A DNA stretch of 64,000 bases from the NCBI RefSeq assembly GCF_044324785.1, contig NZ_CP172127.1; one strand, given 5' to 3'. The notes below the pieces were generated by a model. That model worked only from the letters and a program-made list of their open reading frames with translations, had not been told where the DNA came from and made no database searches. Source of the DNA: Escherichia coli. Its GTDB lineage: Bacteria > Pseudomonadota > Gammaproteobacteria > Enterobacterales > Enterobacteriaceae. How positions within the stretch are numbered: position 1 is the stretch's first letter; each line of letters begins with the position of its first letter. Positions 1 to 64,000 of the stretch are shown piece by piece. Both the position numbers and the translations under genes were made by a program.

Positions 1-177
1 ATCGGCATGCACAAAAAAATCTTTAATCGTATTTCTTGTGTCATTAATTGTTTGATGTTCAGATTGTTTTCCTCGCGGGCTGGCGCGCCTCAGAAAGTAA
101 AGCTTGTTGACAGGGGTAAACGTTCGGCAATAATTTTCTGCCGCATGCGGGTGTTGCATAAAACGTGCTACGTTCCT

Positions 178-483
178 TTATCGACAGGTCAGGTCACCGC
201 TCACCCGCCGACGAGAAAGCAACACTGACATGCTAAAGCAAAAAATAGATGAATAAGTTGAGTTGTGCATATGTAGCCTGACCGTCACAAAGTATATGGT
301 GTCTGTACCAGTAAGATGATGGCCGGACTCTTTAAAAACGAGCTGACCTGCACAATACAGGATGGACTTAGCAATGGCTGCTCCTGGCACAAAGCGGACA
401 GTGATCACCGTTCTTACGACTACTTTCTGACTTCCTTCGTGACTTGCCCTAAGCATGTTGTAGTGCGATACTTGTAATGACAT
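178..483 (-). CDS. Hypothetical protein divergent from relB (possibly ydfV-like)
   Basis: 101-aa ORF in track, divergent from relBE; size matches my recollection of K-12 YdfV but sequence identity not verifiable. Confidence 0.3.
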   Translation of the reverse strand: MSLQVSHYNMLRASHEGSQKVVVRTVITVRFVPGAAIAKSILYCAGQLVFKESGHHLTGTDTIYFVTVRLHMHNSTYSSIFCFSMSVLLSRRRVSGDLTCR

Positions 484-495
484 TTGTAATTACAA
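444..495 (+). promoter_or_regulatory. relBE promoter/operator: -35 TTGCCC (444-449), 17-nt spacer, -10 GATACT (467-472), overlapping TTGTAAT/TTGTAATTACAA operator repeats (472-495)
   Basis: Sigma70-like hexamers with 17-bp spacing directly upstream of relB RBS; 12-bp palindrome TTGTAATTACAA at 484-495. Confidence 0.5.
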
Positions 496-507
496 GAGGT
501 GTAAGAC

Positions 508-747
508 ATGGGTAGCATTAACCTGCGTATTGACGATGAACTTAAAGCGCGTTCTTACGCCGCGCTTGAAAAAATGGGTGTAACTCCTTCTGAAGCGCTT
601 CGTCTCATGCTCGAGTATATCGCTGACAATGAACGCTTGCCGTTCAAACAGACACTCCTGAGTGATGAAGATGCTGAACTTGTGGAGATAGTGAAAGAAC
701 GGCTTCGTAATCCTAAGCCAGTACGTGTGACGCTGGATGAACTCTGA
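508..747 (+). CDS. relB: RelB antitoxin
   Basis: 79-aa ORF MGSINLRIDDELKARSYA... recognised as RelB; stop overlaps relE start (ATGA). Confidence 0.95.
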   Translation: MGSINLRIDDELKARSYAALEKMGVTPSEALRLMLEYIADNERLPFKQTLLSDEDAELVEIVKERLRNPKPVRVTLDEL

Positions 748-1034
748 TGGCGTATTTTCTGGATTTTGACGAGCGGGCACTAAAGGAATGGCGAAAGCTG
801 GGCTCGACGGTACGTGAACAGTTGAAAAAGAAGCTGGTTGAAGTACTTGAGTCACCCCGGATTGAAGCAAACAAGCTCCGTGGTATGCCTGATTGTTACA
901 AGATTAAGCTCCGGTCTTCAGGCTATCGCCTTGTATACCAGGTTATAGACGAGAAAGTTGTCGTTTTCGTGATTTCTGTTGGGAAAAGAGAACGCTCGGA
1001 AGTATATAGCGAGGCGGTCAAACGCATTCTCTGA
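747..1034 (+). CDS. relE: RelE mRNA interferase toxin
   Basis: 95-aa ORF MAYFLDFDERALKEWRKL... recognised as RelE. Confidence 0.95.
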   Translation: MAYFLDFDERALKEWRKLGSTVREQLKKKLVEVLESPRIEANKLRGMPDCYKIKLRSSGYRLVYQVIDEKVVVFVISVGKRERSEVYSEAVKRIL

Positions 1035-1105
1035 ACCAAAGCATGACATCTCTGTTTCGCACCGAAGGTGACACTTCTGCTTTGCGTTGACAGGAGAAGC
1101 AGGCT

Positions 1106-1261
1106 ATGAAGCAGCAAAAGGCGATGTTAATCGCCCTGATCGTCATCTGTTTAACCGTCATAGTGACGGCACTGGTAACGAGGAAAGACCTCTGCGAGGT
1201 ACGAATCCGAACCGGCCAGACGGAGGTCGCTGTCTTCACAGCTTACGAACCTGAGGAGTAA
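1106..1261 (+). CDS. hokD: Hok-family membrane toxin (51 aa), third gene of relBE operon
   Basis: Hand-translated (below 60-aa track cutoff): MKQQKAMLIALIVICLTVIVTALVTRKDLCEVRIRTGQTEVAVFTAYEPEE; Hok family single TM + C-terminal periplasmic tail. Confidence 0.85.
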   Translation: MKQQKAMLIALIVICLTVIVTALVTRKDLCEVRIRTGQTEVAVFTAYEPEE

Positions 1262-1331
1262 GAGACCCGGCGGGGGAGAAATCCCTCGCCACCTCTGATG
1301 TGGCAGGCATCCTCAACGCACCCGCACTTAA

Positions 1332-1356
1332 CCCGCTTCGGCGGGTTTTTGTTTTT
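1332..1356 (+). terminator. Intrinsic terminator after hokD
   Basis: Hairpin CCCGC-TTCG-GCGGG followed by TTTTTGTTTTT. Confidence 0.5.
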
Positions 1357-1477
1357 ATTTTCAACGCGTTTGAAGTTCTGGACGGTGCCGGAATAGAATC
1401 AAAAATACTTAAGTAGCGCGCAGGGATAAGAGGGATGGTCCCTTAAAGGGGAGAGCTAATTATCCGGAAGGATTCTG

Positions 1478-1729
1478 ATGATGAACATCGAAGAACTGCG
1501 TAAAATTTTTTGTGAAGATGGCCTCTATGCTGTGTGCGTTGAAAATGGAAATCTTGTTAGTCATTACCGCATTATGTGTTTGCGAAAGAATGGGGCTGCG
1601 TTAATTAATTTTGTGGATGCTCGGGTCACGGACGGATTTATCTTGCGCGAAGGTGAGTTTGTCACTTCATTACAGGCATTGAAAGAGATCGGAATAAAAG
1701 CTGGCTTTTCTGCTTTTTCAGGAGAATAA
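1478..1729 (+). CDS. rem: Rem (prophage protein of unknown function)
   Basis: 83-aa ORF MMNIEELRKIFCEDGLYAV...; position between hokD and ydfU as in Qin. Confidence 0.8.
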   Translation: MMNIEELRKIFCEDGLYAVCVENGNLVSHYRIMCLRKNGAALINFVDARVTDGFILREGEFVTSLQALKEIGIKAGFSAFSGE

Positions 1730-1795
1730 ACTCATCTACAATCTTGCGCGGGGCTGAACTCCCGCTGAGTAACACCGTGCCACCGGAGAAAACCG

Positions 1796-2074
1796 ATGGC
1801 ACGCAACGCAAAATATTACAATTCTGATAATTCGCCCGTTCTTGCCTGCACGCACGGGCGGTATTCTCACGCATTCAAGTCTGAATGGTTCCAGCACCCT
1901 CCATGCACTGCAGAACAGGCCGAATGGCTGATTCATTCTTACCGCAGGCGCGGGTTCGAGGTTAAGAAAGCTCTCAGTCTCGACTATCGGCACTGGATAA
2001 TCTCTGTCAGGCTGCCTTATTCCGAACGCCCACCACGTGCGTCCCGCACTTTCCAGCAACGGATCTGGAGGTAA
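1796..2074 (+). CDS. Hypothetical small protein (unassigned)
   Basis: 92-aa ORF, non-repetitive composition; overlaps ydfU start by ~38 nt in another frame; could also reflect a 5' extension/frameshift of ydfU. Confidence 0.3.
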   Translation: MARNAKYYNSDNSPVLACTHGRYSHAFKSEWFQHPPCTAEQAEWLIHSYRRRGFEVKKALSLDYRHWIISVRLPYSERPPRASRTFQQRIWR

Positions 2075-3125
2075 CGTGCGGGTATTACTTAGACCTGTTC
2101 TGGTGCCTGAGCTTGGGCTGGTGGTCCTTAAGCCGGGCCGTGAATCCATACAGATATTTCATAATCCTCGAGTGCTGGTGGAACCGGAACCAAAAAGCAT
2201 GCGTAATCTGCCATCCGGAGTCGTTCCTGCCGTTCGCCAGCCGCTGGCGGAAGACAAAACATTGCTGCCGTTTTTTAGTAACGAACGGGTGATTCGTGCT
2301 GCTGGCGGCGTTGGCGCATTGTCCGACTGGCTATTACGTCATGTTACATCCTGCCAGTGGCCTAATGGCGATTACCATCACACTGAAACAGTCATTCACC
2401 GTTATGGTACCGGCGCAATGGTGTTGTGCTGGCACTGCGACAACCAACTGCGTGACCAGACATCGGAATCACTGGAGCTGCTTGCTCAACAAAATCTGAC
2501 AGCATGGGTGATTGACGTCATCCGTCACGCAATAAGCGGTACGCAGGAGCGGGAATTATCTTTGGCTGAATTATCCTGGTGGGCGGTCTGCAATCAGGTG
2601 GTGGATGCACTACCTGAGGCTGTATCGCGTCGTTCGCTGGGATTACCAGCGGAAAAAATCTGCTCGGTGTACCGCGAAAGCGACATCGTACCGGGAGAGC
2701 AGACCGCCACCAGCATATTGAAACAACGCACAAAAAATCTTGCACCGTTGCCTTACGCCCACCAGCAACAAAAATCACCACAGGAAAAGACGGTGGTAAG
2801 CATCACCGTTGATCCAGAGTCTCCGGAATCTTTCATGAAGCTGCCTAAACGTCGCCGCTGGGTTAAGGAGAAATACACACGTTGGGTTAAGACACAGCCG
2901 TGTGCTTGCTGCGGTATGCCAGCCGACGATCCGCATCATCTGATTGGTCACGGGCAGGGCGGAATGGGAACAAAAGCACATGATCTCTTTGTGTTGCCTT
3001 TGTGCAGAAAGCATCACAACGAGCTGCATACGGATACAGTGGCATTTGAAGATAAGTATGGCTCCCAACTGGAGCTGATATTTCGTTTTATCGATCGCGC
3101 GCTGGCAATTGGCGTACTGGCGTAA
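2037..3125 (+). CDS. ydfU: YdfU-family protein (DUF968) with C-terminal HNH-like zinc motif
   Basis: 362-aa ORF; C-terminus CACCGMPADDPHHLIGHG...CRKHHNELH resembles HNH/Zn-finger; exact start uncertain (in-frame GTG ~2073 possible). Confidence 0.75.
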   Translation: MRPALSSNGSGGNVRVLLRPVLVPELGLVVLKPGRESIQIFHNPRVLVEPEPKSMRNLPSGVVPAVRQPLAEDKTLLPFFSNERVIRAAGGVGALSDWLLRHVTSCQWPNGDYHHTETVIHRYGTGAMVLCWHCDNQLRDQTSESLELLAQQNLTAWVIDVIRHAISGTQERELSLAELSWWAVCNQVVDALPEAVSRRSLGLPAEKICSVYRESDIVPGEQTATSILKQRTKNLAPLPYAHQQQKSPQEKTVVSITVDPESPESFMKLPKRRRWVKEKYTRWVKTQPCACCGMPADDPHHLIGHGQGGMGTKAHDLFVLPLCRKHHNELHTDTVAFEDKYGSQLELIFRFIDRALAIGVLA

Positions 3126-3138
3126 GTGGAGAACGAGC

Positions 3139-3891
3139 ATGAACCTTGAAGCCTTACCAAAATATTACTCCCCAAAATCTCCAAAATTGAGCGATGACGC
3201 TCCAGCGACAGGCACCGGTTGTTTAACAATTACGGATGTAATGGCAGCGCAGGGGATGGTGCAGTCGAAAGCACCACTTGGGTTGGCCTTATTTCTGGCA
3301 AAAGTTGGTGTTCAGGACCCCCAGTTTGCGATTGAAGGCCTGCTAAATTACGCGATGGCACTGGATAACCCGACATTGAACAAATTGAGTGAAGAAATCC
3401 GGTTACAGATTATTCCTTACCTCGTGAGTTTTGCCTTTGCTGATTACTCCAGGTCTGCGGCAAGTAAGGCTCGCTGTGAGCATTGTTCAGGTACGGGATT
3501 TTATAATGTATTGCGCGAAGTGGTGAAACACTACAGACGCGGGGAATCTGTAATCAAGGAAGAATGGGTGAAGGAACTATGTCAGCATTGCCATGGTAAG
3601 GGCGAAGCCAGCACAGCGTGCAGAGGGTGTAAGGGTAAAGGGATTGTTCTGGATGAAAAAAGAACCCGGTTTCATGGCGTACCGGTATATAAGATTTGTG
3701 GGCGTTGTAATGGAAACCGGTTTAGTCGTTTACCGACCACGCTGGCACGACGTCATGTCCAGAAGCTGGTACCAGACCTGACCGATTATCAGTGGTATAA
3801 GGGGTATGCGGACGTCATTGGTAAACTGGTAACAAAGTGCTGGCAGGAAGAAGCATACGCGGAAGCGCAATTGAGGAAGGTGACAAGATAA
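3139..3891 (+). CDS. quuQ: Late-gene antiterminator Q
   Basis: ORF 3109-3891; start placed at MNLEAL (250 aa); multiple CxxC zinc-finger pairs (CEHCSGTG, CQHCHGKG, CRGCKGKG, CGRCNG) typical of Q-family antiterminators. Confidence 0.85.
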   Translation: MNLEALPKYYSPKSPKLSDDAPATGTGCLTITDVMAAQGMVQSKAPLGLALFLAKVGVQDPQFAIEGLLNYAMALDNPTLNKLSEEIRLQIIPYLVSFAFADYSRSAASKARCEHCSGTGFYNVLREVVKHYRRGESVIKEEWVKELCQHCHGKGEASTACRGCKGKGIVLDEKRTRFHGVPVYKICGRCNGNRFSRLPTTLARRHVQKLVPDLTDYQWYKGYADVIGKLVTKCWQEEAYAEAQLRKVTR

Positions 3892-3922
3892 ATGATTTTT
3901 GCTGAAGATGGCGACATGATGT

Positions 3923-3951
3923 TTGCATTTTTCAAAAAATATGGATAAAAT
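3923..3951 (+). promoter_or_regulatory. Candidate late promoter (PR'-like): -35 TTGCAT, 17-nt spacer, -10 TAAAAT
   Basis: Near-consensus sigma70 hexamers ~30 nt downstream of Q stop and ~45 nt upstream of an intrinsic terminator, the lambdoid PR'/qut/tR' arrangement. Confidence 0.45.
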
Positions 3952-3996
3952 TTTTTCAACGATGGGCTTTGTATACCCGACGTTAAGAAAAAGTAG

Positions 3997-4026
3997 AAAA
4001 CCCGCTGATGAGCGGGTTTTGTGCTT
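3997..4026 (+). terminator. Intrinsic terminator downstream of Q (tR'-like)
   Basis: Hairpin CCCGCT-GATGA-GCGGG followed by TTTTGTGCTTT. Confidence 0.6.
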
Positions 4027-4312
4027 TAAATGGGGCAATGGTAATGTTGAATCTCATCCCGGGACTCATGTCTGTTAACTTATTATTTAGCTGGTGACTT
4101 GGTTATTTGCCTGATGTTTAAAATGTTTTCTTCCAGTACAATGTCCCTAAACACAATGAGTCTGCTTATTATATTATTAGCAGAGCTATTACGGCCAAAG
4201 TACAGCATAAGCTTTTAAAGCCAATCAACCAGTCATCAAGACAGACGGGGTTATTCATAAAAACTCTCCATGTGTGATCCGATGGGGCCTGAAATTAAAG
4301 CTTTAATATAGC

Positions 4313-4525
4313 TCATGAAAGGTAAACATTGGCAGCTGAAGGGCCACGCAGACCATTTATCCGGCAAAATTCCACGCGTAATCCGGTGGTAATTTCTTCT
4401 GCATCGCGGAGATTGAGCGCTGAGACATGAAGCTGGACATCGATACGACCATCGGATGGGGTGATAAGACCCTTGCCGCTTTTGCCGTCAAAGGTTTTGA
4501 CAATTCCTGTCATTTTACGGGACAA
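4313..4525 (-). CDS. cspF: Cold-shock protein CspA family
   Basis: 70-aa [29 protein letters not shown]...; CSD fold motifs. Confidence 0.9.
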
Positions 4526-4825
4526 AAAAATTCCTTAATACTGATAACTTGGCGCACTATACACACGTTCCTGAAGAAAGCTATAGTTTTTTGATGGGGT
4601 TGAAGATGGCTGGATGTCTAAAATAAACATTGCTTCATATGTTCAACTATGCGTTAATGATTGCGTCGGTTTGAAGAACAGACGATATACGAAGTAGTTT
4701 ACTAAAGCAGTTCTCATTTCAGGTGTTATTCACTTATTCCTTCTTTGAGTCTCTCCAATTAAGTACGAAGTCGTTTCTGTTATGCAAACCATTTATGCCG
4801 AAAGGCTCAAGTTAAGGAATGTAGA

Positions 4826-5041
4826 ATGTCAAATAAAATGACTGGTTTAGTAAAATGGTTTAACGCTGATAAAGGTTTCGGCTTTATTTCTCCTGTTGAT
4901 GGTAGTAAAGATGTGTTTGTGCATTTTTCTGCGATTCAGAATGATAATTATCGAACCTTATTTGAAGGTCAAAAGGTTACCTTCTCTATAGAGAGTGGTG
5001 CTAAAGGTCCTGCAGCAGCAAATGTCATCATTACTGATTAA
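4826..5041 (+). CDS. cspB: Cold-shock protein CspA family
   Basis: 71-aa [26 protein letters not shown]...; RNP1/RNP2 motifs; long AT-rich 5' leader. Confidence 0.95.
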
Positions 5042-5322
5042 AATTCATCGCTCGTCTGTATACGATAACGAAGAAGGCTGATGCCTGAGTAGAGATACGG
5101 ACAGAGTAGTGAATATTGGATCTCTTTAATAAAAAGTAAGGAGGTCCAATACATGAAACAATGGCTAGCATATTTGGCAAAATCTTAATCAGGAAAAGTA
5201 TGCTAACCATTGTGGTGAAGTGCAGGTTTGCTGCATGAATAGTTTTACAGCAGAAGCTAACTGCTGGCATGGCAAAACAAAGTGCGTAAGTGGATGACTC
5301 CCACAAAAAGCACCACAATCTC

Positions 5323-5348
5323 AAACCCGCTCAGGCGGGTTTTTTATT
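5323..5348 (+). terminator. Intrinsic terminator
   Basis: Hairpin CCCGC-TCAG-GCGGG followed by TTTTTTATTAT. Confidence 0.55.
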
Positions 5349-5404
5349 ATCTGCTTTAAATATATTATTAAAATATAAAAAATACTTGTTACTAATAAAA
5401 TCAA

Positions 5405-5575
5405 TCAGGCTACAGCTTTAAGATTTGTCTGGAATACTTTGTTGCAATGAGGGCAGATCAAAAGGGCACCTTTTTGTACTCTTGAAAAACTGTGTTCTGA
5501 CTCTTGGGTGCAGTTTGGGCAGGAACATTTAACGAGATAATTACGGCGTGATTTTGAGTTTTTACGTTCTGACAT
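5405..5575 (-). CDS. Small zinc-ribbon protein (56 aa from internal Met; possibly ynfU-like)
   Basis: ORF 5405-5626; MSERKNSKSRRNYLVKCSCPNCTQESEHSFSRVQKGALLICPHCNKVF has two CxxC pairs; name from uncertain recollection. Confidence 0.45.
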   Translation of the reverse strand: MSERKNSKSRRNYLVKCSCPNCTQESEHSFSRVQKGALLICPHCNKVFQTNLKAVA

Positions 5576-5794
5576 AGGCTTTTCCTGTATAAATGGCCGT
5601 ATACAGTACACTAAATATGAAAACATTTCTCGTATTATTATTTTATATATGACTTTCTTTCAAAATAATTACCCACATTTTTAATGTGTATGTTTTTTTA
5701 GCGCCGTTGAGAACAACGTGTGCTGTCAAAACTACCCCGTAGACTCCGATCTTTTCAAACATATTGCACCATCCGTGTACATCGGGGTGAGGAT

Positions 5795-6010
5795 ATGAAA
5801 TCAATGGATAAGTTAACAACAGGTGTTGCCTATGGCACATCGGCGGGTAATGCTGGTTTCTGGGCATTGCAGTTACTCGATAAAGTAACTCCGTCACAGT
5901 GGGCTGCAATCGGTGTGCTGGGTAGCCTGGTTTTTGGCCTGCTGACGTATCTGACAAATCTTTATTTCAAGATTAAAGAAGACAGGCGTAAGGCTGCGAG
6001 AGGAGAGTAA
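5795..6010 (+). CDS. essQ: Pinholin, phage 21 S-type, dual-start motif
   Basis: [26 protein letters not shown]... 71 aa; Met1 and Met4 starts as in S21 holin/antiholin; two TM segments; SD GGGGTGAGG upstream. Confidence 0.85.
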
Positions 6011-6014
6011 TCCA

Positions 6015-6322
6015 ATGACTCAAGACTATGAACTGGTTGTGAAAGGAGTCCGTAATTTTGAGAATAAAGTTACGGTAACTGTAGCCTTACAGGACAAAGA
6101 ACGCTTTGACGGTGAAATTTTTGACCTGGATGTCGCCATGGACCGTGTTGAAGGAGCTGCGCTGGAGTTTTATGAGGCAGCAGCCAGAAGGAGCGTCCGG
6201 CAAGTCTTCCTGGAAGTAGCAGAAAAATTGTCAGAAAAAGTTGAGTCTTATCTGCAGCATCAGTACTCCTTTAAGATTGAAAATCCTGCCAATAAGCACG
6301 AGCGTCCTCATCATAAATATAT

Positions 6323-6326
<4 letters not shown>
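6015..6326 (+). CDS. ydfR: YdfR (DUF1327) protein inserted between holin and endolysin
   Basis: 103-aa ORF MTQDYELVVKGVRNFENKV... Confidence 0.85.
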
Positions 6327-7350
<1,024 letters not shown>

Positions 7351-7713
7351 GGTAATATTAAATCGGAACATTTACATCGCGGAATGTAAAATTTAAATAA
7401 AAAGGACTCTTCCATGAGCCAAAATTCCTGAAATCTTAAGGGTAAGATAAAAGGTCTTAATCAGAATGACACGTTATTATTAATAAATAAAGCTATTCTT
7501 TCATTGCTGTGTTTTTCTTTACAAAAGTAATCCTTGCTATGGGTGGTTAATCATGCGTTAATGGTGTTCTGGTTTGTTACAAATTTATCTGAAGCAGTCA
7601 TTGTTATAATTTTATTATTTGTACCTCTTGAGATTTCCTTGTTGGTTTTTCTCTCTGATATTTTTTTTCGGACCATTCTGCCCAAGGGCTAATTTCTTCA
7701 AAAGGTAATAATT

Positions 7714-7926
7714 ATGTCTAACAAAATGACTGGTTTAGTGAAATGGTTTAACCCTGAAAAAGGTTTTGGTTTCATCACGCCGAAAGATGGCAGCAAAGAT
7801 GTGTTTGTCCATTTCTCAGCAATTCAGAGCAACGATTTCAAAACATTAACTGAGAATCAGGAAGTTGAATTTGGTATTGAGAACGGACCTAAAGGTCCTG
7901 CCGCTGTTCATGTAGTGGCGCTTTGA
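7714..7926 (+). CDS. cspI: Cold-shock protein CspA family
   Basis: 70-aa [26 protein letters not shown]...; long 5' leader. Confidence 0.95.
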
Positions 7927-8014
7927 GGTAGACAATATTACAAACCATATTCACTTTAGATGCCCGTGTTGTCATGGTTCCCAGTATAGAACATCATCTT
8001 TTGATGTTTCTGAC

Positions 8015-8125
8015 ATGAATCCTTTCGGGGCAAAATGTATCTTTTGTAAATCAATGATGATTACATTTGATAATATTTCACAATACTTAAATGCCAGCCG
8101 TCTGTCGTTGGATTTAAAAAAGTGA
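8015..8125 (+). CDS. Small Cys-containing ORF (possibly ynfN-like)
   Basis: Hand-translated MNPFGAKCIFCKSMMITFDNISQYLNASRLSLDLKK; in-frame upstream CPCCHG lacks canonical start; intrinsic terminator immediately downstream. Confidence 0.3.
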   Translation: MNPFGAKCIFCKSMMITFDNISQYLNASRLSLDLKK

Positions 8126-8132
8126 AAATGAA

Positions 8133-8153
8133 GGCTCCTTCGGGAGCTTTTTT
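8133..8153 (+). terminator. Intrinsic terminator
   Basis: Hairpin GGCTCC-TTCG-GGAGCT followed by T6. Confidence 0.45.
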
Positions 8154-8155
8154 GC

Positions 8156-8428
8156 TTGGTATCTATTCGATGGATACTCACATACTACGGTAACATCATG
8201 AAAAAAATCATAGTTTTTTTTAACTCTGAACCTGCAGTGGTAGTGCCAGCGATGACTGGAGTTAACACCATCATGCGTGAATATCCAAATGGCGAAAAAA
8301 CACACCTTACTGTAATGGCCGCAGGGTTTCCATCTCTGACCGGAGATCATAAAGTCATTTATGTAGCCGCGGATCGACATGTTACTTCAGAAGAAATTCT
8401 GGAAGCAGCAATAAGGCTCTTGAGTTGA
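8156..8428 (+). CDS. Hypothetical protein (unassigned moron ORF)
   Basis: 90-aa ORF; likely start at MKKIIVFF (8195, 77 aa); no family recognised. Confidence 0.4.
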   Translation: MVSIRWILTYYGNIMKKIIVFFNSEPAVVVPAMTGVNTIMREYPNGEKTHLTVMAAGFPSLTGDHKVIYVAADRHVTSEEILEAAIRLLS

Positions 8429-8596
8429 TTTGATGCTATTGTATTGATAATTCAGGAAAATTTTCTTTGTCTGTTTGTGTAAAATTTAGACTATCGTATG
8501 TTGATTATTGCGATGTTTCATCTTATCTTTTACACGTTTGCACCATATAATCGACTTACTGTGTAACTGGAAAGTCATAACAGACTAAAAGAGGAA

Positions 8597-8773
8597 ATGA
8601 TGAATATTGAAAACTTAAAAACAAAAGCAGAAGCAGATATTTCTGAATATATAACAAAAAAAATTATTGAACTTAAGAAAAAGACCGGGAAAGAAGTTAC
8701 CAGTATTCAGTTTACCGCACGGGAAAAAATGACGGGTCTTGAAAGCTATGATGTCAAGATTAATTTAATCTGA
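8597..8773 (+). CDS. gnsB: GnsA/GnsB family protein
   Basis: Hand-translated 58 aa MMNIENLKTKAEADISEYITKKIIELKKKTGKEVTSIQFTAREKMTGLESYDVKINLI; SD GAGG upstream. Confidence 0.8.
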   Translation: MMNIENLKTKAEADISEYITKKIIELKKKTGKEVTSIQFTAREKMTGLESYDVKINLI

Positions 8774-8924
8774 TGTATTCAATAATAAAATTTATCCATA
8801 AACCTCGTTTTTACGGGGTTTTGTTATATTTGAATGGTTCCGAATATCTAAATCACAATTGTTGATGGTTTTTATTAAACCAATGCAGTCCGGCTCAGGA
8901 GTGAGAGAAGCCGGACGTTATGGT

Positions 8925-9335
8925 TTAGCGTGGTAAGATCTGTGTAGTTTTCTGGATGCTTTCAGTAAATAGTAATGAATTATCAAAGGTATAGTAATAT
9001 CTTTTTTGTTCGTGGATATTTGTAACCCACCGAAAAACTCCTGCTTTAGCAAGGTTTCTTCTGTATTCCTGAAATGTGATCTCTCTGGATTTCAGCTTAT
9101 TAGAGGTCGTTTCTATAAGATGCCTATCCTTTGAAAATTTGACAGACACAATGTTTTTTAGGCCCTTTAATAACACTGTATTATCATTTTTTAATACAAT
9201 ATGAACATTCTCTGTGGCTAAATAGTAAATGTAATGTGAGACATTGTGACGTTTTAGCTCAGAATAAAACCATTGATAGTTTAAATCGTTTCGAACTTTA
9301 TCAAATATTTGTTTAAAAATGACTACCTGATCCAT
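8925..9335 (-). CDS. ydfO: YdfO (DUF1398) protein
   Basis: ORF 8925-9350; start placed at [13 protein letters not shown] (136 aa). Confidence 0.8.
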
Positions 9336-9392
9336 AGATAAACCTTCCATATGATATGAGGGGGCGTAGTCTGCACGATTATCTAAATTGCT

Positions 9393-9626
9393 TCAATCTG
9401 GTCTGACCTGTTTTCTGAGCAATTCAGTAATGTCACTCTTTTCTTTGTTTGCTTCAGAAGAAACTCTTTTTTCTGAGCACAGTCTCCGGCGGCAGGCTTC
9501 AATGACCCAGGCTGAGAAATTCCCGGACCCTTTTTGCTCAAGAGCGATGTTAATTTGTTCAATCATTTGGTTAGGAAAGCGGATGTTGCGGGTTGTTGTT
9601 CTGCGGGTTCTGTTCTTCGTTGACAT
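9393..9626 (-). CDS. ynfO: Arc/MetJ-like ribbon-helix-helix DNA-binding protein
   Basis: 77 aa; RNIRFPNQMIEQINIALEQKG...FSAWVIEACRRRL resembles RHH fold; homologous to an ORF at the lambda right end as I recall it. Confidence 0.75.
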   Translation of the reverse strand: MSTKNRTRRTTTRNIRFPNQMIEQINIALEQKGSGNFSAWVIEACRRRLCSEKRVSSEANKEKSDITELLRKQVRPD

Positions 9627-9789
9627 GAGGTTGTCCCGTATTCAGTGTCGCTGATTTGTATTGTCTGAAGTTGTTTTTACGTTAAGTTGATGCAGATCAA
9701 TTAATACGATATCTGCGTCATAATTGATTATTTGACGTGGTTTGATGGCGTAGATGCACGTTGTGACATGCAGATGATAATTATTATCA

Positions 9790-10014
9790 TTTTGCGGGTC
9801 CTTTCCGGCGATCCGACAGGTTACGGGGCGGCGACCTCGCGGGTTTTCGCTATTTATGAAAATTTTCCGGTTTAAGGCATTTCCGTTCTTCTTCGTCGTA
9901 ACTTAATGTTTTTATTTAAAATACCCCCTGAAAAGAAAGGAAACAACAGGTGCTGAAAACGAGCTTTTGGGCCTCTGTCGTTTCCTTTCTCTGTTTTTGG
10001 CCGTGGAATGAACA
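9790..10014 (+). other. cos site (cosQ-cosN-cosB) of lambda type; cosN 12-nt cohesive end GGGCGGCGACCT at 9827-9838
   Basis: Sequence ...GATCCGACAGGTTACG|GGGCGGCGACCTCGCGGGTTTTCGCTATTTATGAAAATTTTCCGG matches my recollection of the lambda right-end/left-end junction; lies immediately upstream of Nu1. Confidence 0.8.
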
Positions 10015-10534
10015 ATGGAAGTCAACAAAAAGCAGCTGGCTGACATTTTCGGTGCGAGTATCCGTACCATTCAGAACTGGCAGGAACAGGGAATGCCCGT
10101 TCTGCGAGGCGGTGGCAAGGGTAATGAGGTGCTTTATGACTCTGCCGCCGTTATAAGATGGTATGCCGAAAGGGATGCTGAAATTGAGAACGAAAAGCTG
10201 CGCCGGGAAGTTGAAGAACTGCGGCAGGCCAGCGAGACAGATCTCCAGCCAGGGACTATTGAGTACGAACGCCATCGACTTACGCGTGCGCAGGCCGACG
10301 CACAGGAGCTGAAAAATGCCAGAGACTCCGCTGAAGTGGTGGAAACCGCATTCTGTACTTTCGTGCTGTCGCGGATCGCAGGTGAAATTGCCAGTATTCT
10401 CGACGGGATCCCCCTGTCGGTGCAGCGGCGTTTTCCGGAACTGGAAAACCGACATGTTGATTTCCTGAAACGGGATATCATCAAAGCCATGAACAAAGCA
10501 GCCGCGCTGGATGAACTGATACCGGGGTTGCTGA

Positions 10535-10560
<26 letters not shown>
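10015..10560 (+). CDS. nu1: Terminase small subunit (lambda Nu1-like)
   Basis: 181 aa MEVNKKQLADIFGASIRTIQNWQEQGMPVLRGGGKGNEVLYD...; winged-HTH N-terminus. Confidence 0.95.
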
Positions 10561-14241
<3,681 letters not shown>

Positions 14242-14261
<20 letters not shown>

Positions 14262-15561
14262 TCTCCCGCATATTGCCAGCATGGCTTTTAATGAGCCGCT
14301 GATGCTTGAACCCGCCTATGCGCGGGTTTTCTTTTGTGCGCTTGCAGGCCAGCTTGGGATCAGCCGCCTGACGGATGCGGTGTCCGGCGACAGCCTGACT
14401 GCCCAGGAGGCACTCGCGACGCTGGCATTATCCGGTGATGATGACGGACCACGACAGGCCCGCAGTTATCAGGTCATGAACGGCATCGCCGTGCTGCCGG
14501 TGTCCGGCACGCTGGTCAGCCGGACGCGGGCGCTGCAGCCGTACTCGGGGATGACCGGTTACAACGGCATTATCGCCCGTCTGCAACAGGCTGCCAGCGA
14601 TCCGATGGTGGACGGCATTCTGCTCGATATGGACACGCCCGGCGGGATGGTGGCGGGGGCATTTGACTGCGCTGACATCATCGCCCGTGTGCGTGACATA
14701 AAGCCGGTATGGGCGCTGGCCAATGACATGAACTGCAGCGCAGGTCAGCTGCTTGCCAGTGCCGCCTCCCGGCGTCTGGTCACGCAGACCGCCCGGACAG
14801 GCTCCATCGGCGTCATGATGGCTCACAGTAATTACGGCGCTGCACTGGAGAAACAGGGCGTGGAAATCACGCTGATTTACAGCGGCAGCCATAAGGTGGA
14901 TGGCAATCCCTACAGCCATCTTCCGGATGACGTCCGGGAGACACTGCAGTCCCGGATGGACGCAACCCGCCAGATGTTTGCGCAGAAGGTGTCGGCATAT
15001 ACCGGCCTGTCTGTGCAGGCTGTGCTGGATACCGAGGCTGCAGTGTACAGCGGTCAGGAGGCCATTGATGCCGGACTGGCTGATGAACTTGTCAACAGCA
15101 CCGATGCGATCACCGTTATGCGTGATGCACTGGATGCACGTAAATCCCGTCTCTCAGGAGGGCGAATGACCAAAGAGACTCAATCAACAACTGTTTCAGC
15201 CACTGCTTCGCAGGCTGACGTTACTGACGTGGTGCCAGCGACGGAGGGCGAAAACGCCAGCGCGGCGCAGCCGGACGTGAACGCGCAGATCACCGCTGCG
15301 GTTGCGGCAGAAAACAGCCGCATTATGGGGATCCTCAACTGTGAGGAGGCTCACGGACGCGAAGAACAGGCCCGCGTGCTGGCAGAAACCCCCGGTATGA
15401 CCGTGGAAACGGCCCGCCGCATTCTGGCAGCTGCACCACAGAGTGCACAGGCGCGCAGTGACACTGCGCTGGATCGTCTGATGCAGGGGGCACCGGCACC
15501 GCTGGCTGCAGGTAACCCGGCATCTGATGCCGTTAACGATTTGCTGAACACACCAGTGTAA
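14242..15561 (+). CDS. C: Head maturation protease / scaffold gpC (ClpP/SppA-like)
   Basis: ORF 14107-15561; start placed at GTG 14242 (VTAELRNLPHIASMAF...) with SD GGAGGAG upstream, giving 439 aa. Confidence 0.85.
15166..15561 (+). CDS. nu3: Scaffolding protein Nu3, nested in-frame in the 3' part of C
   Basis: Internal in-frame ATG at 15166 (MTKETQSTTVSATASQ...), 131 aa; by analogy to lambda C/Nu3 nesting. Confidence 0.6.
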   Translation: MTKETQSTTVSATASQADVTDVVPATEGENASAAQPDVNAQITAAVAAENSRIMGILNCEEAHGREEQARVLAETPGMTVETARRILAAAPQSAQARSDTALDRLMQGAPAPLAAGNPASDAVNDLLNTPV

Positions 15562-15570
15562 GGGATGTTT

Positions 15571-15903
15571 ATGACGAGCAAAGAAACCTTTACCCATTAC
15601 CAGCCGCTGGGCAACAGTGACCCGGCTCATACCGCAACCGCGCCCGGCGGATTGAGTGCGAAAGCGCCTGCAATGACCCCGCTGATGCTGGACACCTCCA
15701 CCCGTAAGCTGGTTGCGTGGGATGGCACCACCGACGGTACTGCCGTTGGCATTCTGGCGGTTGATGCTGACCAGACCAGCACCACGCTGACGTTCTACAA
15801 GTCCGGCACGTTCCGTTATGAGGATGTGCTCTGGCCGGAGGCTGCCAGCGACGAGACGAAAAAACGGACCGCGTTTGCCGGAACGGCAATCAGCATCGTT
15901 TAA
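15571..15903 (+). CDS. D: Head decoration protein gpD
   Basis: ORF 15565-15903; start at [12 protein letters not shown] (110 aa). Confidence 0.9.
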
Positions 15904-15958
15904 CTTTACCCTTCATCACTAAAGGCCGCCTGTGCGGCTTTTTTTACGGGATTTTTTT

Positions 15959-16984
15959 ATGTCGATGTACACAACCGCCCAGCTGCTGGCGGCAAATGAG
16001 CAGAAATTTAAGTTTGATCCGCTGTTTCTGCGTCTCTTTTTCCGTGAGAGCTATCCCTTCACTACGGAGAAAGTCTATCTCTCACAAATTCCGGGACTGG
16101 TAAACATGGCGCTGTACGTTTCGCCGATTGTTTCCGGTGAGGTTATCCGTTCCCGTGGCGGCTCCACCTCTGAATTTACGCCGGGATATGTCAAACCCAA
16201 GCATGAAGTGAATCCGCAGATGACCCTGCGTCGCCTGCCGGATGAAGATCCGCAGAATCTGGCGGACCCGGCTTACCGCCGCCGTCGCATCATCCTGCAG
16301 AACATGCGTGACGAAGAGCTGGCCATTGCTCAGGTCGAAGAGATGCAGGCAGTTTCTGCCGTGCTCAAGGGCAAATACACCATGACCGGTGAAGCCTTCG
16401 ATCCGGTTGAGGTGGATATGGGCCGCAGTGCGGCGAACAACATCACGCAGTCCGGCGGCACGGAGTGGAGCAAGCGTGACAAGTCCACGTATGACCCGAC
16501 CGACGATATCGAAGCCTACGCGCTGAACGCCAGCGGCGTGGTGAATATCATCGTGTTTGATCCGAAAGGCTGGGCGCTGTTCCGTTCCTTCAAAGCCGTC
16601 AAGGAGAAGCTGGATACCCGTCGCGGCTCTCATTCCGAGCTGGAGACAGCGGTAAAAGACCTGGGCAAAGCGGTGTCCTATAAGGGAATGTATGGCGATG
16701 TGGCCATCGTCGTGTATTCCGGACAGTACGTGGAAAACGGCGTCAAAAAGAACTTCCTGCCGGACAACACGATGGTGCTGGGTAACACTCATGCACGCGG
16801 TCTGCGCACCTATGGCTGTATTCAGGATGCGGATGCATTGAGTGAGGGTATTAATGCGTCTCCCCGTTATCCGAAAAACTGGAAGACATCCGGCGATCCG
16901 GCGCGAGAGTTCACCATGATTCAGTCAGCACCGCTGATGCTGCTGGCTGATCCTGATGAGTTCGTGTCCGTTCAACTGGCGTAA
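15959..16984 (+). CDS. E: Major capsid protein gpE
   Basis: ORF 15932-16984; start at MSMYTTAQLLAANEQ (341 aa). Confidence 0.95.
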   Translation: MSMYTTAQLLAANEQKFKFDPLFLRLFFRESYPFTTEKVYLSQIPGLVNMALYVSPIVSGEVIRSRGGSTSEFTPGYVKPKHEVNPQMTLRRLPDEDPQNLADPAYRRRRIILQNMRDEELAIAQVEEMQAVSAVLKGKYTMTGEAFDPVEVDMGRSAANNITQSGGTEWSKRDKSTYDPTDDIEAYALNASGVVNIIVFDPKGWALFRSFKAVKEKLDTRRGSHSELETAVKDLGKAVSYKGMYGDVAIVVYSGQYVENGVKKNFLPDNTMVLGNTHARGLRTYGCIQDADALSEGINASPRYPKNWKTSGDPAREFTMIQSAPLMLLADPDEFVSVQLA

Positions 16985-17025
16985 TCATGGCCCTTCGGGG
17001 CCATTGTTTCTCTGTGGAGGAGTCC

Positions 17026-17421
17026 ATGACGAAAGATGAACTGATTGCCCGTCTCCGCTCGCTGGGTGAACAACTGAACCGTGATATCAGCCTGACGGGG
17101 ACGAAAGAAGAACTGGCGCTCCGTGTGGCAGAGCTGGAAGAAGAGCTTGATGACACGGGCGACACTGCCGGTCAGGATACCCCTCTCAGCCCGGAAAATG
17201 TGCTGACCGGACATGAAAATGAGGTTGTATCAGCGCAGCCGGATACCGTGACTGATACGGCTGATCTGGTCACGGTTGTGGCACTGGTGACGCTGCATAC
17301 TGATGCACTTCACGCCACGCGGGATGAGGCTGTGGCATTTGTGCTGCCGGGAACGGCGTTCCGTGTCTCTGCCGGTGTGGCAGCTGAAATGACAGAGCGC
17401 GGCCTGGCCAGAATGCAATAA
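17026..17421 (+). CDS. FI: DNA packaging protein gpFI
   Basis: ORF 16987-17421; start at MTKDELIARLRSLG (131 aa). Confidence 0.85.
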   Translation: MTKDELIARLRSLGEQLNRDISLTGTKEELALRVAELEEELDDTGDTAGQDTPLSPENVLTGHENEVVSAQPDTVTDTADLVTVVALVTLHTDALHATRDEAVAFVLPGTAFRVSAGVAAEMTERGLARMQ

Positions 17422-17432
17422 CGGGAGGCGCT

Positions 17433-17786
17433 GTGGCTGATTTCGATAACCTGTTCGATGCTGCCATTGCCTGCGCCGATGAAACGATACGCGGGTACAT
17501 GGGAACGTCAGCCACCATGACATCCGGTGAGCAGTCCGGTGCTGTGATACGTGGTGTTTTTGATGACCCTGAAAATATCAGCTATGCCGGACAGGGCGTG
17601 CGCGTTGAAGGCTCCAGCCCGTCCCTGTTTGTCCGGACTGATGATGTGCGGCAGCTGCGGCGCGGCGACACGCTGACCATCGGTGAGGAAAACTTCTGGA
17701 TAGACCGGATTTCGCCGGATGATGGCGGAAGCTGTCATCTCTGGCTTGGGCGGGGCGTACCGCCTGCCGTTAACCGTCGCCGCTGA
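17433..17786 (+). CDS. FII: Head-tail connector gpFII
   Basis: 117 aa MADFDNLFDAAIACADETIRG... Confidence 0.9.
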   Translation: MADFDNLFDAAIACADETIRGYMGTSATMTSGEQSGAVIRGVFDDPENISYAGQGVRVEGSSPSLFVRTDDVRQLRRGDTLTIGEENFWIDRISPDDGGSCHLWLGRGVPPAVNRRR

Positions 17787-17797
17787 AAGGGGGATGT

Positions 17798-18376
17798 ATG
17801 GCCATAAAAGGTCTTGAGCAGGCCGTTGAAAACCTCAGCCGTATCAGCAGAACGGCGGTGCCCGGTGCCGCCGCAATGGCCATTAACCGCGTTGCTTCAT
17901 CCGCGATATCGCAGTCGGTGGCACAGGTTGCCCGTGAGACAAAGGTACGCCGGAAACTGGTAAAGGAAAGGGCCAGGCTGAAAAGGGCCACGGTCAAAAA
18001 TCCGCAGGCCAGAATCAGGGTTAACCGGGGGGATTTGCCCGTAATCAAGCTGGGTAACGCGCGGGTTGTCCTTTCCCGCCGCAGACGTCGTAAAAAGGGG
18101 CAGCGTTCATCCCTGAAAGGTGGCGGCAGCGTGCTTGTGGTGGGAAACCGTCGTATTCCCGGCGCGTTTATTCAGCAACTGAAAAATGGCCGGTGGCATG
18201 TCATGCAGCGTGTGGCCGGGAAAAACCGTTACCCCATTGATGTGGTGAAAATCCCGATGGCGGTGCCGCTGACCACGGCGTTTAAACAGAATATTGAACG
18301 GATACGGCGTGAACGTCTTCCGAAAGAGCTGGGCTATGCGCTGCAGCATCAACTGAGAATGGTAATAAAGCGATGA
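17798..18376 (+). CDS. Z: Tail completion protein gpZ
   Basis: 192 aa MAIKGLEQAVENLSRISR... Confidence 0.9.
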   Translation: MAIKGLEQAVENLSRISRTAVPGAAAMAINRVASSAISQSVAQVARETKVRRKLVKERARLKRATVKNPQARIRVNRGDLPVIKLGNARVVLSRRRRRKKGQRSSLKGGGSVLVVGNRRIPGAFIQQLKNGRWHVMQRVAGKNRYPIDVVKIPMAVPLTTAFKQNIERIRRERLPKELGYALQHQLRMVIKR

Positions 18377-18768
18377 AACATACTGAACTCCGTGCAGCCG
18401 TACTGGATGCACTGGAGAAGCATGACACCGGGGCGACGCTTTTTGATGGTCGCCCCGCTGTTTTTGATGAGGCGGATTTTCCGGCAGTTGCCGTTTATCT
18501 CACCGGCGCTGAATACACGGGCGAAGAGCTGGACAGCGATACCTGGCAGGCGGAGCTGCATATCGAAGTTTTCCTGCCTGCTCAGGTGCCGGATTCAGAG
18601 CTGGATGCGTGGATGGAGTCCCGGATTTATCCGGTGATGAGCGATATCCCGGCACTGTCAGATTTGATCACCAGTATGGTGGCCAGTGGCTATGACTACC
18701 GGCGCGACGATGATGCGGGCCTGTGGAGTTCAGCCGATCTGACTTATGTCATTACCTATGAAATGTGA
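18373..18768 (+). CDS. U: Tail terminator protein gpU
   Basis: 131 aa [19 protein letters not shown]... Confidence 0.9.
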
Positions 18769-18775
18769 GGACGAT

Positions 18776-19516
18776 ATGCCAACACCAAATCCTCTGGCAC
18801 CGGTGAAAGGGGCCGGGACCACCCTGTGGGTTTATAACGGGAGCGGCGACCCTTATGCAAACCCGCTTTCAGACAATGACTGGTCGCGTCTGGCAAAGGT
18901 TAAAGACCTGACGCCCGGCGAACTGACCGCTGAGTCCTATGACGACAGTTATCTCGATGATGAAGATGCGGACTGGACCGCGACCGGACAGGGGCAGAAA
19001 TCCGCCGGAGATACCAGCTTCACGCTGGCGTGGATGCCCGGAGAGCAGGGGCAGCAGGCGCTGCTGGCGTGGTTTAATGAAGGTGATACCCGTGCCTATA
19101 AAATCCGCTTCCCGAACGGCACGGTCGATGTGTTCCGCGGCTGGGTCAGCAGTATCGGTAAGGCGGTGACGGCGAAGGAAGTGATCACCCGCACGGTGAA
19201 AGTCACCAATGTGGGCCGTCCGTCGATGGCAGAAGATCACAGCACGGTCACAGCGGCAACCGGCATGACCGTGACGCCTGCCAGCACCTCGGTGGTGAAA
19301 GGGCAGAGCACCACGCTGACCGTGGCATTCCAGCCGGAAGGCGCAACCGACAAGAGCTTCCGTGCGGTGTCAGCGGATAAAACAAAAGCCACCGTGTCGG
19401 TCAGTGGTATGACCATCACCGTGAAAGGTGTTGCTGCAGGCAAGGTCAACATTCCGGTCGTATCCGGTAATGGTGAACTTGCTGCGGTTGCAGAAATCAA
19501 CGTCACCGCCAGTTAA
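18776..19516 (+). CDS. V: Major tail tube protein gpV (C-terminal Ig-like domain)
   Basis: ORF 18746-19516; start at [18 protein letters not shown] (246 aa). Confidence 0.9.
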
Positions 19517-19531
19517 TCCGGAGAGTCAGCG

Positions 19532-19954
19532 ATGTTCCTGAAAACCGAATCATTTGAACATAACGGTGTGACCGTCACGCTTTCTGAACTGTCAGCCCTG
19601 CAGCGTATTGAGCATCTCGCCCTGATGAAACGGCAGGCAGAACAGGCGGAGTCAGACAGCAACCGGAAGTTTACTGTGGAAGACGCCATCAGAACCGGTG
19701 CTTGTGTGGTGGCGATGTCCCTGTGGCATAACCATCCGCAGAAGACGCAGATGCCTTCCATGAATGAAGCCGTTAAACAGATTGAGCAGGAAGTGCTTAC
19801 CACCTGGCCTACAGAGGCAATTTCTCATGCTGAAAACGTGGTGTACCGGCTGTCCGGTATGTATGAGTTTGTGGTGAATGATGCCCCTGAACAGGCAGAG
19901 GATGCCGGGCCTGCAGAGCCTGTTTCTGCGGGAAAGTGTTCGACGGTGAGCTGA
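19532..19954 (+). CDS. G: Tail assembly chaperone gpG
   Basis: 140 aa MFLKTESFEHNGVTVTLSELSALQRIEHL... Confidence 0.9.
   Translation: MFLKTESFEHNGVTVTLSELSALQRIEHLALMKRQAEQAESDSNRKFTVEDAIRTGACVVAMSLWHNHPQKTQMPSMNEAVKQIEQEVLTTWPTEAISHAENVVYRLSGMYEFVVNDAPEQAEDAGPAEPVSAGKCSTVS
19930..19936 (+). promoter_or_regulatory. Programmed -1 ribosomal frameshift slippery heptamer GGGAAAG (G to G-T fusion)
   Basis: G GGA AAG at the 3' end of G; the T ORF opens in the -1 frame exactly here. Confidence 0.65.
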
Positions 19955-20370
19955 GTTTTGCCCTGAAACTGGCGCGCGAGATGGGGCGACCCGACTGGCG
20001 TGCCATGCTTGCCGGGATGTCATCCACGGAGTATGCCGACTGGCACCGCTTTTACAGTACCCATTATTTTCATGATGTTCTGCTGGATATGCACTTTTCC
20101 GGGCTGACGTACACCGTGCTCAGCCTGTTTTTCAGCGATCCGGATATGCATCCGCTGGATTTCAGTCTGCTGAACCGGCGCGAGGCTGACGAAGAGCCTG
20201 AAGATGATGTGCTGATGCAGAAAGCGGCAGGGCTTGCCGGAGGCGTTCGTTTTGGCCCGGACGGGAATGAAGTTATCCCCGCTTCCCCGGATGTGGCGGA
20301 CATGACGGAGGATGACGTAATGCTGATGACAGTATCAGAAGGGATCGCAGGAGGAGTCCGGTATGGCTGA
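19936..20370 (+). CDS. T: gpT portion of the gpG-T frameshift fusion chaperone
   Basis: 144-aa -1 frame ORF beginning at slippery site (no independent RBS expected). Confidence 0.85.
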   Translation: MFDGELSFALKLAREMGRPDWRAMLAGMSSTEYADWHRFYSTHYFHDVLLDMHFSGLTYTVLSLFFSDPDMHPLDFSLLNRREADEEPEDDVLMQKAAGLAGGVRFGPDGNEVIPASPDVADMTEDDVMLMTVSEGIAGGVRYG

Positions 20371-22942
20371 ACCGGTAGGCGATCTGGTCGTTGATTTAAG
20401 TCTGGATGCGGCCAGATTTGACGAGCAGATGGCCAGAGTCAGGCGTCATTTTTCCGGTACGGAAACTGATGCGAAAAAAACAGCGGCAGTCGTTGAACAG
20501 TCGCTGAGCCGACAGGCGCTGGCTGCACAGAAAGCGGGGATTTCCGTCGGGCAGTATAAAGCCGCCATGCGTATGCTGCCTGCACAGTTCACCGACGTGG
20601 CCACGCAGCTTGCAGGCGGGCAAAGTCCGTGGCTGATCCTGCTGCAACAGGGTGGTCAGGTTAAGGACTCCTTCGGCGGGATGATCCCCATGTTCAGGGG
20701 GCTTGCCGGTGCGATCACCCTGCCGATGGTGGGGGCCACCTCGCTGGCGGTGGCGACCGGTGCGCTGGCGTATGCCTGGTATCAGGGCAACTCAACCCTG
20801 TCCGATTTCAACAAAACGCTGGTCCTTTCCGGCAATCAGGCGGGACTGACGGCAGATCGTATTCTGGCCCTGTCCAGAGCCGGGCAGGCGGCAGGGCTGA
20901 CGTTTAACCAGACCAGCGAGTCACTGACGGCGCTGGTGAATGCCGGTGTGCGTGGTGGTGAGCAGTTTGAGGCGATCAGCCAGAGTGTGGCGCGTTTCTC
21001 CTCTGCATCCGGCGTGGAGGTGGACAAGGTCGCTGAAGCCTTCGGGAAGCTGACCACAGACCCGACGTCGGGACTGACAGCGATGGCACGTCAGTTCCAT
21101 AACGTGACGGCGGAGCAGATTGCGTATGTTGCTCAGTTGCAGCGTTCCGGAGATGAAGCCGGGGCATTGCAGGCGGCGAACGAGGCCGCAACGAAAGGGT
21201 TTGATGACCAGACCCGCCGCCTGAAAGAGAACATGGGCACGCTGGAGACCTGGGCAGACAGGACAGCACGGGCATTCAAATCCATGTGGGATTCGGTGCT
21301 GGATATTGGTCGCCCGGACACTGCCCAGGGAATGCTGGAGAAAGCAGAAAAGGCTTTTGATGAGGCGGACAAAAAATGGCAGTGGTATCAGAGCCGAAGC
21401 CACCGGCGCGGTAAAACCTCAGCATTTCTTGCCAATCTCCGGGGAGCATGGGAGGACAGAGCGAATGCGCAACTTGGGCTTTCAGCCGCCACGTTGCAGG
21501 CCGATCTTGAAAAGGCCAGAGAGATGGCAGCAAAGGACTGGGCCGAGTCTGAGGCATCACGGCTGAAATATACCGAAGAGGCGCAGAAGGCTTACGAACG
21601 CCTGCAGACGCCGCTGGAGAAATATACCGCCCGTCAGGAAGAACTGAACAAGGCACTGAAAGACGGGAAAATCCTGCAGGCAGATTACAACACGCTGATG
21701 GCGGCGGCGAAAAAGGATTATGAAGCGACGCTGAAAAAGCCGAAACAGTCCGGCGTGAAAGTGTCTGCGGGCGATCGTCAGGAAGACAGTGCTCATGCTG
21801 CCCTGCTGACGCTTCAGGCTGAACTCCGGACGCTGGAGAAGCATGCCGGAGCAAATGAGAAAATCAGCCAGCAGCGCCGGGATTTGTGGAAGGCGGAGAG
21901 TCAGTTCGCGGTACTGGAGGAGGCGGCGCAACGTCGCCAGCTGTCCGCACAGGAGAAATCCCTGCTGGCGCATAAAGATGAGACGCTGGAGTACAAACGC
22001 CAGCTGGCTGCACTTGGCGACAAGGTTACGTATCAGGAGCGCCTGAACGCGCTGGCGCAGCAGGCGGATAAGTTCGCACAGCAACAACGGGCAAAACGGG
22101 CAGCCATTGAGGCGAAAAACCGGGGGCTTACTGACCGGCAGGCAGCGCGGGAAGCCACAGAACAGCGCCTGAAGGAACAGTATGGCGATAATTCGCTGGC
22201 GCTGAATAACGTCATGTCAGAGCAGAAAAAGACCTGGGCGGCTGAAGACCAGCTTCGCGGGAGCTGGATGGCAGGCCTCAGGTCCGGCTGGAGTGAGTGG
22301 GAAGAGAGCGCCACGGACAGTATGTCGCAGGTTAAAAGTGCAGCCACGCAGACCTTTGATGGTATTGCGCAGAATATGGCGGCGATGCTGACCGGCAGTG
22401 AGCAGAACTGGCGCAGCTTCACCCGTTCCGTGCTGTCCATGATGACAGAAATTCTGCTTAAGCAGGCAATGGTGGGGATTGTCGGGAGTATCGGTAGCGC
22501 CATTGGCGGGGCTGTTGGTGGCGGCGCATCCGCATCAGGCGGTACAGCCATTCAGGCAGCTGCGGCGAAATTCCATTTTGCAACCGGAGGATTTACGGGA
22601 ACCGGCGGCAAATATGAGCCAGCGGGGATTGTTCACCGTGGTGAATTTGTCTTCACGAAGGAGGCAACCAGCCGAATTGGTGTCGGCAACCTGTACCGCC
22701 TGATGCGGGGCTATGCGGAAGGTGGTTATGTGGGCGGTGCCGGAAGTCCGGCGCAGATGCGGCGGGCTGAAGGCATTAATTTTAATCAGAACAATCACGT
22801 GGTGATTCAGAACGACGGTACGAATGGTCTGCCAGGTCCACAGATGATGAAGGCAGTGTATGACATGGCCCGCAAGGGTGCCCGTGATGAAATTCAGGCA
22901 CAGATGCGCGATGGTGGTCTGTTCTCCGGAGGTGGACGATGA
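20363..22942 (+). CDS. H: Tail tape measure protein gpH
   Basis: 859 aa; long alpha-helical/coiled-coil region, Gly-rich C-terminal segment. Confidence 0.95.
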   Translation: MAEPVGDLVVDLSLDAARFDEQMARVRRHFSGTETDAKKTAAVVEQSLSRQALAAQKAGISVGQYKAAMRMLPAQFTDVATQLAGGQSPWLILLQQGGQVKDSFGGMIPMFRGLAGAITLPMVGATSLAVATGALAYAWYQGNSTLSDFNKTLVLSGNQAGLTADRILALSRAGQAAGLTFNQTSESLTALVNAGVRGGEQFEAISQSVARFSSASGVEVDKVAEAFGKLTTDPTSGLTAMARQFHNVTAEQIAYVAQLQRSGDEAGALQAANEAATKGFDDQTRRLKENMGTLETWADRTARAFKSMWDSVLDIGRPDTAQGMLEKAEKAFDEADKKWQWYQSRSHRRGKTSAFLANLRGAWEDRANAQLGLSAATLQADLEKAREMAAKDWAESEASRLKYTEEAQKAYERLQTPLEKYTARQEELNKALKDGKILQADYNTLMAAAKKDYEATLKKPKQSGVKVSAGDRQEDSAHAALLTLQAELRTLEKHAGANEKISQQRRDLWKAESQFAVLEEAAQRRQLSAQEKSLLAHKDETLEYKRQLAALGDKVTYQERLNALAQQADKFAQQQRAKRAAIEAKNRGLTDRQAAREATEQRLKEQYGDNSLALNNVMSEQKKTWAAEDQLRGSWMAGLRSGWSEWEESATDSMSQVKSAATQTFDGIAQNMAAMLTGSEQNWRSFTRSVLSMMTEILLKQAMVGIVGSIGSAIGGAVGGGASASGGTAIQAAAAKFHFATGGFTGTGGKYEPAGIVHRGEFVFTKEATSRIGVGNLYRLMRGYAEGGYVGGAGSPAQMRRAEGINFNQNNHVVIQNDGTNGLPGPQMMKAVYDMARKGARDEIQAQMRDGGLFSGGGR

Positions 22943-23268
22943 AGACCTTCCGCTGGAAAGTGAAACCCGGTATGGATGTGGCTTCGGCCCCTTCCGTCAG
23001 GAAAGTGCGCTTTGGTGATGGCTATTCCCAGCGAGCGCCTGCCGGGCTGAATGCCGACCTGAAAACGTACAGCGTGACGCTTTCTGTTCCCCGTTGGGAG
23101 GCCACGGCGCTGGAGTCGTTTCTGGCTGAGCACGGGGGCTGGAAAGCCTTTCTGTGGACGCCGCCTTATGAGTGGCGGCAGATAAAGGTGACCTGCGCAA
23201 AATGGTCGTCGCGGGTCAGTATGCTGCGTGTTGAGTTCAGCGCAGAGTTTGAACAGGTGGTGAACTGA
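22939..23268 (+). CDS. M: Tail tip protein gpM
   Basis: 109 aa MKTFRWKVKPGMDVASAPS... Confidence 0.9.
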   Translation: MKTFRWKVKPGMDVASAPSVRKVRFGDGYSQRAPAGLNADLKTYSVTLSVPRWEATALESFLAEHGGWKAFLWTPPYEWRQIKVTCAKWSSRVSMLRVEFSAEFEQVVN

Positions 23269-23966
23269 TGCAGGATATCCGGCAGGAAACACTGAATGAA
23301 TGCACCCGTGCGGAGCAGTCGGCCAGCGTGGTGCTCTGGGAAATCGACCTGACAGAGGTCGGTGGAGAACGTTATTTTTTCTGTAATGAGCAGAACGAAA
23401 AAGGTGAGCCGGTCACCTGGCAGGGGCGACAGTATCAGCCGTATCCCATTCAGGGGAGTGGTTTTGAACTGAATGGCAAAGGCACCAGTACGCGCCCCAC
23501 ACTGACGGTTTCTAACCTGTACGGTATGGTCACCGGGATGGCGGAAGATCTGCAGAGTCTGGTCGGTGGAACGGTGGTCCGGCGTAAGGTTTACGCCCGT
23601 TTTCTGGATGCGGTGAACTTCGTCAACGGAAACAGTGGCGCCGATCCGGAGCAGGAGGTGATCAGCCGCTGGCGCATTGAGCAGTGCAGCGAACTGAGCG
23701 CGGTGAGTGCCTCTTTTGTACTGTCCACGCCGACGGAAACGGATGGCGCTGTTTTTCCGGGACGTATCATGCTGGCCAACACCTGCACCTGGACCTATCG
23801 CGGTGACGAGTGCGGTTATAGCGGTCCGGCTGTCGCGGATGAATATGACCAGCCAACGTCCGATATCACGAAGGATAAATGCAGCAAATGCCTGAGCGGT
23901 TGTAAGTTCCGCAATAACGTCGGCAACTTTGGCGGCTTCCTTTCCATTAACAAACTTTCGCAGTAA
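23268..23966 (+). CDS. L: Tail tip protein gpL (C-terminal Cys cluster)
   Basis: 232 aa; C-terminal CxxC...C...C cluster (CTWTYRGDECGY...CSKCLSGC). Confidence 0.9.
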   Translation: MQDIRQETLNECTRAEQSASVVLWEIDLTEVGGERYFFCNEQNEKGEPVTWQGRQYQPYPIQGSGFELNGKGTSTRPTLTVSNLYGMVTGMAEDLQSLVGGTVVRRKVYARFLDAVNFVNGNSGADPEQEVISRWRIEQCSELSAVSASFVLSTPTETDGAVFPGRIMLANTCTWTYRGDECGYSGPAVADEYDQPTSDITKDKCSKCLSGCKFRNNVGNFGGFLSINKLSQ

Positions 23967-23971
23967 ATCCC

Positions 23972-24715
23972 ATGACACAGACAGAATCAGCGATTCTGGC
24001 GCACGCCCGGCGATGTGCGCCAGCGGAGTCGTGCGGCTTCGTGGTAAGCACGCCGGAGGGGGAAAGATATTTCCCCTGCGTGAATATCTCCGGTGAGCCG
24101 GAGGCGTATTTCCGTATGTCGCCGGAAGACTGGCTGCAGGCAGAAATGCAGGGTGAGATTGTGGCGCTGGTCCACAGCCACCCCGGTGGTCTGCCCTGGC
24201 TGAGTGAGGCCGACCGGCGGCTGCAGGTGCAGAGTGATTTGCCGTGGTGGCTGGTCTGCCGGGGGACGATTCATAAGTTCCGCTGTGTGCCGCATCTCAC
24301 CGGGCGGCGCTTTGAGCACGGTGTGACGGACTGTTACACACTGTTCCGGGATGCTTATCATCTGGCGGGGATTGAGATGCCGGACTTTCATCGTGAGGAT
24401 GACTGGTGGCGTAACGGCCAGAATCTCTATCTGGATAATCTGGAGGCGACGGGGCTGTATCAGGTGCCGTTGTCAGCGGCACAGCCGGGCGATGTGCTGC
24501 TGTGCTGTTTTGGTTCATCGGTGCCGAATCACGCCGCAATTTACTGCGGCGACGGCGAGCTGCTGCACCATATTCCTGAACAACTGAGCAAACGAGAGAG
24601 GTACACCGACAAATGGCAGCGACGCACACACTCCCTCTGGCGTCACCGGGCATGGCGCGCATCTGCCTTTACGGGGATTTACAACGATTTGGTCGCCGCA
24701 TCGACCTTCGTGTGA
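23972..24715 (+). CDS. K: Tail tip assembly protein gpK (MPN/JAB + NlpC/P60 domains)
   Basis: HSHPGGLPWLSEAD JAMM-like motif and Cys/His NlpC-like residues; 3' end overlaps I by ~100 nt in another frame, exact stop not verified. Confidence 0.8.
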   Translation: MTQTESAILAHARRCAPAESCGFVVSTPEGERYFPCVNISGEPEAYFRMSPEDWLQAEMQGEIVALVHSHPGGLPWLSEADRRLQVQSDLPWWLVCRGTIHKFRCVPHLTGRRFEHGVTDCYTLFRDAYHLAGIEMPDFHREDDWWRNGQNLYLDNLEATGLYQVPLSAAQPGDVLLCCFGSSVPNHAAIYCGDGELLHHIPEQLSKRERYTDKWQRRTHSLWRHRAWRASAFTGIYNDLVAASTFV

Positions 24716-25284
24716 AAACGGGGGCTGAAGCCATCCGGGCACTGGCCACACAGCTCCCGGCGTTTCGTCAGAAACTGAGCGACGGCTGGTATCAGGTACG
24801 GATTGCCGGGCGGGACGTCAGCACGTCCGGGTTAACGGCGCAGTTACATGAGACTCTGCCTGATGGCGCTGTGATTCATATTGTTCCCAGAGTCGCCGGG
24901 GCCAAGTCAGGTGGCGTATTCCAGATTGTCCTGGGGGCTGCCGCCATTGCCGGATCATTCTTTACCGCCGGAGCCACCCTTGCAGCATGGGGGGCAGCCA
25001 TTGGGGCCGGTGGTATGACCGGCATCCTGTTTTCTCTCGGTGCCAGTATGGTGCTCGGTGGTGTGGCGCAGATGCTGGCACCGAAAGCCAGAACTCCCCG
25101 TACACAGACAACGGATAACGGTAAGCAGAACACCTATTTCTCCTCACTGGATAACATGGTTGCCCAGGGCAATGTTCTGCCTGTTCTGTACGGGGAAATG
25201 CGCGTGGGGTCACGCGTGGTTTCTCAGGAGATCAGCACGGCAGACGAAGGGGACGGTGGTCAGGTTGTGGTGATTGGTCGCTGA
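24613..25284 (+). CDS. I: Tail tip assembly protein gpI
   Basis: 223 aa MAATHTLPLASPGMARICLYGDLQRFGRR...; Gly/Ala-rich hydrophobic C-half. Confidence 0.85.
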   Translation: MAATHTLPLASPGMARICLYGDLQRFGRRIDLRVKTGAEAIRALATQLPAFRQKLSDGWYQVRIAGRDVSTSGLTAQLHETLPDGAVIHIVPRVAGAKSGGVFQIVLGAAAIAGSFFTAGATLAAWGAAIGAGGMTGILFSLGASMVLGGVAQMLAPKARTPRTQTTDNGKQNTYFSSLDNMVAQGNVLPVLYGEMRVGSRVVSQEISTADEGDGGQVVVIGR

Positions 25285-25344
25285 TGCAAAATGTTTTATG
25301 TGAAACCGCCTGCGGGCGGTTTTGTCGTTTATGGAGCGTGAGGA

Positions 25345-28300
25345 ATGGGTAAAGGAAGCAGTAAGGGGCATACCCCGCGCGAAGCGAAGGACAACCTGAA
25401 GTCCACGCAGTTGCTGAGTGTGATTGATGCCATCAGTGAAGGGCCGATTGAAGGTCCGGTGGATGGATTAAAAAGCGTGCTGCTGAACAGTACGCCGGTG
25501 CTGGACAGTGATGGGAATACCAACATCGCCGGTGTCACGGTGGTGTTCCGGGCTGGTGAGCAGGAGCAGACTCCGCCGGAGGGATTTGAATCCTCCGGCT
25601 CCGAGACGGTGTTGGGTACGGAAGTGAAATACGACACGCCGATCACCCGCGCCATCACGTCGGCAAACATCGACCGACTGCGCTTTACCTTCGGTGTGCA
25701 GGCACTGGTGGAAACCACCTCAAAGGGGGACCGGAATCCGTCGGAAGTTCGCCTGCTGGTTCAGATACAGCGTAATGGTGGCTGGGTGACGGAAAAAGAC
25801 ATCACCATTAAGGGCAAAACCACCTCGCAGTATCTGGCCTCGGTGGTGGTGGATAACCTGCCGCCGCGCCCGTTTAATATCCGGATGCGCAGAATGACGC
25901 CGGACAGCACCACAGACCAGCTGCAGAACAAAACGCTCTGGTCGTCATACACCGAAATCATCGATGTGAAACAGTGCTACCCGAACACGGCACTGGTCGG
26001 CGTGCAGGTGGACTCGGAACAGTTCGGCAGCCAGCAGGTGAGCCGTAATTATCATCTTCGCGGGCGCATTCTGCAGGTGCCGTCGAACTATAACCCGCAG
26101 ACGCGGCAATACAGCGGTATCTGGGACGGAACGTTTAAGCCAGCATACAGCAACAACATGGCCTGGTGTCTGTGGGATATGCTGACCCATCCGCGCTACG
26201 GCATGGGGAAGCGTCTCGGTGCGGCGGATGTGGACAAATGGGCGCTGTATGTCATCGGCCAGAATTGCGACCAGTCGGTGCCGGATGGCTTTGGTGGCAC
26301 GGAGCCGCGCATCACCTGTAATGCCTGGCTGACCACACAGCGCAAGGCGTGGGATGTTCTCAGTGATTTCTGCTCGGCGATGCGCTGTATGCCGGTATGG
26401 AACGGGCAGACGCTGACGTTCGTGCAGGACCGACCGTCGGATAAGGTGTGGACCTATAACTGCAGTAATGTGGTGATGCCGGATGATGGCGCGCCGTTCC
26501 GCTACAGCTTCAGTGCCCTGAAGGACCGTCATAATGCCGTTGAGGTGAACTGGATTGACCCGGATAACGGCTGGGAGACGGCGACAGAGCTTGTTGAAGA
26601 TACGCAGGCCATTCTCCGTTACGGTCGTAACGTCACGAAGATGGATGCCTTTGGCTGTACCAGCCGGGGGCAGGCGCACCGCGCCGGGCTGTGGTTGATT
26701 AAAACGGAACTACTGGAAACGCAGACCGTGGACTTCAGCGTGGGGGCGGAAGGGCTTCGCCATGTGCCGGGCGATGTCATTGAAATCTGCGATGATGACT
26801 ATGCGGGGATCAGCACCGGCGGGCGCGTGCTGGCGGTGAACAGCCAGACCCGGACGCTGACGCTCGACCGTGAAATCACGCTGCCATCCTCCGGTACCAC
26901 GCTGATAAGCCTGGTTGACGGAAGTGGCAATCCGGTCAGCGTGGAGGTCCAGTCCGTCACCGACGGCGTGAAGGTAAAAGTGAGCCGTGTTCCTGACGGC
27001 GTTGCCGGATACAGCGTATGGGGGCTGAAGCTGCCGACGCTGCGCCAGCGCCTGTTCCGCTGCGTGAGTATCCGTGAGAACGACGACGGCACGTATGCCA
27101 TCACCGCCGTGCAGCATGTACCGGAAAAAGAAGCTATCGTGGATAACGGGGCGCACTTTGACGGCGACCAGAGCGGCACGGTGAATGGTGTCACGCCGCC
27201 AGCAGTGCAGCACCTGACTGCCGAAGTCACCGCAGACAGCGGGGAGTATCAGGTACTGGCCCGCTGGGACACGCCGAAGGTGGTGAAGGGCGTGAGTTTC
27301 ATGCTTCGCCTGACCGTAACAGCGGATGACGGCAGTGAGCGGCTGGTCAGCACGGCCCGGACGACGGAAACCACTTACCGCTTCACACAACTGGCTCTGG
27401 GGAACTACAGGCTGACAGTCCGGGCAGTAAATGCGTGGGGGCAGCAGGGCGATCCGGCGTCGGTATCGTTCCGGATTGCCGCACCGGCAGCGCCGTCGCG
27501 GATTGAGCTGACGCCGGGCTATTTTCAGATAACCGCCACGCCGCATCTTGCGGTTTATGATCCGACGGTACAGTTTGAGTTCTGGTTCTCGGAAAAGCGG
27601 ATTGCGGATATCAGGCAGGTTGAAACCAGCGCGCGTTATCTTGGTACGGCACTGTACTGGATAGCCGCCAGTATCAATATCAAACCGGGCCATGATTATT
27701 ATTTTTACGTTCGCAGTGTGAACACCGTTGGCAAATCGGCATTCGTGGAGGCTGTCGGTCAGCCGAGTGATGATGCATCAGGCTATCTGGATTTTTTCAA
27801 AGGCGAGATAGGGAAAACCCATCTGGCTCAGGAGCTGTGGACGCAGATTGATAACGGTCAGCTTGCGCCTGACCTGACTGAAATCAGGACGTCCATAACG
27901 GATGTCAGCAATGAAATAACACAGACCGTCAATAAGAAACTGGAAGACCAGAGTGCAGCGATCCAGCAGATACAGAAGGTTCAGGTTGATACAAATAATA
28001 ACCTGAACAGCATGTGGGCAGTGAAGCTGCAGCAGATGCAGGACGGACGCCTTTATATTGCGGGTATCGGTGCCGGTATTGAGAACACCCCTGACGGCAT
28101 GCAGAGTCAGGTGCTGCTGGCGGCGGACAGGATTGCGATGATTAATCCTGCAAATGGCAACACAAAACCGATGTTTGTTGGTCAGGGTGATCAGATATTC
28201 ATGAATGACGTGTTCCTGAAACGCCTGACGGCTCCCACCATTACCAGCGGTGGAAATCCGCCGGCATTTTCCCTGACACCGGACGGAAAGCTGACCGCTA

Positions 28301-28842
28301 AAAATGCGGATATCAGTGGCAGTGTGAATGCGAACGCCGGGACGCTCAACAATGTCACGGTAAATGAAAACTGTACGATTAAGGGCATGCTGGAGGCGAC
28401 TCAGGTCAGAGGTGACTTCGTTAAAGCTGTATCCAAATCATTCCCGAAACAGGCTGGTACGTGGGGTAATACGGAAACACCAAACGGGACGGTTACAGTC
28501 ACCATCAGCGATGATCATAACTTTGACCGTCAAATCATTATTCCGCCCATTATCTTTAACGGAATAGCGTATAGCGATCCGGGAAGTGGTAATAACCCGG
28601 GAGGTACAAGATACACGGGTTATGGTTTTGAAGTTCGCAAAAACGGCGTATTAATCGCATCCAGAGAAACTAAAGGGGCCATTCCCGGTAGTTACAGTGC
28701 AGTTATTGATATGCCGAGTGGCAGGGGAAGCGTCACTCTGGAGTTTAAGATTTTCCAGAAAGGCAATCAGGGGGCAGGCAATATCACCGACTGTACGGTG
28801 ATTGTGACCAAAAAAGCCGCTTCCGGCATCAGTATTCGTTGA
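25345..28842 (+). CDS. J: Central tail fiber / host specificity protein gpJ
   Basis: 1165-aa ORF; N-terminal and central regions lambda J-like; C-terminal region appears divergent. Confidence 0.95.
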
Positions 28843-28863
28843 AATATTTATAACCCCAATAAA

Positions 28864-28889
28864 GGGCGTCAGGAATGACGCCTTTTTTA
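28864..28889 (+). terminator. Intrinsic terminator after J
   Basis: Hairpin GGGCGTCA-GGAA-TGACGCCT followed by T-run. Confidence 0.5.
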
Positions 28890-28912
28890 TTGCAGAAAAG
28901 CGAGAGGTAATT

Positions 28913-29512
28913 ATGCGTAAAGTTTGTGCAGCAATTTTGTCCGCAGCCATTTGTCTGGCCGTATCCGGTGCGCCTGCATGGGCGTCTGAACATCAGTCCA
29001 CGCTGAGCGCGGGGTATCTTCATGCCTCGACGAACGTCCCCGGCAGTGATGATCTGAACGGGATTAACGTGAAATACCGTTATGAGTTTACGGACACACT
29101 GGGGCTGGTGACGTCATTCAGCTATGCAGGAGACAAGAATCGCCAGCTGACCCGTTACAGCGATACCCGCTGGCATGAAGATTCCGTTCGTAACCGCTGG
29201 TTCAGCGTAATGGCGGGGCCGTCTGTGCGCGTGAATGAATGGTTCAGCGCGTATGCGATGGCGGGTGTGGCTTACAGCCGTGTGTCGACTTTCTCCGGGG
29301 ATTATCTTCGCGTAACTGACAACAAGGGGAAAAAGCACGATGTGCTGACCGGAAGTGATGACGGTCGCCACAGCAACACGTCTCTGGCGTGGGGGGCTGG
29401 CGTGCAGTTTAACCCGACCGAATCCGTGGCCATTGATATTGCTTATGAAGGCTCCGGCAGTGGTGACTGGCGCACTGACGGTTTCATCGTGGGTGTCGGT
29501 TATAAATTCTGA
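28913..29512 (+). CDS. lom: Lom/Ail/PagC-family outer-membrane beta-barrel protein
   Basis: 199 aa with signal peptide; conserved C-terminus ...DIAYEGSGSGDWRTDGFIVGVGYKF. Confidence 0.9.
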   Translation: MRKVCAAILSAAICLAVSGAPAWASEHQSTLSAGYLHASTNVPGSDDLNGINVKYRYEFTDTLGLVTSFSYAGDKNRQLTRYSDTRWHEDSVRNRWFSVMAGPSVRVNEWFSAYAMAGVAYSRVSTFSGDYLRVTDNKGKKHDVLTGSDDGRHSNTSLAWGAGVQFNPTESVAIDIAYEGSGSGDWRTDGFIVGVGYKF

Positions 29513-29538
29513 TTAGCCAGGTAACACAGTGTTATGAC

Positions 29539-29566
29539 AGCCCGCCGGTTCAGGTGGGCTTTTTTG
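29539..29566 (+). terminator. Possible intrinsic terminator after lom
   Basis: Imperfect hairpin AGCCCGCC...GGTGGGCT followed by TTTTTTG. Confidence 0.4.
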
Positions 29567-29576
29567 TGGGGTGAAT

Positions 29577-32405
29577 ATGGCAGTAAAGATTTCAGGTGTA
29601 CTGAAAGACGGCACAGGAAAACCGGTACAGAACTGCACAATCCAGCTGAAAGCAAAACGTAACAGCACCACGGTGGTGGTAAACACGCTGGCCTCAGAAA
29701 ATCCGGATGAAGCCGGGCGTTACAGCATGGACGTTGAGTACGGGCAGTACAGCGTTATTCTGTTGGTGGAGGGATTCCCGCCGTCACATGCCGGGACCAT
29801 CACCGTGTATGAAGATTCCCGACCCGGTACGCTGAATGATTTTCTCGGTGCCATGACGGAGGATGATGCCCGTCCTGAGGCACTGCGCCGTTTTGAACTG
29901 ATGGTGGAAGAGGTGGCGCGTAACGCGTCCGCGGTGGCACAGAACACGGCAGCCGCGAAGAAGTCAGCCAGCGATGCCGGCACATCAGCACGTGAGGCGG
30001 CAACCCATGCGACTGATGCTGCAGGCTCAGCACGCGCAGCCAGCACGTCAGCCGGACAGGCCGCGTCGTCGGCTCAGTCAGCATCTTCCAGCGCAGGAAC
30101 GGCATCAACAAAGGCCAGTGAAGCATCGAAAAGTGCTGCTGCTGCAGAGTCCTCAAAAAGCGCGGCAGCTACCAGTGCCGCTGCGGCGAAAACGTCAGAA
30201 ACGAATGCGGCAGCGTCACAACAATCAGCAGCCACTTCTGCATCCGCCGCGACCACGAAGGCGTCAGAAGCTGCCACCTCAGCCCGGGATGCGGCGGCCT
30301 CAAAAGAGGCGGCAAAATCATCAGAAACGAGCGCAGCCTCGAGCGCCAGTAGTGCAGCCTCCTCGGCAACAGCGGCAGGAAATTCCGCGAAGGCGGCAAA
30401 AACGTCCGAGACGAACGCTAAGTCTTCTGAGACGGCAGCAGCACAGAGTGCCTCCGCAGCAGCAGACTCAAAAACAGCGGCTGCCTCATCTGCCAGCGCC
30501 GCGTCAACAAATGCCGGGCAGGCCTCAGCCAGTGCCACCGCCGCCGGAAAATCGGCAGAAAGTGCTGCATCGTCCGCTTCAACAGCCACAACGAAGGCTG
30601 GCGAAGCCGCTGTACAGGCCAGCGCAGCAGCGAGGTCTGCTTCCGCAGCGAAGACATCCGAGACGAACGCGAAAGCGTCGGAAACCAGCGCAGAATCCTC
30701 AAAAACGGCTGCCGCATCGTCCGCCAGTTCGGCGGCGTCATCGGCATCATCTGCGTCTGCTTCAAAAGATGAGGCGACCAGACAAGCGTCCGCAGCGAAG
30801 GGCAGCGCCACGACAGCATCCACGAAGGCGACAGAGGCAGCTGGCAGTGCGACGGCGGCAGCACAGAGCAAAAGTACGGCGGAATCCGCGGCAACGCGCG
30901 CCGAGACAGCGGCAAAACGGGCAGAGGATATTGCATCCGCCGTGGCGCTTGAGGATGCGAGCACGACGAAAAAGGGGATAGTACAGCTCAGCAGTGCGAC
31001 CAACAGCACTTCCGAGTCACAGGCGGCAACGCCAAAAGCCGTTAAGGCCGCGTATGACCTGGCTAACGGGAAATACACCGCACAGGACGCTACGACAGCA
31101 CAAAAAGGAATTGTCCAGCTCAGTAGTGCAACCAACAGCACATCTGAAACGCTTGCTGCGACACCGAAAGCAGTGAAAGCAGCTAATGACAATGCGAATG
31201 GTCGGGTACCTTCTGCCCGTAAGGTGAATGGTAAGGCGCTTTCAGCGGATATAACACTGACGCCGAAAGATATTGGTACGCTTAACTCAACAACAATGTC
31301 ATTCAGCGGTGGTACTGGTTGGTTCAAATTAGCAACGGTAACCATGCCACAGGCGAGTTCTGTTGTTTCAATTACGTTGATTGGTGGCGCTGGATTTAAC
31401 GTGGGGTCACCTCAACAGGCAGGTATATCTGAACTTGTTTTACGTGCAGGTAATGGTAATCCGAAGGGGATTACTGGTGCTTTATGGCAGCGCACATCGA
31501 CAGGGTTTACAAATTTTGCCTGGGTCAATACATCTGGTGATACTTACGATATTTACGTTGCAATCGGAAATTATGCGACTGGTGTAAATATTCAATGGGA
31601 TTATACCAGTAATGCCAGCGTGACGATTCATACGTCACCAGCATATTCTGCTAATAAGCCGGAAGGGTTAACGGACGGTACAGTTTATTCACTCTATACG
31701 CCATCAGAGCAGTTTTATCCGCCTGGCGCACCAATCCCGTGGCCATCAGATACCGTTCCGTCTGGCTATGCCCTGATGCAGGGGCAGACTTTTGACAAAT
31801 CTGCATACCCGAAACTTGCAGCCGCTTATCCGTCAGGCGTGATCCCTGATATGCGTGGCTGGACGATTAAGGGCAAACCTGCCAGTGGTCGGGCCGTATT
31901 GTCTCAGGAACAGGACGGCATTAAATCGCATACCCACAGCGCCAGCGCATCCAGTACGGATTTGGGGACGAAAACCACATCGTCGTTTGATTACGGCACT
32001 AAATCCACGAATAACACTGGTGCGCATACCCATAGTTTAAGTGGCAGCACGAATGCAGCTGGTAATCACAGCCATAGAGATGGCCGTCGATTTAACCCCA
32101 GTGTTTTTAAAGATACTTATCAATATGGTTATACAAGCTCAGGTCAAAATACCTGGGGTGTACAAGGCTCAGTAGGTATGTCTACGGGGTGGTTAGCGAA
32201 TACCAGTACAGATGGTAATCATAGCCATTCACTGTCCGGCACAGCAGCATCTGCAGGTGCACACGCGCATACTGTCGGTATTGGTGCTCATACGCACTCC
32301 GTTGCGATTGGTTCACATGGACACACCATCACCGTTAACGCTGCTGGTAACGCGGAAAACACCGTCAAAAACATCGCATTTAACTATATTGTGAGGCTTG
32401 CATAA
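29577..32405 (+). CDS. stf: Side tail fiber protein Stf
   Basis: ORF 29571-32405; start at [12 protein letters not shown]; Ala/Ser-rich repeat block, duplicated phage tail-fiber repeat ([15 protein letters not shown]...[10 protein letters not shown]), His-rich HxH C-terminal motifs. Confidence 0.9.
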
Positions 32406-32980
32406 TGGCATTCAGAATGAGTGAACAACCACGGACCATAAAAATTTATAATCTGCTGGCCGGAACTAATGAATTTATTGGTGAAGGTGACGCATATATT
32501 CCGCCTCATACAGGTCTGCCAGCAAACAGTACCGATATTGCACCACCAGATATTCCTGCTGGCTTTGTGGCTGTTTTCAACAGTGATAAGGCATCGTGGC
32601 ATCTCGTTGAAGACCATCGGGGTAAAACGGTTTATGACGTAGCGTCAGGGGACGCGTTATTTATTTCTGAACTCGGTCCGTTACCGGAAAATGTTACCTG
32701 GTTATCGCCGGAAGGGGAGTTTCAGAAGTGGAACGGCACAGCCTGGGTGAAAGATGCAGAAGCAGAAAAACTGTTCCGGATCCGAGAGGCGGAAGAAACA
32801 AAAAACAGCCTGATGCAGGTAGCCAGTGAGCATATTGCGCCACTTCAGGATGCTGTAGATCTGGAAATCGCAACGGAGGAAGAAACCTCATTGCTGGAAG
32901 CCTGGAAAAAGTATCGGGTGTTGCTGAACCGTGTTGATACGTCAACTGCACAGGATATTGAATGGCCAGCACTGCCGTAG
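32405..32980 (+). CDS. tfa: Tail fiber assembly protein Tfa
   Basis: 191 aa [24 protein letters not shown]...; ATG overlaps stf stop (TAATG). Confidence 0.9.
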
Positions 32981-33077
32981 GGTAAAACATATAAATTCTA
33001 TAATTAGATGTATCTTTCCATTTACGGCAAGGAAGGGGGCTTGGAAGACGTAAAGCATCTCACACCGAGATTATTTT

Positions 33078-33668
33078 TTATATGTCAGGTGTCTGAAGTT
33101 TTGCTTTGGCTCTTAAAATGGTTTGCCGCGAGGTTTTGAATTCCCGGGCAATGGCACTTATACTTACACCTGACTTAATTCGTTCGAATACCACCTGTTT
33201 CTGTTCTTCATTTAACACAGGTGGTCGACCAAAACGTTTCCCTGCGCCGCGGGCTCTTACTATCCCGGAATGAGTGCGTTCAAGTAAAAGGTCTCGTTCA
33301 AATTCAGCGACTGCTGAAATTACGTGCATCATCATTTTTCCTGTTGGACTGGTCAGGTCAATGCCCCCCAATGCTAAGCAATGCACTCTGATACCTGTTT
33401 CGGTCAGTTGTTCCACTGTTTTCCTGATATCCATTGCATTACAACCAAGGCGATCCAGTTTTGTCACAATCAATTGATCACCACATTTCAGGCGAGCAAG
33501 CAACCGGTTAAAACCAGGACGCTCACTGGTTGCTGCTGAGCCGCTAATGTGTTCTTCGATTATTTGCTGAGGTTTGATTTTAAAACCTGCACTTTCGATT
33601 TCCCGGCGTTGATTTTCGATGGTCTGATCCAGCGTTGATATCCGACAGTAAGCAAAAATTCGAGACAT
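33078..33668 (-). CDS. pin: Pin/Gin/Hin-family serine DNA invertase
   Basis: 196 aa [20 protein letters not shown]... with catalytic Ser in the N-terminal motif and C-terminal HTH. Confidence 0.9.
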
Positions 33669-33984
33669 AGTGAGACTCTATACGAAATTGGTGTTCATAT
33701 CATAATGCATCTCAGAAAATAATTTTGATTATTTTTGTGCATATTTGTATGTACACGTTCGAAAATAAACGAATGCGTATGCAACCCCGTAATTTTGGTG
33801 AGACCCAAAATCGATTTTGTGAAAAATGGCTTTAACTCGGTTTGTTTTTCGAGTTCCGGGCGGACTCAAGGAAGAAGAATAGTGTTGCGTGTTATTTTAA
33901 CCAGATTTCAAGTTGTTTGGTCGTGGAAAAGTGGAGCAAAATGTTGTTAAAGTGGAAAAATGATAAAAAAGTAAGTTTATTATA

Positions 33985-34218
33985 TTACATTTTACCATTT
34001 AAATTTTGGTTGTCTTTAAGAACTGATATCGCTGTTTGTAATAATTCTTTGTTATCCAGCCATGATTTTTTCTTTATGTTTCCTTCAATGTAATCAAGCA
34101 ATGTTCTGGTATTGATAGGTCTTCCCTGTTTTGCTACTTCCACTACAGCATCCCCTAGGATAATTCTTACTTCAGGAAGCTGCGCAGGGAACCACTTTAG
34201 GGTGTCTTTTGATTTCAT
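33985..34218 (-). CDS. ydfK: YdfK/YnaE-family prophage protein
   Basis: ORF 33985-34251; start at MKSKDTLKWFPAQLPEV (77 aa). Confidence 0.75.
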   Translation of the reverse strand: MKSKDTLKWFPAQLPEVRIILGDAVVEVAKQGRPINTRTLLDYIEGNIKKKSWLDNKELLQTAISVLKDNQNLNGKM

Positions 34219-35003
34219 GAAGATATTCCTTAAAATATTATTGAGTTTCATTGCGATATTGTATGTCTGATTCAGGATATGTTGACTTATACATCGGTTT
34301 TGTCTGGGTTATTGGATATGCCAATCCCTAATTTTATTAGGGCATGACTAAAAATGCTGAATATGATAAGGAGAGAAGTGATTATCAGTATGCTGTTCAT
34401 ATAGCCTCGAATTAGTAATGTGTTATATATGATATAGTTGACAATTTTTATCTTGGGTGTTCTTAAAGTTCGTAGATAAACATTGTCGTTTCAGGTATAC
34501 AGGAATGCTAACAGGTGGCAGCAAAAATCAGGCGGTTTATGGCGCAAGCTGAAGCGGCAACTGCAAACTATCTTATGCAGAGACTCTACACGGATTGGGT
34601 TTAAAAGTATACATAGATAACAGTTTTTATCTGAAAAAGAAAAATATCAAGGTGATATAGCCTATATGCCTTTGATGCGGAGGAATGAATGTGATGGGAG
34701 TGATGTATCTGAATAGTTGAAAAACCGCAGACACGCCTTATGCAAGAACGTGCTGCGGTTGGCTGGTAAATTTTTCGATAGTGTGAGTATTGAATGATTT
34801 CCAGCCGTTCTTGATTTTACGCATAAATCCATGAAAAAACTACTTATCTGTTGGGGAGTTTTTTTGGGGCATATATGGGACAGAAATAGGCCCCAGATAG
34901 ACACTGAGATCGAACTTAGGATGCTTTTTAAAAAATGCAACTATCTGAAAAAACCTAGAAAACGCCAAGGAAACCACAGGATGGGAAAAAACACCTGTGA
35001 ATT

Positions 35004-36287
35004 ATGGATTTCCAGTTATATTCGCTCGGCGCAGCGTTAGTGTTTCATGAAATATTTTTTCCTGAATCATCAACGGCAATGGCGTTAATTCTGGCAATGG
35101 GAACCTACGGTGCAGGTTATGTGGCACGTATTGTCGGAGCATTTATTTTCGGCAAAATGGGCGACAGAATCGGGCGTAAAAAAGTGCTCTTTATTACCAT
35201 CACCATGATGGGGATCTGTACCACCTTAATTGGTGTGCTGCCGACCTATGCACAAATTGGTGTGTTTGCGCCAATTTTGCTGGTGACGCTGCGTATTATT
35301 CAGGGGCTGGGGGCAGGCGCGGAAATTTCCGGTGCCGGCACGATGCTGGCGGAATATGCACCAAAAGGTAAGCGCGGAATTATCTCCTCATTTGTTGCTA
35401 TGGGGACTAACTGCGGAACCTTGAGCGCAACGGCAATCTGGGCCTTTATGTTCTTCATTCTCAGTAAAGAGGAACTGCTGGCGTGGGGATGGCGTATACC
35501 GTTCCTGGCGAGCGTTGTCGTGATGGTCTTTGCTATCTGGTTGCGTATGAATCTGAAAGAAAGCCCGGTCTTTGAGAAGGTTAACGACAGCAACCAACCG
35601 ACAGCAAAACCTGCACCTGCTGGTAGCATGTTCCAGAGCAAATCCTTCTGGCTGGCAACAGGGCTGCGTTTTGGTCAGGCGGGTAACTCAGGTTTAATTC
35701 AGACTTTCCTTGCAGGCTATTTAGTGCAGACGTTATTGTTTAACAAAGCAATTCCAACAGATGCATTGATGATCAGTTCGATTCTCGGCTTTATGACCAT
35801 TCCGTTCCTTGGTTGGTTATCCGATAAAATTGGTCGCCGGATCCCGTATATTATTATGAATACCTCCGCGATTGTGCTGGCATGGCCAATGCTTTCTATC
35901 ATCGTAGATAAAAGCTATGCCCCGAGCACCATTATGGTTGCACTGATTGTGATTCATAACTGTGCGGTGCTGGGATTATTTGCTCTGGAAAACATTACCA
36001 TGGCAGAAATGTTCGGCTGTAAAAACCGCTTTACCCGGATGGCTATTTCTAAAGAAATTGGTGGTCTTATCGCTTCCGGTTTTGGTCCTATCCTGGCGGG
36101 TATTTTCTGCACCATGACGGAATCCTGGTATCCGATCGCCATTATGATCATGGCATATTCAGTGATTGGTTTAATCTCTGCGCTGAAAATGCCAGAGGTG
36201 AAAGACCGTGATTTAAGTGCGCTGGAAGACGCTGCGGAAGATCAACCGCGTGTTGTAAGAGCTGCGCAACCTTCCAGAAGTCTGTAA
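35004..36287 (+). CDS. ydfJ: MFS transporter (metabolite:H+ symporter family), apparently lacking the normal N-terminus
   Basis: 427-aa ORF MDFQLYSLGAALVFHEIFFPESS...; aligns from the conserved WYDF motif onward of MHS transporters; in-frame stop immediately upstream. Confidence 0.85.
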   Translation: MDFQLYSLGAALVFHEIFFPESSTAMALILAMGTYGAGYVARIVGAFIFGKMGDRIGRKKVLFITITMMGICTTLIGVLPTYAQIGVFAPILLVTLRIIQGLGAGAEISGAGTMLAEYAPKGKRGIISSFVAMGTNCGTLSATAIWAFMFFILSKEELLAWGWRIPFLASVVVMVFAIWLRMNLKESPVFEKVNDSNQPTAKPAPAGSMFQSKSFWLATGLRFGQAGNSGLIQTFLAGYLVQTLLFNKAIPTDALMISSILGFMTIPFLGWLSDKIGRRIPYIIMNTSAIVLAWPMLSIIVDKSYAPSTIMVALIVIHNCAVLGLFALENITMAEMFGCKNRFTRMAISKEIGGLIASGFGPILAGIFCTMTESWYPIAIMIMAYSVIGLISALKMPEVKDRDLSALEDAAEDQPRVVRAAQPSRSL

Positions 36288-36376
36288 ATCCTCCATCCCT
36301 TCTCTTACCGGAGAGGGGATTTTTTATTCATATAACAAAACATGCAGCTTGCCATATTTAAATTTAAGGAATTGTT

Positions 36377-37837
36377 ATGGGAAATAATTTGTTATCAGCA
36401 AAAGCGACGCTCCCTGTTTATGATCGTAATAACCTGGCCCCAAGAATTGTTCATTTAGGCTTTGGTGCATTTCACCGTGCGCATCAGGGCGTGTATGCCG
36501 ATATTCTTGCTACGGAACATTTCAGTGACTGGGGATATTATGAGGTCAATTTAATCGGCGGCGAACAGCAAATTGCCGATTTACAACAGCAAGATAATCT
36601 TTATACCGTTGCGGAAATGTCGGCCGATGCGTGGACGGCTCGCGTCGTTGGCGTCGTTAAAAAAGCCTTGCACATACAAATAGATGGCTTAGAAACCGTG
36701 CTGGCCGCGATGTGTGAACCGCAAATCGCGATTGTCTCTCTGACAATCACCGAAAAAGGGTATTTCCACTCTCCGGCGACCGGACAGTTAATGCTCGATC
36801 ACCCGATGGTCGTTGCCGACGTACAAAATCCCCACCAGCCGAAAACTGCAACAGGGGTGATTGTCGAGGCGCTGGCTCGCCGTAAAGCGGCAGGACTTCC
36901 CGCATTTACCGTCATGTCATGTGACAACATGCCAGAAAACGGTCATGTTATGCGTGACGTTGTCACTTCCTACGCGCAAGCTGTTGATGTAAAACTGGCA
37001 CAATGGATCGAAGAAAACGTGACTTTCCCATCAACAATGGTGGACCGTATTGTGCCCGCAGTGACGGAGGATACGCTGGCGAAAATCGAACAACTTACCG
37101 GTGTGCGCGATCCTGCTGGCGTTGCCTGTGAACCTTTCCGCCAGTGGATAATAGAAGATAACTTTGTTGCCGGACGTCCGGAATGGGAAAAAGCGGGAGC
37201 CGAACTGGTTAGTGATGTGCTGCCTTATGAAGAGATGAAGTTGCGCATGCTCAACGGCAGTCATTCATTCCTGGCGTATCTGGGTTATCTTGCCGGATAT
37301 CAGCACATTAATGACTGCATGGAAGATGAACATTATCGTCATGCAGCGTATGCCTTGATGTTGCAAGAACAAGCGCCGACGTTGAAAGTGCAGGGCGTTG
37401 ATTTGCAAGATTACGCTAACCGATTAATTGAACGCTATAGCAACCCGGCGCTACGTCATCGAACCTGGCAGATTGCGATGGATGGCAGCCAGAAATTGCC
37501 ACAGCGGATGTTGGATTCTGTTCGCTGGCATCTGGCGCATGACAGCAAGTTCGATCTGCTGGCTCTGGGCGTCGCAGGTTGGATGCGTTATGTCGGTGGT
37601 GTTGATGAACAGGGAAATCCGATAGAAATCAGTGACCCACTGTTACCTGTTATTCAGAAGGCTGTACAAAGTAGTGCCGAAGGGAAAGCGCGCGTCCAGT
37701 CATTGCTGGCGATTAAGGCGATCTTTGGTGATGATTTGCCAGACAATAGCTTGTTTACTGCAAAAGTGACGGAAGCGTACTTGTCTTTATTAGCGCATGG
37801 TGCGAAAGCGACCGTGGCGAAATATTCCGTGAAGTAA
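36377..37837 (+). CDS. ydfI: Mannitol dehydrogenase-family oxidoreductase
   Basis: 486-aa ORF; N-terminal Rossmann GFGAFHRAH. Confidence 0.9.
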
Positions 37838-37872
37838 AAAAAGCAATGCCGCCATCGGCGGCATTCACACGC

Positions 37873-38076
37873 TTAGTTCATGCCGAGACGAATCAGGTCC
37901 AGAGGTGCCAGTTTCTCTTCACAACCTTCAACAACTACGGTTTTTCCGCGGCGGATTTGCTCAGCGGTCAGACCTTCAGTATCAATCGACAGGATCTTGC
38001 CAGTGTGACCGGTGCCGCTAACCATAACACGGCTGCCAGTGGTGATTGCGTTACGGTTACGATCGTAGGTCGTCAT
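37873..38076 (-). CDS. ydfZ: YdfZ small protein
   Basis: 67 aa [32 protein letters not shown]... Confidence 0.85.
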
Positions 38077-38252
38077 AGGTGTTTTCTCCTTTCTGATTTA
38101 CAGTCGAAGCCCACGTAACGGGCGCAATATAAATACTCCTGTCGAGTGAAATATTTTTTGTTTTTGATCAAGCTCACATCTTTTTTGATGCATGCATGAG
38201 CCATATGACGGAGGGAAAAACTCTCACCCCGGATGGGATGAGAGGAAATGAA

Positions 38253-38939
38253 TTACTCTTCGCTAAACCAGTCGCTGTTTTCCTGGCGGATCTGGCGCAC
38301 GGATTCGCTGATTTCCTGCAAATGTTGCGTCATTGCACGTTCTACCGCATCGCCATCACGTTTTTGCAGGGCAGAGAAAATCTCAAGATGCTGGCGTAAC
38401 AGCATTTCTGGTGGAGAAACGTGGTCGAAACTCATATAGCGCACGCGATCAACGGTCGCTTTCAGGTTCTCAATGGTATCCCACGCCAGTTGACAGTCGG
38501 CAATCTGGGTCAAGAGTTGATGGAAGTTGTCATCAAGTTCAAAAAAATCATCCAGTTGTTTGCGCTCAATGGCAATGCGTTGCTGATGAAGATTTTGTTC
38601 CAGTTGGTAGCACTGGCTTTCGGTAATCATGCTCGCCGCCCGACGCGCCACCGCGCACTCAATGGCCTGACGGATAAAACTGCCGTTGCGCACCTGGGCC
38701 ATGGAAATTTTGTTGACGTAGCTGCCACGCTGCGGACGAATTTGAATCAGGCCGTTTTCCGCCAGTTTAATAAAGGCTTCACGAACCGGCTGGCGTGACA
38801 CATTGAAACGAACAGAAACTTCTTTTTCCGACAACGGTGTGCCTGGTGCAATCAGGCAATGGACAATGTCGCGACGAAGAATACGATAAATCTGCTGATT
38901 GACAGGCTGTGTGGGATTAAGTTGCGTTTCGACGGTCAT
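38253..38939 (-). CDS. ydfH: GntR/FadR-family transcriptional regulator
   Basis: 228 aa; N-terminal winged HTH, C-terminal FCD-like domain. Confidence 0.9.
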
Positions 38940-39027
38940 TCGTTCTTGCTTGTGAGTGAGTTAACTGCATGAGTCTACCACTTTTTTGTGACAAGCAATA
39001 ACCCGGCAGTTACGCCGGGTATAAAAA

Positions 39028-39774
39028 TTACTGACGGTGGACATTCAGTCCGGCATAGCTTTGGGTAACCGGCATCATTTCCAGGGTATTGATATTGACG
39101 TGAGCAGGCAGCGTTGACACCCACCAGACGGCTTCGCTGACATCTTCTGGCGTCAATGCAACGGTATTTTGATAGGTTTTTTCCGCTTTACCGTCATCGC
39201 CTTTAAAGCGGACATTGGAAAACTCGGTGCCACCCACCAGACCCGGCTCGATGTCGGTGACGCGCACCGCCGTACCATGCAGGTCCGTACGCAGATTCAG
39301 GCTAAACTGACGAACAAACGCTTTCGTCGCACCGTAAACGTTACCACCGGCATACGGCCAGCTGCCTGCCGTTGAGCCAATGTTAATAATATGACCATGA
39401 TTACGTTCAACCATACCCGGTAAGACGGCGCGCGTCATATATACCAGGCCTTTGTTGTTGGTATCAATCATCGTTTCCCAGTCTTCAACGCTGGCTTTAT
39501 GCGCAGGCTCCATGCCCAACGCCAGACCGGCATTATTTACCAGGATATCAATATTGCACCACTCGGCAGGAAGCGATGCCAGCATCTCTTCAATAGCGGC
39601 GCGGTTGCGAACGTCCAGTTGGGCGATATAAAGATTATCTCCCAGTTCGTCTTTTAACTCCTGCAACCGCTCCTGGCGACGGCCAGTGGCGATAACTTTA
39701 TGCCCTTGTTGAATAAAACGACGAGTAATGCATTCACCAAAACCTGCCGTTGCTCCAGTTACTAAAACGATCAT
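39028..39774 (-). CDS. ydfG: NADP-dependent short-chain dehydrogenase (3-hydroxy acid dehydrogenase)
   Basis: ORF 39028-39789; start at MIVLVTGATAGFG (248 aa); SDR motifs TGATAGFG and YGATK. Confidence 0.9.
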   Translation of the reverse strand: MIVLVTGATAGFGECITRRFIQQGHKVIATGRRQERLQELKDELGDNLYIAQLDVRNRAAIEEMLASLPAEWCNIDILVNNAGLALGMEPAHKASVEDWETMIDTNNKGLVYMTRAVLPGMVERNHGHIINIGSTAGSWPYAGGNVYGATKAFVRQFSLNLRTDLHGTAVRVTDIEPGLVGGTEFSNVRFKGDDGKAEKTYQNTVALTPEDVSEAVWWVSTLPAHVNINTLEMMPVTQSYAGLNVHRQ

Positions 39775-39910
39775 CTCACTGTTCCTCAACGCTTTTGTGT
39801 GTCAATAACATAGCACGTGATGCTTAAGAGCGGGTAATACTGGTTTGCAAGATTGCACTCCGTTATCAGTAAGCCTACGCTATGGAACACCTCGCGTTCA
39901 GGAGAAGAAA

Positions 39911-41956
39911 ATGACAACAATGAATCCTTTCCTTGTGCAAAGCACACTGCCGTATCTGGCTCCCCATTTTGATCAAATTTCCAATCATCACTATCGCCCG
40001 GCATTCGATGAGGGAATGCAGCAAAAGCGGGCAGAAATTGCTGCCATCGCGCTTAATCCGCAAACGCCTGATTTCAACAATACTATTCTGGCACTGGAAC
40101 AAAGCGGAGAATTACTTACCCGCGTTACCAGCGTCTTTTTTGCGATGACTGCGGCGCATACTAATGATGAATTACAGCGTCTTGATGAACAGTTTTCCGC
40201 TGAACTGGCGGAACTGGCTAATGATATCTATCTGAACGGTGAATTATTCGCGCGGGTAGATGCTGTCTGGCAACGCCGTGAATCCCTGGGACTTGATAGT
40301 GAATCCATCCGCCTGGTGGAGGTCATTCATCAACGTTTTGTCCTTGCCGGAGCCAAACTTGCACAAGCTGATAAAGCAAAATTAAAAGTACTGAATACAG
40401 AAGCTGCGACCCTGACCAGCCAGTTTAACCAGCGGTTACTGGCAGCAAATAAATCCGGCGGTCTGGTTGTGAACGATATCGCGCAGCTGGCAGGAATGAG
40501 TGAGCAAGAGATTGCGCTGGCGGCAGAGGCGGCTCGCGAGAAAGGTCTGGATAACAAATGGCTGATTCCGTTGCTGAATACCACCCAGCAACCAGCGCTT
40601 GCTGAACTGCGCGATCGCGCGACGCGTGAAAAACTGTTCACTGCGGGCTGGACGCGAGCGGAAAAAAATGATGCCAATGATACCCGCGCTATCATTCAAC
40701 GTCTGGTGGAGATCCGCGCGCAGCAGGCGAAACTGCTTGGTTTCCCTCATTATGCCGCATGGAAAATCGCCGATCAGATGGCAAAAACGCCAGAAGCAGC
40801 ACTCAACTTTATGCGGGAAATTGTTCCAGCGGCGCGTCAACGTGCGAGCGATGAATTAGCCTCCATACAGGCGGTTATCGATAAGCAGCAGGGCGGGTTT
40901 AGCGCGCAGCCGTGGGACTGGGCATTTTATGCCGAGCAGGTAAGACGTGAGAAATTCGATCTCGATGAAGCGCAGCTCAAGCCTTATTTCGAATTAAACA
41001 CGGTGTTGAATGAAGGCGTATTCTGGACTGCGAATCAGCTCTTCGGTATTAAGTTTGTCGAACGTTTTGATATTCCTGTCTACCATCCTGACGTTCGGGT
41101 GTGGGAAATTTTTGATCATAATGGCGTGGGGCTGGCGTTATTTTACGGTGATTTCTTCGCCCGTGATTCAAAAAGCGGCGGTGCATGGATGGGCAATTTT
41201 GTTGAGCAATCAACGCTGAATGAAACGCATCCGGTAATTTATAACGTCTGCAATTATCAGAAACCCGCTGCCGGTGAGCCTGCGTTGTTACTCTGGGATG
41301 ATGTCATAACCTTATTCCATGAATTTGGTCATACGCTGCACGGCCTTTTTGCCCGCCAGCGTTATGCCACGCTTTCCGGCACCAACACGCCGCGTGATTT
41401 TGTCGAATTTCCGTCGCAAATCAACGAACACTGGGCAACGCATCCGCAGGTATTCGCTCGCTATGCCCGGCATTATCAGAGCGGGGCAGCAATGCCTGAC
41501 GAACTGCAACAGAAAATGCGTAATGCCAGCCTGTTCAACAAAGGGTATGAGATGAGCGAACTGCTTAGCGCCGCACTTCTCGATATGCGCTGGCATTGCC
41601 TGGAAGAAAACGAAGCAATGCAGGATGTCGATGATTTCGAATTGCGGGCGCTGGTGGCGGAAAATATGGATCTTCCTGCTATACCGCCACGCTATCGCAG
41701 CAGTTATTTCGCCCATATTTTTGGTGGCGGATATGCCGCAGGTTATTACGCTTATCTGTGGACGCAAATGTTGGCCGATGATGGTTATCAGTGGTTTGTT
41801 GAGCAGGGCGGATTAACGCGTGAAAATGGGCTGCGTTTTCGCGAGGCGATCCTTTCCAGAGGTAACAGCGAAGATCTGGAACGCCTGTATCGACAATGGC
41901 GCGGTAAGGCACCTCAGATTATGCCGATGCTGCAACATCGTGGCTTGAACGTATAA
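39911..41956 (+). CDS. dcp: Dipeptidyl carboxypeptidase II (M3 zinc metallopeptidase)
   Basis: ORF 39845-41956; start at MTTMNPFLVQSTLPY (681 aa); HEFGH zinc motif present. Confidence 0.95.
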   Translation: MTTMNPFLVQSTLPYLAPHFDQISNHHYRPAFDEGMQQKRAEIAAIALNPQTPDFNNTILALEQSGELLTRVTSVFFAMTAAHTNDELQRLDEQFSAELAELANDIYLNGELFARVDAVWQRRESLGLDSESIRLVEVIHQRFVLAGAKLAQADKAKLKVLNTEAATLTSQFNQRLLAANKSGGLVVNDIAQLAGMSEQEIALAAEAAREKGLDNKWLIPLLNTTQQPALAELRDRATREKLFTAGWTRAEKNDANDTRAIIQRLVEIRAQQAKLLGFPHYAAWKIADQMAKTPEAALNFMREIVPAARQRASDELASIQAVIDKQQGGFSAQPWDWAFYAEQVRREKFDLDEAQLKPYFELNTVLNEGVFWTANQLFGIKFVERFDIPVYHPDVRVWEIFDHNGVGLALFYGDFFARDSKSGGAWMGNFVEQSTLNETHPVIYNVCNYQKPAAGEPALLLWDDVITLFHEFGHTLHGLFARQRYATLSGTNTPRDFVEFPSQINEHWATHPQVFARYARHYQSGAAMPDELQQKMRNASLFNKGYEMSELLSAALLDMRWHCLEENEAMQDVDDFELRALVAENMDLPAIPPRYRSSYFAHIFGGGYAAGYYAYLWTQMLADDGYQWFVEQGGLTRENGLRFREAILSRGNSEDLERLYRQWRGKAPQIMPMLQHRGLNV

Positions 41957-41967
41957 ACACCACCAAT

Positions 41968-41997
41968 GGCTGGCCTGGAGAAATCGCCAGGCCAGCC
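41968..41997. repeat. Perfect 11-bp inverted repeat (GGCTGGCCTGG / CCAGGCCAGCC) with 8-nt loop immediately after dcp
   Basis: Read directly; no downstream U-tract, so likely a stabilising stem or bidirectional structure rather than a canonical intrinsic terminator. Confidence 0.4.
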
Positions 41998-42320
41998 TGG
42001 TTAGAGTAGTAATTGCAGCAGCTGGGCGAGGGCAAACCTCACCGCTAATGCTAATACCGTTTCGCAGTCGCCAGCAAAATTACTTTTTTTGTATACCCTT
42101 CCGTTATAATAATTTTCAAATTTATAAATCTGATTGTTCTGAAATATGTTTAAGACTCTTTAATCTTCTTCTTACTTTAGTGAGTAAAATTCTCTGAATA
42201 TTTGACAGTTAGTTGCCTGATTTTAAATGCCTTATAACAATTGGCAGTATTCTTATTTGTCAATTATAAAAATAGCAACCAGACTTAATAAGTCAAACCA
42301 AACGCAATTAAGGAGTCAGT

Positions 42321-42713
42321 ATGAAATTTCAGGCCATTGTATTAGCAAGTTTTCTTGTCATGCCTTATGCGTTGGCAGATGACCAGGGCGGATTAAAACA
42401 GGATGCAGCGCCACCGCCGCCTCATGCAATAGAAGATGGCTATCGTGGAACCGATGATGCAAAAAAAATGACCGTTGATTTCGCAAAAACCATGCACGAT
42501 GGCGCTTCGGTTTCACTACGCGGTAATTTGATTTCTCACAAAGGAGAAGACCGTTACGTTTTTCGCGATAAGAGCGGAGAAATTAATGTTGTTATTCCTG
42601 CGGCGGTCTTTGATGGACGAGAAGTTCAGCCGGACCAGATGATCAACATTAGCGGTAGTCTGGATAAGAAAAGCGCGCCGGCCGTCGTTCGGGTCACTCA
42701 TTTGCAGAAATAA
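42321..42713 (+). CDS. ydeI: YdeI/YgiW (BOF/OB-fold) periplasmic stress protein
   Basis: 130 aa with signal peptide [19 protein letters not shown]. Confidence 0.85.
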
Positions 42714-42967
42714 AAATAAATTAGCCTGATGGCCTGAACTACTGGGCCATTAGGGTATTGGGTTATGCTATTTGTCATCCTTTTATTTACGATAATGCAG
42801 AGGTAATTTACAGAATTAAACACTTTATTATCCGCTGATTTTGTTTTAAATCACAATGTTATCTCAGAGATGACTCATAACTTCGGATTTCTATGAAAAT
42901 ATTGACGTAATTTTGCTTTTCTCTCGTTAGAATAGCGCGCACAAGGAACTGTGAAAAAGGAGTTGCA

Positions 42968-43858
42968 ATGATCAAGAAGACAACGGAAATTGATGCCATC
43001 TTGTTAAATCTCAATAAGGCTATCGATGCCCACTACCAGTGGCTGGTAAGTATGTTTCACAGCGTAGTCGCGAGAGATGCCAGTAAGCCAGAAATAACGG
43101 ATAACCATTCTTATGGACTGTGCCAGTTTGGTCGGTGGATTGATCATCTGGGGCCACTCGATAACGATGAATTACCTTACGTTCGGCTAATGGATTCTGC
43201 CCATCAACATATGCATAACTGTGGTCGGGAATTAATGTTGGCTATTATTGAAAATCACTGGCAGGACGCGCATTTCGACGCCTTTCAGGAAGGGTTGCTT
43301 TCTTTTACTGCGGCATTAACCGATTACAAAATTTATTTGCTGACGATCCGTAGCAATATGGATGTTTTGACGGGATTGCCGGGTCGTCGGGTTCTTGATG
43401 AATCCTTTGATCATCAGTTACGCAACGCTGAGCCTCTGAATCTTTATTTAATGTTGTTGGATATTGACCGATTTAAATTGGTTAATGATACCTACGGGCA
43501 TTTAATCGGCGATGTAGTATTACGCACCCTGGCAACTTACTTAGCCAGTTGGACGCGCGATTACGAAACGGTTTATCGCTACGGTGGCGAAGAATTTATC
43601 ATTATTGTCAAAGCGGCTAATGATGAAGAAGCATGTCGTGCAGGTATCAGAATTTGCCAGTTAGTCGATAACCATGCCATCACACATTCTGAAGGGCATA
43701 TCAACATTACCGTGACTGCAGGTGTGAGTCGCGCATTTCCTGAAGAGCCTCTGGATGTGGTCATTGGAAGAGCGGACCGGGCAATGTATGAGGGTAAGCA
43801 AACCGGAAGAAATCGCTGTATGTTTATTGACGAACAAAATGTGATTAACCGAGTTTAA
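42968..43858 (+). CDS. dgcZ: Zinc-sensing diguanylate cyclase
   Basis: 296 aa; N-terminal chemoreceptor zinc-binding (CZB)-like His/Cys motifs, C-terminal GGDEF domain with GGEEF. Confidence 0.9.
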   Translation: MIKKTTEIDAILLNLNKAIDAHYQWLVSMFHSVVARDASKPEITDNHSYGLCQFGRWIDHLGPLDNDELPYVRLMDSAHQHMHNCGRELMLAIIENHWQDAHFDAFQEGLLSFTAALTDYKIYLLTIRSNMDVLTGLPGRRVLDESFDHQLRNAEPLNLYLMLLDIDRFKLVNDTYGHLIGDVVLRTLATYLASWTRDYETVYRYGGEEFIIIVKAANDEEACRAGIRICQLVDNHAITHSEGHINITVTAGVSRAFPEEPLDVVIGRADRAMYEGKQTGRNRCMFIDEQNVINRV

Positions 43859-43975
43859 GCTCCGTTTAACATTCATTGAGAAAACTGATGCTACTGTGTC
43901 AACGATCCGTTATCAGTGCAGGAAAATGCCTGTTAGCGTAAAAGCAAAACACAAATCTATCCATGCAAGCATTCA

Positions 43976-44001
43976 CCGCCGGTTTACTGGCGGTTTTTTT
44001 T
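43976..44001 (+). terminator. Intrinsic terminator (plus strand) in dgcZ-mgtS intergenic region
   Basis: Hairpin CCGCCGG-TTTA-CTGGCGG followed by T8. Confidence 0.55.
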
Positions 44002-44007
44002 CGCCGT

Positions 44008-44049
44008 CATAAAAATCAGGCCCCTTGTACACAACTGTAACAAGGGGCC
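44008..44049 (-). terminator. Intrinsic terminator for mgtS (minus strand)
   Basis: 10-bp stem GGCCCCTTGT/ACAAGGGGCC followed on the minus strand by TGATTTTTAT. Confidence 0.55.
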
Positions 44050-44076
44050 GGTTAGGTGAGGGATTATCTCCGTTCA

Positions 44077-44172
44077 TTAGTCATCCCATTTGTGGCTGAA
44101 ATACGCGGCCAGAAAACCAGAAAATAAAATTATTCCCAGTACGGCCATAAAAACATTCATATTACCCAGCAT
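44077..44172 (-). CDS. mgtS: MgtS (YneM) 31-aa inner-membrane small protein
   Basis: Hand-translated MLGNMNVFMAVLGIILFSGFLAAYFSHKWDD; SD GGAGG upstream; below track cutoff. Confidence 0.8.
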   Translation of the reverse strand: MLGNMNVFMAVLGIILFSGFLAAYFSHKWDD

Positions 44173-44298
44173 TATTTGCCTCCGTTTATGGTGTGGTGTG
44201 TTTCCTCGCTTACCTTAATTTTCATCTCAATGAGAAAGATATTAGCAGAGGTAACCTAAACGAAGGCTGAATTAAATTTTTATTGTGTTCGACTTAAA

Positions 44299-45486
44299 TC
44301 AACAAAGCGCGGGCTGCCCCCACGGTCTTGCACGAATTCCTTTTAACATCAGCACCCACGCAGCAATGATCACCAACGCTAAGATGATAAACAGCGAGGA
44401 AGGCGGCAGGTTGGTTAGCACTATGCCACTCACTAATGGGTTAATCGCCGCACCAAGCCAGCCTAAAGACTGAGCGGAAAAATAGCTGGCTTTCATTCCT
44501 GGCGGCGCAATATGGTCAATCAACATATACTCGCCCGGCGCATAAATGATTTCACCGACAGTAAATACCGCAGCTGACATACCCCACAATAGCAGGCTGT
44601 TGCCGGAAAAAATAAAACCGACCAGACCGATGACGAAACAGAGGGTGCCTGCTGTCATCAGCGTGCGGATGTTAGCCGGGTTAAGTCGCCGGCCCACGGA
44701 ATATTGCAACGTAACCACCATGGCAGCATTCACCGGAAGAACAACCGCGACCACCTTTTCGGCAAAATCCCCATCAGCAATCACCATCACATATTGTGAA
44801 ATGCATGAAGCAAATGCGCCGCTAACAAAAGAAGCCAGAAAGCCAGAGCAGGTAAACCACAACAGTGCTTTATCTTGTAATAAAACTTTCGGCGACCAGG
44901 CACTGGCTGTTTCCGTGGCGATGATTTTCTCGCTGCGCTTTACCCAAATTTGAATGAAAAGCATGGGAAACGCGGAACAGATAGCTGCCAGCCAAAAGGG
45001 CAGATTGATGCTCTGCATCACCAACAGCGTGCCGAGCGGCGGACCGATGGTCCAGCCAATGTTTAGCATGGTGTAGTTGATTGAGAAGATTTTCGTTTTG
45101 CTGGTGGAGGAAAGATTGTCGGCAAACCAGGCTTTCAACACGGTAGCAAAAACGGAATAGGCGCAGTTAATAAGGGCAAAAAAGAGTACCACCAGCGTCA
45201 CGTTATTCACTAAAGGAATGGCAATAAAACCGCTGGCGAAGGCGGTAATTGCCAGTAACATATAGCGTTTCTTGTCGAACTTATCCGCCAGGATACCAAA
45301 ACCGAGGCTAAAAACGACGCCAATAGTGAGCGCAATTGTCATCGCATAACCGATTAGATCGACACTCAGGCTGTACTGGCGACTCAAGTAAATGGTCATA
45401 AACGGCAGCGTAGCGCCGCGTCCGATGGTTAATAACAACGACGAGGCAAGAAGGGCGCTGGTAGAGCGTCGTAGGGATAAGTTCAT
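44299..45486 (-). CDS. ydeE: MFS efflux transporter
   Basis: 395 aa, 12-TM profile. Confidence 0.9.
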   Translation of the reverse strand: MNLSLRRSTSALLASSLLLTIGRGATLPFMTIYLSRQYSLSVDLIGYAMTIALTIGVVFSLGFGILADKFDKKRYMLLAITAFASGFIAIPLVNNVTLVVLFFALINCAYSVFATVLKAWFADNLSSTSKTKIFSINYTMLNIGWTIGPPLGTLLVMQSINLPFWLAAICSAFPMLFIQIWVKRSEKIIATETASAWSPKVLLQDKALLWFTCSGFLASFVSGAFASCISQYVMVIADGDFAEKVVAVVLPVNAAMVVTLQYSVGRRLNPANIRTLMTAGTLCFVIGLVGFIFSGNSLLLWGMSAAVFTVGEIIYAPGEYMLIDHIAPPGMKASYFSAQSLGWLGAAINPLVSGIVLTNLPPSSLFIILALVIIAAWVLMLKGIRARPWGQPALC

Positions 45487-45680
45487 TTGTCTGTCCGGCA
45501 GTGCGTTTCGTTATGTTTTGTTTTAGAGATGTAAAGAAATAGCATGGCAAAAATCCGAAGTATAGCGACTTATTTGCGCTTTAATGCCGTCGTAATCGGC
45601 GACTAACGAATCAACTGTTAAAGAAAAGTAAATTCAGCTAAGTTGATTGCTTACAAAAGATGAAATTCAGAGGCGGTAGA

Positions 45681-46580
45681 ATGTCGCGAAAAGATGGGGT
45701 GTTGGCGCTACTGGTAGTGGTCGTATGGGGGCTGAATTTTGTGGTCATCAAAGTGGGACTTCATAACATGCCACCGCTGATGCTGGCCGGTTTGCGCTTT
45801 ATGCTGGTCGCTTTTCCGGCCATCTTTTTTGTCGCACGACCGAAAGTACCACTGAATTTGCTGCTGGGGTATGGATTAACCATCAGTTTTGCGCAGTTTG
45901 CCTTTCTGTTTTGCGCCATTAACTTTGGTATGCCTGCTGGACTGGCCTCGCTGGTGTTACAGGCACAGGCGTTTTTTACTATCGTACTTGGCGCATTTAC
46001 TTTCGGTGAGCGGCTGCATGGCAAACAATTGGCGGGGATTGCCTTAGCGATTTTTGGCGTACTGGTGTTAATCGAAGATAGTCTGAATGGTCAGCATGTG
46101 GCGATGCTCGGCTTTATGTTGACCCTGGCGGCAGCATTTAATTGGGCGTGTGGCAACATCTTCAATAAAAAGATCATGTCGCACTCAACGCGTCCGGCGG
46201 TGATGTCGCTGGTAATCTGGAGCGCATTAATCCCAATCATTCCCTTCTTTGTTGCCTCGCTGATTCTCGATGGTTCCGCAACCATGATTCACAGTCTGGT
46301 CACTATCGATATGACCACCATCTTGTCTCTGATGTATCTGGCGTTTGTGGCGACAATTGTTGGTTATGGGATCTGGGGGACGTTACTGGGACGCTATGAA
46401 ACCTGGCGGGTTGCACCGTTATCGTTACTGGTGCCCGTAGTAGGACTGGCAAGTGCGGCACTATTGCTGGATGAACGCTTAACGGGTCTGCAATTTTTCG
46501 GTGCGGTGCTCATTATGACCGGGCTGTATATCAATGTATTTGGCTTGCGGTGGCGTAAAGCGGTAAAGGTGGGAAGTTAA
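45681..46580 (+). CDS. eamA: Cysteine/O-acetylserine exporter (DMT superfamily)
   Basis: ORF 45660-46580; start at MSRKDGVLALLVVVVWG (299 aa). Confidence 0.9.
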   Translation: MSRKDGVLALLVVVVWGLNFVVIKVGLHNMPPLMLAGLRFMLVAFPAIFFVARPKVPLNLLLGYGLTISFAQFAFLFCAINFGMPAGLASLVLQAQAFFTIVLGAFTFGERLHGKQLAGIALAIFGVLVLIEDSLNGQHVAMLGFMLTLAAAFNWACGNIFNKKIMSHSTRPAVMSLVIWSALIPIIPFFVASLILDGSATMIHSLVTIDMTTILSLMYLAFVATIVGYGIWGTLLGRYETWRVAPLSLLVPVVGLASAALLLDERLTGLQFFGAVLIMTGLYINVFGLRWRKAVKVGS

Positions 46581-46610
46581 TAAGCCCCGAGATGTCGGGG
46601 CCAGAACAAA

Positions 46611-46829
46611 CTACATAGCGTGTTGATTATAATAGGGCACGCCGAGCGCATCCGACTTATCACTGCCAGTACCCATGTGATTTAAATCAAACGGTGGTTG
46701 TTCCTGCGATGGGGGAACAACCACGACATTGGCACAGGAAGTAACAACCGGCTGCGTGGTTTGTTCCGCAATGCCCTGCGTGGAAAAGAGAATAAGCGCA
46801 GCTGCTATTGCGGATAAAAGTGGTTTCAT
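46611..46829 (-). CDS. marB: MarB periplasmic protein
   Basis: 72 aa MKPLLSAIAAALILFSTQGIA... Confidence 0.9.
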   Translation of the reverse strand: MKPLLSAIAAALILFSTQGIAEQTTQPVVTSCANVVVVPPSQEQPPFDLNHMGTGSDKSDALGVPYYNQHAM

Positions 46830-46860
46830 GATTGCCTCAGTGACGTTGTCACGTTATCAA

Positions 46861-47244
46861 CTAGCTGTTGTAATGATTTAATGGATGTAAAAAGCGCGAT
46901 TCGCCCTGCATATTGGTCATCCGGTATTTATGCGGCGGAACATCAAAGTAATTTTTGAAGGTTCGGGTCAGAGTTTGTTGCGACTCGAAGCCATATCGTT
47001 CTGCCAGATAGAGTATCGGCTCGTTACTTTCCTTCAGCTTTTGCGCGATTTCCGTCATCTTACGGCTGCGGATGTATTGGCCTAATGAATGACCGGTTTC
47101 TTTTTTAAACATCCGTTGCAGGTGCCATTTGGAGTAACCCGAACGCTCTGACACTTTCTCCAGTGACAGTGGCGATTCCAGGTTGTCCTCGATCCAGTCC
47201 AAAATGCTATGAATGGTAATAGCGTCAGTATTGCGTCTGGACAT
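46861..47244 (-). CDS. marA: MarA AraC-family transcriptional activator
   Basis: ORF 46861-47250; start at [22 protein letters not shown]. Confidence 0.95.
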
Positions 47245-47264
47245 CGTCATACCTCTTTTTTTGT

Positions 47265-47699
47265 TTACGGCAGGACTTTCTTAAGCAAATGCTCAAGTGT
47301 TGCCACTTCGTCCGCCGTCAGGTTTTTTGTTAATTCTTGGTGCAGGTCCTGGCCAACTAATTGATGGCATTGTTCACATATTGCCGCGCCGCTGGTGGTA
47401 AGTTTTACCAGTACGCCGCGCTTATCATTCGGGTTCGGCAACCTTTCCACCCAGCCTTTACAGACCAGGCGATCCAGCATACGGGTCAGTGCTCCCAGGT
47501 CGACCGACAATACCTTTTTCAGTTCAACCGGAGTAATACACGCCGCGCAGCGGATAGAGCAGAGCACCTTAAACTGTGCCGCGGTAATATCCAGCGGAGA
47601 CAGATACTCGTTAAGCAGGCGATCTTTCTTCTGATTAACCATATGGATTAAGCGACCCAATGGAATAATTTCATTGAACAGATCGCTGGTACTTTTCAC
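47265..47699 (-). CDS. marR: MarR repressor
   Basis: 144 aa [29 protein letters not shown]... Confidence 0.95.
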
Positions 47700-47800
47700 A
47701 TTAGTTGCCCTGGCAAGTAATTAGTTGCAGAGGATAATATTGCCCAGGCAAGTATAAGTCAAATGAATGAATTGACCGATGCCACGTTTTGCTAAATCGG
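47700..47800 (-). promoter_or_regulatory. marO operator/promoter with two MarR-binding palindromes TTGCCCTGGCAA (47705-47716) and TTGCCCAGGCAA (47740-47751)
   Basis: Two near-identical palindromes read directly upstream of marR on its coding strand. Confidence 0.6.
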
Positions 47801-47910
47801 TTCAAGTTTTGGTCAATGCGATGCAAGGTTAGCTAAAGAGTGACACTTTATCCTTGTTTACCCCTTATACTTTTCGCTGATAACCCAGATACACAGGATA
47901 ACAACCACCA

Positions 47911-48576
47911 ATGTTAGATTTGTTTAAAGCAATTGGCCTGGGGCTGGTGGTGTTACTACCGTTAGCTAACCCATTAACAACTGTCGCGTTATTTCTTGGC
48001 CTGGCAGGCAACATGAACAGTGCCGAACGTAATCGTCAGTCGTTGATGGCCTCGGTGTACGTCTTTGCCATCATGATGGTGGCGTATTACGCCGGGCAAC
48101 TGGTGATGGATACATTTGGCATTTCGATTCCCGGTCTGCGAATTGCAGGCGGCTTAATCGTCGCGTTTATCGGTTTTCGGATGCTCTTTCCGCAACAGAA
48201 AGCAATTGATTCACCGGAAGCGAAAAGCAAGTCGGAAGAGCTGGAAGATGAACCCAGTGCCAATATTGCTTTTGTACCACTGGCAATGCCTAGTACCGCC
48301 GGACCGGGAACCATTGCGATGATTATTAGCTCGGCGTCCACTGTGCGTCAGAGTTCAACCTTCGCTGATTGGGTACTGATGGCTGCGCCGCCGCTGATCT
48401 TTTTCCTGGTGGCGGTTATTTTGTGGGGAAGTCTACGCAGCTCTGGCGCAATTATGCGGCTGGTGGGCAAGGGGGGAATTGAAGCGATCTCCCGCCTGAT
48501 GGGATTCCTGCTGGTATGTATGGGCGTGCAGTTTATTATTAACGGCATCCTGGAAATCATTAAAACGTACCATTAA
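47911..48576 (+). CDS. marC: MarC-family inner membrane protein
   Basis: 221 aa [22 protein letters not shown]... Confidence 0.9.
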
Positions 48577-48597
48577 AAAAGGCCCGAATGGGCCTTT
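48575..48597. terminator. Bidirectional intrinsic terminator between convergent marC and ydeA
   Basis: A-run, hairpin GGCCC-GAAT-GGGCC, T-run. Confidence 0.5.
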
Positions 48598-48600
48598 CAA

Positions 48601-49791
48601 CTATTGCGTCTGTTCTTCGAGTGTCACTGGCCAGCGGCGAAAAATGATGATTGACCATATTAACGCGGCAAAAGCAGGCACCGCGCCCACATAACCAATC
48701 ATCGACATTGACCAGTGCAGACTGACCTGATTACCTACCAACGCGCCAGCGCCGATTCCAATATTAAATATCCCCGAGAATAGCGCCATCGCGACATCGG
48801 TGGCATCTGGTGCCAGCGCCAGCACTTTAACCTGCATACCAAGCCCGATGATCATCATCGCGATCCCCCAGAAAATACTTAGCACCCCGAGGTGTATTTC
48901 ACTGTTCGCCGCAGGTAGCAGCAGTGCGAGGCACACCAGCAACAGCGCAATCGCCGTACTCACCAACGCAGACGCATACTGATTACCCAGTTTCCCGAAA
49001 ATCACGCTGCCAATAATGCCCGCACCACCGAGTAATAACAGTAATGCCGTGGCAAAGTTGGCGCTGAATCCCGCAATGTTTTGCACAAAAGGCTCGATAT
49101 AGCTGTATGCCGTGTAATGGGCGGTGACAACCACCACAGTTAACAAATAAATGCTCATTAATGCCGGGCGGCGGAACAATAGCGGGAGGCTTTTCAATGA
49201 ACCGGAATGCTCACTGGGCAGCAAGGGAAGTAACTTAATCAGGCACAAAAGGGTAATAAACGCCCCGATACCAATCGCGAAGAAGGTCATTCGCCAGCCA
49301 AAATACTGCCCCACAATGCGCCCGAGAGGTAAACCTAATACCATTGCCAGTGCTGTACCGGTGGCAATTAAACTCAACGCCTGCGCTCGCTTCCCGGCCG
49401 GAGCCATACGGATCGCCAGAGACGCCGTAATCGACCAGAAAATCGCATGTGCAAAAGCCACACCAATGCGACTGATCACCAGAACGGTAAAGCTCCACGA
49501 CAAAAACGACAGTACGTGGCTGGCAATAAACACCACAAACAGGCAGATCAGTAATTTGCGTCGTTCAACCTGGCTGGTCATTAACATAAAAGGCAATGAC
49601 ATTAGCGCCACTACCCATGCATAAATCGTCAACATGATGCCGACCTGAGCGGTTTGCATGTGAAAACTTTGCGCAATGTCAGAGAGCAGGCCAACAGGGA
49701 CAAATTCGGTGGTGTTGAAGATGAAGGCGGCGACTGCCAGCGTAACGACCCGTAGCCACGCCACTTTGCGGGAAACAGTGTTTGTTGTCAT
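48601..49791 (-). CDS. ydeA: MFS sugar efflux transporter
   Basis: 396 aa, 12-TM profile. Confidence 0.9.
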
Positions 49792-49940
49792 AACAGATTA
49801 TCGGGTGAGTTGCGAAAAAGTGATGAAATGATCTTAAAACGGTTAATGATGTGAATACAATGCATTTGTGATCTGGATCGCGTTTTCCGTTTCTCTGACG
49901 CTGATTCTGTTCCGCGTCAGAGAGTCGGTAACATCACGGT

Positions 49941-51056
49941 TTAATGACGTTCAGGGAGGTCTGGCGTTTTGGCGGTTGCGGGTATAGGTGATCTGACAGG
50001 GGAGCGAGGCCTGTTTTTCACCAGGTCTTCGTGAGTAACTTTTGGCGGCGTTTCATTTTTTACAAAAAGTTTGAGGGTCCTGCGCGCCATATGTTTGATA
50101 ATTTTATCATCACTTAATGATGCTGGCATCAACACGTCATTCAAATCACTTTCATTGGGATTCATAAATTGGTGATAGTGCAACAACATATTGGCGAAAA
50201 ATAAAAACAAGTCCTGAAAATGTGGAAAATCTTGTTCTGCTAAAAGGGATAAAAAGCAGATACAGACTTCGGGTAGTACATGTTTGTTAGAACCTAATGA
50301 ATCCATCAGACTTTGCAATAAATCCTCTTTTAATTCGCTGTCCTTTATGTCAAGAATGGCGGTGATCAAGTTAGGCTCTTTATTGACGAACCATCTGTGA
50401 ACTTCAGAGTTATTCCATAATCGGGGGAGTATGACAAAATTACCGCGAGAGATAAAATTCAGGACAAGCAAATCAAACTGGCGTAAGTAATCTGCAGCGG
50501 TATGGTGATCCGGAGGCAGGGGTTCAATATGTGGTGTATGCGCTCTTTTGATGGGAACGCCAGGGTTGATCATTGGAAATTGTTCAATAAAATCATTCAG
50601 AAACAGAAAGAGCACACGCTCGACGCCGGTCTGAAATACGCGCCCCATAGTGACAGGCTTTGGGTTGGGAGCGCAAAAAATATTAATTTCTCCATCATGG
50701 CGAAAATTATCTAAATAAATAGGGCTTAAATTTATTACTACCTGAAATTCAATATTTTCTTTGTGTCTTCCATTCTTGACGGGATAAGTGAGTTTAAACT
50801 GAACCTTTTCATTGTATAGCGTGTCGTTACCCCGGAAAGAAGTCCTCTGAATATATGATAAGTTATCAAGGTTATTAAATATCTTTTTTGTGGCTGAGTT
50901 GATGTTTAAAGACGTGCGCCACTCTTCATCACATATTATGGTACTGAGTGCATCAATAAAATCCTTTAAAACTTCTTTTACCTGAGGTGCAATATTACGT
51001 ACGGGAAAATCATCAGGAAGAGATATGTAATTGCTGATGCTTACTGGCGTAACCAT
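49941..51056 (-). CDS. yneK: YneK protein of unknown function
   Basis: 371-aa ORF, AT-rich gene. Confidence 0.8.
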   Translation of the reverse strand: MVTPVSISNYISLPDDFPVRNIAPQVKEVLKDFIDALSTIICDEEWRTSLNINSATKKIFNNLDNLSYIQRTSFRGNDTLYNEKVQFKLTYPVKNGRHKENIEFQVVINLSPIYLDNFRHDGEINIFCAPNPKPVTMGRVFQTGVERVLFLFLNDFIEQFPMINPGVPIKRAHTPHIEPLPPDHHTAADYLRQFDLLVLNFISRGNFVILPRLWNNSEVHRWFVNKEPNLITAILDIKDSELKEDLLQSLMDSLGSNKHVLPEVCICFLSLLAEQDFPHFQDLFLFFANMLLHYHQFMNPNESDLNDVLMPASLSDDKIIKHMARRTLKLFVKNETPPKVTHEDLVKNRPRSPVRSPIPATAKTPDLPERH

Positions 51057-51139
51057 ATTTGCCCCATATAGTCATAAGTCATCGGAGCATCACTATATAG
51101 AGCATATTAGCCGCAAGAACTATCAAAAATAGCTCATTG

Positions 51140-52015
51140 CTAACTCTGTTTTGCCGAGTCAGACACATCCAGTAGTTGAATAAATGCCTCAAGCGGACGC
51201 GTTTTCGCACCGCGACGCCAGACCAGCCAGGTTGTTAACCAACGCCATTGCTCAGCTAACGGCCACGCTTCAACCTGGTGATGCCCCGGCATACTTTCCA
51301 GCATAGAGCGTGGAATAAGCGCAATGCCTGCTCCTGCGACCACACAGGCCAACATCCCGTGATACGACTCCATCTCGTGAATAGTTCCCGGAGCGGCACC
51401 GTCAGCATGAAACCAGCTCTCGAAGTGGCGACGATACGAACAATTGGCGCGGAAGGCATAAATGTTACTGCCATTAACCTGACTGGCACGGGTTACTGGC
51501 GCATGTCCTTGTGGCGTGACAATCATCAGCTCCTCGCGGTACACCGGTATCCCGTCAATGGCAGTATGGTTAATGGGCCCATCAATAAACGCCGCATTCA
51601 GTTTTCCCTCCAGCACCCCTTCCAGCATAGTGCCGGAAGGGCCGGTGGAAAGTGAAAACTGAATTTTGGGATAACGACGGTTAAATTCCGCCAGCGTGGC
51701 CGGAATGCGCACTGCAGCGGTGCTTTCCAGCGAACCAAGAGAAAATAAACCTTGCGGCTCATCGCCAGCGACAACGCTCCGCGCTTCATCCACTAACGCG
51801 AGAATTTGTTGGCTATAGCGTAAAAAGTTATGCCCGGCAGGCGAGAGACGTAAACGCTGATTCTCGCGAATAAACAGATCAACCCCCAGTTCTGTTTCCA
51901 GCTGGCGTAGACGGGTAGTGAGATTCGACGGCACGCGATGCACTTTTGCTGCAGCCTGGGTTATGCTGCCAGCTTCGGCAACCGCGTTGAACATCTCCAG
52001 TTGGGTCAGATCCAT
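51140..52015 (-). CDS. yneJ: LysR-family transcriptional regulator
   Basis: 291 aa; N-terminal [43 protein letters not shown]. Confidence 0.85.
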
Positions 52016-52115
52016 AATATTCTCGATTCGTGAATAAGTGGCTTAATATTATTCATTTTAAAGCAAGAGTAAATCTGCGTATCTTCATACAATGACTCAT
52101 AAAGGAGATACCCCG

Positions 52116-53504
52116 ATGACCATTACTCCGGAAACTCATGCAATTTCGATAAATCCTGCCACCGGTGAACAACTTTCTGTGCTGCCGTGGGCTGGCGCTG
52201 ACGATATCGAAAACGCACTACAGCTGGCGGCAGCTGGCTTTCGCGACTGGCGCGAGACAAATATAGATTATCGTGCTGAAAAACTGCGTGATATCGGTAA
52301 GGCTCTGCGTGTCCGTAGCGAAGAAATGGCGCAAATGATCACCCGTGAAATGGGCAAACCAATCAACCAGGCGCGCGCTGAAGTGGCGAAATCGGCGAAT
52401 TTGTGTGACTGGTATGCAGAACATGGTCCGGCAATGCTGAAGGCGGAACCTACGCTGGTGGAAAATCAGCAGGCAGTTATTGAGTATCGACCGTTGGGGA
52501 CAATTCTGGCGATTATGCCGTGGAATTTTCCGTTATGGCAGGTGATGCGTGGCGCGGTTCCCATCATTCTTGCTGGTAACGGCTACTTACTTAAACATGC
52601 GCCGAATGTGATGGGCTGTGCACAGCTCATTGCCCAGGTGTTTAAAGATGCGGGTATCCCACAAGGCGTATATGGCTGGCTGAATGCCGACAACGACGGC
52701 GTCAGTCAGATGATTAAAGACTCGCGCATTGCTGCTGTCACGGTGACCGGAAGTGTTCGTGCGGGAGCGGCTATTGGCGCACAGGCTGGAGCGGCACTGA
52801 AAAAATGCGTACTGGAACTGGGCGGTTCGGATCCATTTATTGTGCTTAACGATGCCGATCTGGAACTGGCGGTTAAAGCGGCGGTAGCCGGACGTTTTCA
52901 GAATACCGGACAGGTTTGTGCAGCGGCAAAACGCTTTATCATCGAAGAGGGAATTGCTTCGGCATTTACCGAACGTTTTGTGGCAGCTGCGGCAGCCTTG
53001 AAAATGGGCGATCCCCGTGACGAAGAGAACACTCTCGGACCAATGGCTCGTTTTGATTTACGTGATGAGCTGCATCATCAGGTGGAGAAAACTCTGGCGC
53101 AGGGTGCGCGTTTGTTACTGGGCGGGGAAAAGATGGCAGGGGCAGGTAACTACTATTCGCCGACGGTTCTGGCGAATGTTACCCCAGAAATGACTGCGTT
53201 TCGGGAAGAAATGTTTGGCCCCGTTGCGGCAATCACCATTGCGAAAGATGCAGAACATGCACTGGAACTGGCTAATAATAGCGAGTTCGGCCTTTCAGCG
53301 ACCATTTTCACCACCGACGAAACACGGGCCAGACAGATGGCGGCACGTCTGGAATGCGGTGGGGTGTTTATCAATGGTTATTGTGCCAGCGACGCGCGAG
53401 TGGCCTTTGGTGGCGTGAAAAAGAGTGGCTTTGGTCGTGAGCTTTCCCATTTCGGCTTACACGAATTCTGTAATATCCAGACGGTGTGGAAAGACCGGAT
53501 CTGA
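52116..53504 (+). CDS. sad: NAD-dependent succinate semialdehyde dehydrogenase
   Basis: ORF 52092-53504; start at [20 protein letters not shown] (462 aa); ALDH catalytic motifs (ELGGSDP, Cys in QVCAAAKRF). Confidence 0.9.
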
Positions 53505-53567
53505 CGCGACATATTCAGCTCTGATATACTCGCAGGTCTTTTCAGACCTGCGGTCCAGGAGTAGAAA

Positions 53568-54494
53568 GTGGCAGTCGCCATGGATAATGCAATTTTAGAA
53601 AACATCTTGCGGCAAGTGCGGCCGCTCATTGGTCAGGGTAAAGTCGCGGATTATATTCCGGCGCTGGCTACGGTAGACGGTTCCCGGCTGGGCATTGCTA
53701 TCTGTACCGTTGACGGACAGCTTTTTCAGGCCGGAGACGCACAAGAACGTTTTTCCATTCAGTCTATTTCCAAAGTGCTGAGTCTCGTTGTCGCCATGCG
53801 TCATTACTCCGAAGAGGAAATCTGGCAACGCGTCGGCAAAGATCCGTCTGGATCACCGTTCAATTCTTTAGTGCAACTGGAAATGGAGCAGGGTATTCCG
53901 CGTAATCCGTTTATTAATGCCGGTGCGCTGGTGGTCTGCGATATGTTGCAAGGGCGATTAAGCGCTCCTCGGCAACGTATGCTGGAAGTCGTGCGCGGCT
54001 TAAGCGGTGTGTCTGATATTTCATACGATACGGTGGTAGCGCGTTCCGAATTTGAACATTCCGCGCGAAATGCGGCTATCGCCTGGCTGATGAAGTCGTT
54101 TGGCAATTTCCATCATGATGTGACAACCGTTCTGCAAAACTACTTTCATTACTGCGCTCTGAAAATGAGCTGTATAGAGCTGGCCCGGACGTTTGTCTTT
54201 CTGGCTAATCAGGGGAAAGCTATTCATATTGATGAACCTGTGGTGACGCCAATGCAGGCGCGGCAAATTAACGCGCTGATGGCGACCAGTGGTATGTACC
54301 AGAACGCGGGGGAGTTTGCCTGGCGGGTGGGACTACCAGCGAAATCTGGCGTTGGTGGCGGTATTGTGGCGATTGTTCCGCATGAAATGGCCATCGCAGT
54401 CTGGAGTCCGGAACTGGATGATGCAGGTAACTCGCTCGCGGGTATCGCCGTCCTTGAACAATTGACGAAACAGTTAGGGCGTTCGGTTTATTAA
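53568..54494 (+). CDS. glsB: Glutaminase 2
   Basis: 308 aa; serine-dependent beta-lactamase-like glutaminase fold (SISK motif). Confidence 0.9.
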
Positions 54495-54853
54495 TGCAGT
54501 CTCTCGATCCACTCTTCGCGCGTTTATCCCGTTCAAAATTTCGCTCTCGCTTTCGTTTGGGCATGAAAGAGCGTCAGTATTGTCTGGAGAAAGGCGCGCC
54601 AGTCATCGAACAACATGCGGCGGATTTTGTCGCTAAACGTCTTGCTCCGGCATTACCGGCTAATGACGGTAAGCAAACCCCCATGCGCGGGCATCCGGTG
54701 TTTATCGCTCAGCACGCCACCGCGACCTGCTGTCGCGGTTGTCTGGCTAAGTGGCATAACATTCCGCAGGGTGTTTCGTTAAGCGAGCAACAACAACGTT
54801 ATATCGTGGCGGTAATCTATCACTGGCTGGTTATACAGATGAATCAGCCATGA
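54494..54853 (+). CDS. yneG: YneG (DUF4186) protein
   Basis: 119-aa ORF directly after glsB. Confidence 0.85.
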   Translation: MQSLDPLFARLSRSKFRSRFRLGMKERQYCLEKGAPVIEQHAADFVAKRLAPALPANDGKQTPMRGHPVFIAQHATATCCRGCLAKWHNIPQGVSLSEQQQRYIVAVIYHWLVIQMNQP

Positions 54854-54991
54854 GAATTGCGGAAAACGATAAAATAGCATTCCCAGGGTATCTTTATTTG
54901 CCGCCGCTGTCAGCGAACATGCTATCCTTTATGAGAATTTACTTATTACGTTGAGATAATTGCCACCCGCAATTGTATGGACAGATAATTA

Positions 54992-56410
54992 ATGCATGTA
55001 CACCCCATTTCAACTTTCCGTGTGTTCCAGGAAGGTCATCTGCTACGTAATAGCATCGCTATTTTTGCGCTAACCACGCTGTTCTATTTTATTGGTGCAG
55101 AGTTACGGCTGGTTCACGAACTTTCTCTTTTCTGGCCGCTGAATGGCGTAATGGCGGGGGTGTTTGCGCGCTATGTCTGGCTTAATCGACTGCATTACTA
55201 TGCGATCAGTTATGTGGCGATGCTGGTTTATGATGCCATAACCACCGAATGGGGACTGGTTTCACTGGCTATCAATTTCTCCAATATGATGTTTATTGTT
55301 ACCGTCGCCTTACTGGTCGTGCGGGATAAGCGTCTGGGGAAAAATAAGTATGAGCCAGTAAGTGCCTTACGGCTATTTAATTACTGTCTGATTGCCGCAT
55401 TATTATGCGCTATTGTCGGGGCGATTGGTTCGGTCAGTATTGATAGTCTGGATTTCTGGCCTTTGCTTGCCGACTGGTTCAGTGAGCAATTCTCAACGGG
55501 CGTGTTGATCGTGCCTTGTATGCTGACATTGGCAATTCCTGGAGTGCTGCCGCGCTTTAAAGCAGAACAGATGATGCCCGCTATCGCGCTTATTGTGTCG
55601 GTTATTGCCTCGGTAGTCATTGGCGGAGCGGGGAGTCTGGCGTTCCCGCTGCCTGCATTAATCTGGTGTGCAGTGCGCTATACGCCGCAGGTAACATGTC
55701 TGTTGACCTTTGTTACCGGTGCGGTGGAAATCGTACTGGTGGCAAATTCGGTGATTGATATCTCGGTCGGTTCGCCGTTCTCCATTCCGGAAATGTTCTC
55801 CGCACGTCTCGGTATTGCTACGATGGCGATATGCCCAATTATGGTTTCTTTTAGCGTGGCAGCGATCAATTCGCTAATGAAGCAAGTTGCGCTGCGAGCC
55901 GACTTTGATTTTCTGACTCAGGTTTACTCACGGTCCGGTCTTTATGAGGCGCTGAAAAGTCCATCGCTGAAACAGACACAACATCTGACTGTCATGCTGC
56001 TTGATATCGACTATTTCAAAAGCATTAACGATAACTATGGACATGAATGTGGCGATAAAGTGTTAAGCGTGTTTGCCCAGCATATTCAGAAGATTGTCGG
56101 TGATAAGGGGCTGGTGGCGCGAATGGGCGGCGAAGAATTTGCTGTTGCAGTGCCATCAGTGAATCCTGTCGATGGTCTGCTAATGGCGGAAAAAATCCGT
56201 AAAGGCGTTGAACTGCAACCGTTCACCTGGCAACAAAAAACGCTTTATCTCACGGTAAGTATTGGCGTCGGTAGTGGTTGCGCATCGTACCGAACGCTGA
56301 CCGATGACTTTAATAAATTGATGGTCGAAGCTGATACGTGTCTGTATCGCTCGAAGAAAGATGGGCGCAACCGTACCAGCACTATGCGTTACGGTGAGGA
56401 AGTTGTCTGA
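54992..56410 (+). CDS. dgcF: Membrane-anchored diguanylate cyclase
   Basis: 472-aa ORF; multi-TM N-terminal sensor, C-terminal GGDEF domain with GGEEF; true start may be downstream. Confidence 0.8.
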   Translation: MHVHPISTFRVFQEGHLLRNSIAIFALTTLFYFIGAELRLVHELSLFWPLNGVMAGVFARYVWLNRLHYYAISYVAMLVYDAITTEWGLVSLAINFSNMMFIVTVALLVVRDKRLGKNKYEPVSALRLFNYCLIAALLCAIVGAIGSVSIDSLDFWPLLADWFSEQFSTGVLIVPCMLTLAIPGVLPRFKAEQMMPAIALIVSVIASVVIGGAGSLAFPLPALIWCAVRYTPQVTCLLTFVTGAVEIVLVANSVIDISVGSPFSIPEMFSARLGIATMAICPIMVSFSVAAINSLMKQVALRADFDFLTQVYSRSGLYEALKSPSLKQTQHLTVMLLDIDYFKSINDNYGHECGDKVLSVFAQHIQKIVGDKGLVARMGGEEFAVAVPSVNPVDGLLMAEKIRKGVELQPFTWQQKTLYLTVSIGVGSGCASYRTLTDDFNKLMVEADTCLYRSKKDGRNRTSTMRYGEEVV

Positions 56411-56636
56411 CATCTTTATTCATTCTGCGCGATTTAAATGCAATGTGTTCTACCACTTTATGATCGAAGAAAAGGCGTATTTCCTCGATTAAACCATGAT
56501 CCGCGCCACACTTTTCTCATAAAACTGCTCATTAATCATCAGGAGTTGATCAAAACAGGGGTTCGGCGTATTAAAGTTTGCTAACCTGTCGTACCAATTC
56601 AAACAGGTTGTATGACTAATCAGAAGGGAACCCATT

Positions 56637-58088
56637 GTGAAAACACTAAAACGTCGCGATTTTCCCGGTGCACAGTATCCAGAACGTATCATTCAGTTTG
56701 GTGAAGGTAACTTCCTGCGCGCCTTTGTTGACTGGCAAATTGATCTCCTGAATGAGCACACCGATCTGAATTCTGGCGTGGTCGTTGTTCGTCCGATTGA
56801 AACTTCATTCCCGCCGTCACTGAGCACGCAGGATGGTCTGTACACCACCATTATCCGTGGTCTGAACGAGAAGGGGGAAGCGGTCAGCGACGCGCGTCTG
56901 ATTCGCTCGGTTAATCGTGAAATCAGCGTCTACAGTGAATACGATGAATTCCTGAAACTGGCGCACAACCCGGAAATGCGCTTTGTTTTCTCTAACACCA
57001 CCGAAGCGGGTATCAGCTACCATGCGGGCGATAAATTCGATGACGCGCCAGCGGTAAGTTATCCGGCAAAACTGACACGTCTGCTTTTCGAGCGTTTTAG
57101 CCATTTCAACGGTGCGCTGGATAAAGGTTGGATCATCATCCCGTGTGAGTTGATCGACTACAATGGCGACGCGTTGCGTGAACTGGTGCTGCGCTATGCG
57201 CAAGAGTGGGCACTGCCAGAAGCATTTATTCAATGGCTGGATCAGGCTAACAGCTTCTGTTCTACGCTGGTGGACCGTATCGTTACCGGTTATCCGCGCG
57301 ATGAAGTGGCTAAACTGGAAGAAGAACTGGGTTATCACGATGGTTTCCTCGACACCGCTGAACACTTTTACCTGTTTGTGATTCAGGGGCCGAAATCCTT
57401 AGCGACTGAACTGCGTCTGGACAAATATCCGCTCAACGTGCTGATTGTTGACGATATTAAACCGTATAAAGAACGCAAAGTGGCAATACTCAACGGTGCG
57501 CACACCGCGCTGGTGCCGGTAGCGTTCCAGGCAGGGCTGGATACCGTAGGTGAAGCGATGAACGATGCTGAAATTTGCGCATTCGTTGAAAAAGCCATCT
57601 ACGAAGAAATTATTCCGGTACTGGATTTGCCACGCGATGAGCTGGAGTCTTTCGCCAGTGCAGTCACCGGACGTTTCCGTAACCCGTACATCAAGCATCA
57701 GCTGCTGTCTATCGCGCTCAACGGTATGACCAAGTTCCGCACCCGTATCCTGCCGCAGCTGCTGGCAGGGCAGAAGGCAAACGGCACACTTCCGGCGCGC
57801 CTTACTTTCGCATTAGCGGCATTGATTGCGTTTTATCGCGGTGAGCGTAACGGAGAAACATATCCGGTACAGGACGATGCACACTGGCTGGAACGTTATC
57901 AGCAACTCTGGAGCCAGCATCGTGACCGTGTTATCGGCACCCAGGAACTGGTAGCGATTGTTTTGGCAGAAAAAGACCACTGGGAGCAGGACCTGACGCA
58001 AGTGCCTGGACTGGTCGAGCAGGTTGCTAAGGACCTGGATGCGATTCTCGAAAAAGGAATGCGCGAAGCTGTACGCCCGTTGTGCTAA
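56637..58088 (+). CDS. uxaB: Altronate oxidoreductase (tagaturonate reductase)
   Basis: 483 aa [38 protein letters not shown]... Confidence 0.95.
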
Positions 58089-58097
58089 TACTCTGAA

Positions 58098-58120
58098 CCC
58101 GGTTTCGACCGGGTTTCTCA
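58098..58120 (+). terminator. Intrinsic terminator after uxaB
   Basis: Hairpin CCCGG-TTTCGA-CCGGG followed by TTTCTCATTT. Confidence 0.45.
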
Positions 58121-58284
58121 TTTCACTATATTAGTTACAACATCCTATATGCCTTTATCATTAACAGGTGCCACATGCAGCATCTGTTAATGTTGTAAGC
58201 TTGTAGGTAATTTGTACGTAGCGTCTTGAGAATGTGATCGTAATCACGTTTAATAGGGCGACTTTTCCACGCCTGAAGATAACC

Positions 58285-59199
58285 ATGATTGTTCGTCCAC
58301 AACAACACTGGCTGCGCCGTATTTTTGTCTGGCATGGCTCAGTATTATCCAAGATATCCTCGCGCTTACTACTCAATTTTCTCTTTTCTATCGCTGTTAT
58401 TTTCATGCTGCCCTGGTACACGCATCTGGGCATCAAATTCACCCTCGCACCGTTCAGCATTCTCGGTGTCGCCATCGCCATTTTTCTTGGTTTTCGTAAT
58501 AATGCCGGGTACGCCCGTTACGTTGAAGCGCGAAAACTTTGGGGGCAGTTGATGATTGCCTCACGGTCGTTACTGCGGGAGGTAAAAACGACATTGCCGG
58601 ATTCGGCAAGTGTAAAGGAGTTTGCCCGGCTGCAAATCGCCTTCGCTCACTGTTTACGCATGACATTACGCAAACAGCCACAGGCGGAAGTGCTGGCACA
58701 TTATCTCAAGACTGAAGATCTTCAGCGTGTACTGGCTTCGAACTCTCCAGCTAACCGTATCTTGTTAATAATGGGAGAATGGTTGGCGGTTCAGCGCCGC
58801 AATGGACAGCTTTCAGATATCCTGTTTATTAGCTTCAACGATCGGCTTAACGATATTTCAGCGGTTCTGGCAGGCTGCGAGCGCATTGCCTATACGCCAA
58901 TTCCCTTTGCCTACACCCTGATTTTGCATCGTACCGTTTATCTGTTTTGTATCATGCTGCCGTTCGCGCTGGTCGTGGATCTGCATTACATGACGCCTTT
59001 TATCTCTGTGCTGATTTCCTACACTTTTATTTCGCTGGATTGTCTGGCGGAAGAACTGGAAGATCCCTTCGGTACTGAAAACAATGATTTACCGCTGGAT
59101 GCTATCTGCAACGCTATTGAAATTGACCTGTTACAGATGAACGATGAAGCAGAAATTCCGGCAAAAATTCTTCCCGATCGTCATTACCAGCTGACGTAA
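58285..59199 (+). CDS. yneE: Bestrophin-family membrane protein
   Basis: ORF 58234-59199; start at MIVRPQQHWLRRIFVWHG (304 aa). Confidence 0.85.
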   Translation: MIVRPQQHWLRRIFVWHGSVLSKISSRLLLNFLFSIAVIFMLPWYTHLGIKFTLAPFSILGVAIAIFLGFRNNAGYARYVEARKLWGQLMIASRSLLREVKTTLPDSASVKEFARLQIAFAHCLRMTLRKQPQAEVLAHYLKTEDLQRVLASNSPANRILLIMGEWLAVQRRNGQLSDILFISFNDRLNDISAVLAGCERIAYTPIPFAYTLILHRTVYLFCIMLPFALVVDLHYMTPFISVLISYTFISLDCLAEELEDPFGTENNDLPLDAICNAIEIDLLQMNDEAEIPAKILPDRHYQLT

Positions 59200-59202
59200 G
59201 AT

Positions 59203-59961
59203 TTACTCCGTACGCTGGGCAACAATAAACAGACGCGGAAATGCCAGCAGTATCTGTCCGTTCTCTTGCAGTGGATACTGCTCTTCCAGCATCTGATGGT
59301 AGCGCGTAAGAAAATGCTGCTGTTCGCTCTCGGTCAGATCCTGTAACCACGGACGTAATCCAGTGGCGGTCACCCAATCGATAATCGCCTGGTGCGACGG
59401 CATCTGGTGATAGTAGGTGGTTCGCCAGATATCGACCTCACATCCGGCTTCGCTCAAAATATCGTAGTAAGCATGAACGCCAGCCAGCGGCTCACGCCCG
59501 CGATCCGGATAATTTTGTTCCCAGGCGACTTCGCGCATGAGCACATGGGTTGGCTCTAGCCAGTTATCTGGCATCTGTACTGCCAACACACCATGCGAAT
59601 TAAGTAAAGAAACCAGATGAGGGAACAATTCGTAGTGGTCGGGCAGCCATTGCAGTGAGGCATTAGCAAAAATCAGATCGAGTGCCTGTTCCGGTTGCCA
59701 GTTGCGGATGTCTGCTTCCACGAACTGGCAATCTGGCAAAGCACTGCGCGCTTCAGCAATCATCGCCGGAGACGAGTCGATGCCTGTTATCCTGGCCGCA
59801 GGCCAACGTTGATGCAGCAGGGCGGTGCTGTTACCTGGGCCACAGCCAAGATCGGCAACGTATTTGATATTCTCCAGCGGCACTCTGGCAAGCAGCTCCA
59901 CCGCCGGACGCGATCGTTCAGCGGCAAAGTGCAGATATAAAGAGGGGTTCCAGTCAGACAT
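59203..59961 (-). CDS. tam: Trans-aconitate 2-methyltransferase
   Basis: 252 aa; SAM-binding motif VADLGCGPG. Confidence 0.9.
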
Positions 59962-60017
59962 TTATTTACTCCCGTCAGTGCGTTACCCCAATTGTAGATA
60001 AAACTGATAAATTCGCC

Positions 60018-60308
60018 TCACGGCATCAACCCATTGAACAGACGTTTTTTACGCGGCCCGGTCATTAAAGATTCCAGTTTCGCGACACAGGTTTTGTAGT
60101 GGGGCGTGGTTTTATGGAACGCCACTGCGTCTTCATCTTTATAGGCTTCGTAAATATAAAAGCGCGAATTCACTTCCGGGTCCTGTAAGACATCGAAGCG
60201 CAAATTGCCTGATTCCTGTACCGAGCCCAGGTGGTTCTGGCGAAAAACTTCGATAAACTCGTCAACCTTGTCTTCATGAACGTTAATTTCAACCAGTGTG
60301 ACGTGCAT
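60018..60308 (-). CDS. lsrG: (4S)-4-hydroxy-5-phosphonooxypentane-2,3-dione isomerase
   Basis: 96 aa [32 protein letters not shown]... Confidence 0.9.
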
Positions 60309-60331
60309 AATTCTTCTCCTTAAATCCGCAG

Positions 60332-61207
60332 TTACTGTTTTTCACTCAGATAGAGTTCATATGCCCGATCAGCCGTTTCGTTATGGTGTACCACCGCCTG
60401 TACGGCTTTCATCATCGCCACCGGATGGTCAGACTGGAAAATATTACGCCCCATATCCACACCAGAAGCGCCCTGATCGATAGCCTGCCAGCACATTTCC
60501 AGCGCCTCGCGCTCCGGTAATTTTTTACCGCCAGCAATAACAATGGGTACCGGACATCCGGCAACAATCCGTTCAAAACCTTTATCGACATAATAGGTTT
60601 TGATAATTTGCGCCCCCATTTCAGCGGCGATTCGAGTCGCGAGCGAGAAATAACGCTGATCGCGCACCATATCTTTGCCCACGCCTGTCACGGCCATGGT
60701 CGGCATTCCCACTTTCATTCCGGCATCGACCAGCTGAATAATATTTTTGATCGACTGATGTTCATATTCGCTGCCGATATAAACCTGCGCCGCCACCGCG
60801 CAACTGTTCAGGCGCACGGCGTCATCCATCGATAACGCCACGGCTTCATTACTTAATTCCGCCAGAATAGAGTTCGCACCTGACGCCCGCAGTACCACCG
60901 GCTTATTGGTCGCCGGGGGAACTACGCTGCGCAAAATGCCGCGCGTACACATTAATACATCGGCATGTTCAAACAGCGGGGCGATATTTATATCAATGCG
61001 TTCAAGTCCGGTAGTCGGCCCCTGAAAATAACCATGGTCAAAGGCCAACATCACGGTTTTACCCGTTTTCGGATTAAATATCCGCGATAAGCGTGACTGC
61101 ATTCCCCAATCCAGTGCACCGCAACCTTTCAGGGTAAAAGGGATATTATGTTGCGGTTGATCGATACGAAAATCTTTACCATCTTTAATATCATCTAAAT
61201 CTGCCAT
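60332..61207 (-). CDS. lsrF: 3-hydroxy-5-phosphonooxypentane-2,4-dione thiolase (class I aldolase fold)
   Basis: 291 aa [19 protein letters not shown]... Confidence 0.9.
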
Positions 61208-61233
61208 AACTTACTCCGGTTAAGTAATGCACA

Positions 61234-62256
61234 TCAGAAATCGTATTTGCCGATATTCTCTTTGTTGAATATCACGCGCTCCGGTAACAGTACGATGCCA
61301 TTACCATCCGCTTCGTAGTCATAGCCCTGAACGCTGTTTGGCGAGACTTCCACCTGACCTACGCCCTGAATATCCAGCTTGTCGCCCGTTTTCATTGATC
61401 CTTTTTTCAATAATGCATCCGCGACATAAACTGATATTTTGCCTTGCTGAACCACATCCCACAGGCCAAATTCTTTCACCGTGCCGCGTTCCACATATGG
61501 ACGCATCACGTTTGGCGTACTGAATCCGACAATCGCAACTTTGTCATTTTTCAGGTTTTCTGCGGCTTGTGCGGCAGCGGGCAGGGCATTGGCATCGGGG
61601 GCGATAATGGCGTCGAGATCGCTATACGCTTTTAATATTCCTTCTGCGGTTTGTAATGATTTAGTGGCATCGTTATAGCCAAACTGCGTAGTGACAATTT
61701 CCCAGCCAGGATGCTCTTTGGCGATTTTCGCTTTCGCTTCTTTCACCCACTGGTTTTGGTCCGTAACGGTGGGGCTTGAGTAGAAAAACGCGACTTTGGC
61801 TTTGTCTTTATTCACCTGACGCGCCGCCATATCCACCAACATACCTCCCAACTGGGCGGGCGTTCCCTGATTAATGTAGTAAGAGCGGCACTCCGGTTTA
61901 GTATCAGAGTCCCAGGTCAGCACTCTCACACCACGTTGCATGGCGCGTTTCAGTGCCGGACACAAGCCATCAGGCGAAACCGCAGAAACGATAATGGCGT
62001 TATAACCCTGATTGACGAAGTTATTAATCAACTGTACCTGACCAGAAACACTGGGTTCTGTCGGCCCGTCGTAGGTCACATCAACGCCCAGCTCTTTACC
62101 CGCTTGTTGTGCGCCGTTGCCACCGCTGGTAAAAAATCCCACGCCAACCAGTTTGGGAATAAATGCAATACGCTCTGCGGCCTGCACATTCATAGAGATT
62201 GCGGCAATGCCAAACGCGCTAAGTAAGGCGATTTTCTTAAAGCGATGAAGTGTCAT
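61234..62256 (-). CDS. lsrB: Autoinducer-2 periplasmic binding protein
   Basis: 340 aa with signal peptide. Confidence 0.9.
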
Positions 62257-62267
62257 GAAGATATCCT

Positions 62268-63260
62268 TTATGGCAATGGGTTATTGGCCCGACGCGCCAG
62301 CCACTCTCTAATTTGCTGGCGATGCAGGCTAACGGAACGACCTACGACAACGACGATAAGTAGCGCACCGGAAAGGGCGCTGGACACCTGATTTGGCACT
62401 CCTGCCATTTGCAAACCTTGTTGCAAATATCCCACTAATAAAACCGCAATGGCGGTGCCGATAATGGAACCAGAACCACCATAAATATTGGCGCCGCCGA
62501 GGACTACGGCGGTGATGGCGGGCATCAGAAACGACGCACCGAGATCGGAACGTGCTGAACCAAAATACGATACCAGCAGCACAGCGGCGACCGCAGACGC
62601 CAGCCCCGTCATGGCATAGAGCGCACACAAGGTGCGGTTAACTGGAATCGCGCTATAAACCGCCACGCGCGGGCTTTGCCCAATCAAAAACACATTACGT
62701 CCGGCATGGGTTTTATGCAGCCAGAGCCAGAAAACGAGGAGACATATCAGGAAGATAATCAGCGGAACGGGGAGTCCCAGCACATCCAGGTTAGCGAAAT
62801 CTGTAAACGCCATCGGGAATCCACCAATACCTTCGTACCCCGTCGCTCCGGCCATACCGGAAAGCAGCAGAGCGCTTCCGGCAAACAGATACAGCGTGCC
62901 AAGCGTAATCACCAGCGGGTTAACTTTGGTATAGATAATTAATCCGGCGTTGATCAGCCCGCACAATGCGCCGAGCAGTAAGGTCAGGAGTATCGCCAGC
63001 GGCATCGGCACACCACTTTGAAACAGTACGCCCAATGCAATGGCGCAGAGGCCGATGGTCGAACCAAACGAAATATCGATCCCGCCACTGACAATCACCA
63101 TCGTCAGCGGTAGGGCGACAATGCCAATGCAGATAAAGTCACTGGTGCTGAACAGCAACATATTGAGATCTAACATCCGCGGGTTAATTGCACCAAATGC
63201 AACAATCTCAATAACGAGCAGTGCGGCAAGAGCCAGTTCCCAACCGTAGCGAATACGCAT
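62268..63260 (-). CDS. lsrD: AI-2 ABC transporter permease
   Basis: 330-aa multi-TM ORF. Confidence 0.9.
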
Positions 63261-64000
63261 TACGCGGCCTCCCGTTTTTTACCTGACGAAGCGGGTTTAA
63301 CGGATGGCGGTGGCATCATAAAGCGGGCATATTTTTGCCGCCGCAGATTACGTTCCAGCGCACAACGCAGGCGTCCATCAAACACCAGCACCGCCAGCAG
63401 AACCATGCCCGCGATAAAATCATTCCACCATGCCGGAATGCGCAACAGCACCAGTACACTATCGATCTGCGTCAGGAACCATGCGCCGAGTACCGCACCG
63501 ATGATCGCGCCGGAACCGCCGAGCAAACTAATGCCGCCCAGCACGCAGGCTGCAATTGCTTTCATCTCCAGCCCGGTACCGGTCTGGTTGGGGATAAAAC
63601 CAATCTGCGAAGCAAACACAATTCCCGCCAGTGCCGCCATGCAGCCGTTCAACGAAAATGCCACAATGCGAATGGCTTCCGTACGAACGCCCAGTTGACG
63701 AGCGCCCTGTAAATTATCGCCCGTGGCATAAAAACTGCGTCCAAACGCCGTCTTCGCCAGCAGCCAGGCCATAAATGCCACCAGAATTATCGTCAACCAA
63801 CCAATTGCTGAAACGCCAAACAGTAGCGGGGCGGAGAGTTGTTTCAGTTCGGCAGGTAAGCCCTCAATCCATTTACCGCCAGTCCACAGCAACATGATGC
63901 CCCTGTACAATCCTAATGTACCGAGCGTGGCAACAATGGCAGGGATCTTTAGCCACGCGACCAGGACACCGTTGAAAAATCCCGCGAGCAAACCAAGCAG
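63260..64000 (-). CDS. lsrC: AI-2 ABC transporter permease, 3' portion only (gene continues beyond window edge)
   Basis: Open frame runs to the window end; stop overlaps lsrD start. Confidence 0.85.

Follow-up and report, generated by a model that had tools for sequence, protein, structure and literature searches.

In Escherichia coli K-12 MG1655, the gene ydeJ (b1537, + strand) lies between ydeI (b1536, - strand) and dcp (b1538, - strand), as a preliminary description of the DNA considered here had it. That description presents ydeJ as a CinA/PncC-like gene of about 170 amino acids; the protein is a single-domain CinA/PncC paralogue (PF02464), about 172 amino acids long when complete. YdeJ reportedly has no NMN deamidase activity and carries mutated active-site blocks (PMC3855486). 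Its orthologue in Salmonella, about 60% identical in protein sequence and likewise situated between ydeI and dcp, is present and functional. There the gene is called rdsA; negative supercoiling represses its promoter, and supercoiling rises when the gene is deleted (PMC7387798). The Salmonella locus differs in having an extra small gene, encoding a KGG domain, between rdsA and dcp. The spacer between ydeI and ydeJ in K-12 has been reported to bind RcdA, with activation of ydeI in some media (PMC3535384). Both NF002972 and PGAP name YdeJ "2-oxo-tetronate isomerase", and the MG1655 record has "PF02464 family protein YdeJ". Since that activity (EC 5.3.1.35) has been assigned in K-12 to b2739 (PMC12506659), the product name looks doubtful.

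The window, by which I mean the whole stretch of 64,000 nucleotides that was analysed, is E. coli chromosome. The genes of interest run in the order ydfG (-), dcp (+), ydeI (+), dgcZ (+), and ydeE (-), and all five score above the cutoff against their own NCBIfam equivalogs. The coordinates of features in and around the gap between dcp and ydeI are collected in Table 1. The longest open reading frame for dcp, as called mechanically, opens upstream of the ATG given there, at a TTG at 39845; the match of Dcp to NF007624 (1491 bits) aligns residues 23-702 with positions 1-680 of the profile, and the RefSeq coding sequence of strain CFSAN061763 is at the position equivalent to the window's dcp. 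YdeI matches NF007471 over its full length (1-130) with 258.9 bits, the cutoff being 179.

Elsewhere in the window, positions 1-20000 are a lambdoid prophage (terminase, portal, capsid, ydfU), with more prophage genes extending to about 34500. The prophage is 99.3-99.5% identical to prophages of IAI1 and other strains, and the genome closest to the window annotates tfaQ and pinQ within it and a truncated ydfJ beside it. Across the backbone from 32000 to 52000, no match among 5,426 complete E. coli genomes exceeds 98.8% identity, whereas matches at 99.5% exist for the prophage part; the lineage of the source strain seems to be poorly represented among complete genomes in this region.

Table 1. 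Coordinates of features at the dcp-ydeI locus, numbered from the first nucleotide of the window.
Feature	Position	Strand	Details and basis
dcp, peptidyl-dipeptidase Dcp, intact	39911-41956	+	681 aa from ATG at 39911; open reading frame and NF007624 match
11-bp perfect inverted repeat, 8-nt loop	41968-41997		arms GGCTGGCCTGG (41968-41978) and CCAGGCCAGCC (41987-41997)
ydeJ pseudogene remnant	42001-42080	-	last 26 codons, ending ..FAGDCETVLALAVRFALAQLLQLLL, and stop; blastn, tblastn, PGAP
Junction of the 475-bp deletion	42079..42080		1-bp (T) ambiguity; alignment breaks and 40-mer survey
Retained part of divergent ydeJ/ydeI spacer	42080-42320		241 bp, 27% GC; alignments
ydeI, YdeI-family OB-fold stress protein, intact	42321-42713	+	130 aa; NF007471 match
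dgcZ	42968-43858	+	NCBIfam equivalog
ydeE	44299-45486	-	NCBIfam equivalog

The gap between dcp and ydeI occupies 364 bp (41957-42320) and contains no open reading frame of 60 or more amino acids (those that touch it have 38, 49, and 51), in good agreement with the roughly 360 bp first described. The accompanying characterization of the gap as AT-rich holds for its right two-thirds (42080-42320) but not for 41957-42079, where the GC content is 55% as compared to the window average of 50%. The gap is made up of the hairpin between the convergent dcp and ydeJ, a ydeJ tail (42001-42080) that appears to be dead coding sequence, and the 241-bp AT-rich region upstream of ydeI. A scan of 41500-44500 against Rfam (E up to 1) found nothing in the gap. 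Its sole match, a strong one, was to the Hfq-binding small RNA STnc560 at 43870-44083 (+ strand; 282 bits, E 8.5e-66), a known element at the position of mgrR, just 3' of dgcZ and partly antisense to mgtT/mgtS.

The remnant of ydeJ lies 44 bp beyond the dcp stop codon, convergent with dcp as in K-12. It aligns with K-12-like ydeJ over 80 of 80 bp at 96.25% identity (blastn) and in translation with an E value of 3e-5 (tblastn), in frame and with a K-12-like C-terminus. The preliminary description had raised the possibility that ydeJ is missing from this interval, which is true of all but these last codons, and it had suggested that remnants be sought there; they are present, though its reader had overlooked them. 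A Pfam search with the 26-amino-acid fragment gave no match (K-12-like YdeJ, for comparison, scores 162 bits against PF02464 and 329 bits against NF002972). The remnant thus retains the position of ydeJ between dcp and ydeI, but not a complete open reading frame of about 172 amino acids matching PF02464 or NF002972. No second ydeJ-like sequence, hence no intact ydeJ, was found in the 64-kb window.

In its flanking genes, their order and orientation, the hairpin between dcp and ydeJ, and the region upstream of ydeI, the window resembles MG1655, the flanks being about 97.7-98% identical at the nucleotide level. MG1655, however, has a full 519-bp ydeJ and a 275-bp spacer between ydeJ and ydeI, and from these the window lacks 475 bp. 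The direct adjacency of dcp and ydeI is therefore not shared by K-12, which has ydeJ in between. Whether aligned to MG1655, to a K-12-like strain (CIT), or to O157:H7, the window gives an alignment that breaks at one and the same base, 42080. The missing 475 bp correspond to L002:2580-3054 of the K-12-like strain and to approximately 1,624,738-1,625,212 in NC_000913.3, and they take in the first 440 bp of ydeJ (85% of the gene, from codon 1 to about codon 146) together with the 35 bp that precede its start. At the junction, ...GTCGCCAGCAAAA is joined to TTACTTTTTTTGTATAC..., with 1 bp of microhomology between the breakpoints, and the alignments reveal no remnants of IS or REP elements, no multi-bp direct repeats, and no foreign DNA at either of them.

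The gap is almost certainly the scar of one old deletion of 475 bp in the ydeI-ydeJ-dcp locus of E. coli. The event would have removed the promoter-proximal part of ydeJ and a little of the sequence upstream of it, leaving dcp and ydeI intact, apparently with no involvement of a mobile element or repeat. Since the ends share only 1 bp, their joining would have been illegitimate (non-homologous or slippage-type), a microhomology of that length being insufficient to fix the mechanism. The expression of ydeI would be unaffected.

The hairpin left of the remnant is as first described, a perfect one with arms of 11 bp, and lies between the stop codons of dcp (41954-41956) and of the ydeJ remnant (42001-42003). 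Its predicted fold has a dG of -28.8 kcal/mol (z = -3.5), equalled or bettered in 0 of 200 shuffles, and it is kept in 10 of 10 aligned E. coli alleles, with single-base variants in stem or loop. It provides the G+C-rich stem-loop expected of a Rho-independent terminator but not the run of T's directly after the stem, which is followed by TGGTTAGAG on the + strand and ATTGGTGGTG on the - strand. A terminator scan left the hairpin uncalled because no T-run follows. Judged from the sequence, it is a candidate terminator for the once-convergent dcp and ydeJ and the obvious candidate to end transcription of dcp.

Prevalence was counted over the 5,426 complete genomes of E. coli, with a 40-mer at the junction (window 42057-42096) as the probe, searched in blastn mode. 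The junction was found in 1,799 genomes (33%), 1,782 of the 1,801 matching records being at least 99% identical to the probe. A longer probe of 61 bp undercounted, finding 151 genomes at 80% coverage or more, with its right half mostly unaligned in other carriers, probably due to a SNP at 42097. The segment that was deleted is present in 3,618 genomes and the locus itself in 5,419. Since 3,618 and 1,799 add up to 5,417, just two fewer than the 5,419 that have the locus, the intact and deleted states are essentially exclusive, and the near-disjoint counts also show that ydeJ is not kept elsewhere in genomes that bear the deletion. Of the strain-specific deletion first proposed, the deletion stands, as the alignment to MG1655 confirms, but it is not specific to the strain.

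The deletion is found in two contexts. The state of the window, with ydeJ lost and ydeI intact, is that of about 760 genomes (about 14%), and another 19% or so carry a second deletion besides, leaving about 67% with ydeJ intact. CFSAN061763, CE10 (O7:K1), and 19KM1831 have the allele of the window: an identical junction, an 81-bp remnant, and an intact ydeI, differing only by scattered SNPs (best local identity 98.6-98.8%). In these three strains and in ST131, PGAP labels the 81-bp remnant a pseudogene, "incomplete; missing N-terminus". The ydeJ deletion is inherited and lineage-wide, its carriers including CE10, 536, and ST131, of which the latter two belong to phylogroup B2 and CE10 to phylogroup F. 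As a pseudogene allele it is old and widespread and had already been annotated; in other words, it is an ordinary lineage polymorphism.

ST131 and UPEC 536 share the window's junction in ydeJ and add to it a second deletion, of 500 bp, whose breakpoints have 5 bp of microhomology (junction at L003 2619-2623 in ST131). This second junction occurs in 1,037 of the 5,426 genomes, those of ST131, UPEC 536, and others. The missing segment corresponds approximately to 42123-42622 of the window, which retains all of it and, unlike the doubly deleted strains, an intact ydeI. The nested deletion would be the later of the two in ST131 and 536; it takes the promoter of ydeI and roughly the first 100 codons, so that a 90-bp tail of the gene remains, and it leaves the lineages that carry it without the YdeI stress protein.

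Could the absence of ydeJ be an artefact of the assembly or sequencing of the window? The idea is hardly credible, given that the exact junction recurs in 1,799 complete genomes that were assembled independently and that 20 kb of the window run collinear with strains bearing the same allele. What can be said for it is that in one public record, HH97 (NZ_CP116409.1; L020 1401-2160), the locus looks suspicious and scrambled. The junction of the 475-bp deletion lies there within flanks that are K-12-like on both sides (the left 99.9% identical over 1,524 bp, the right extending about 77 bp), followed by some 250 bp of heavily scrambled sequence, which falls within the segment that the second deletion takes out, and by a ydeI with an internal stop. 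HH97 is the sole record of its kind among the 5,426 genomes. I infer a single origin for the 475-bp deletion, and HH97 does not fit a simple version of this unless it represents a recombinant or an artefact of assembly. It is probably an artefact, a consensus of mixed reads being plausible, with a rare recombinant as the alternative. The thought of a recurrent identical deletion, which HH97 had prompted, was set aside, the record being also scrambled and broken in ydeI. Just as difficult to believe is the opposite polarity, in which the short arrangement of dcp and ydeI came first and ydeJ was a later insertion in the lineages of K-12, B1, and O157. The division of genomes into two-thirds with ydeJ and one-third without is by itself silent on polarity. 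The "empty" site, however, has 80 bp of the 3' end of ydeJ, in frame, which argues for deletion and not insertion. Furthermore, protein searches and contig look-ups found ydeI-ydeJ-dcp-ydfG in the K-12 order in a divergent Escherichia (L025), a contig of the E. fergusonii type (L027), and Salmonella enterica (L029). Since these outgroups keep the arrangement, the deletion is derived; their synteny and the remnant together refute an insertion. The contig of the divergent Escherichia is 88-89% identical to the window, and its alignment also breaks at 42080. The protein identity of YdeJ orthologues is 87% in divergent Escherichia, 66% in E. fergusonii, 57-64% in Salmonella, and 62-65% in Citrobacter.

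A homologue of the YdeJ family (NF002972, 287 bits) is also present in Klebsiella pneumoniae ATCC 13883 (L013 1288-1800), where it is not beside dcp or ydeI but adjoins a gene on the opposite strand for a protein of 422 amino acids. A degenerate DNA pattern for the codons of FAGDCETV returned mostly chance matches, along with ATCC 13883. The terminal "GT" of the pattern left out alleles of the ST131 type, and the codons in question are not the same in other species.

To the right of the junction, the retained spacer would now serve only as the upstream region of ydeI. It ends in a Shine-Dalgarno sequence, AAGGAG (42310-42315), five bases before the ydeI ATG. The exact consensus of the RcdA box, TTGTnnACA, was found neither in the window's gap nor in the K-12-like spacer. 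The part next to the junction, 42080-42154, differs from alleles with intact ydeJ at 12 of 75 positions (16%; P about 5e-8 against a local background of 2.1%), and the remainder of the spacer is 7% different from K-12-like alleles. The 12 differences are completely linked to the 475-bp deletion across the 5,426 genomes: the flank of the deletion type was absent from every genome with intact ydeJ, where a chimeric probe matched over its full length at 90.7% at best. When polarised by the single sequence of the divergent Escherichia, about seven of the changes fall on the branch with the deletion and about four on the intact branch, with one ambiguous. A complex or imported event at the junction was considered and dropped, as no intact genome has the flank and the changes are split across both branches. 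What fits better, with one outgroup sequence as the guide, is that this stretch, the former promoter region of ydeJ, has evolved rapidly on both branches, and relaxed constraint after the death of ydeJ may have added to the change. There is, finally, a very small chance that the deletion made or exposed a functional element, either the 49-amino-acid open reading frame at 42048-42197 or a transcript from what remains of the orphaned ydeJ promoter. The frame does start with ATG and span the junction, and divergence from intact alleles is unusually high in the 75 bp beside it. But the frame is short, with a low-complexity, AT-driven composition, it is not annotated by PGAP in the genomes inspected, and its 3' part is cut off in genomes of the ST131 type by the second deletion, which starts at 42123. 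Moreover, the gap has no Rfam match, no promoter-like site on its + strand was found, and the surplus differences are spread over both branches.

If the gap is the scar of a deletion, what does the loss of ydeJ mean for the strains that have suffered it? By analogy with Salmonella, the absence of YdeJ/RdsA from one-third of E. coli might shift the set-point of DNA supercoiling in those lineages. I consider this unlikely. It would apply if YdeJ of E. coli acts like its Salmonella orthologue, and would then cover all of the ST131- and 536-type genomes seen, in which the nested loss of ydeI would add a difference in envelope stress. It is more likely that the repeated loss of ydeJ signals its dispensability. 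In any event, the gene content of K-12 at ydeI-ydeJ-dcp is not universal. The locus offers a clean presence/absence marker, and because one deletion is nested with the other, the two events can be ordered, so that it could serve as a marker of lineage. For those who study YdeJ/RdsA or YdeI, extra-intestinal lineages such as ST131 are naturally without one or both.

What the first reader, a model, noticed from the sequence alone, without database searches (positions are those of the whole stretch)
43859..44298. Compact small-protein / possible sRNA locus: mgtS with convergent terminators
A 31-aa ORF matching the MgtS (YneM) sequence as I recall it is on the minus strand with a good SD and its own terminator. 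A plus-strand terminator lies just upstream of that hairpin. The PhoP-regulated sRNA MgrR is reported to be encoded next to mgtS, but I cannot place its boundaries or strand from sequence alone. It could be the ~100 nt ending at the plus-strand terminator (~43,900-44,001) or lie on the other side of mgtS. This is why I did not list MgrR as a feature.
Basis: partly seen in the sequence, partly recalled or inferred. Interest (0 to 1): 0.35.

Follow-up and report, generated by a model that had tools for sequence, protein, structure and literature searches.

The report
Known E. coli mgrR–mgtS–mgtT locus
This stretch is the well-studied E. coli low-magnesium response locus, where the small RNA MgrR and the small-protein genes mgtS and mgtT face each other, so it is ordinary and already described.

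Summary
Window 43859-44298 is the dgcZ-ydeE intergenic region of E. coli. It is 99% identical to K-12 MG1655 and present in 5416 of 5426 complete E. coli genomes.

- **MgrR:** this 98-nt sRNA (b4698) lies at 43904-44001 on the plus strand and ends at the plus-strand terminator. It differs from K-12 at one unpaired base (43907). Rfam RF01407 (STnc560) scores 281.9 bits against a gathering score of 55.
- **mgtS:** the gene lies at 44172..44077 on the minus strand and its product is identical to K-12 MgtS. NCBIfam gives 80.6 bits against a cut-off of 35. Across 29 enterobacterial sequences, variable sites by codon position are 12/7/29.
- **mgtT:** It starts on the mgtS stop codon, runs through the mgtS terminator and overlaps the MgrR 3' end antisense by 29 nt.
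- **Promoters:** both carry a conserved PhoP-box-like direct repeat 12 nt upstream of a TGn-extended -10.

One small new point: the mgtT frame shows no protein-level conservation outside Escherichia. The locus is already known and of low interest.

The parts
42968..43858 (+). dgcZ (ydeH), the left flanking gene, encoding a 296-aa diguanylate cyclase. Its last codon and stop overlap an upstream PhoP-like half-site.
   Evidence: ORF. NCBIfam NF007380 520 bits against a cut-off of 256. RefSeq annotation.
43852..43857 (+). AGTTTA, an extra upstream PhoP-like half-site. Together with CGTTTA it gives the best raw consensus match, AGTTTAagctcCGTTTA, with 2 mismatches. It is only partly conserved.
   Evidence: match at 43852-43868. 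Alignment A2 (consensus TAGTTnCG, not invariant).
43863..43879 (+). Conserved PhoP-box-like direct repeat of the mgrR promoter, CGTTTA-acatt-CATTGA. It ends 12 nt upstream of the -10 hexamer.
   Evidence: In alignment A2 of 35 sequences, GTTTA (43864-68) is invariant or nearly so, and TTG (43876-78) is at least 90% conserved. PhoQP dependence of mgrR comes from the literature.
43889..43897 (+). Extended -10 of mgrR, TGcTACTGT. There is no -35 hexamer.
   Evidence: G43890, T43892, A43893 and T43897 are invariant in 35 sequences. The sigma-70 scan that requires a -35 found nothing here, as expected for an activator-dependent promoter.
43904..44001 (+). mgrR, encoding the 98-nt Hfq-dependent sRNA MgrR (b4698; Salmonella STnc560).
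   Evidence: The RefSeq ncRNA feature NC_000913.3 1622817-1622914 maps here through alignment A1, with 97 of 98 bases identical and one difference at 43907. Rfam RF01407 281.9 bits.
43908..43938 (+). MgrR 5' stem-loop (nt 5-35).
   Evidence: MFE fold of -25.9 kcal/mol, z = -2.9. Four of its five outer pairs show compensatory changes in 35 sequences. Structure probing is reported in PMC6239178.
43939..43957 (+). Single-stranded A-rich (ARN)n stretch, the binding site for the Hfq distal face. The boundaries are approximate.
   Evidence: Sequence GUAAAAGCAAAACACAAAUC. Unpaired in the fold. Described as an (ARN)5 motif in PMC6239178.
43958..43971 (+). MgrR seed, UAUCCAUGCAAGCA (U55-A68), which pairs with eptB, ygdQ and other mRNAs.
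   Evidence: PMC6239178 gives U55-A68 as the pairing region. Invariant in all 35 sequences, but these were retrieved with a 20-mer that overlaps the seed, so the invariance is partly by construction.
43975..44001 (+). MgrR Rho-independent terminator: an 8-bp stem at 43975-43994 followed by a U tail that ends at 44001.
   Evidence: Terminator scan. Fold. Compensatory G-C to A-U change at the innermost pair in 13 sequences.
44011..44049 (-). mgtS intrinsic terminator: a 13-bp bulged hairpin at 44049..44019, followed by UGAUUUUUAU.
   Evidence: Folds. A hairpin with a U-rich tail is present after mgtS in all 29 related sequences, with compensatory changes, for example in Kosakonia cowanii and Phytobacter. 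It also forms a paired element in the Rfam model.
43973..44077 (-). mgtT (b4775), a 34-aa ORF. Its ATG overlaps the mgtS stop (TAATG). It runs through the mgtS terminator and is antisense to the last 29 nt of mgrR.
   Evidence: ORF. RefSeq CDS features. Detected by ribosome profiling and tagging (bioRxiv 10.1101/511675). PhoQP-dependent, in an operon with mgtS, not membrane-localised, and without a deletion or overexpression phenotype (PMC11429745). No NCBIfam family. No protein-level conservation.
44077..44172 (-). mgtS (yneM, b4599), encoding a 31-aa inner-membrane protein.
   Evidence: ORF. NCBIfam NF033842 80.6 bits against a cut-off of 35, covering 31/31. No nucleotide difference from K-12. 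Variable sites by codon position 12/7/29, and 224 synonymous against 65 non-synonymous codon differences.
44179..44183 (-). Shine-Dalgarno sequence GGAGG of mgtS, 6 nt upstream of the ATG.
   Evidence: Sequence. A purine-rich SD is present in all related sequences.
44204..44216 (-). Conserved mgtS 5'-UTR block AAGGUAAGcGAGG, of unknown role.
   Evidence: GAGG is invariant and AGGTAAG is 70-90% conserved in 29 sequences.
44239..44247 (-). mgtS -10 region, tGcTAATAT. The transcription start lies near 44230.
   Evidence: Conservation. A 58-nt mgtS 5' UTR is stated in bioRxiv 10.1101/2021.06.30.450655, which places the start at about 44230.
44257..44273 (-). PhoP-box-like direct repeat of the mgtS promoter, AATTCA-gcctt-CGTTTA. 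It ends 12 nt upstream of the -10 hexamer.
   Evidence: TT.A and G.T.A positions are invariant across 29 sequences. It has 4 mismatches to the consensus, so the 3-mismatch scan did not list it. PhoQ-dependent reporter activity is reported in PMC11429745.
44299..45486 (-). ydeE, the right flanking gene, encoding a 395-aa MFS exporter. It is co-directional with mgtS and lies upstream of it.
   Evidence: ORF. NCBIfam NF007472 798 bits against a cut-off of 582. Annotation.

Best explanation
The region is the E. coli PhoQ/PhoP-controlled mgrR / mgtS-mgtT locus. It holds two convergent transcription units, each driven by a -35-less promoter. In each promoter a PhoP-box-like direct repeat sits 12 nt upstream of a TGn-extended -10. 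Low Mg2+ leads to phosphorylation of PhoP, which switches both units on.

The plus-strand unit makes MgrR, 98 nt long (43904-44001). It consists of a 5' stem-loop, an A-rich Hfq distal-face site, a 14-nt seed and a Rho-independent terminator with a U8 tail. With Hfq, the seed pairs with the eptB, ygdQ and, according to the title of Yin et al., pitA mRNAs and represses them.

The minus-strand unit starts near 44230 and mostly ends at the hairpin and U-tract at 44049..44011. It encodes MgtS, a 31-aa membrane protein that raises MgtA Mg2+-importer levels and modulates PitA. Transcripts that read through the terminator would also encode the 34-aa MgtT, whose function is unknown.

Shown here: sequence identity to the annotated genes, family membership, RNA structure with covariation, coding selection on mgtS, and conservation and geometry of the promoter elements. 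Taken from the literature: PhoQP dependence, Hfq dependence, the targets, the MgtS-MgtA link and MgtT expression. Inferred: that the conserved repeats are the actual PhoP-binding sites, and that full-length MgtT requires terminator read-through.
For: - Identity to the annotated locus: the RefSeq K-12 annotation lists mgtS, mgtT, mgrR and dgcZ in this order and orientation. The window is 99% identical over 520 nt, with 3 substitutions and no indels. The locus is present in 5416 of 5426 complete E. coli genomes.
- Family membership: Rfam RF01407 281.9 bits. NCBIfam small_MgtS 80.6 bits.
- MgrR structure: the fold has z = -2.9 and 5 of 12 pairs show compensatory changes.
- mgtS coding selection: codon-position variability 12/7/29, with 224 synonymous against 65 non-synonymous differences.
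- mgtS terminator: conserved in 29 of 29 sequences.
- Promoter elements: invariant across genera, with identical spacing in both promoters.
[quoted passage not shown] MgtT was detected by ribosome profiling and tagging. In Salmonella, STnc560 is about 90 nt and 29-fold enriched with Hfq, and the yneM transcript is about 190 nt.
Against: Nothing contradicts this reading, but four caveats apply.

- No expression data exist for this particular strain.
- The PhoP consensus is not specific on its own. There were 176 matches at up to 3 mismatches in the window against 136 expected by chance, and the mgtS box has 4 mismatches.
- The primary papers that define the MgrR 5' end and the PhoP boxes (Moon and Gottesman 2009) and the MgtS mechanism (Wang 2017; Yin 2019) could not be read. 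Those points rest on the RefSeq coordinates and on secondary citations.
- The comparative set was retrieved with an exact 20-mer from MgrR, so conservation of the seed region is partly circular.
Confidence: 0.95

Rival explanations
1. MgrR lies on the other side of mgtS, in the ydeE-mgtS spacer (44173-44298), or on the minus strand.
For: The spacer is non-coding.
Against: The RefSeq mgrR coordinates map to 43904-44001 on the plus strand. The only Rfam hit in the region is on the plus strand at 43870-44083. The spacer holds the conserved mgtS promoter and 5' UTR. It contains no terminator on either strand apart from the one at the ydeE 3' end.
Confidence: 0.01
2. The functional RNA is the 214-nt element defined by the Rfam STnc560 model (43870-44083). 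That would be a longer sRNA spanning both hairpins rather than the 98-nt MgrR.
For: The Rfam model matches end to end over positions 1-214, with conserved columns beyond 44001.
Against: The first 34 model positions are the mgrR promoter, covering the proximal PhoP half-site and the -10. The positions after 44001 are the antisense of the mgtS terminator and of the sequence just downstream of the mgtS stop codon, and their conservation is explained by the minus-strand gene. A U8 terminator ends the RNA at 44001. Sittka 2008 reports a band of about 90 nt for STnc560, with coordinates given only as the whole intergenic region. K-12 MgrR is 98 nt.
Confidence: 0.03
3. In addition to their separate trans functions, the two units regulate each other in cis. 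mgtS-mgtT transcripts that read through the mgtS terminator are antisense to the MgrR 3' end. Translation starting at the mgtT ATG could unwind the terminator hairpin and so tune that read-through.
For: mgtT runs through the hairpin and ends 38 nt past the U-tract, overlapping mgrR by 29 nt. Full-length tagged MgtT has been detected, which implies some read-through. An ATG overlapping the mgtS stop is present in 29 of 29 sequences, while the downstream peptide is unconstrained (8-60 aa; variable sites 5/6/7; 37 synonymous against 56 non-synonymous differences). This pattern fits a role for the act of translation better than a role for the product. The E. coli U-tract is separated from the stem by UGA.
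Against: The conserved ATG is equally well explained by a tandem in-frame stop, T(A/G)A-TGA, of mgtS. In 5 taxa the ORF stops after 8 codons, before the hairpin, and in 8 taxa it stops in the loop, so translation through the terminator is not conserved. Deletion and overexpression of mgtT gave no phenotype. No read-through or antisense data were available.
Confidence: 0.08

Closest known systems
MgrR sRNA of E. coli K-12 (b4698), which is Salmonella STnc560 and Rfam RF01407
   Same: It has the same position between dgcZ and mgtS, the same strand relation and the same 98-nt length. 97 of 98 bases are identical. The 5' stem-loop, A-rich Hfq site, seed and U8 terminator are all the same.
   Different: One substitution at nt 4 (window 43907, C where K-12 has T), in an unpaired position that is also variable in the Rfam consensus.
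MgtS (YneM) small membrane protein, NCBIfam NF033842
   Same: The 31-aa sequence and its nucleotide sequence are identical to K-12. The SD, the terminator and the convergent arrangement with mgrR are the same.
   Different: None detected.
MgtT (b4775), a small protein found by ribosome profiling with stalled initiation complexes (Weaver et al., bioRxiv 10.1101/511675)
   Same: Identical 34-aa ORF with the same out-of-frame TAATG overlap with mgtS.
   Different: None in sequence. The comparative analysis here adds that the frame is not conserved in length or peptide outside Escherichia.
PhoP-activated promoters with a PhoP box in place of the -35 (consensus (T/G)GTTTA-N5-(T/G)GTTTA)
   Same: Both promoters have a direct repeat with 5-nt spacing at the -35 position, no -35 hexamer, and one good GTTTA half-site each. 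Both genes are reported to be PhoQP-dependent.
   Different: Each box has one degenerate half-site: CATTGA in mgrR and AATTCA in mgtS. The good half-site is distal in mgrR and proximal in mgtS. mgrR has an additional half-site 11 nt further upstream, overlapping the dgcZ stop codon.

Membership tests
MgrR / STnc560 (Rfam RF01407) | Covariance-model score above the Rfam gathering threshold | tested here: met
   281.9 bits against 55, E = 1.8e-64, full-length match to model positions 1-214.
MgrR / STnc560 (Rfam RF01407) | Sequence and position equivalent to the annotated K-12 mgrR gene (98 nt, between dgcZ and mgtS, convergent with mgtS) | tested here: met
   The NC_000913.3 ncRNA feature 1622817-1622914 aligns to window 43904-44001 with 97 of 98 bases identical.
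MgrR / STnc560 (Rfam RF01407) | Architecture of a Class II Hfq sRNA: 5' stem-loop, single-stranded ARN-rich stretch, seed U55-A68, and a Rho-independent terminator with a U tail | tested here: met
   Fold. Covariation. The description in PMC6239178 matches.
MgrR / STnc560 (Rfam RF01407) | PhoQ/PhoP-dependent induction in low Mg2+ | not testable with these tools
   Only the conserved PhoP-box-like repeat and extended -10 could be shown. Induction is taken from the literature.
MgrR / STnc560 (Rfam RF01407) | Hfq binding and repression of eptB and ygdQ | not testable with these tools
   Literature only. The seed sequence is identical to K-12.
MgtS (NCBIfam NF033842, equivalog) | HMM score above the curated cut-off over the full 31-aa length | tested here: met
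   80.6 bits against 35, covering 1-31 of 31.
MgtS (NCBIfam NF033842, equivalog) | A real coding gene: ribosome-binding site and purifying selection on the peptide | tested here: met
   GGAGG lies 6 nt upstream of the ATG. Variable sites by codon position are 12/7/29, with 224 synonymous against 65 non-synonymous differences in 29 sequences.
MgtS (NCBIfam NF033842, equivalog) | Membrane localisation and stabilisation of MgtA | not testable with these tools
   Literature. A hydrophobic core, VFMAVLGIILFSGFLAAYF, is visible in the sequence.
MgtT (b4775) | A 34-aa ORF whose ATG overlaps the mgtS stop codon, identical to the K-12 annotation | tested here: met
   ORF at 43973..44077 on the minus strand. 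RefSeq CDS. No substitutions in this stretch.
MgtT (b4775) | Conserved protein family (peptide under selection) | tested here: not met
   No NCBIfam model matches. ORF length ranges from 8 to 60 aa in 29 taxa. Variable sites are 5/6/7 of 7 per codon position, with 37 synonymous against 56 non-synonymous differences.
PhoP-box promoter | (T/G)GTTTA-N5-(T/G)GTTTA with at most 2-3 mismatches at or near -35 | tested here: inconclusive
   For mgrR, the match at 43852-43868 has 2 mismatches, but lies 11 nt upstream of the usual place. The conserved box at 43863-43879 has 4 mismatches. The mgtS box at 44273..44257 also has 4 mismatches. The consensus is not specific in this window, with 176 matches found against 136 expected. 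Conservation across genera and identical spacing to the -10 support function. PhoP binding itself was not tested.

The most novel reading that the evidence does not exclude
The mgtT reading frame may matter for the act of its translation rather than for its product. An initiation codon fused to the mgtS stop is present in all 29 enterobacterial sequences examined, while the peptide is unconstrained. In Escherichia, ribosomes entering this frame would run into the mgtS terminator hairpin. That could promote read-through transcription antisense to the MgrR 3' end and so couple the two PhoP outputs in cis.
Probability: 0.07. Interest if true: 0.4.

Novelty: already known. Interest (0 to 1): 0.08.

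Why it matters
For the genome scan, the result is that this finding can be closed.

The locus matters biologically. MgrR alters LPS modification, and so sensitivity to antimicrobial peptides. MgtS raises intracellular Mg2+ through MgtA and PitA. All of this is published.

The only increment here is comparative. mgtS is under strong coding selection, whereas mgtT is not a conserved protein. Both promoters share one architecture, a PhoP-like repeat 12 nt upstream of a TGn-extended -10.

Tried and rejected
- **Papers not held:** Moon and Gottesman 2009 (PubMed 19889087, PMC2841474), Wang 2017 (PMC5465934) and Yin 2019 (PMC6351178) could not be read. The published 5' end, PhoP-box assignment and MgtS mechanism are therefore cited second-hand, from the RefSeq coordinates and.
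- **Failed look-ups:** a paper look-up with a term that was too short failed. A search for papers naming both STnc560 and MgrR found none. The equivalence rests on the Rfam hit covering mgrR and on the ydeI/ydeE location and ~90-nt size given by Sittka 2008.
- **PhoP consensus scan:** the scan of the whole window is not discriminating (176 matches against 136 expected). I rejected it as stand-alone evidence and used cross-genus conservation instead.
- **Sigma-70 scan:** it found neither promoter. This is expected because both lack a -35, so it does not count against them.
- **Terminator scan:** it missed the mgtS terminator because of a bulged stem. Folding and comparison recovered it.
- **Whole mgtS-mgtT transcript fold:** z = -1.5, not significant. 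The predicted pairing between the 5' and 3' ends was not pursued.
- **Longer Rfam element:** I considered that the 214-nt Rfam model marks a longer sRNA and rejected this (see the rival explanations).
- **Conserved mgtT ATG:** I considered that it proves a conserved gene and rejected this. It coincides with a tandem stop, T(A/G)A-TGA, in the mgtS frame, and the peptide shows no constraint.

Full report
**What is in the sequence**

Window 43859-44298 is exactly the non-coding space between two ORFs. One is a plus-strand 296-aa ORF at 42968-43858. The other is a minus-strand 395-aa ORF at 45486..44299. NCBIfam identifies them as the diguanylate cyclase DgcZ (520 bits against a cut-off of 256) and the MFS exporter YdeE (798 bits against a cut-off of 582).

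A GGAGG sits 6 nt upstream of its ATG. The ORF matches the NCBIfam equivalog small_MgtS over its whole length, at 80.6 bits against a cut-off of 35.

A plus-strand terminator was found by the scan: an 8-bp stem at 43975-43994 followed by a T run that ends at 44001. The minus-strand hairpin after mgtS is a 13-bp bulged stem at 44049..44019, followed by UGAUUUUUAU. The scan missed it only because of the bulge.

The two terminators point at each other and are about 10 nt apart.

**Identity of the locus**

A megablast of 43700-44450 finds the region in 5416 of 5426 complete E. coli genomes at 95-100% identity. The annotated features under the match are dgcZ, mgtT, mgtS and ydeE.

In K-12 MG1655 (NC_000913.3) the annotation lists, in this order:
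- ydeE
- mgtS (b4599, 1622646-1622741)
- mgtT (b4775, 1622741-1622845)
- the ncRNA mgrR (b4698, 1622817-1622914, opposite strand)
- dgcZ

Aligned to the reverse complement of that stretch, the window has 3 substitutions and no indels over 520 nt. K-12 coordinates therefore convert exactly, as window = 1666818 minus the K-12 coordinate. This places the genes as follows:
- mgrR at 43904-44001 on the plus strand
- mgtS at 44172..44077 on the minus strand
- mgtT at 44077..43973 on the minus strand

The only difference inside mgrR is at 43907 (nt 4), where the window has C and K-12 has T.

The alternative on the far side of mgtS is not.

**MgrR**

Rfam RF01407 (STnc560, an Hfq-binding RNA) matches 43870-44083 on the plus strand at 281.9 bits, against a gathering score of 55.

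The model is longer than the sRNA. Its first 34 positions are the mgrR promoter. Its last 80 or so are the antisense of the mgtS terminator and of the sequence just downstream of the mgtS stop codon. The reason is historical. Sittka et al. 2008 listed STnc560 only by the coordinates of the whole ydeI/ydeE intergenic region, with a band of about 90 nt and 29-fold enrichment with Hfq. They listed the yneM transcript (STnc570) at about 190 nt.

The 98-nt RNA folds into three parts (-25.9 kcal/mol, z = -2.9, and none of 200 shuffles folded as well):
- a 5' stem-loop at 43908-43938
- an unpaired middle
- a terminator at 43975-43994 followed by a U tail

This matches the probed structure described in PMC6239178: two terminal stem-loops, a central (ARN)5-like A-rich stretch, a pairing region U55-A68 (window 43958-43971, UAUCCAUGCAAGCA) and a U8 tail.

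In 35 sequences from Escherichia, Salmonella, Citrobacter, Kosakonia, Phytobacter, Pluralibacter, Lelliottia and others, 5 of 12 consensus pairs show compensatory changes. These sequences were retrieved with a 20-mer from the seed region, so invariance of the seed is partly built in.

**mgtS**

Across 29 sequences that carry mgtS next to mgrR there are 24 distinct coding sequences but only 14 distinct proteins. Variable sites by codon position are 12, 7 and 29 of 31. Codon differences from the window are 224 synonymous against 65 non-synonymous.

Every one of the 29 sequences has a strong hairpin with a U-rich tail after mgtS, with compensatory changes in the stem, for example in Kosakonia cowanii and Phytobacter.

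The ORF at 44077..43973 on the minus strand (34 aa, MNGDNPSPNRPLVTVVYKGPDFYDGEKKPPVNRR) is annotated as mgtT in RefSeq.

What the literature reports:
- It was discovered by ribosome profiling with stalled initiation complexes and confirmed by tagging (bioRxiv 10.1101/511675).
- It is described as PhoQP-dependent, in an operon with mgtS, not membrane-localised, and without a deletion or overexpression phenotype (PMC11429745).

What the sequence shows:
- Its ATG overlaps the mgtS stop (TAATG).
- The frame runs through the mgtS terminator hairpin.
- Its stop codon at 43975..43973 lies 38 nt beyond the U-tract and 29 nt inside mgrR on the opposite strand.

A transcript terminated at about 44011 would therefore carry mgtT without a stop codon. 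I infer that full-length MgtT requires terminator read-through.

The comparative picture is as follows. An ATG fused to the mgtS stop is present in 29 of 29 sequences. However, the ORF is 8 aa long in 5 taxa, 14 aa (ending in the hairpin loop) in 8 taxa, and 24-60 aa in the rest. Codons 2-8 show no third-position bias, with 5/6/7 variable sites of 7 and 37 synonymous against 56 non-synonymous differences.

The conserved ATG is also what a tandem in-frame stop, T(A/G)A-TGA, in the mgtS frame would produce. The apparent RPL...KGP conservation is simply the two G+C-rich arms of the hairpin. On this evidence mgtT is not a conserved protein outside Escherichia.

**Promoters**

The PhoP consensus (T/G)GTTTA-N5-(T/G)GTTTA is not specific by itself. 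At up to 3 mismatches it matches 176 times in the window, against 136 expected by chance. The best local match is AGTTTAagctcCGTTTA at 43852-43868 (2 mismatches), and its first half-site overlaps the dgcZ stop codon.

Conservation tells a sharper story. In the 35-sequence alignment the invariant or nearly invariant upstream positions are:
- GTTTA at 43864-68
- TTG at 43876-78
- the G of TG at 43889-90 (43890)
- TA at 43892-93
- T at 43897

This gives CGTTTA-acatt-CATTGA, then 9 nt, then TGcTACTGT, with the annotated 5' end 6 nt after the -10.

The mgtS promoter has the same layout on the minus strand: AATTCA-gcctt-CGTTTA at 44273..44257, then 9 nt, then tGcTAATAT, with the -10 at 44244..44239. 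A 58-nt 5' UTR is reported for mgtS, which puts its start near 44230.

In both promoters the repeat ends 12 nt upstream of the -10 and no -35 hexamer is present. This is consistent with activator-dependent promoters, and with the statement that PhoP boxes sit at the -35 region of PhoP-activated E. coli genes. That these repeats are the PhoP-binding sites is an inference. PhoQP dependence of both genes comes from the literature.

**Mechanism**

This part rests on the literature and is applied here by sequence identity. Low Mg2+ activates PhoQ/PhoP, which turns on both convergent units.

MgrR, bound by Hfq through its A-rich stretch and U tail, pairs through its seed with eptB and ygdQ mRNAs and represses them. 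The title of Yin et al. also names PitA as modulated by MgrR and MgtS. MgtS is an inner-membrane protein required for accumulation of the Mg2+ importer MgtA.

**Verdict**

The locus is already known in full, and interest is low.

The most novel reading not excluded is that translation initiating at the mgtT ATG modulates read-through of the mgtS terminator into mgrR antisense. The evidence is thin, and an equally good trivial explanation exists in the tandem stop codon.

Noticed in passing
window 44056-44076 (minus strand), just downstream of the mgtS stop codon: The block TGAACGGAGATAATCCC directly after the mgtS stop is conserved at the nucleotide level across genera, and the mgtS frame carries a tandem stop T(A/G)A-TGA in 29 of 29 sequences. 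Neither the mgtT peptide, which is unconstrained, nor the terminator, which starts further downstream, explains this conservation.
   Followed up: partly
window 44204-44216 (minus strand), mgtS 5' UTR: The element AAGGUAAGnGAGG lies about 32-44 nt upstream of the mgtS start codon and is separate from the SD. Its GAGG is invariant in 29 sequences. Its role is unknown.
   Followed up: no
L012 (Enterobacteriaceae bacterium RIT691, WJYM01000006.1), matches at 1440-1459 and 3034-3053: There are two mgrR copies about 1.6 kb apart. The copy with the canonical PhoP-box and extended -10 promoter is not next to mgtS. The copy next to mgtS has a divergent upstream region.
   Followed up: no
L022 (Citrobacter amalonaticus), L034 (Lelliottia sp.), L037 (Huaxiibacter chinensis): The MgrR core is present, but no mgtS ORF lies within about 380 nt downstream. 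The mgrR-mgtS linkage is therefore not universal.
   Followed up: no
L005 (Caldithrix sp. MAG, SMXE01000224.1) and L024 (Chryseobacterium sp. 18061, CACSKA010000003.1): Both contigs carry enterobacterial mgrR-mgtS loci. L005 encodes MgtS and MgtT peptides identical to those of E. coli, and L024 is close to Citrobacter sp. 18056 from the same project. These look like contaminating or mis-binned contigs.
   Followed up: no
window 43870-44083 (Rfam RF01407 match): The Rfam STnc560 model is 214 nt long. It includes 34 nt of mgrR promoter, which it models as a hairpin, and the antisense of the mgtS terminator and of the sequence after the mgtS stop codon. Annotating the full hit as the sRNA would overstate MgrR by 116 nt.
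   Followed up: yes
window 32748-32946 (+): Rfam IS009 hit at 226.7 bits against a gathering score of 117. By offset from the homologous strain's annotation, this falls in the adjoining Qin-like prophage region (tail genes, tfaQ, pinQ, ydfK).
   Followed up: no
window 4665-5057 (+) and 7568-7953 (+): Two matches to the Rfam cspA thermoregulator, at 158.8 and 112.8 bits against a gathering score of 78. They are presumably 5' UTRs of prophage-borne cold-shock genes.
   Followed up: no
window 44308-44324 (minus strand): A terminator-like hairpin, CGTGGGGGCAGCCCGCG followed by CTTTGTTGAT, lies inside the last codons of ydeE. Its T-rich tail runs across the ydeE stop, just upstream of the mgtS promoter.
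   Followed up: no
window 44009-44018 compared with related loci: In Escherichia the mgtS terminator stem is separated from the U run by UGA (UGAUUUUUAU). Most Citrobacter sequences have AUUUUUUU directly after the stem. The long mgtT frame that crosses the terminator and reaches mgrR with a fixed length of 30-34 aa is found in Escherichia. A possible link between a weaker terminator and the mgtT ORF was not tested.
   Followed up: no

Follow-up and report, generated by a model that had tools for sequence, protein, structure and literature searches.

The window, by which we mean the whole 64,000-nucleotide stretch of Escherichia coli DNA analysed here, carries a mar locus in which marR, marA and marB run on the minus strand and marC on the plus strand. 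The genes and the elements of the region between marR and marC are as follows, with substitutions given relative to K-12.

46611-46829, minus strand: marB, 72 aa; S5L, A17T, V20I and H44Q
46861-47244, minus strand: marA, 127 aa, identical to K-12 MarA
47265-47699, minus strand: marR, 144 aa, GTG start, intact; G103S and Y137H
47700-47910: marC-marR intergenic region (marO and control region), 211 bp, placed by ORF coordinates, 99% K-12 identity and K-12 annotation
47705-47716: MarR site II core, TTGCCCTGGCAA on the plus strand and TTGCCAGGGCAA on the operon (minus) strand
47734-47739, minus strand: -10 hexamer TATTAT of the marRAB promoter, from a consensus scan
47740-47751: MarR site I core, TTGCCCAGGCAA on the plus strand and TTGCCTGGGCAA on the operon (minus) strand
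47757-47762, minus strand: -35 hexamer TTGACT of the marRAB promoter, from a consensus scan
47779-47798, minus strand: marbox, GATTTAGCAAAACGTGGCAT on the operon strand, upstream of -35, placed by K-12 identity
47911-48576, plus strand: marC, 221 aa, ATG start, divergent neighbour; V158A

MarR, MarA, MarB and MarC all score above the curated cut-offs of their NCBIfam equivalog models (320 bits against a cut-off of 240 in the case of MarR), and the flanking genes, eamA and ydeA by NCBIfam, stand in the same order as in K-12. Solved structures of MarR include 1JGS and 5H3R. MarB is the most diverged of the mar proteins, with four substitutions in 72 residues relative to K-12, three of which fall in an N-terminal signal-like segment. 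An earlier note on this DNA had described two near-identical palindromes in the marRAB promoter region, divergent from marC. The interval that it had assigned to this region, 47700-47910, is exactly the gap between marR and marC and is 99% identical to K-12 marO, and the two genes do diverge from it, marR from a GTG at 47699 on the minus strand and marC from an ATG at 47911 on the plus strand.

Both 12-mers of the earlier note are present, and a single central base distinguishes site I from site II. As the operon lies on the minus strand, site I (47740-47751) comes before site II (47705-47716) in operon order. Their description as palindromes holds for the arms, which are inverted 5-bp sequences (TTGCC and GGCAA), but not for the 2-bp centre, which is asymmetric, so that each box is an imperfect or pseudo-palindrome rather than a perfect one. 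The pattern TTGCCNNGGCAA (TTGCC-N2-GGCAA) was matched only twice in the 64-kb window, against a shuffle mean of 0.13, and two or more matches were reached in one of 100 shuffles. A repeat search recovered the two sites as a 15-nt direct repeat, TTGCCC[T/A]GGCAAGTA, identical at 14 of 15 positions and 35 bp apart, a separation which means that the pair is not attributable to chance. Apart from chance-level matches with three mismatches, no further MarR box was found in the 64-kb window, which agrees with a MarR ChIP-seq study in which the marRAB promoter was the sole bound site (PMC5684230).

The promoter itself is built around these boxes. On the operon strand, the TTGACT/TATTAT pair agrees with the consensus at 10 of 12 positions and has a spacer of 17 nt, and the sequence reads TTGACT-TATAC-TTGCCTGGGCAA-TATTAT, placing site I within the spacer, where it abuts the -10 hexamer. 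Judged from the position of this hexamer, the marRAB transcription start should lie near 47726-47727 on the minus strand, in which case site II would span about +11 to +22. Site II lies 35 bp downstream of site I and ends 5 nt upstream of the marR GTG. Within it is the AGGG at 47708-47711, the likely ribosome-binding sequence of marR.

Autoactivation works through the marbox, to which the activators MarA, SoxS and Rob bind. Its core here, ccacgttttgctaaa (47782-47796), is the MarA ChIP-seq site given for marC<>marR in PMC5684230. Between 47783 and 47837 there are three marbox-like 14-mers, CACGTTTTGCTAAA, CAAGTTTTGGTCAA and CAAGGTTAGCTAAA, spaced 20-21 bp apart, the first of which is the true marbox. 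The second and third copies stand at the places described for an accessory marbox and a Fis site.

When a 291-bp control region was compared with K-12, 288 of 291 bases (99%) were identical and there was no indel. The three intergenic SNPs, at 47731, 47812 and 47829, all lie outside the boxes, the hexamers and the marbox; those at 47812 and 47829 fall inside marbox-like copies 2 and 3. The boxes and their flanks, the -35, the -10, the marbox, the 35-bp box spacing and the GTG start are thus the same in both, as are the flanking genes, and the description of the operator in the earlier note as a standard feature is borne out. The K-12 operator with which the window agrees, marO with its two MarR sites, is the one footprinted experimentally (Martin and Rosner 1995, cited in PMC5890708). 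Besides the three SNPs, K-12 differs in having G103 and Y137 in MarR, where the window has S103 and H137, and A6 in the marR-marA spacer, where the window has A7.

Allele counts were made in 5,426 complete E. coli genomes. For the two MarR codons, each query was a 41-mer with the variable base at its centre, which meant that every 28-base seed included that base. S103 was present in about 4,203 and H137 in about 4,218 of the 5,426 genomes (~78%), and the G103/Y137 form of K-12 is therefore the minority form in E. coli. A 91-mer with the SNPs at 47812 and 47829 had identical matches in 2,930 records. The A7 run in the marR-marA spacer (47256-47262) stands immediately before the marA ribosome-binding site and is likewise a common variant, its 91-mer being identical in 854 records. 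A 41-mer centred on the A-run gave zero matches, a result that we discarded as an artefact of low-complexity masking, given the 854 records matched by the 91-mer over the same run.

One genome per species was scanned for two boxes 18-28 nt apart (spacings of 30-40 bp). Among the loci listed, of which there were at least 120, 39 had a complete MarR orthologue (72-99% identity) adjoining the match, and a fortieth had a cut copy; the comparison of architecture covered 38 of the 39 complete loci together with K-12. As the scan pattern demanded both boxes, conservation of their 20 half-site bases is circular, and the independent evidence is confined to position, spacing, flanks, hexamers and marbox. 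In all 38 loci and K-12, TTGAC(T/A) stands 5 nt before box I, with TTGAC invariant, and TA[T/A/G]TAT follows flush after it. In the same set, box II is found 35 or 36 bp downstream of box I, with 4-6 nt left between it and the start codon, whereas the non-mar matches, among those listed, span the full permitted spacing of 30-40 bp. A marbox of the form TTTAGC...GTG.CAT is kept upstream across species, although the scan did not demand one. While the half-sites are constant, being fixed by the pattern, the central dinucleotides vary across loci, as would be expected if the protein reads the half-sites.

This layout of boxes, promoter and marbox is shared by the marO regions of Salmonella, Citrobacter, Enterobacter, Raoultella, Cedecea, Atlantibacter, Mangrovibacter and other Enterobacteriaceae, which diverge from that of E. 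coli in the central dinucleotides, in the spacer between the boxes and throughout the sequence upstream of the marbox. Paired TACTTGCCTAGGCAA boxes also adjoin genes of more distant MarR-family members (32-55% identity) in Ramlibacter and Vibrio litoralis, at the following positions.

1353-1394 of locus L053: paired boxes, Ramlibacter
2344-2385 of locus L024: paired boxes, Ramlibacter
187-229 of locus L111: paired boxes, Vibrio litoralis

These pairs belong to different operons and are spaced at 30-31 bp, as opposed to 35-36 bp in mar. The TTGCC/GGCAA half-sites seem, from such matches, to be used well beyond the Enterobacteriaceae. One further match came from a 31-kb contig labelled as a metagenome-assembled Caldithrix sp. 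(L012, SMXE01000224.1). It carries the E. coli mar locus, is 97.8% identical to the window over 10.7 kb, and is almost certainly E. coli DNA that was mis-binned into the metagenome-assembled genome.

The third SNP differs from the other two in its rarity. At 47731 the operon strand has T where K-12 has C, at the third base past the -10 and between the two MarR boxes, which would be about -5 relative to the inferred transcription start. Of 5,418 E. coli records that matched the 91-mer with this T, only 33 were identical to it over the full length (~0.6%). The strains with it came from mouse, baboon, guinea fowl, cattle, dog, water and humans, and this variety of hosts makes the base resemble a lineage marker rather than a product of clinical selection. 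The corresponding column is variable across species, with ATCCTC found there in two further species, and the T is most likely neutral, a marker of lineage. Searching the literature for this SNP by its position in the old numbering, 1413, returned nothing. There is a slim chance that, lying in the discriminator region, it alters the basal or induced strength of the marRAB promoter in this lineage; if so, baseline efflux would shift, or the extent to which mar expression varies from cell to cell.

The mar locus is the textbook regulator of intrinsic multidrug resistance, and its operator is an already known feature. We have very little doubt that the region studied here represents a canonical E. 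coli marO in its wild-type, repressible state, in which the two boxes of the marRAB promoter serve as MarR sites I and II, and none of the results spoke against this reading. The sequence, the positions, the identity with K-12, the intact repressor and activator and the conserved architecture come from the data presented here, and the binding and release of MarR, with the MarA-driven resistance that follows, from the literature or established knowledge. As a dimer, MarR binds both sites, of which I lies between -35 and -10 and II close to where translation starts (PMC3920692), and with two dimers on the two direct repeats RNA polymerase is blocked (PMC5890708). By the same scheme, MarR dimers on site I in the spacer would keep RNA polymerase off the promoter in this genome, while site II in the short leader would provide a second MarR site over the marR ribosome-binding sequence. 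An inducer, or oxidation, would free MarR, allowing the operon to be transcribed and MarA to be made. MarA bound at the marbox upstream of the -35 would then boost its own operon, and would also switch on the mar regulon, to which the AcrAB-TolC efflux pump belongs.

The earlier note had further suggested checking marR and marO against K-12 and clinical mar mutants, and this bears on whether the locus might instead carry a derepressed allele of the clinical type, with a defective MarR or operator. MarR does differ from K-12 at two residues, and marO has the rare SNP at about -5. However, G103S and Y137H are the only MarR differences that the check brought out, and S103 and H137 are the majority alleles in the counts above; the reading frame is full length at 144 aa, without frameshift or stop. 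Both boxes are intact, and the operator has no mutation in them and neither the deletion nor the 20-bp duplication of reported operator mutants, of which site I deletion gives a multidrug-resistance phenotype and the 20-bp duplication is a known type (PMC3920692). The SNP at 47731 lies outside both boxes in a species-variable column, and strains with it came from sources such as mouse, baboon, cattle, guinea fowl and water. In one published study, the level of resistance to levofloxacin, a fluoroquinolone, was not associated with G103S/Y137H, which occurs in isolates with MICs of 0.016-0.25 ug/mL (PMC4317672), and in another collection it was the commonest pair of MarR substitutions (PMC7082582). 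Given the allele frequencies, the intact MarR and the intact boxes, we rejected a resistance-type mar mutant as highly improbable. This negative result is useful in that it points, for this genome, to a mar operator of the ordinary, repressible kind and to a MarR that looks functional. Resistance-gene pipelines frequently flag G103S/Y137H, which gives practical weight to the caution that these two differences from K-12, being alleles common in nature, are not to be counted as resistance mutations.

The remaining alternatives concern what the boxes do. They might form a two-way operator through which MarR also controls the divergent marC, an arrangement that would add to the marO reading rather than replace it. 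The marC start is 211 bp off on the opposite strand, and a weak plus-strand promoter-like pair, CTGGCA-17-GATAAT (47710-47738; 9 of 12 consensus positions), overlaps site II. Such pairs are nevertheless at chance level (2 sites in the region against 1.2 expected), this one lies ~170 nt upstream of the marC ATG, and the consensus scan gave no convincing promoter candidate near the gene. On balance, we consider control of marC through these boxes rather unlikely. It is also conceivable that the palindromes act as RNA, with a hairpin in the marR leader controlling translation in place of protein-binding sites in the DNA. Site II would indeed lie in the transcribed leader and includes the likely ribosome-binding sequence, and a small stem-loop is predicted there. 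The leader fold of -4.8 kcal/mol, however, is weaker than that of shuffled controls (mean -8.07, z = +1.42; 192 of 200 at least as stable), and for this reason the hairpin was dismissed; site I would lie upstream of the transcription start and so be untranscribed, and the marR-marC intergenic region has no Rfam family match. The likelihood of an RNA-based function seems to us negligible, and MarR-binding DNA sites in a canonical marO remain the preferred reading.

On a larger scale, the best match to window positions 36000-60000 among the 5,426 complete genomes is strain N3, with at most 98.9% identity over the 24 kb; its intergenic region is identical to that of the window. The same segment is 97.85% identical to K-12. 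Either the lineage to which the window belongs is poorly represented among complete E. coli genomes, or the window comes from Shigella, a group outside this collection.

Elsewhere in the window, positions ~2000-33000 hold the morphogenesis genes of a lambdoid prophage, and several RNA elements were matched by Rfam.

4665-5057: cspA-type thermoregulator leader (Rfam match)
7568-7953: second cspA-type thermoregulator leader (Rfam match)
10535-12460: prophage large terminase
12660-14261: prophage portal
20363-22942: prophage tape measure
25345-28842: prophage J-type central tail fibre
29571-32405: prophage side tail fibre
32748-32946: IS009 RNA (Rfam match)
43870-44083: Hfq-binding small RNA STnc560 (Rfam match, 282 bits)

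What the first reader, a model, noticed from the sequence alone, without database searches (positions are those of the whole stretch)
54992..56410. Long form of the dgcF diguanylate cyclase; two GGDEF enzymes within 13 kb
The ORF encodes a multi-TM N-terminal domain plus a GGEEF-containing GGDEF domain. I recall the K-12 annotation of yneF as considerably shorter, so this strain may carry the intact sensor domain or the annotated start differs. Together with zinc-sensing dgcZ, the region carries two c-di-GMP synthases.
Basis: partly seen in the sequence, partly recalled or inferred. Interest (0 to 1): 0.25.

Follow-up and report, generated by a model that had tools for sequence, protein, structure and literature searches.

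The report
Full-length dgcF; K-12 copy is truncated
This window carries the intact, ancestral 472-residue membrane-bound diguanylate cyclase DgcF, whereas E. coli K-12 and about a fifth of sequenced E. coli strains have lost its promoter-proximal region and first 145 codons through one 498-bp deletion; this was published in 2014, so the finding is correct but ordinary.

Summary
Window 54992..56410 (+) is an intact 472-codon ORF with a polytopic N-terminal membrane domain of about 300 residues and a GGDEF domain (Pfam 140.7 bits) that has an intact GGEEF motif and no RxxD I-site.

K-12 lacks 498 bp here (window about 54929..55426): 63 nt upstream of the ATG plus codons 1-145.

Outgroups (E. fergusonii, Citrobacter, Enterobacter, Lelliottia) all have the long form, so it is ancestral. 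Of 5426 complete E. coli genomes, 4196 have the deleted segment and 1216 carry the exact K-12 junction.

This is already published (Richter et al. 2014; Sarenko et al. 2017), and DgcF activity has been shown in Shigella.

dgcZ is confirmed at 42968..43858. It is only 31% identical to DgcF in the GGDEF domain and is present in nearly all E. coli, so the pairing is a conserved coincidence.

- The N-terminal domain gets no Pfam hit itself but appears to be a divergent MASE1 relative.

Interest is low.

The parts
54992..56410 (+). dgcF (yneF) coding sequence, full-length 472-codon allele including the stop codon
   Evidence: ORF list. It is 97-99.6% identical to genes annotated 'sensor domain-containing diguanylate cyclase' or dgcF in 5414 of 5426 E. 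coli genomes. Synteny sad-glsB-yneG-dgcF-uxaB-yneE matches the K-12 and N3 records. dN/dS is about 0.09 against a divergent allele.
54992..55891 (+). N-terminal polytopic membrane (sensor) domain, residues 1-300; divergent MASE1-like, about 10 helices
   Evidence: Hydropathy. AF2 helices at 17-37, 49-60, 67-84, 89-111, 122-147, 155-179, 191-210, 213-229, 232-251 and 265-299. No Pfam hit for the domain itself. 39 of 60 family members hit MASE1. The family HMM matches the DgcE MASE1 domain at E 2.7e-10 while 15 control membrane proteins score below 2 bits. hhalign gives E 1e-4.
55898..56374 (+). GGDEF catalytic domain, residues 303-461
   Evidence: Pfam PF00990 at 140.7 bits. TIGR00254 at 130.6 bits. 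Closest solved structures are the WspR and PleD GGDEF domains, E 1e-22 to 1e-20.
56126..56140 (+). GGEEF active-site (A-site) motif, residues 379-383. The I-site position five residues upstream reads GDKG instead of RxxD.
   Evidence: Motif scan; sequence. Agrees with Richter et al. 2014, 'intact A-site but no I-site'.
54929..55426 (+). 498-bp segment that is deleted in K-12-type alleles (breakpoint ambiguous by 2 nt: 54927-55424 is equally possible). It contains 63 nt of upstream DNA, the ATG and codons 1-145 (membrane helices 1-5).
   Evidence: Pairwise alignment with K-12. The segment is present in 4196 of 5426 genomes. The K-12 junction is contiguous in 1216 of 5426 genomes and identical in sheep, human and sediment isolates.
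54931..54989 (+). Two overlapping sigma-70-like promoter matches upstream of the ATG (ATGAGA-18-GATAAT with an extended -10 TG; TTGCCA-18-GATAAT). Both lie inside the K-12 deletion. Weak evidence only.
   Evidence: Consensus scan: 4 sites found against 3.6 expected by chance. Richter et al. 2014 report weak, mainly RpoS-dependent expression of the full-length gene and no expression in K-12.
52092..54853 (+). Co-oriented upstream genes sad (52092..53504), glsB (53568..54494) and yneG (54494..54853); a possible shared transcription unit with dgcF
   Evidence: ORFs; annotation of homologous records. No terminator-like site was found in the scanned stretch 54700..56700, which includes the yneG-dgcF gap. 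A preprint treats yneI-yneH-yneG-yneF as one PtrR-regulated operon.
42968..43858 (+). dgcZ (ydeH), the second GGDEF gene named in the finding; 296 aa
   Evidence: ORF. NCBIfam NF007380 equivalog at 520 bits against a cutoff of 256. RefSeq annotates the gene as dgcZ at 99.6% identity. It is 31% identical to DgcF over the GGDEF domain only.

Best explanation
The ORF is the intact, ancestral allele of dgcF (yneF), an inner-membrane diguanylate cyclase. Its N-terminal ~300 residues form a roughly ten-helix membrane domain distantly related to MASE1 sensor domains. The last long helix (residues 265-304) runs straight into a cytoplasmic GGDEF domain with an intact GGEEF active site and no RxxD inhibitory site. 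Shown: the gene structure, the domain content, and the relation to K-12. In K-12 a single 498-bp deletion removed the proximal upstream region, the start codon and codons 1-145, leaving a non-expressed remnant that was long mis-annotated as a 315-residue protein. Taken from the literature: the full-length protein makes c-di-GMP when expressed; it is weakly expressed and mainly RpoS-dependent; and its loss changes biofilm, adherence, acid-resistance and invasion phenotypes in UPEC and Shigella. Inferred: the membrane domain receives an unknown signal (a membrane-embedded or periplasm-facing ligand, or a partner protein). It would pass this through the connecting helix to control how two GGDEF domains pair, which is what GTP condensation into c-di-GMP requires. 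Because there is no I-site, output would not be limited by product feedback. The nearby dgcZ is an unrelated, soluble, zinc-regulated paralogue, and the proximity of the two genes is a conserved feature of the E. coli chromosome with no evident functional coupling.
For: ORF and domains. K-12 deletion and pseudogene flag. Ancestral state: orthologues of 472-483 aa with the same N-terminus in E. fergusonii (82% identity over the full length), Citrobacter (79%), Enterobacter and Lelliottia (about 69-72%). Population frequency: 4196 of 5426 genomes hold the segment and 1216 of 5426 hold the K-12 junction. Purifying selection: 29 synonymous against 8 non-synonymous codon changes versus strain WL297, dN/dS about 0.09, spread over both domains. 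Literature: the 5' deletion in K-12, the start-codon misannotation, the ~300-residue hydrophobic domain, no I-site, and weak RpoS-dependent expression (PMC4287979). No DgcF protein is detectable in K-12 (PMC5635695). Shigella DgcF raises c-di-GMP by LC-MS/MS and a GG->AA mutant abolishes this (PMC11327459). CFT073 yneF-deletion phenotypes are complemented by WspR (PMC3484386). The K-12 remnant is catalytically competent when expressed from pBAD (PMC11757272). Structure: AF2 pLDDT 90.9 and pTM 0.83, with a continuous helix 265-304 joining the two domains. MASE1 relation.
Against: DgcF itself gives no Pfam MASE1 hit even at E<=10, and a profile built from close orthologues alone does not detect DgcE, UhpB or PdeF. 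The MASE1 link is therefore transitive, and UhpB and PdeF are not detected even by the broad profile. The signal sensed is unknown and nothing here tests signal transduction. The start codon has no obvious Shine-Dalgarno sequence, and the promoter-like matches are no more frequent than chance. Enzyme activity of this particular allele was not tested; its substitutions relative to other E. coli alleles include V11 (L in others), Q363 (R in others) and C430 (R in others).
Confidence: 0.93

Rival explanations
1. The difference from K-12 is only an annotation difference: the DNA is the same and K-12's start codon was simply called further downstream.
For: The historical 315-aa K-12 protein does start at an internal TTG of the same reading frame.
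Against: The alignment shows a clean 498-bp gap in K-12, with 98-99% identity on both sides. A megablast of the gene matches K-12-type genomes only from nt 434 onward. RefSeq marks the K-12 gene 'incomplete; missing N-terminus'.
Confidence: 0.01
2. The short K-12 form is ancestral, and the long form arose in this lineage by insertion or fusion of a membrane domain.
For: None found.
Against: The full-length architecture, with a homologous N-terminus, is found in E. fergusonii, Citrobacter, Enterobacter and Lelliottia. It also appears in hundreds of more distant cluster representatives of 460-490 aa. 77% of E. coli genomes have the long form.
Confidence: 0.01
3. The N-terminal domain is not a signal receiver. 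It is a membrane anchor or localisation module, or a substrate-binding or transport-like module of the ECF S-component type, and the cyclase is constitutively active and controlled only by expression level.
Against: Ten positions in the membrane domain are invariant across 30 sequences that share only 24-36% identity with DgcF (W48, P49, N51, N98, W162, P175, W225, P282 and others). That is more conservation than an anchor needs. Related MASE1 domains act as signal-input modules, for example in DgcE (Pfiffer et al. 2019, cited). Overexpression assays cannot reveal regulation.
Confidence: 0.2
4. Although intact, dgcF in this strain is effectively cryptic (too weakly expressed to matter) and on its way to loss, as in K-12.
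For: The full-length gene has very weak lacZ-fusion activity. It has been lost independently or repeatedly: the 498-bp deletion in 22% of genomes, a dgcF-hipA fusion allele, and a partial gene in strain LI60C3 (H40).
Against: dN/dS of about 0.09 within E. coli and conservation across genera indicate selection on the protein. Deletion phenotypes are seen in CFT073 and Shigella.
Confidence: 0.07

Closest known systems
DgcF (YneF) of pathogenic and most commensal E. coli and of Shigella flexneri (full-size form described by Richter et al. 2014, EMBO Mol Med, PMC4287979)
   Same: Same gene at the same chromosomal position (sad-glsB-yneG-dgcF-uxaB). It has 472 aa, is 97-99.6% identical at the DNA level, and has the same GGEEF motif and no I-site.
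   Different: Only allelic substitutions. Against the commonest E. coli protein cluster (P0006) the differences are V11 (L there), D81 (Y there), Q363 (R there) and C430 (R there). No record in the complete-genome collection is 100% identical; the best match is 99.6%.
K-12 dgcF/yneF remnant (b1522; the formerly annotated 315-aa protein)
   Same: The 3' 984 nt are 98.6% identical, with 4 amino-acid differences; the GGDEF domain and helices 6-10 are retained.
   Different: K-12 lacks 498 bp: the upstream 63 nt, the ATG and codons 1-145. It is not expressed natively and RefSeq treats it as a pseudogene.
MASE1 domain (Pfam PF05231), as in E. coli DgcE, PdeF and UhpB
   Same: An N-terminal integral-membrane domain of about 300 residues and about ten helices, placed directly before a signalling output domain. 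A profile of the DgcF family aligns co-linearly with DgcE residues 12-249 (E 2.7e-10; hhalign E 1e-4). 39 of 60 family members hit PF05231.
   Different: DgcF and its relatives down to about 38% identity score nothing against PF05231. The more distant family members scanned one by one score 12-27 bits, below the 29.8-bit cutoff. UhpB and PdeF are not detected by the DgcF-family profile.
DgcZ (YdeH), the neighbouring zinc-regulated diguanylate cyclase
   Same: GGDEF domain with a GGEEF motif, and the same enzymatic reaction.
   Different: DgcZ is soluble and has 296 aa. Established knowledge, not tested here: it has an N-terminal zinc-binding CZB domain and retains an I-site. It is only 31% identical to DgcF in the catalytic domain.
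S components of ECF (energy-coupling factor) vitamin transporters (RibU, BtuM, FolT, ThiT, BioY)
   Different: Sequence identity is 6-14%. Only about half of the domain is covered. Foldseek finds nothing. No ECF T or A components are encoded nearby. The query is a predicted model, not a solved structure.

Membership tests
GGDEF-domain diguanylate cyclase (Pfam PF00990 / TIGR00254) | Domain model matched above the curated threshold | tested here: met
   PF00990 at 140.7 bits against a cutoff of 23.8, full-length match 1-161 of 161. TIGR00254 at 130.6 bits against 37.4.
GGDEF-domain diguanylate cyclase (Pfam PF00990 / TIGR00254) | Intact GG(D/E)EF active-site motif, plus conserved metal- and GTP-binding residues | tested here: met
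   GGEEF at residues 379-383. D338, K343, N346, D347, H351, D355 and R377 are invariant among orthologues and at least 90% conserved among the 60 family sequences, where D340 is invariant. The pattern KNDHDRGGEEF is listed for YneF in PMC3484386.
GGDEF-domain diguanylate cyclase (Pfam PF00990 / TIGR00254) | Synthesis of c-di-GMP from GTP | not testable with these tools
   Literature only. Shigella DgcF raises c-di-GMP by LC-MS/MS and a GG->AA mutant does not. The K-12 remnant is active and its E224A mutant is not.
GGDEF-domain diguanylate cyclase (Pfam PF00990 / TIGR00254) | RxxD allosteric I-site five residues before GG(D/E)EF (typical of many cyclases, not required for membership) | tested here: not met
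   The sequence reads GDKG-LVARM-GGEEF. Richter et al. 2014 say the same.
DgcF/YneF orthologous group of Escherichia/Shigella | Near-identity to annotated dgcF and conserved synteny (sad-glsB-yneG upstream, uxaB-yneE downstream) | tested here: met
   Gene order in the window.
MASE1 integral-membrane sensor domain (Pfam PF05231) | Match to the family model above the gathering score (29.8 bits) | tested here: not met
   No MASE1 hit for residues 1-300 at E<=10. Positive controls hit at 128.5 bits (DgcE), 62.4 bits (UhpB) and 243 bits (PdeF).
MASE1 integral-membrane sensor domain (Pfam PF05231) | Homology demonstrable through intermediate sequences or profile comparison | tested here: inconclusive
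   39 of 60 family members hit MASE1 at E<=0.01, best 3.2e-11, and the hits span nearly the whole model. The family HMM matches DgcE at E 2.7e-10 and 29.9 bits, while 15 control membrane proteins score below 2 bits. hhalign gives probability 57-86% and E 1e-4 to 5e-6. UhpB and PdeF are not detected, and the narrow ortholog profile detects nothing.
MASE1 integral-membrane sensor domain (Pfam PF05231) | Polytopic domain of about 300 residues at the N-terminus, directly coupled to a cytoplasmic signalling output domain | tested here: met
   About ten helices over residues 17-299, followed by GGDEF. Two family members instead carry HisKA, HATPase_c and Response_reg output domains.
ECF-transporter S component | Six-helix S-component fold | tested here: inconclusive
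   [not shown]
ECF-transporter S component | Association with ECF T and ATPase components, and sequence-family membership (BioY, ECF_trnsprt, Thia_YuaJ and similar) | tested here: not met
   No such Pfam hit. The neighbouring genes are sad, glsB, yneG and uxaB.

The most novel reading that the evidence does not exclude
The DgcF membrane domain may be a highly divergent MASE1 variant whose core keeps the small-molecule-binding six-helix fold of ECF S components. DgcF would then bind a membrane-accessible metabolite directly and convert its presence into c-di-GMP. The ligand might be linked to the co-transcribed sad-glsB-yneG glutamine/GABA/putrescine genes. This would give the first ligand hypothesis for the MASE1 superfamily and would explain the acid-resistance phenotype reported in Shigella.
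Probability: 0.1. Interest if true: 0.5.

Novelty: already known. Interest (0 to 1): 0.1.

Why it matters
It matters little beyond correct annotation. Anyone using K-12 as the reference for E. coli c-di-GMP signalling should know that K-12 is the deviant here. The full-length DgcF is the ancestral state and the majority state (77% of complete genomes), and the K-12-type deletion is a natural allele shared by 22% of complete genomes, not a laboratory artefact. The one forward-looking point is that the signal sensed by DgcF's membrane domain is still unknown. Placing the domain as a divergent MASE1 relative with an ECF-S-like core suggests looking for a small-molecule ligand.

Tried and rejected
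- **Pfam scan for a MASE hit.** I scanned the N-terminal 300 residues at E<=10, hoping for a direct hit. The only return was a chance SAYSvFN match at E 0.13.
- **Narrow ortholog profile.** A profile of enterobacterial orthologues only (HMMER and hhalign) against DgcE, UhpB and PdeF gave nothing above the membrane-protein controls. Only the broad 60-sequence family profile links to DgcE.
- **Internal duplication of the membrane domain.** I tested residues 1-152 against 153-300, prompted by the recurring FWP/FPxP motifs and a 9-nt direct repeat at 55129 and 55453. hhalign gave E 0.56, so this is not supported.
- **Solved structures.** A PDB sequence search with the family profile gave no relevant hit. 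Foldseek against PDB gave nothing with E<0.9.
- **AlphaFold-database comparison.** The afdb50 library was not available, so I could not compare the model with predicted MASE1 structures.
- **Mechanism of the K-12 deletion.** There are no flanking direct or inverted repeats at the breakpoints and at most 2 nt of ambiguity. IS-mediated or repeat-mediated deletion is therefore not indicated.
- **Non-coding features.** Rfam finds nothing in 54400..56800 at E<=1. The promoter scan is at chance level and there are no terminator-like sites.
- **Recent duplication of dgcF and dgcZ.** Rejected: they are 31% identical in the GGDEF domain only.
- **Papers not held.** Povolotsky & Hengge 2016 and Hengge et al. 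2016, which probably give the strain distribution and the official domain assignment, could not be read.

Full report
**1. Observation**

Window 54992..56410 (+) is an uninterrupted ATG-initiated ORF of 472 codons.
- Pfam places a complete GGDEF domain at residues 303-461 (E 4.5e-41, 140.7 bits against a cutoff of 23.8). NCBIfam TIGR00254 agrees.
- The active-site motif GGEEF is at residues 379-383, nt 56126-56140.
- The position where many cyclases carry the inhibitory RxxD site reads GDKG.
- Residues 1-300 are very hydrophobic and match no Pfam family themselves.

The finding's description of the sequence is therefore accurate.

**2. Comparison with K-12**

A megablast of the gene against 5426 complete E. 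coli genomes finds it in 5414. About a quarter of these, including K-12, match only from nucleotide 434 onward.

The alignment with a K-12 chromosome shows one clean 498-bp gap.
- The gap corresponds to window 54929..55426; the breakpoint is ambiguous by 2 nt.
- The DNA is 98-99% identical on both sides.
- The missing piece holds the last 63 nt of the yneG-dgcF spacer, the ATG and codons 1-145.

What is left in K-12 is an ORF of 315 codons that begins at an internal TTG. RefSeq now annotates the K-12 gene as a pseudogene, 'incomplete; missing N-terminus'. No repeats flank the breakpoints.

**3. Which form is ancestral, and how common is each**

Homologues with the same length (472-483 aa), the same start and the same two-domain layout occur in four other genera. 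Identities below are over the full-length protein.
- E. fergusonii: 82%
- Citrobacter: 79%
- Enterobacter and Lelliottia: about 69-72%

The long form is therefore ancestral and the K-12 form is derived.

Among complete E. coli genomes:
- The 498-bp segment is present in 4196 of 5426.
- An 80-nt probe across the K-12 junction matches contiguously in 1216 of 5426.
- The junction-bearing genomes include strain HS and isolates from sheep, dogs, chickens, wastewater and people. Three of them were checked to have the identical junction.

The two classes together account for essentially every genome that has dgcF. The deletion is therefore a natural allele at about 22% of complete genomes, not something peculiar to the laboratory strain.

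Within E. coli the long allele evolves under purifying selection. Against strain WL297 there are 29 synonymous and 8 non-synonymous codon differences, dN/dS about 0.09, spread over both domains.

**4. What is already published**

- Richter et al. [quoted passage not shown]
  - They state that this caused start-codon misannotation and explains the lack of expression in W3110.
  - They describe full-size YneF as having a ~300-residue hydrophobic N-terminal domain and a GGDEF domain with an intact A-site and no I-site.
  - They found its expression weak and mainly RpoS-dependent.
- Sarenko et al. 2017 (PMC5635695) used the 55989 allele for this reason and could not detect DgcF protein in K-12.
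- Enzymatic activity and phenotypes are documented in three papers.
  - In CFT073, yneF-deletion defects in biofilm and adherence are complemented by WspR (PMC3484386).
  - Shigella flexneri DgcF raises c-di-GMP by LC-MS/MS, and this is abolished by a GG->AA mutation. It affects acid resistance, invasion and plaque formation (PMC11327459).
  - Even the K-12 315-aa remnant makes c-di-GMP when driven from pBAD (PMC11757272).

The central point of the finding is thus correct and already known.

**5. The second cyclase**

The ORF at 42968..43858 (+) is dgcZ. It is 296 aa and matches NCBIfam equivalog NF007380 at 520 bits against a cutoff of 256. It is annotated dgcZ in RefSeq and is present in 5414 of 5426 genomes.

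Its similarity to DgcF is confined to the catalytic domain, at 31% identity. The two genes are old paralogues that sit about 12 kb apart in essentially all E. coli, K-12 included. The region between them holds ORFs that I assigned from my recollection of K-12 gene order as ydeE, eamA, marRAB, marC, sotB, yneK and yneJ; only the ORF coordinates come. I see no reason to read the proximity as functional.

**6. The N-terminal domain**

*Family and Pfam hits*
- An exhaustive phmmer search with residues 1-300 finds 404 cluster representatives at E<=0.001. Most are 460-490 aa, that is, the same membrane-domain-plus-GGDEF layout.
- Scanning 60 of them against Pfam, 58 have GGDEF and 39 hit MASE1 (PF05231) at E<=0.01, best 3.2e-11.
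- Of the ten members scanned one by one, those closest to DgcF (down to 38% identity) hit nothing. Several at 30-34% identity give sub-threshold hits of 12-27 bits that span almost the whole MASE1 model.

*Profile comparisons*
- An HMM of the 60 N-terminal domains matches the MASE1 domain of E. coli DgcE co-linearly (profile positions 10-255 to DgcE residues 12-249) at E 2.7e-10. Fifteen unrelated polytopic membrane proteins all score below 2 bits.
- hhalign gives E 5e-6 and 1e-4.
- UhpB and PdeF, which are clear MASE1 proteins, are not detected. A profile of close orthologues alone detects nothing.

I conclude that the domain is a divergent branch related to MASE1, not a member by Pfam's criterion.

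*Structure model and topology*
- AlphaFold2 gives confident models: pLDDT 90.9 for the full length and 89.3 for the N-terminal domain alone.
- Helices lie at 17-37, 49-60, 67-84, 89-111, 122-147, 155-179, 191-210, 213-229, 232-251 and 265-304. The last runs uninterrupted into the GGDEF domain.
- By the positive-inside rule (basic residues at 111-119 and 188-190 and R229; acidic residues at 151-161), I infer ten membrane passes with both termini in the cytoplasm.
- The K-12 deletion removes the first five helices.

**7. An unplanned observation**

- The hits include RibU, BtuM, FolT, ThiT, BioY, PanT, CbiM and YkoE.
- Below these, scores drop to designed helical repeats.

Foldseek sees nothing, and no paper in the searchable library links MASE1 to ECF transporters. 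From memory, and not verifiable here, Pfam places MASE1 in the same clan as several S-component families; if so, the resemblance would be expected. A sequence test for an internal duplication of the domain was negative. I record this as a lead for a ligand hypothesis, not as a result.

**8. Mechanism**

*Shown or documented*
- A membrane-integral protein with a competent GGDEF domain makes c-di-GMP.
- Its native expression needs the region that K-12 has lost.

*Inferred*
- The membrane domain receives a signal and, through the helix at 265-304, sets the relative position of two GGDEF domains in a dimer. This is how membrane-bound cyclases are generally thought to be controlled.
- The absence of an I-site means there is no product inhibition.
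- Transcription may come both from a weak promoter within 54931-54989 and by read-through from sad-glsB-yneG. The promoter matches are at chance level. No terminator-like site was found in the scanned stretch 54700..56700, which includes the yneG-dgcF gap, and a preprint treats the four genes as one PtrR-controlled operon.

The main rival is that the domain is merely an anchor and the enzyme is governed only by its abundance. It cannot be excluded, because all activity data come from overexpression. However, ten positions in the domain are invariant across 30 sequences that share only 24-36% identity with DgcF, which argues for more than anchoring.

**9. Verdict**

- Novelty: already known.
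- Interest is low (0.1).
- The residual value lies in three things: the population figures (77% intact, 22% K-12-type deletion), the assignment of the sensor domain as a divergent MASE1 relative, and the ECF-S-like fold as a lead.

Noticed in passing
[not shown]
   Followed up: partly
L009 5001-6545 (GCA_001638065.1) and L010 944-2488: A rare E. coli allele (P0008, 514 aa) fuses DgcF residues 1-303, the whole membrane domain, in frame to a HipA C-terminal kinase domain. The gene is followed directly by fimbrial genes instead of uxaB. This implies a large deletion that ends exactly at the DgcF domain boundary.
   Followed up: partly
L001 2489-2518; L006, L007 and L008 589-618: The K-12 deletion junction is identical in wild isolates from a sheep (China), human stool (Mozambique) and sediment (China), and is contiguous in 1216 of 5426 complete genomes, including strain HS. 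Published wording that the deletion is 'specifically in E. coli K-12' understates its spread.
   Followed up: yes
E. coli genome hit H40 (NZ_CP136900.1, strain LI60C3): In this strain only nt 1-793 of dgcF match, and the annotation under the match runs into tam. This looks like another independent deletion that removes the GGDEF half together with uxaB and yneE.
   Followed up: no
window 54854-54991 and 52092-54853: dgcF lies 138 nt downstream of the co-oriented sad-glsB-yneG genes. No terminator-like site was found in the scanned stretch 54700..56700, which includes the yneG-dgcF gap. A preprint lists yneF as the last gene of the PtrR (YneJ)-regulated yneI operon. This may connect with the acid-resistance phenotype of Shigella dgcF.
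   Followed up: partly
window 55129-55148 and 55453-55472: A 20-nt direct repeat (9 nt exact, TTTCTGGCC) encodes the FWP motif twice (residues 47-49 and 155-157), each time just before a membrane helix. A profile test for an internal duplication of the domain was not significant, E 0.56.
   Followed up: yes
window 56279-56281 (codon 430) and 56078-56080 (codon 363): This allele has Cys430 and Gln363 where K-12 and two other E. coli DgcF proteins compared (P0003, P0006) have Arg. Position 430 is variable across genera, so no effect is expected. No complete genome in the collection carries an identical allele; the best match is 99.6%, strain N3.
   Followed up: partly
E. coli genome searches: Five of the matching places for both dgcF and dgcZ lie on records classed as plasmids. 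This suggests that a few assemblies carry this chromosomal region on a large plasmid-labelled replicon, or are mis-assigned.
   Followed up: no
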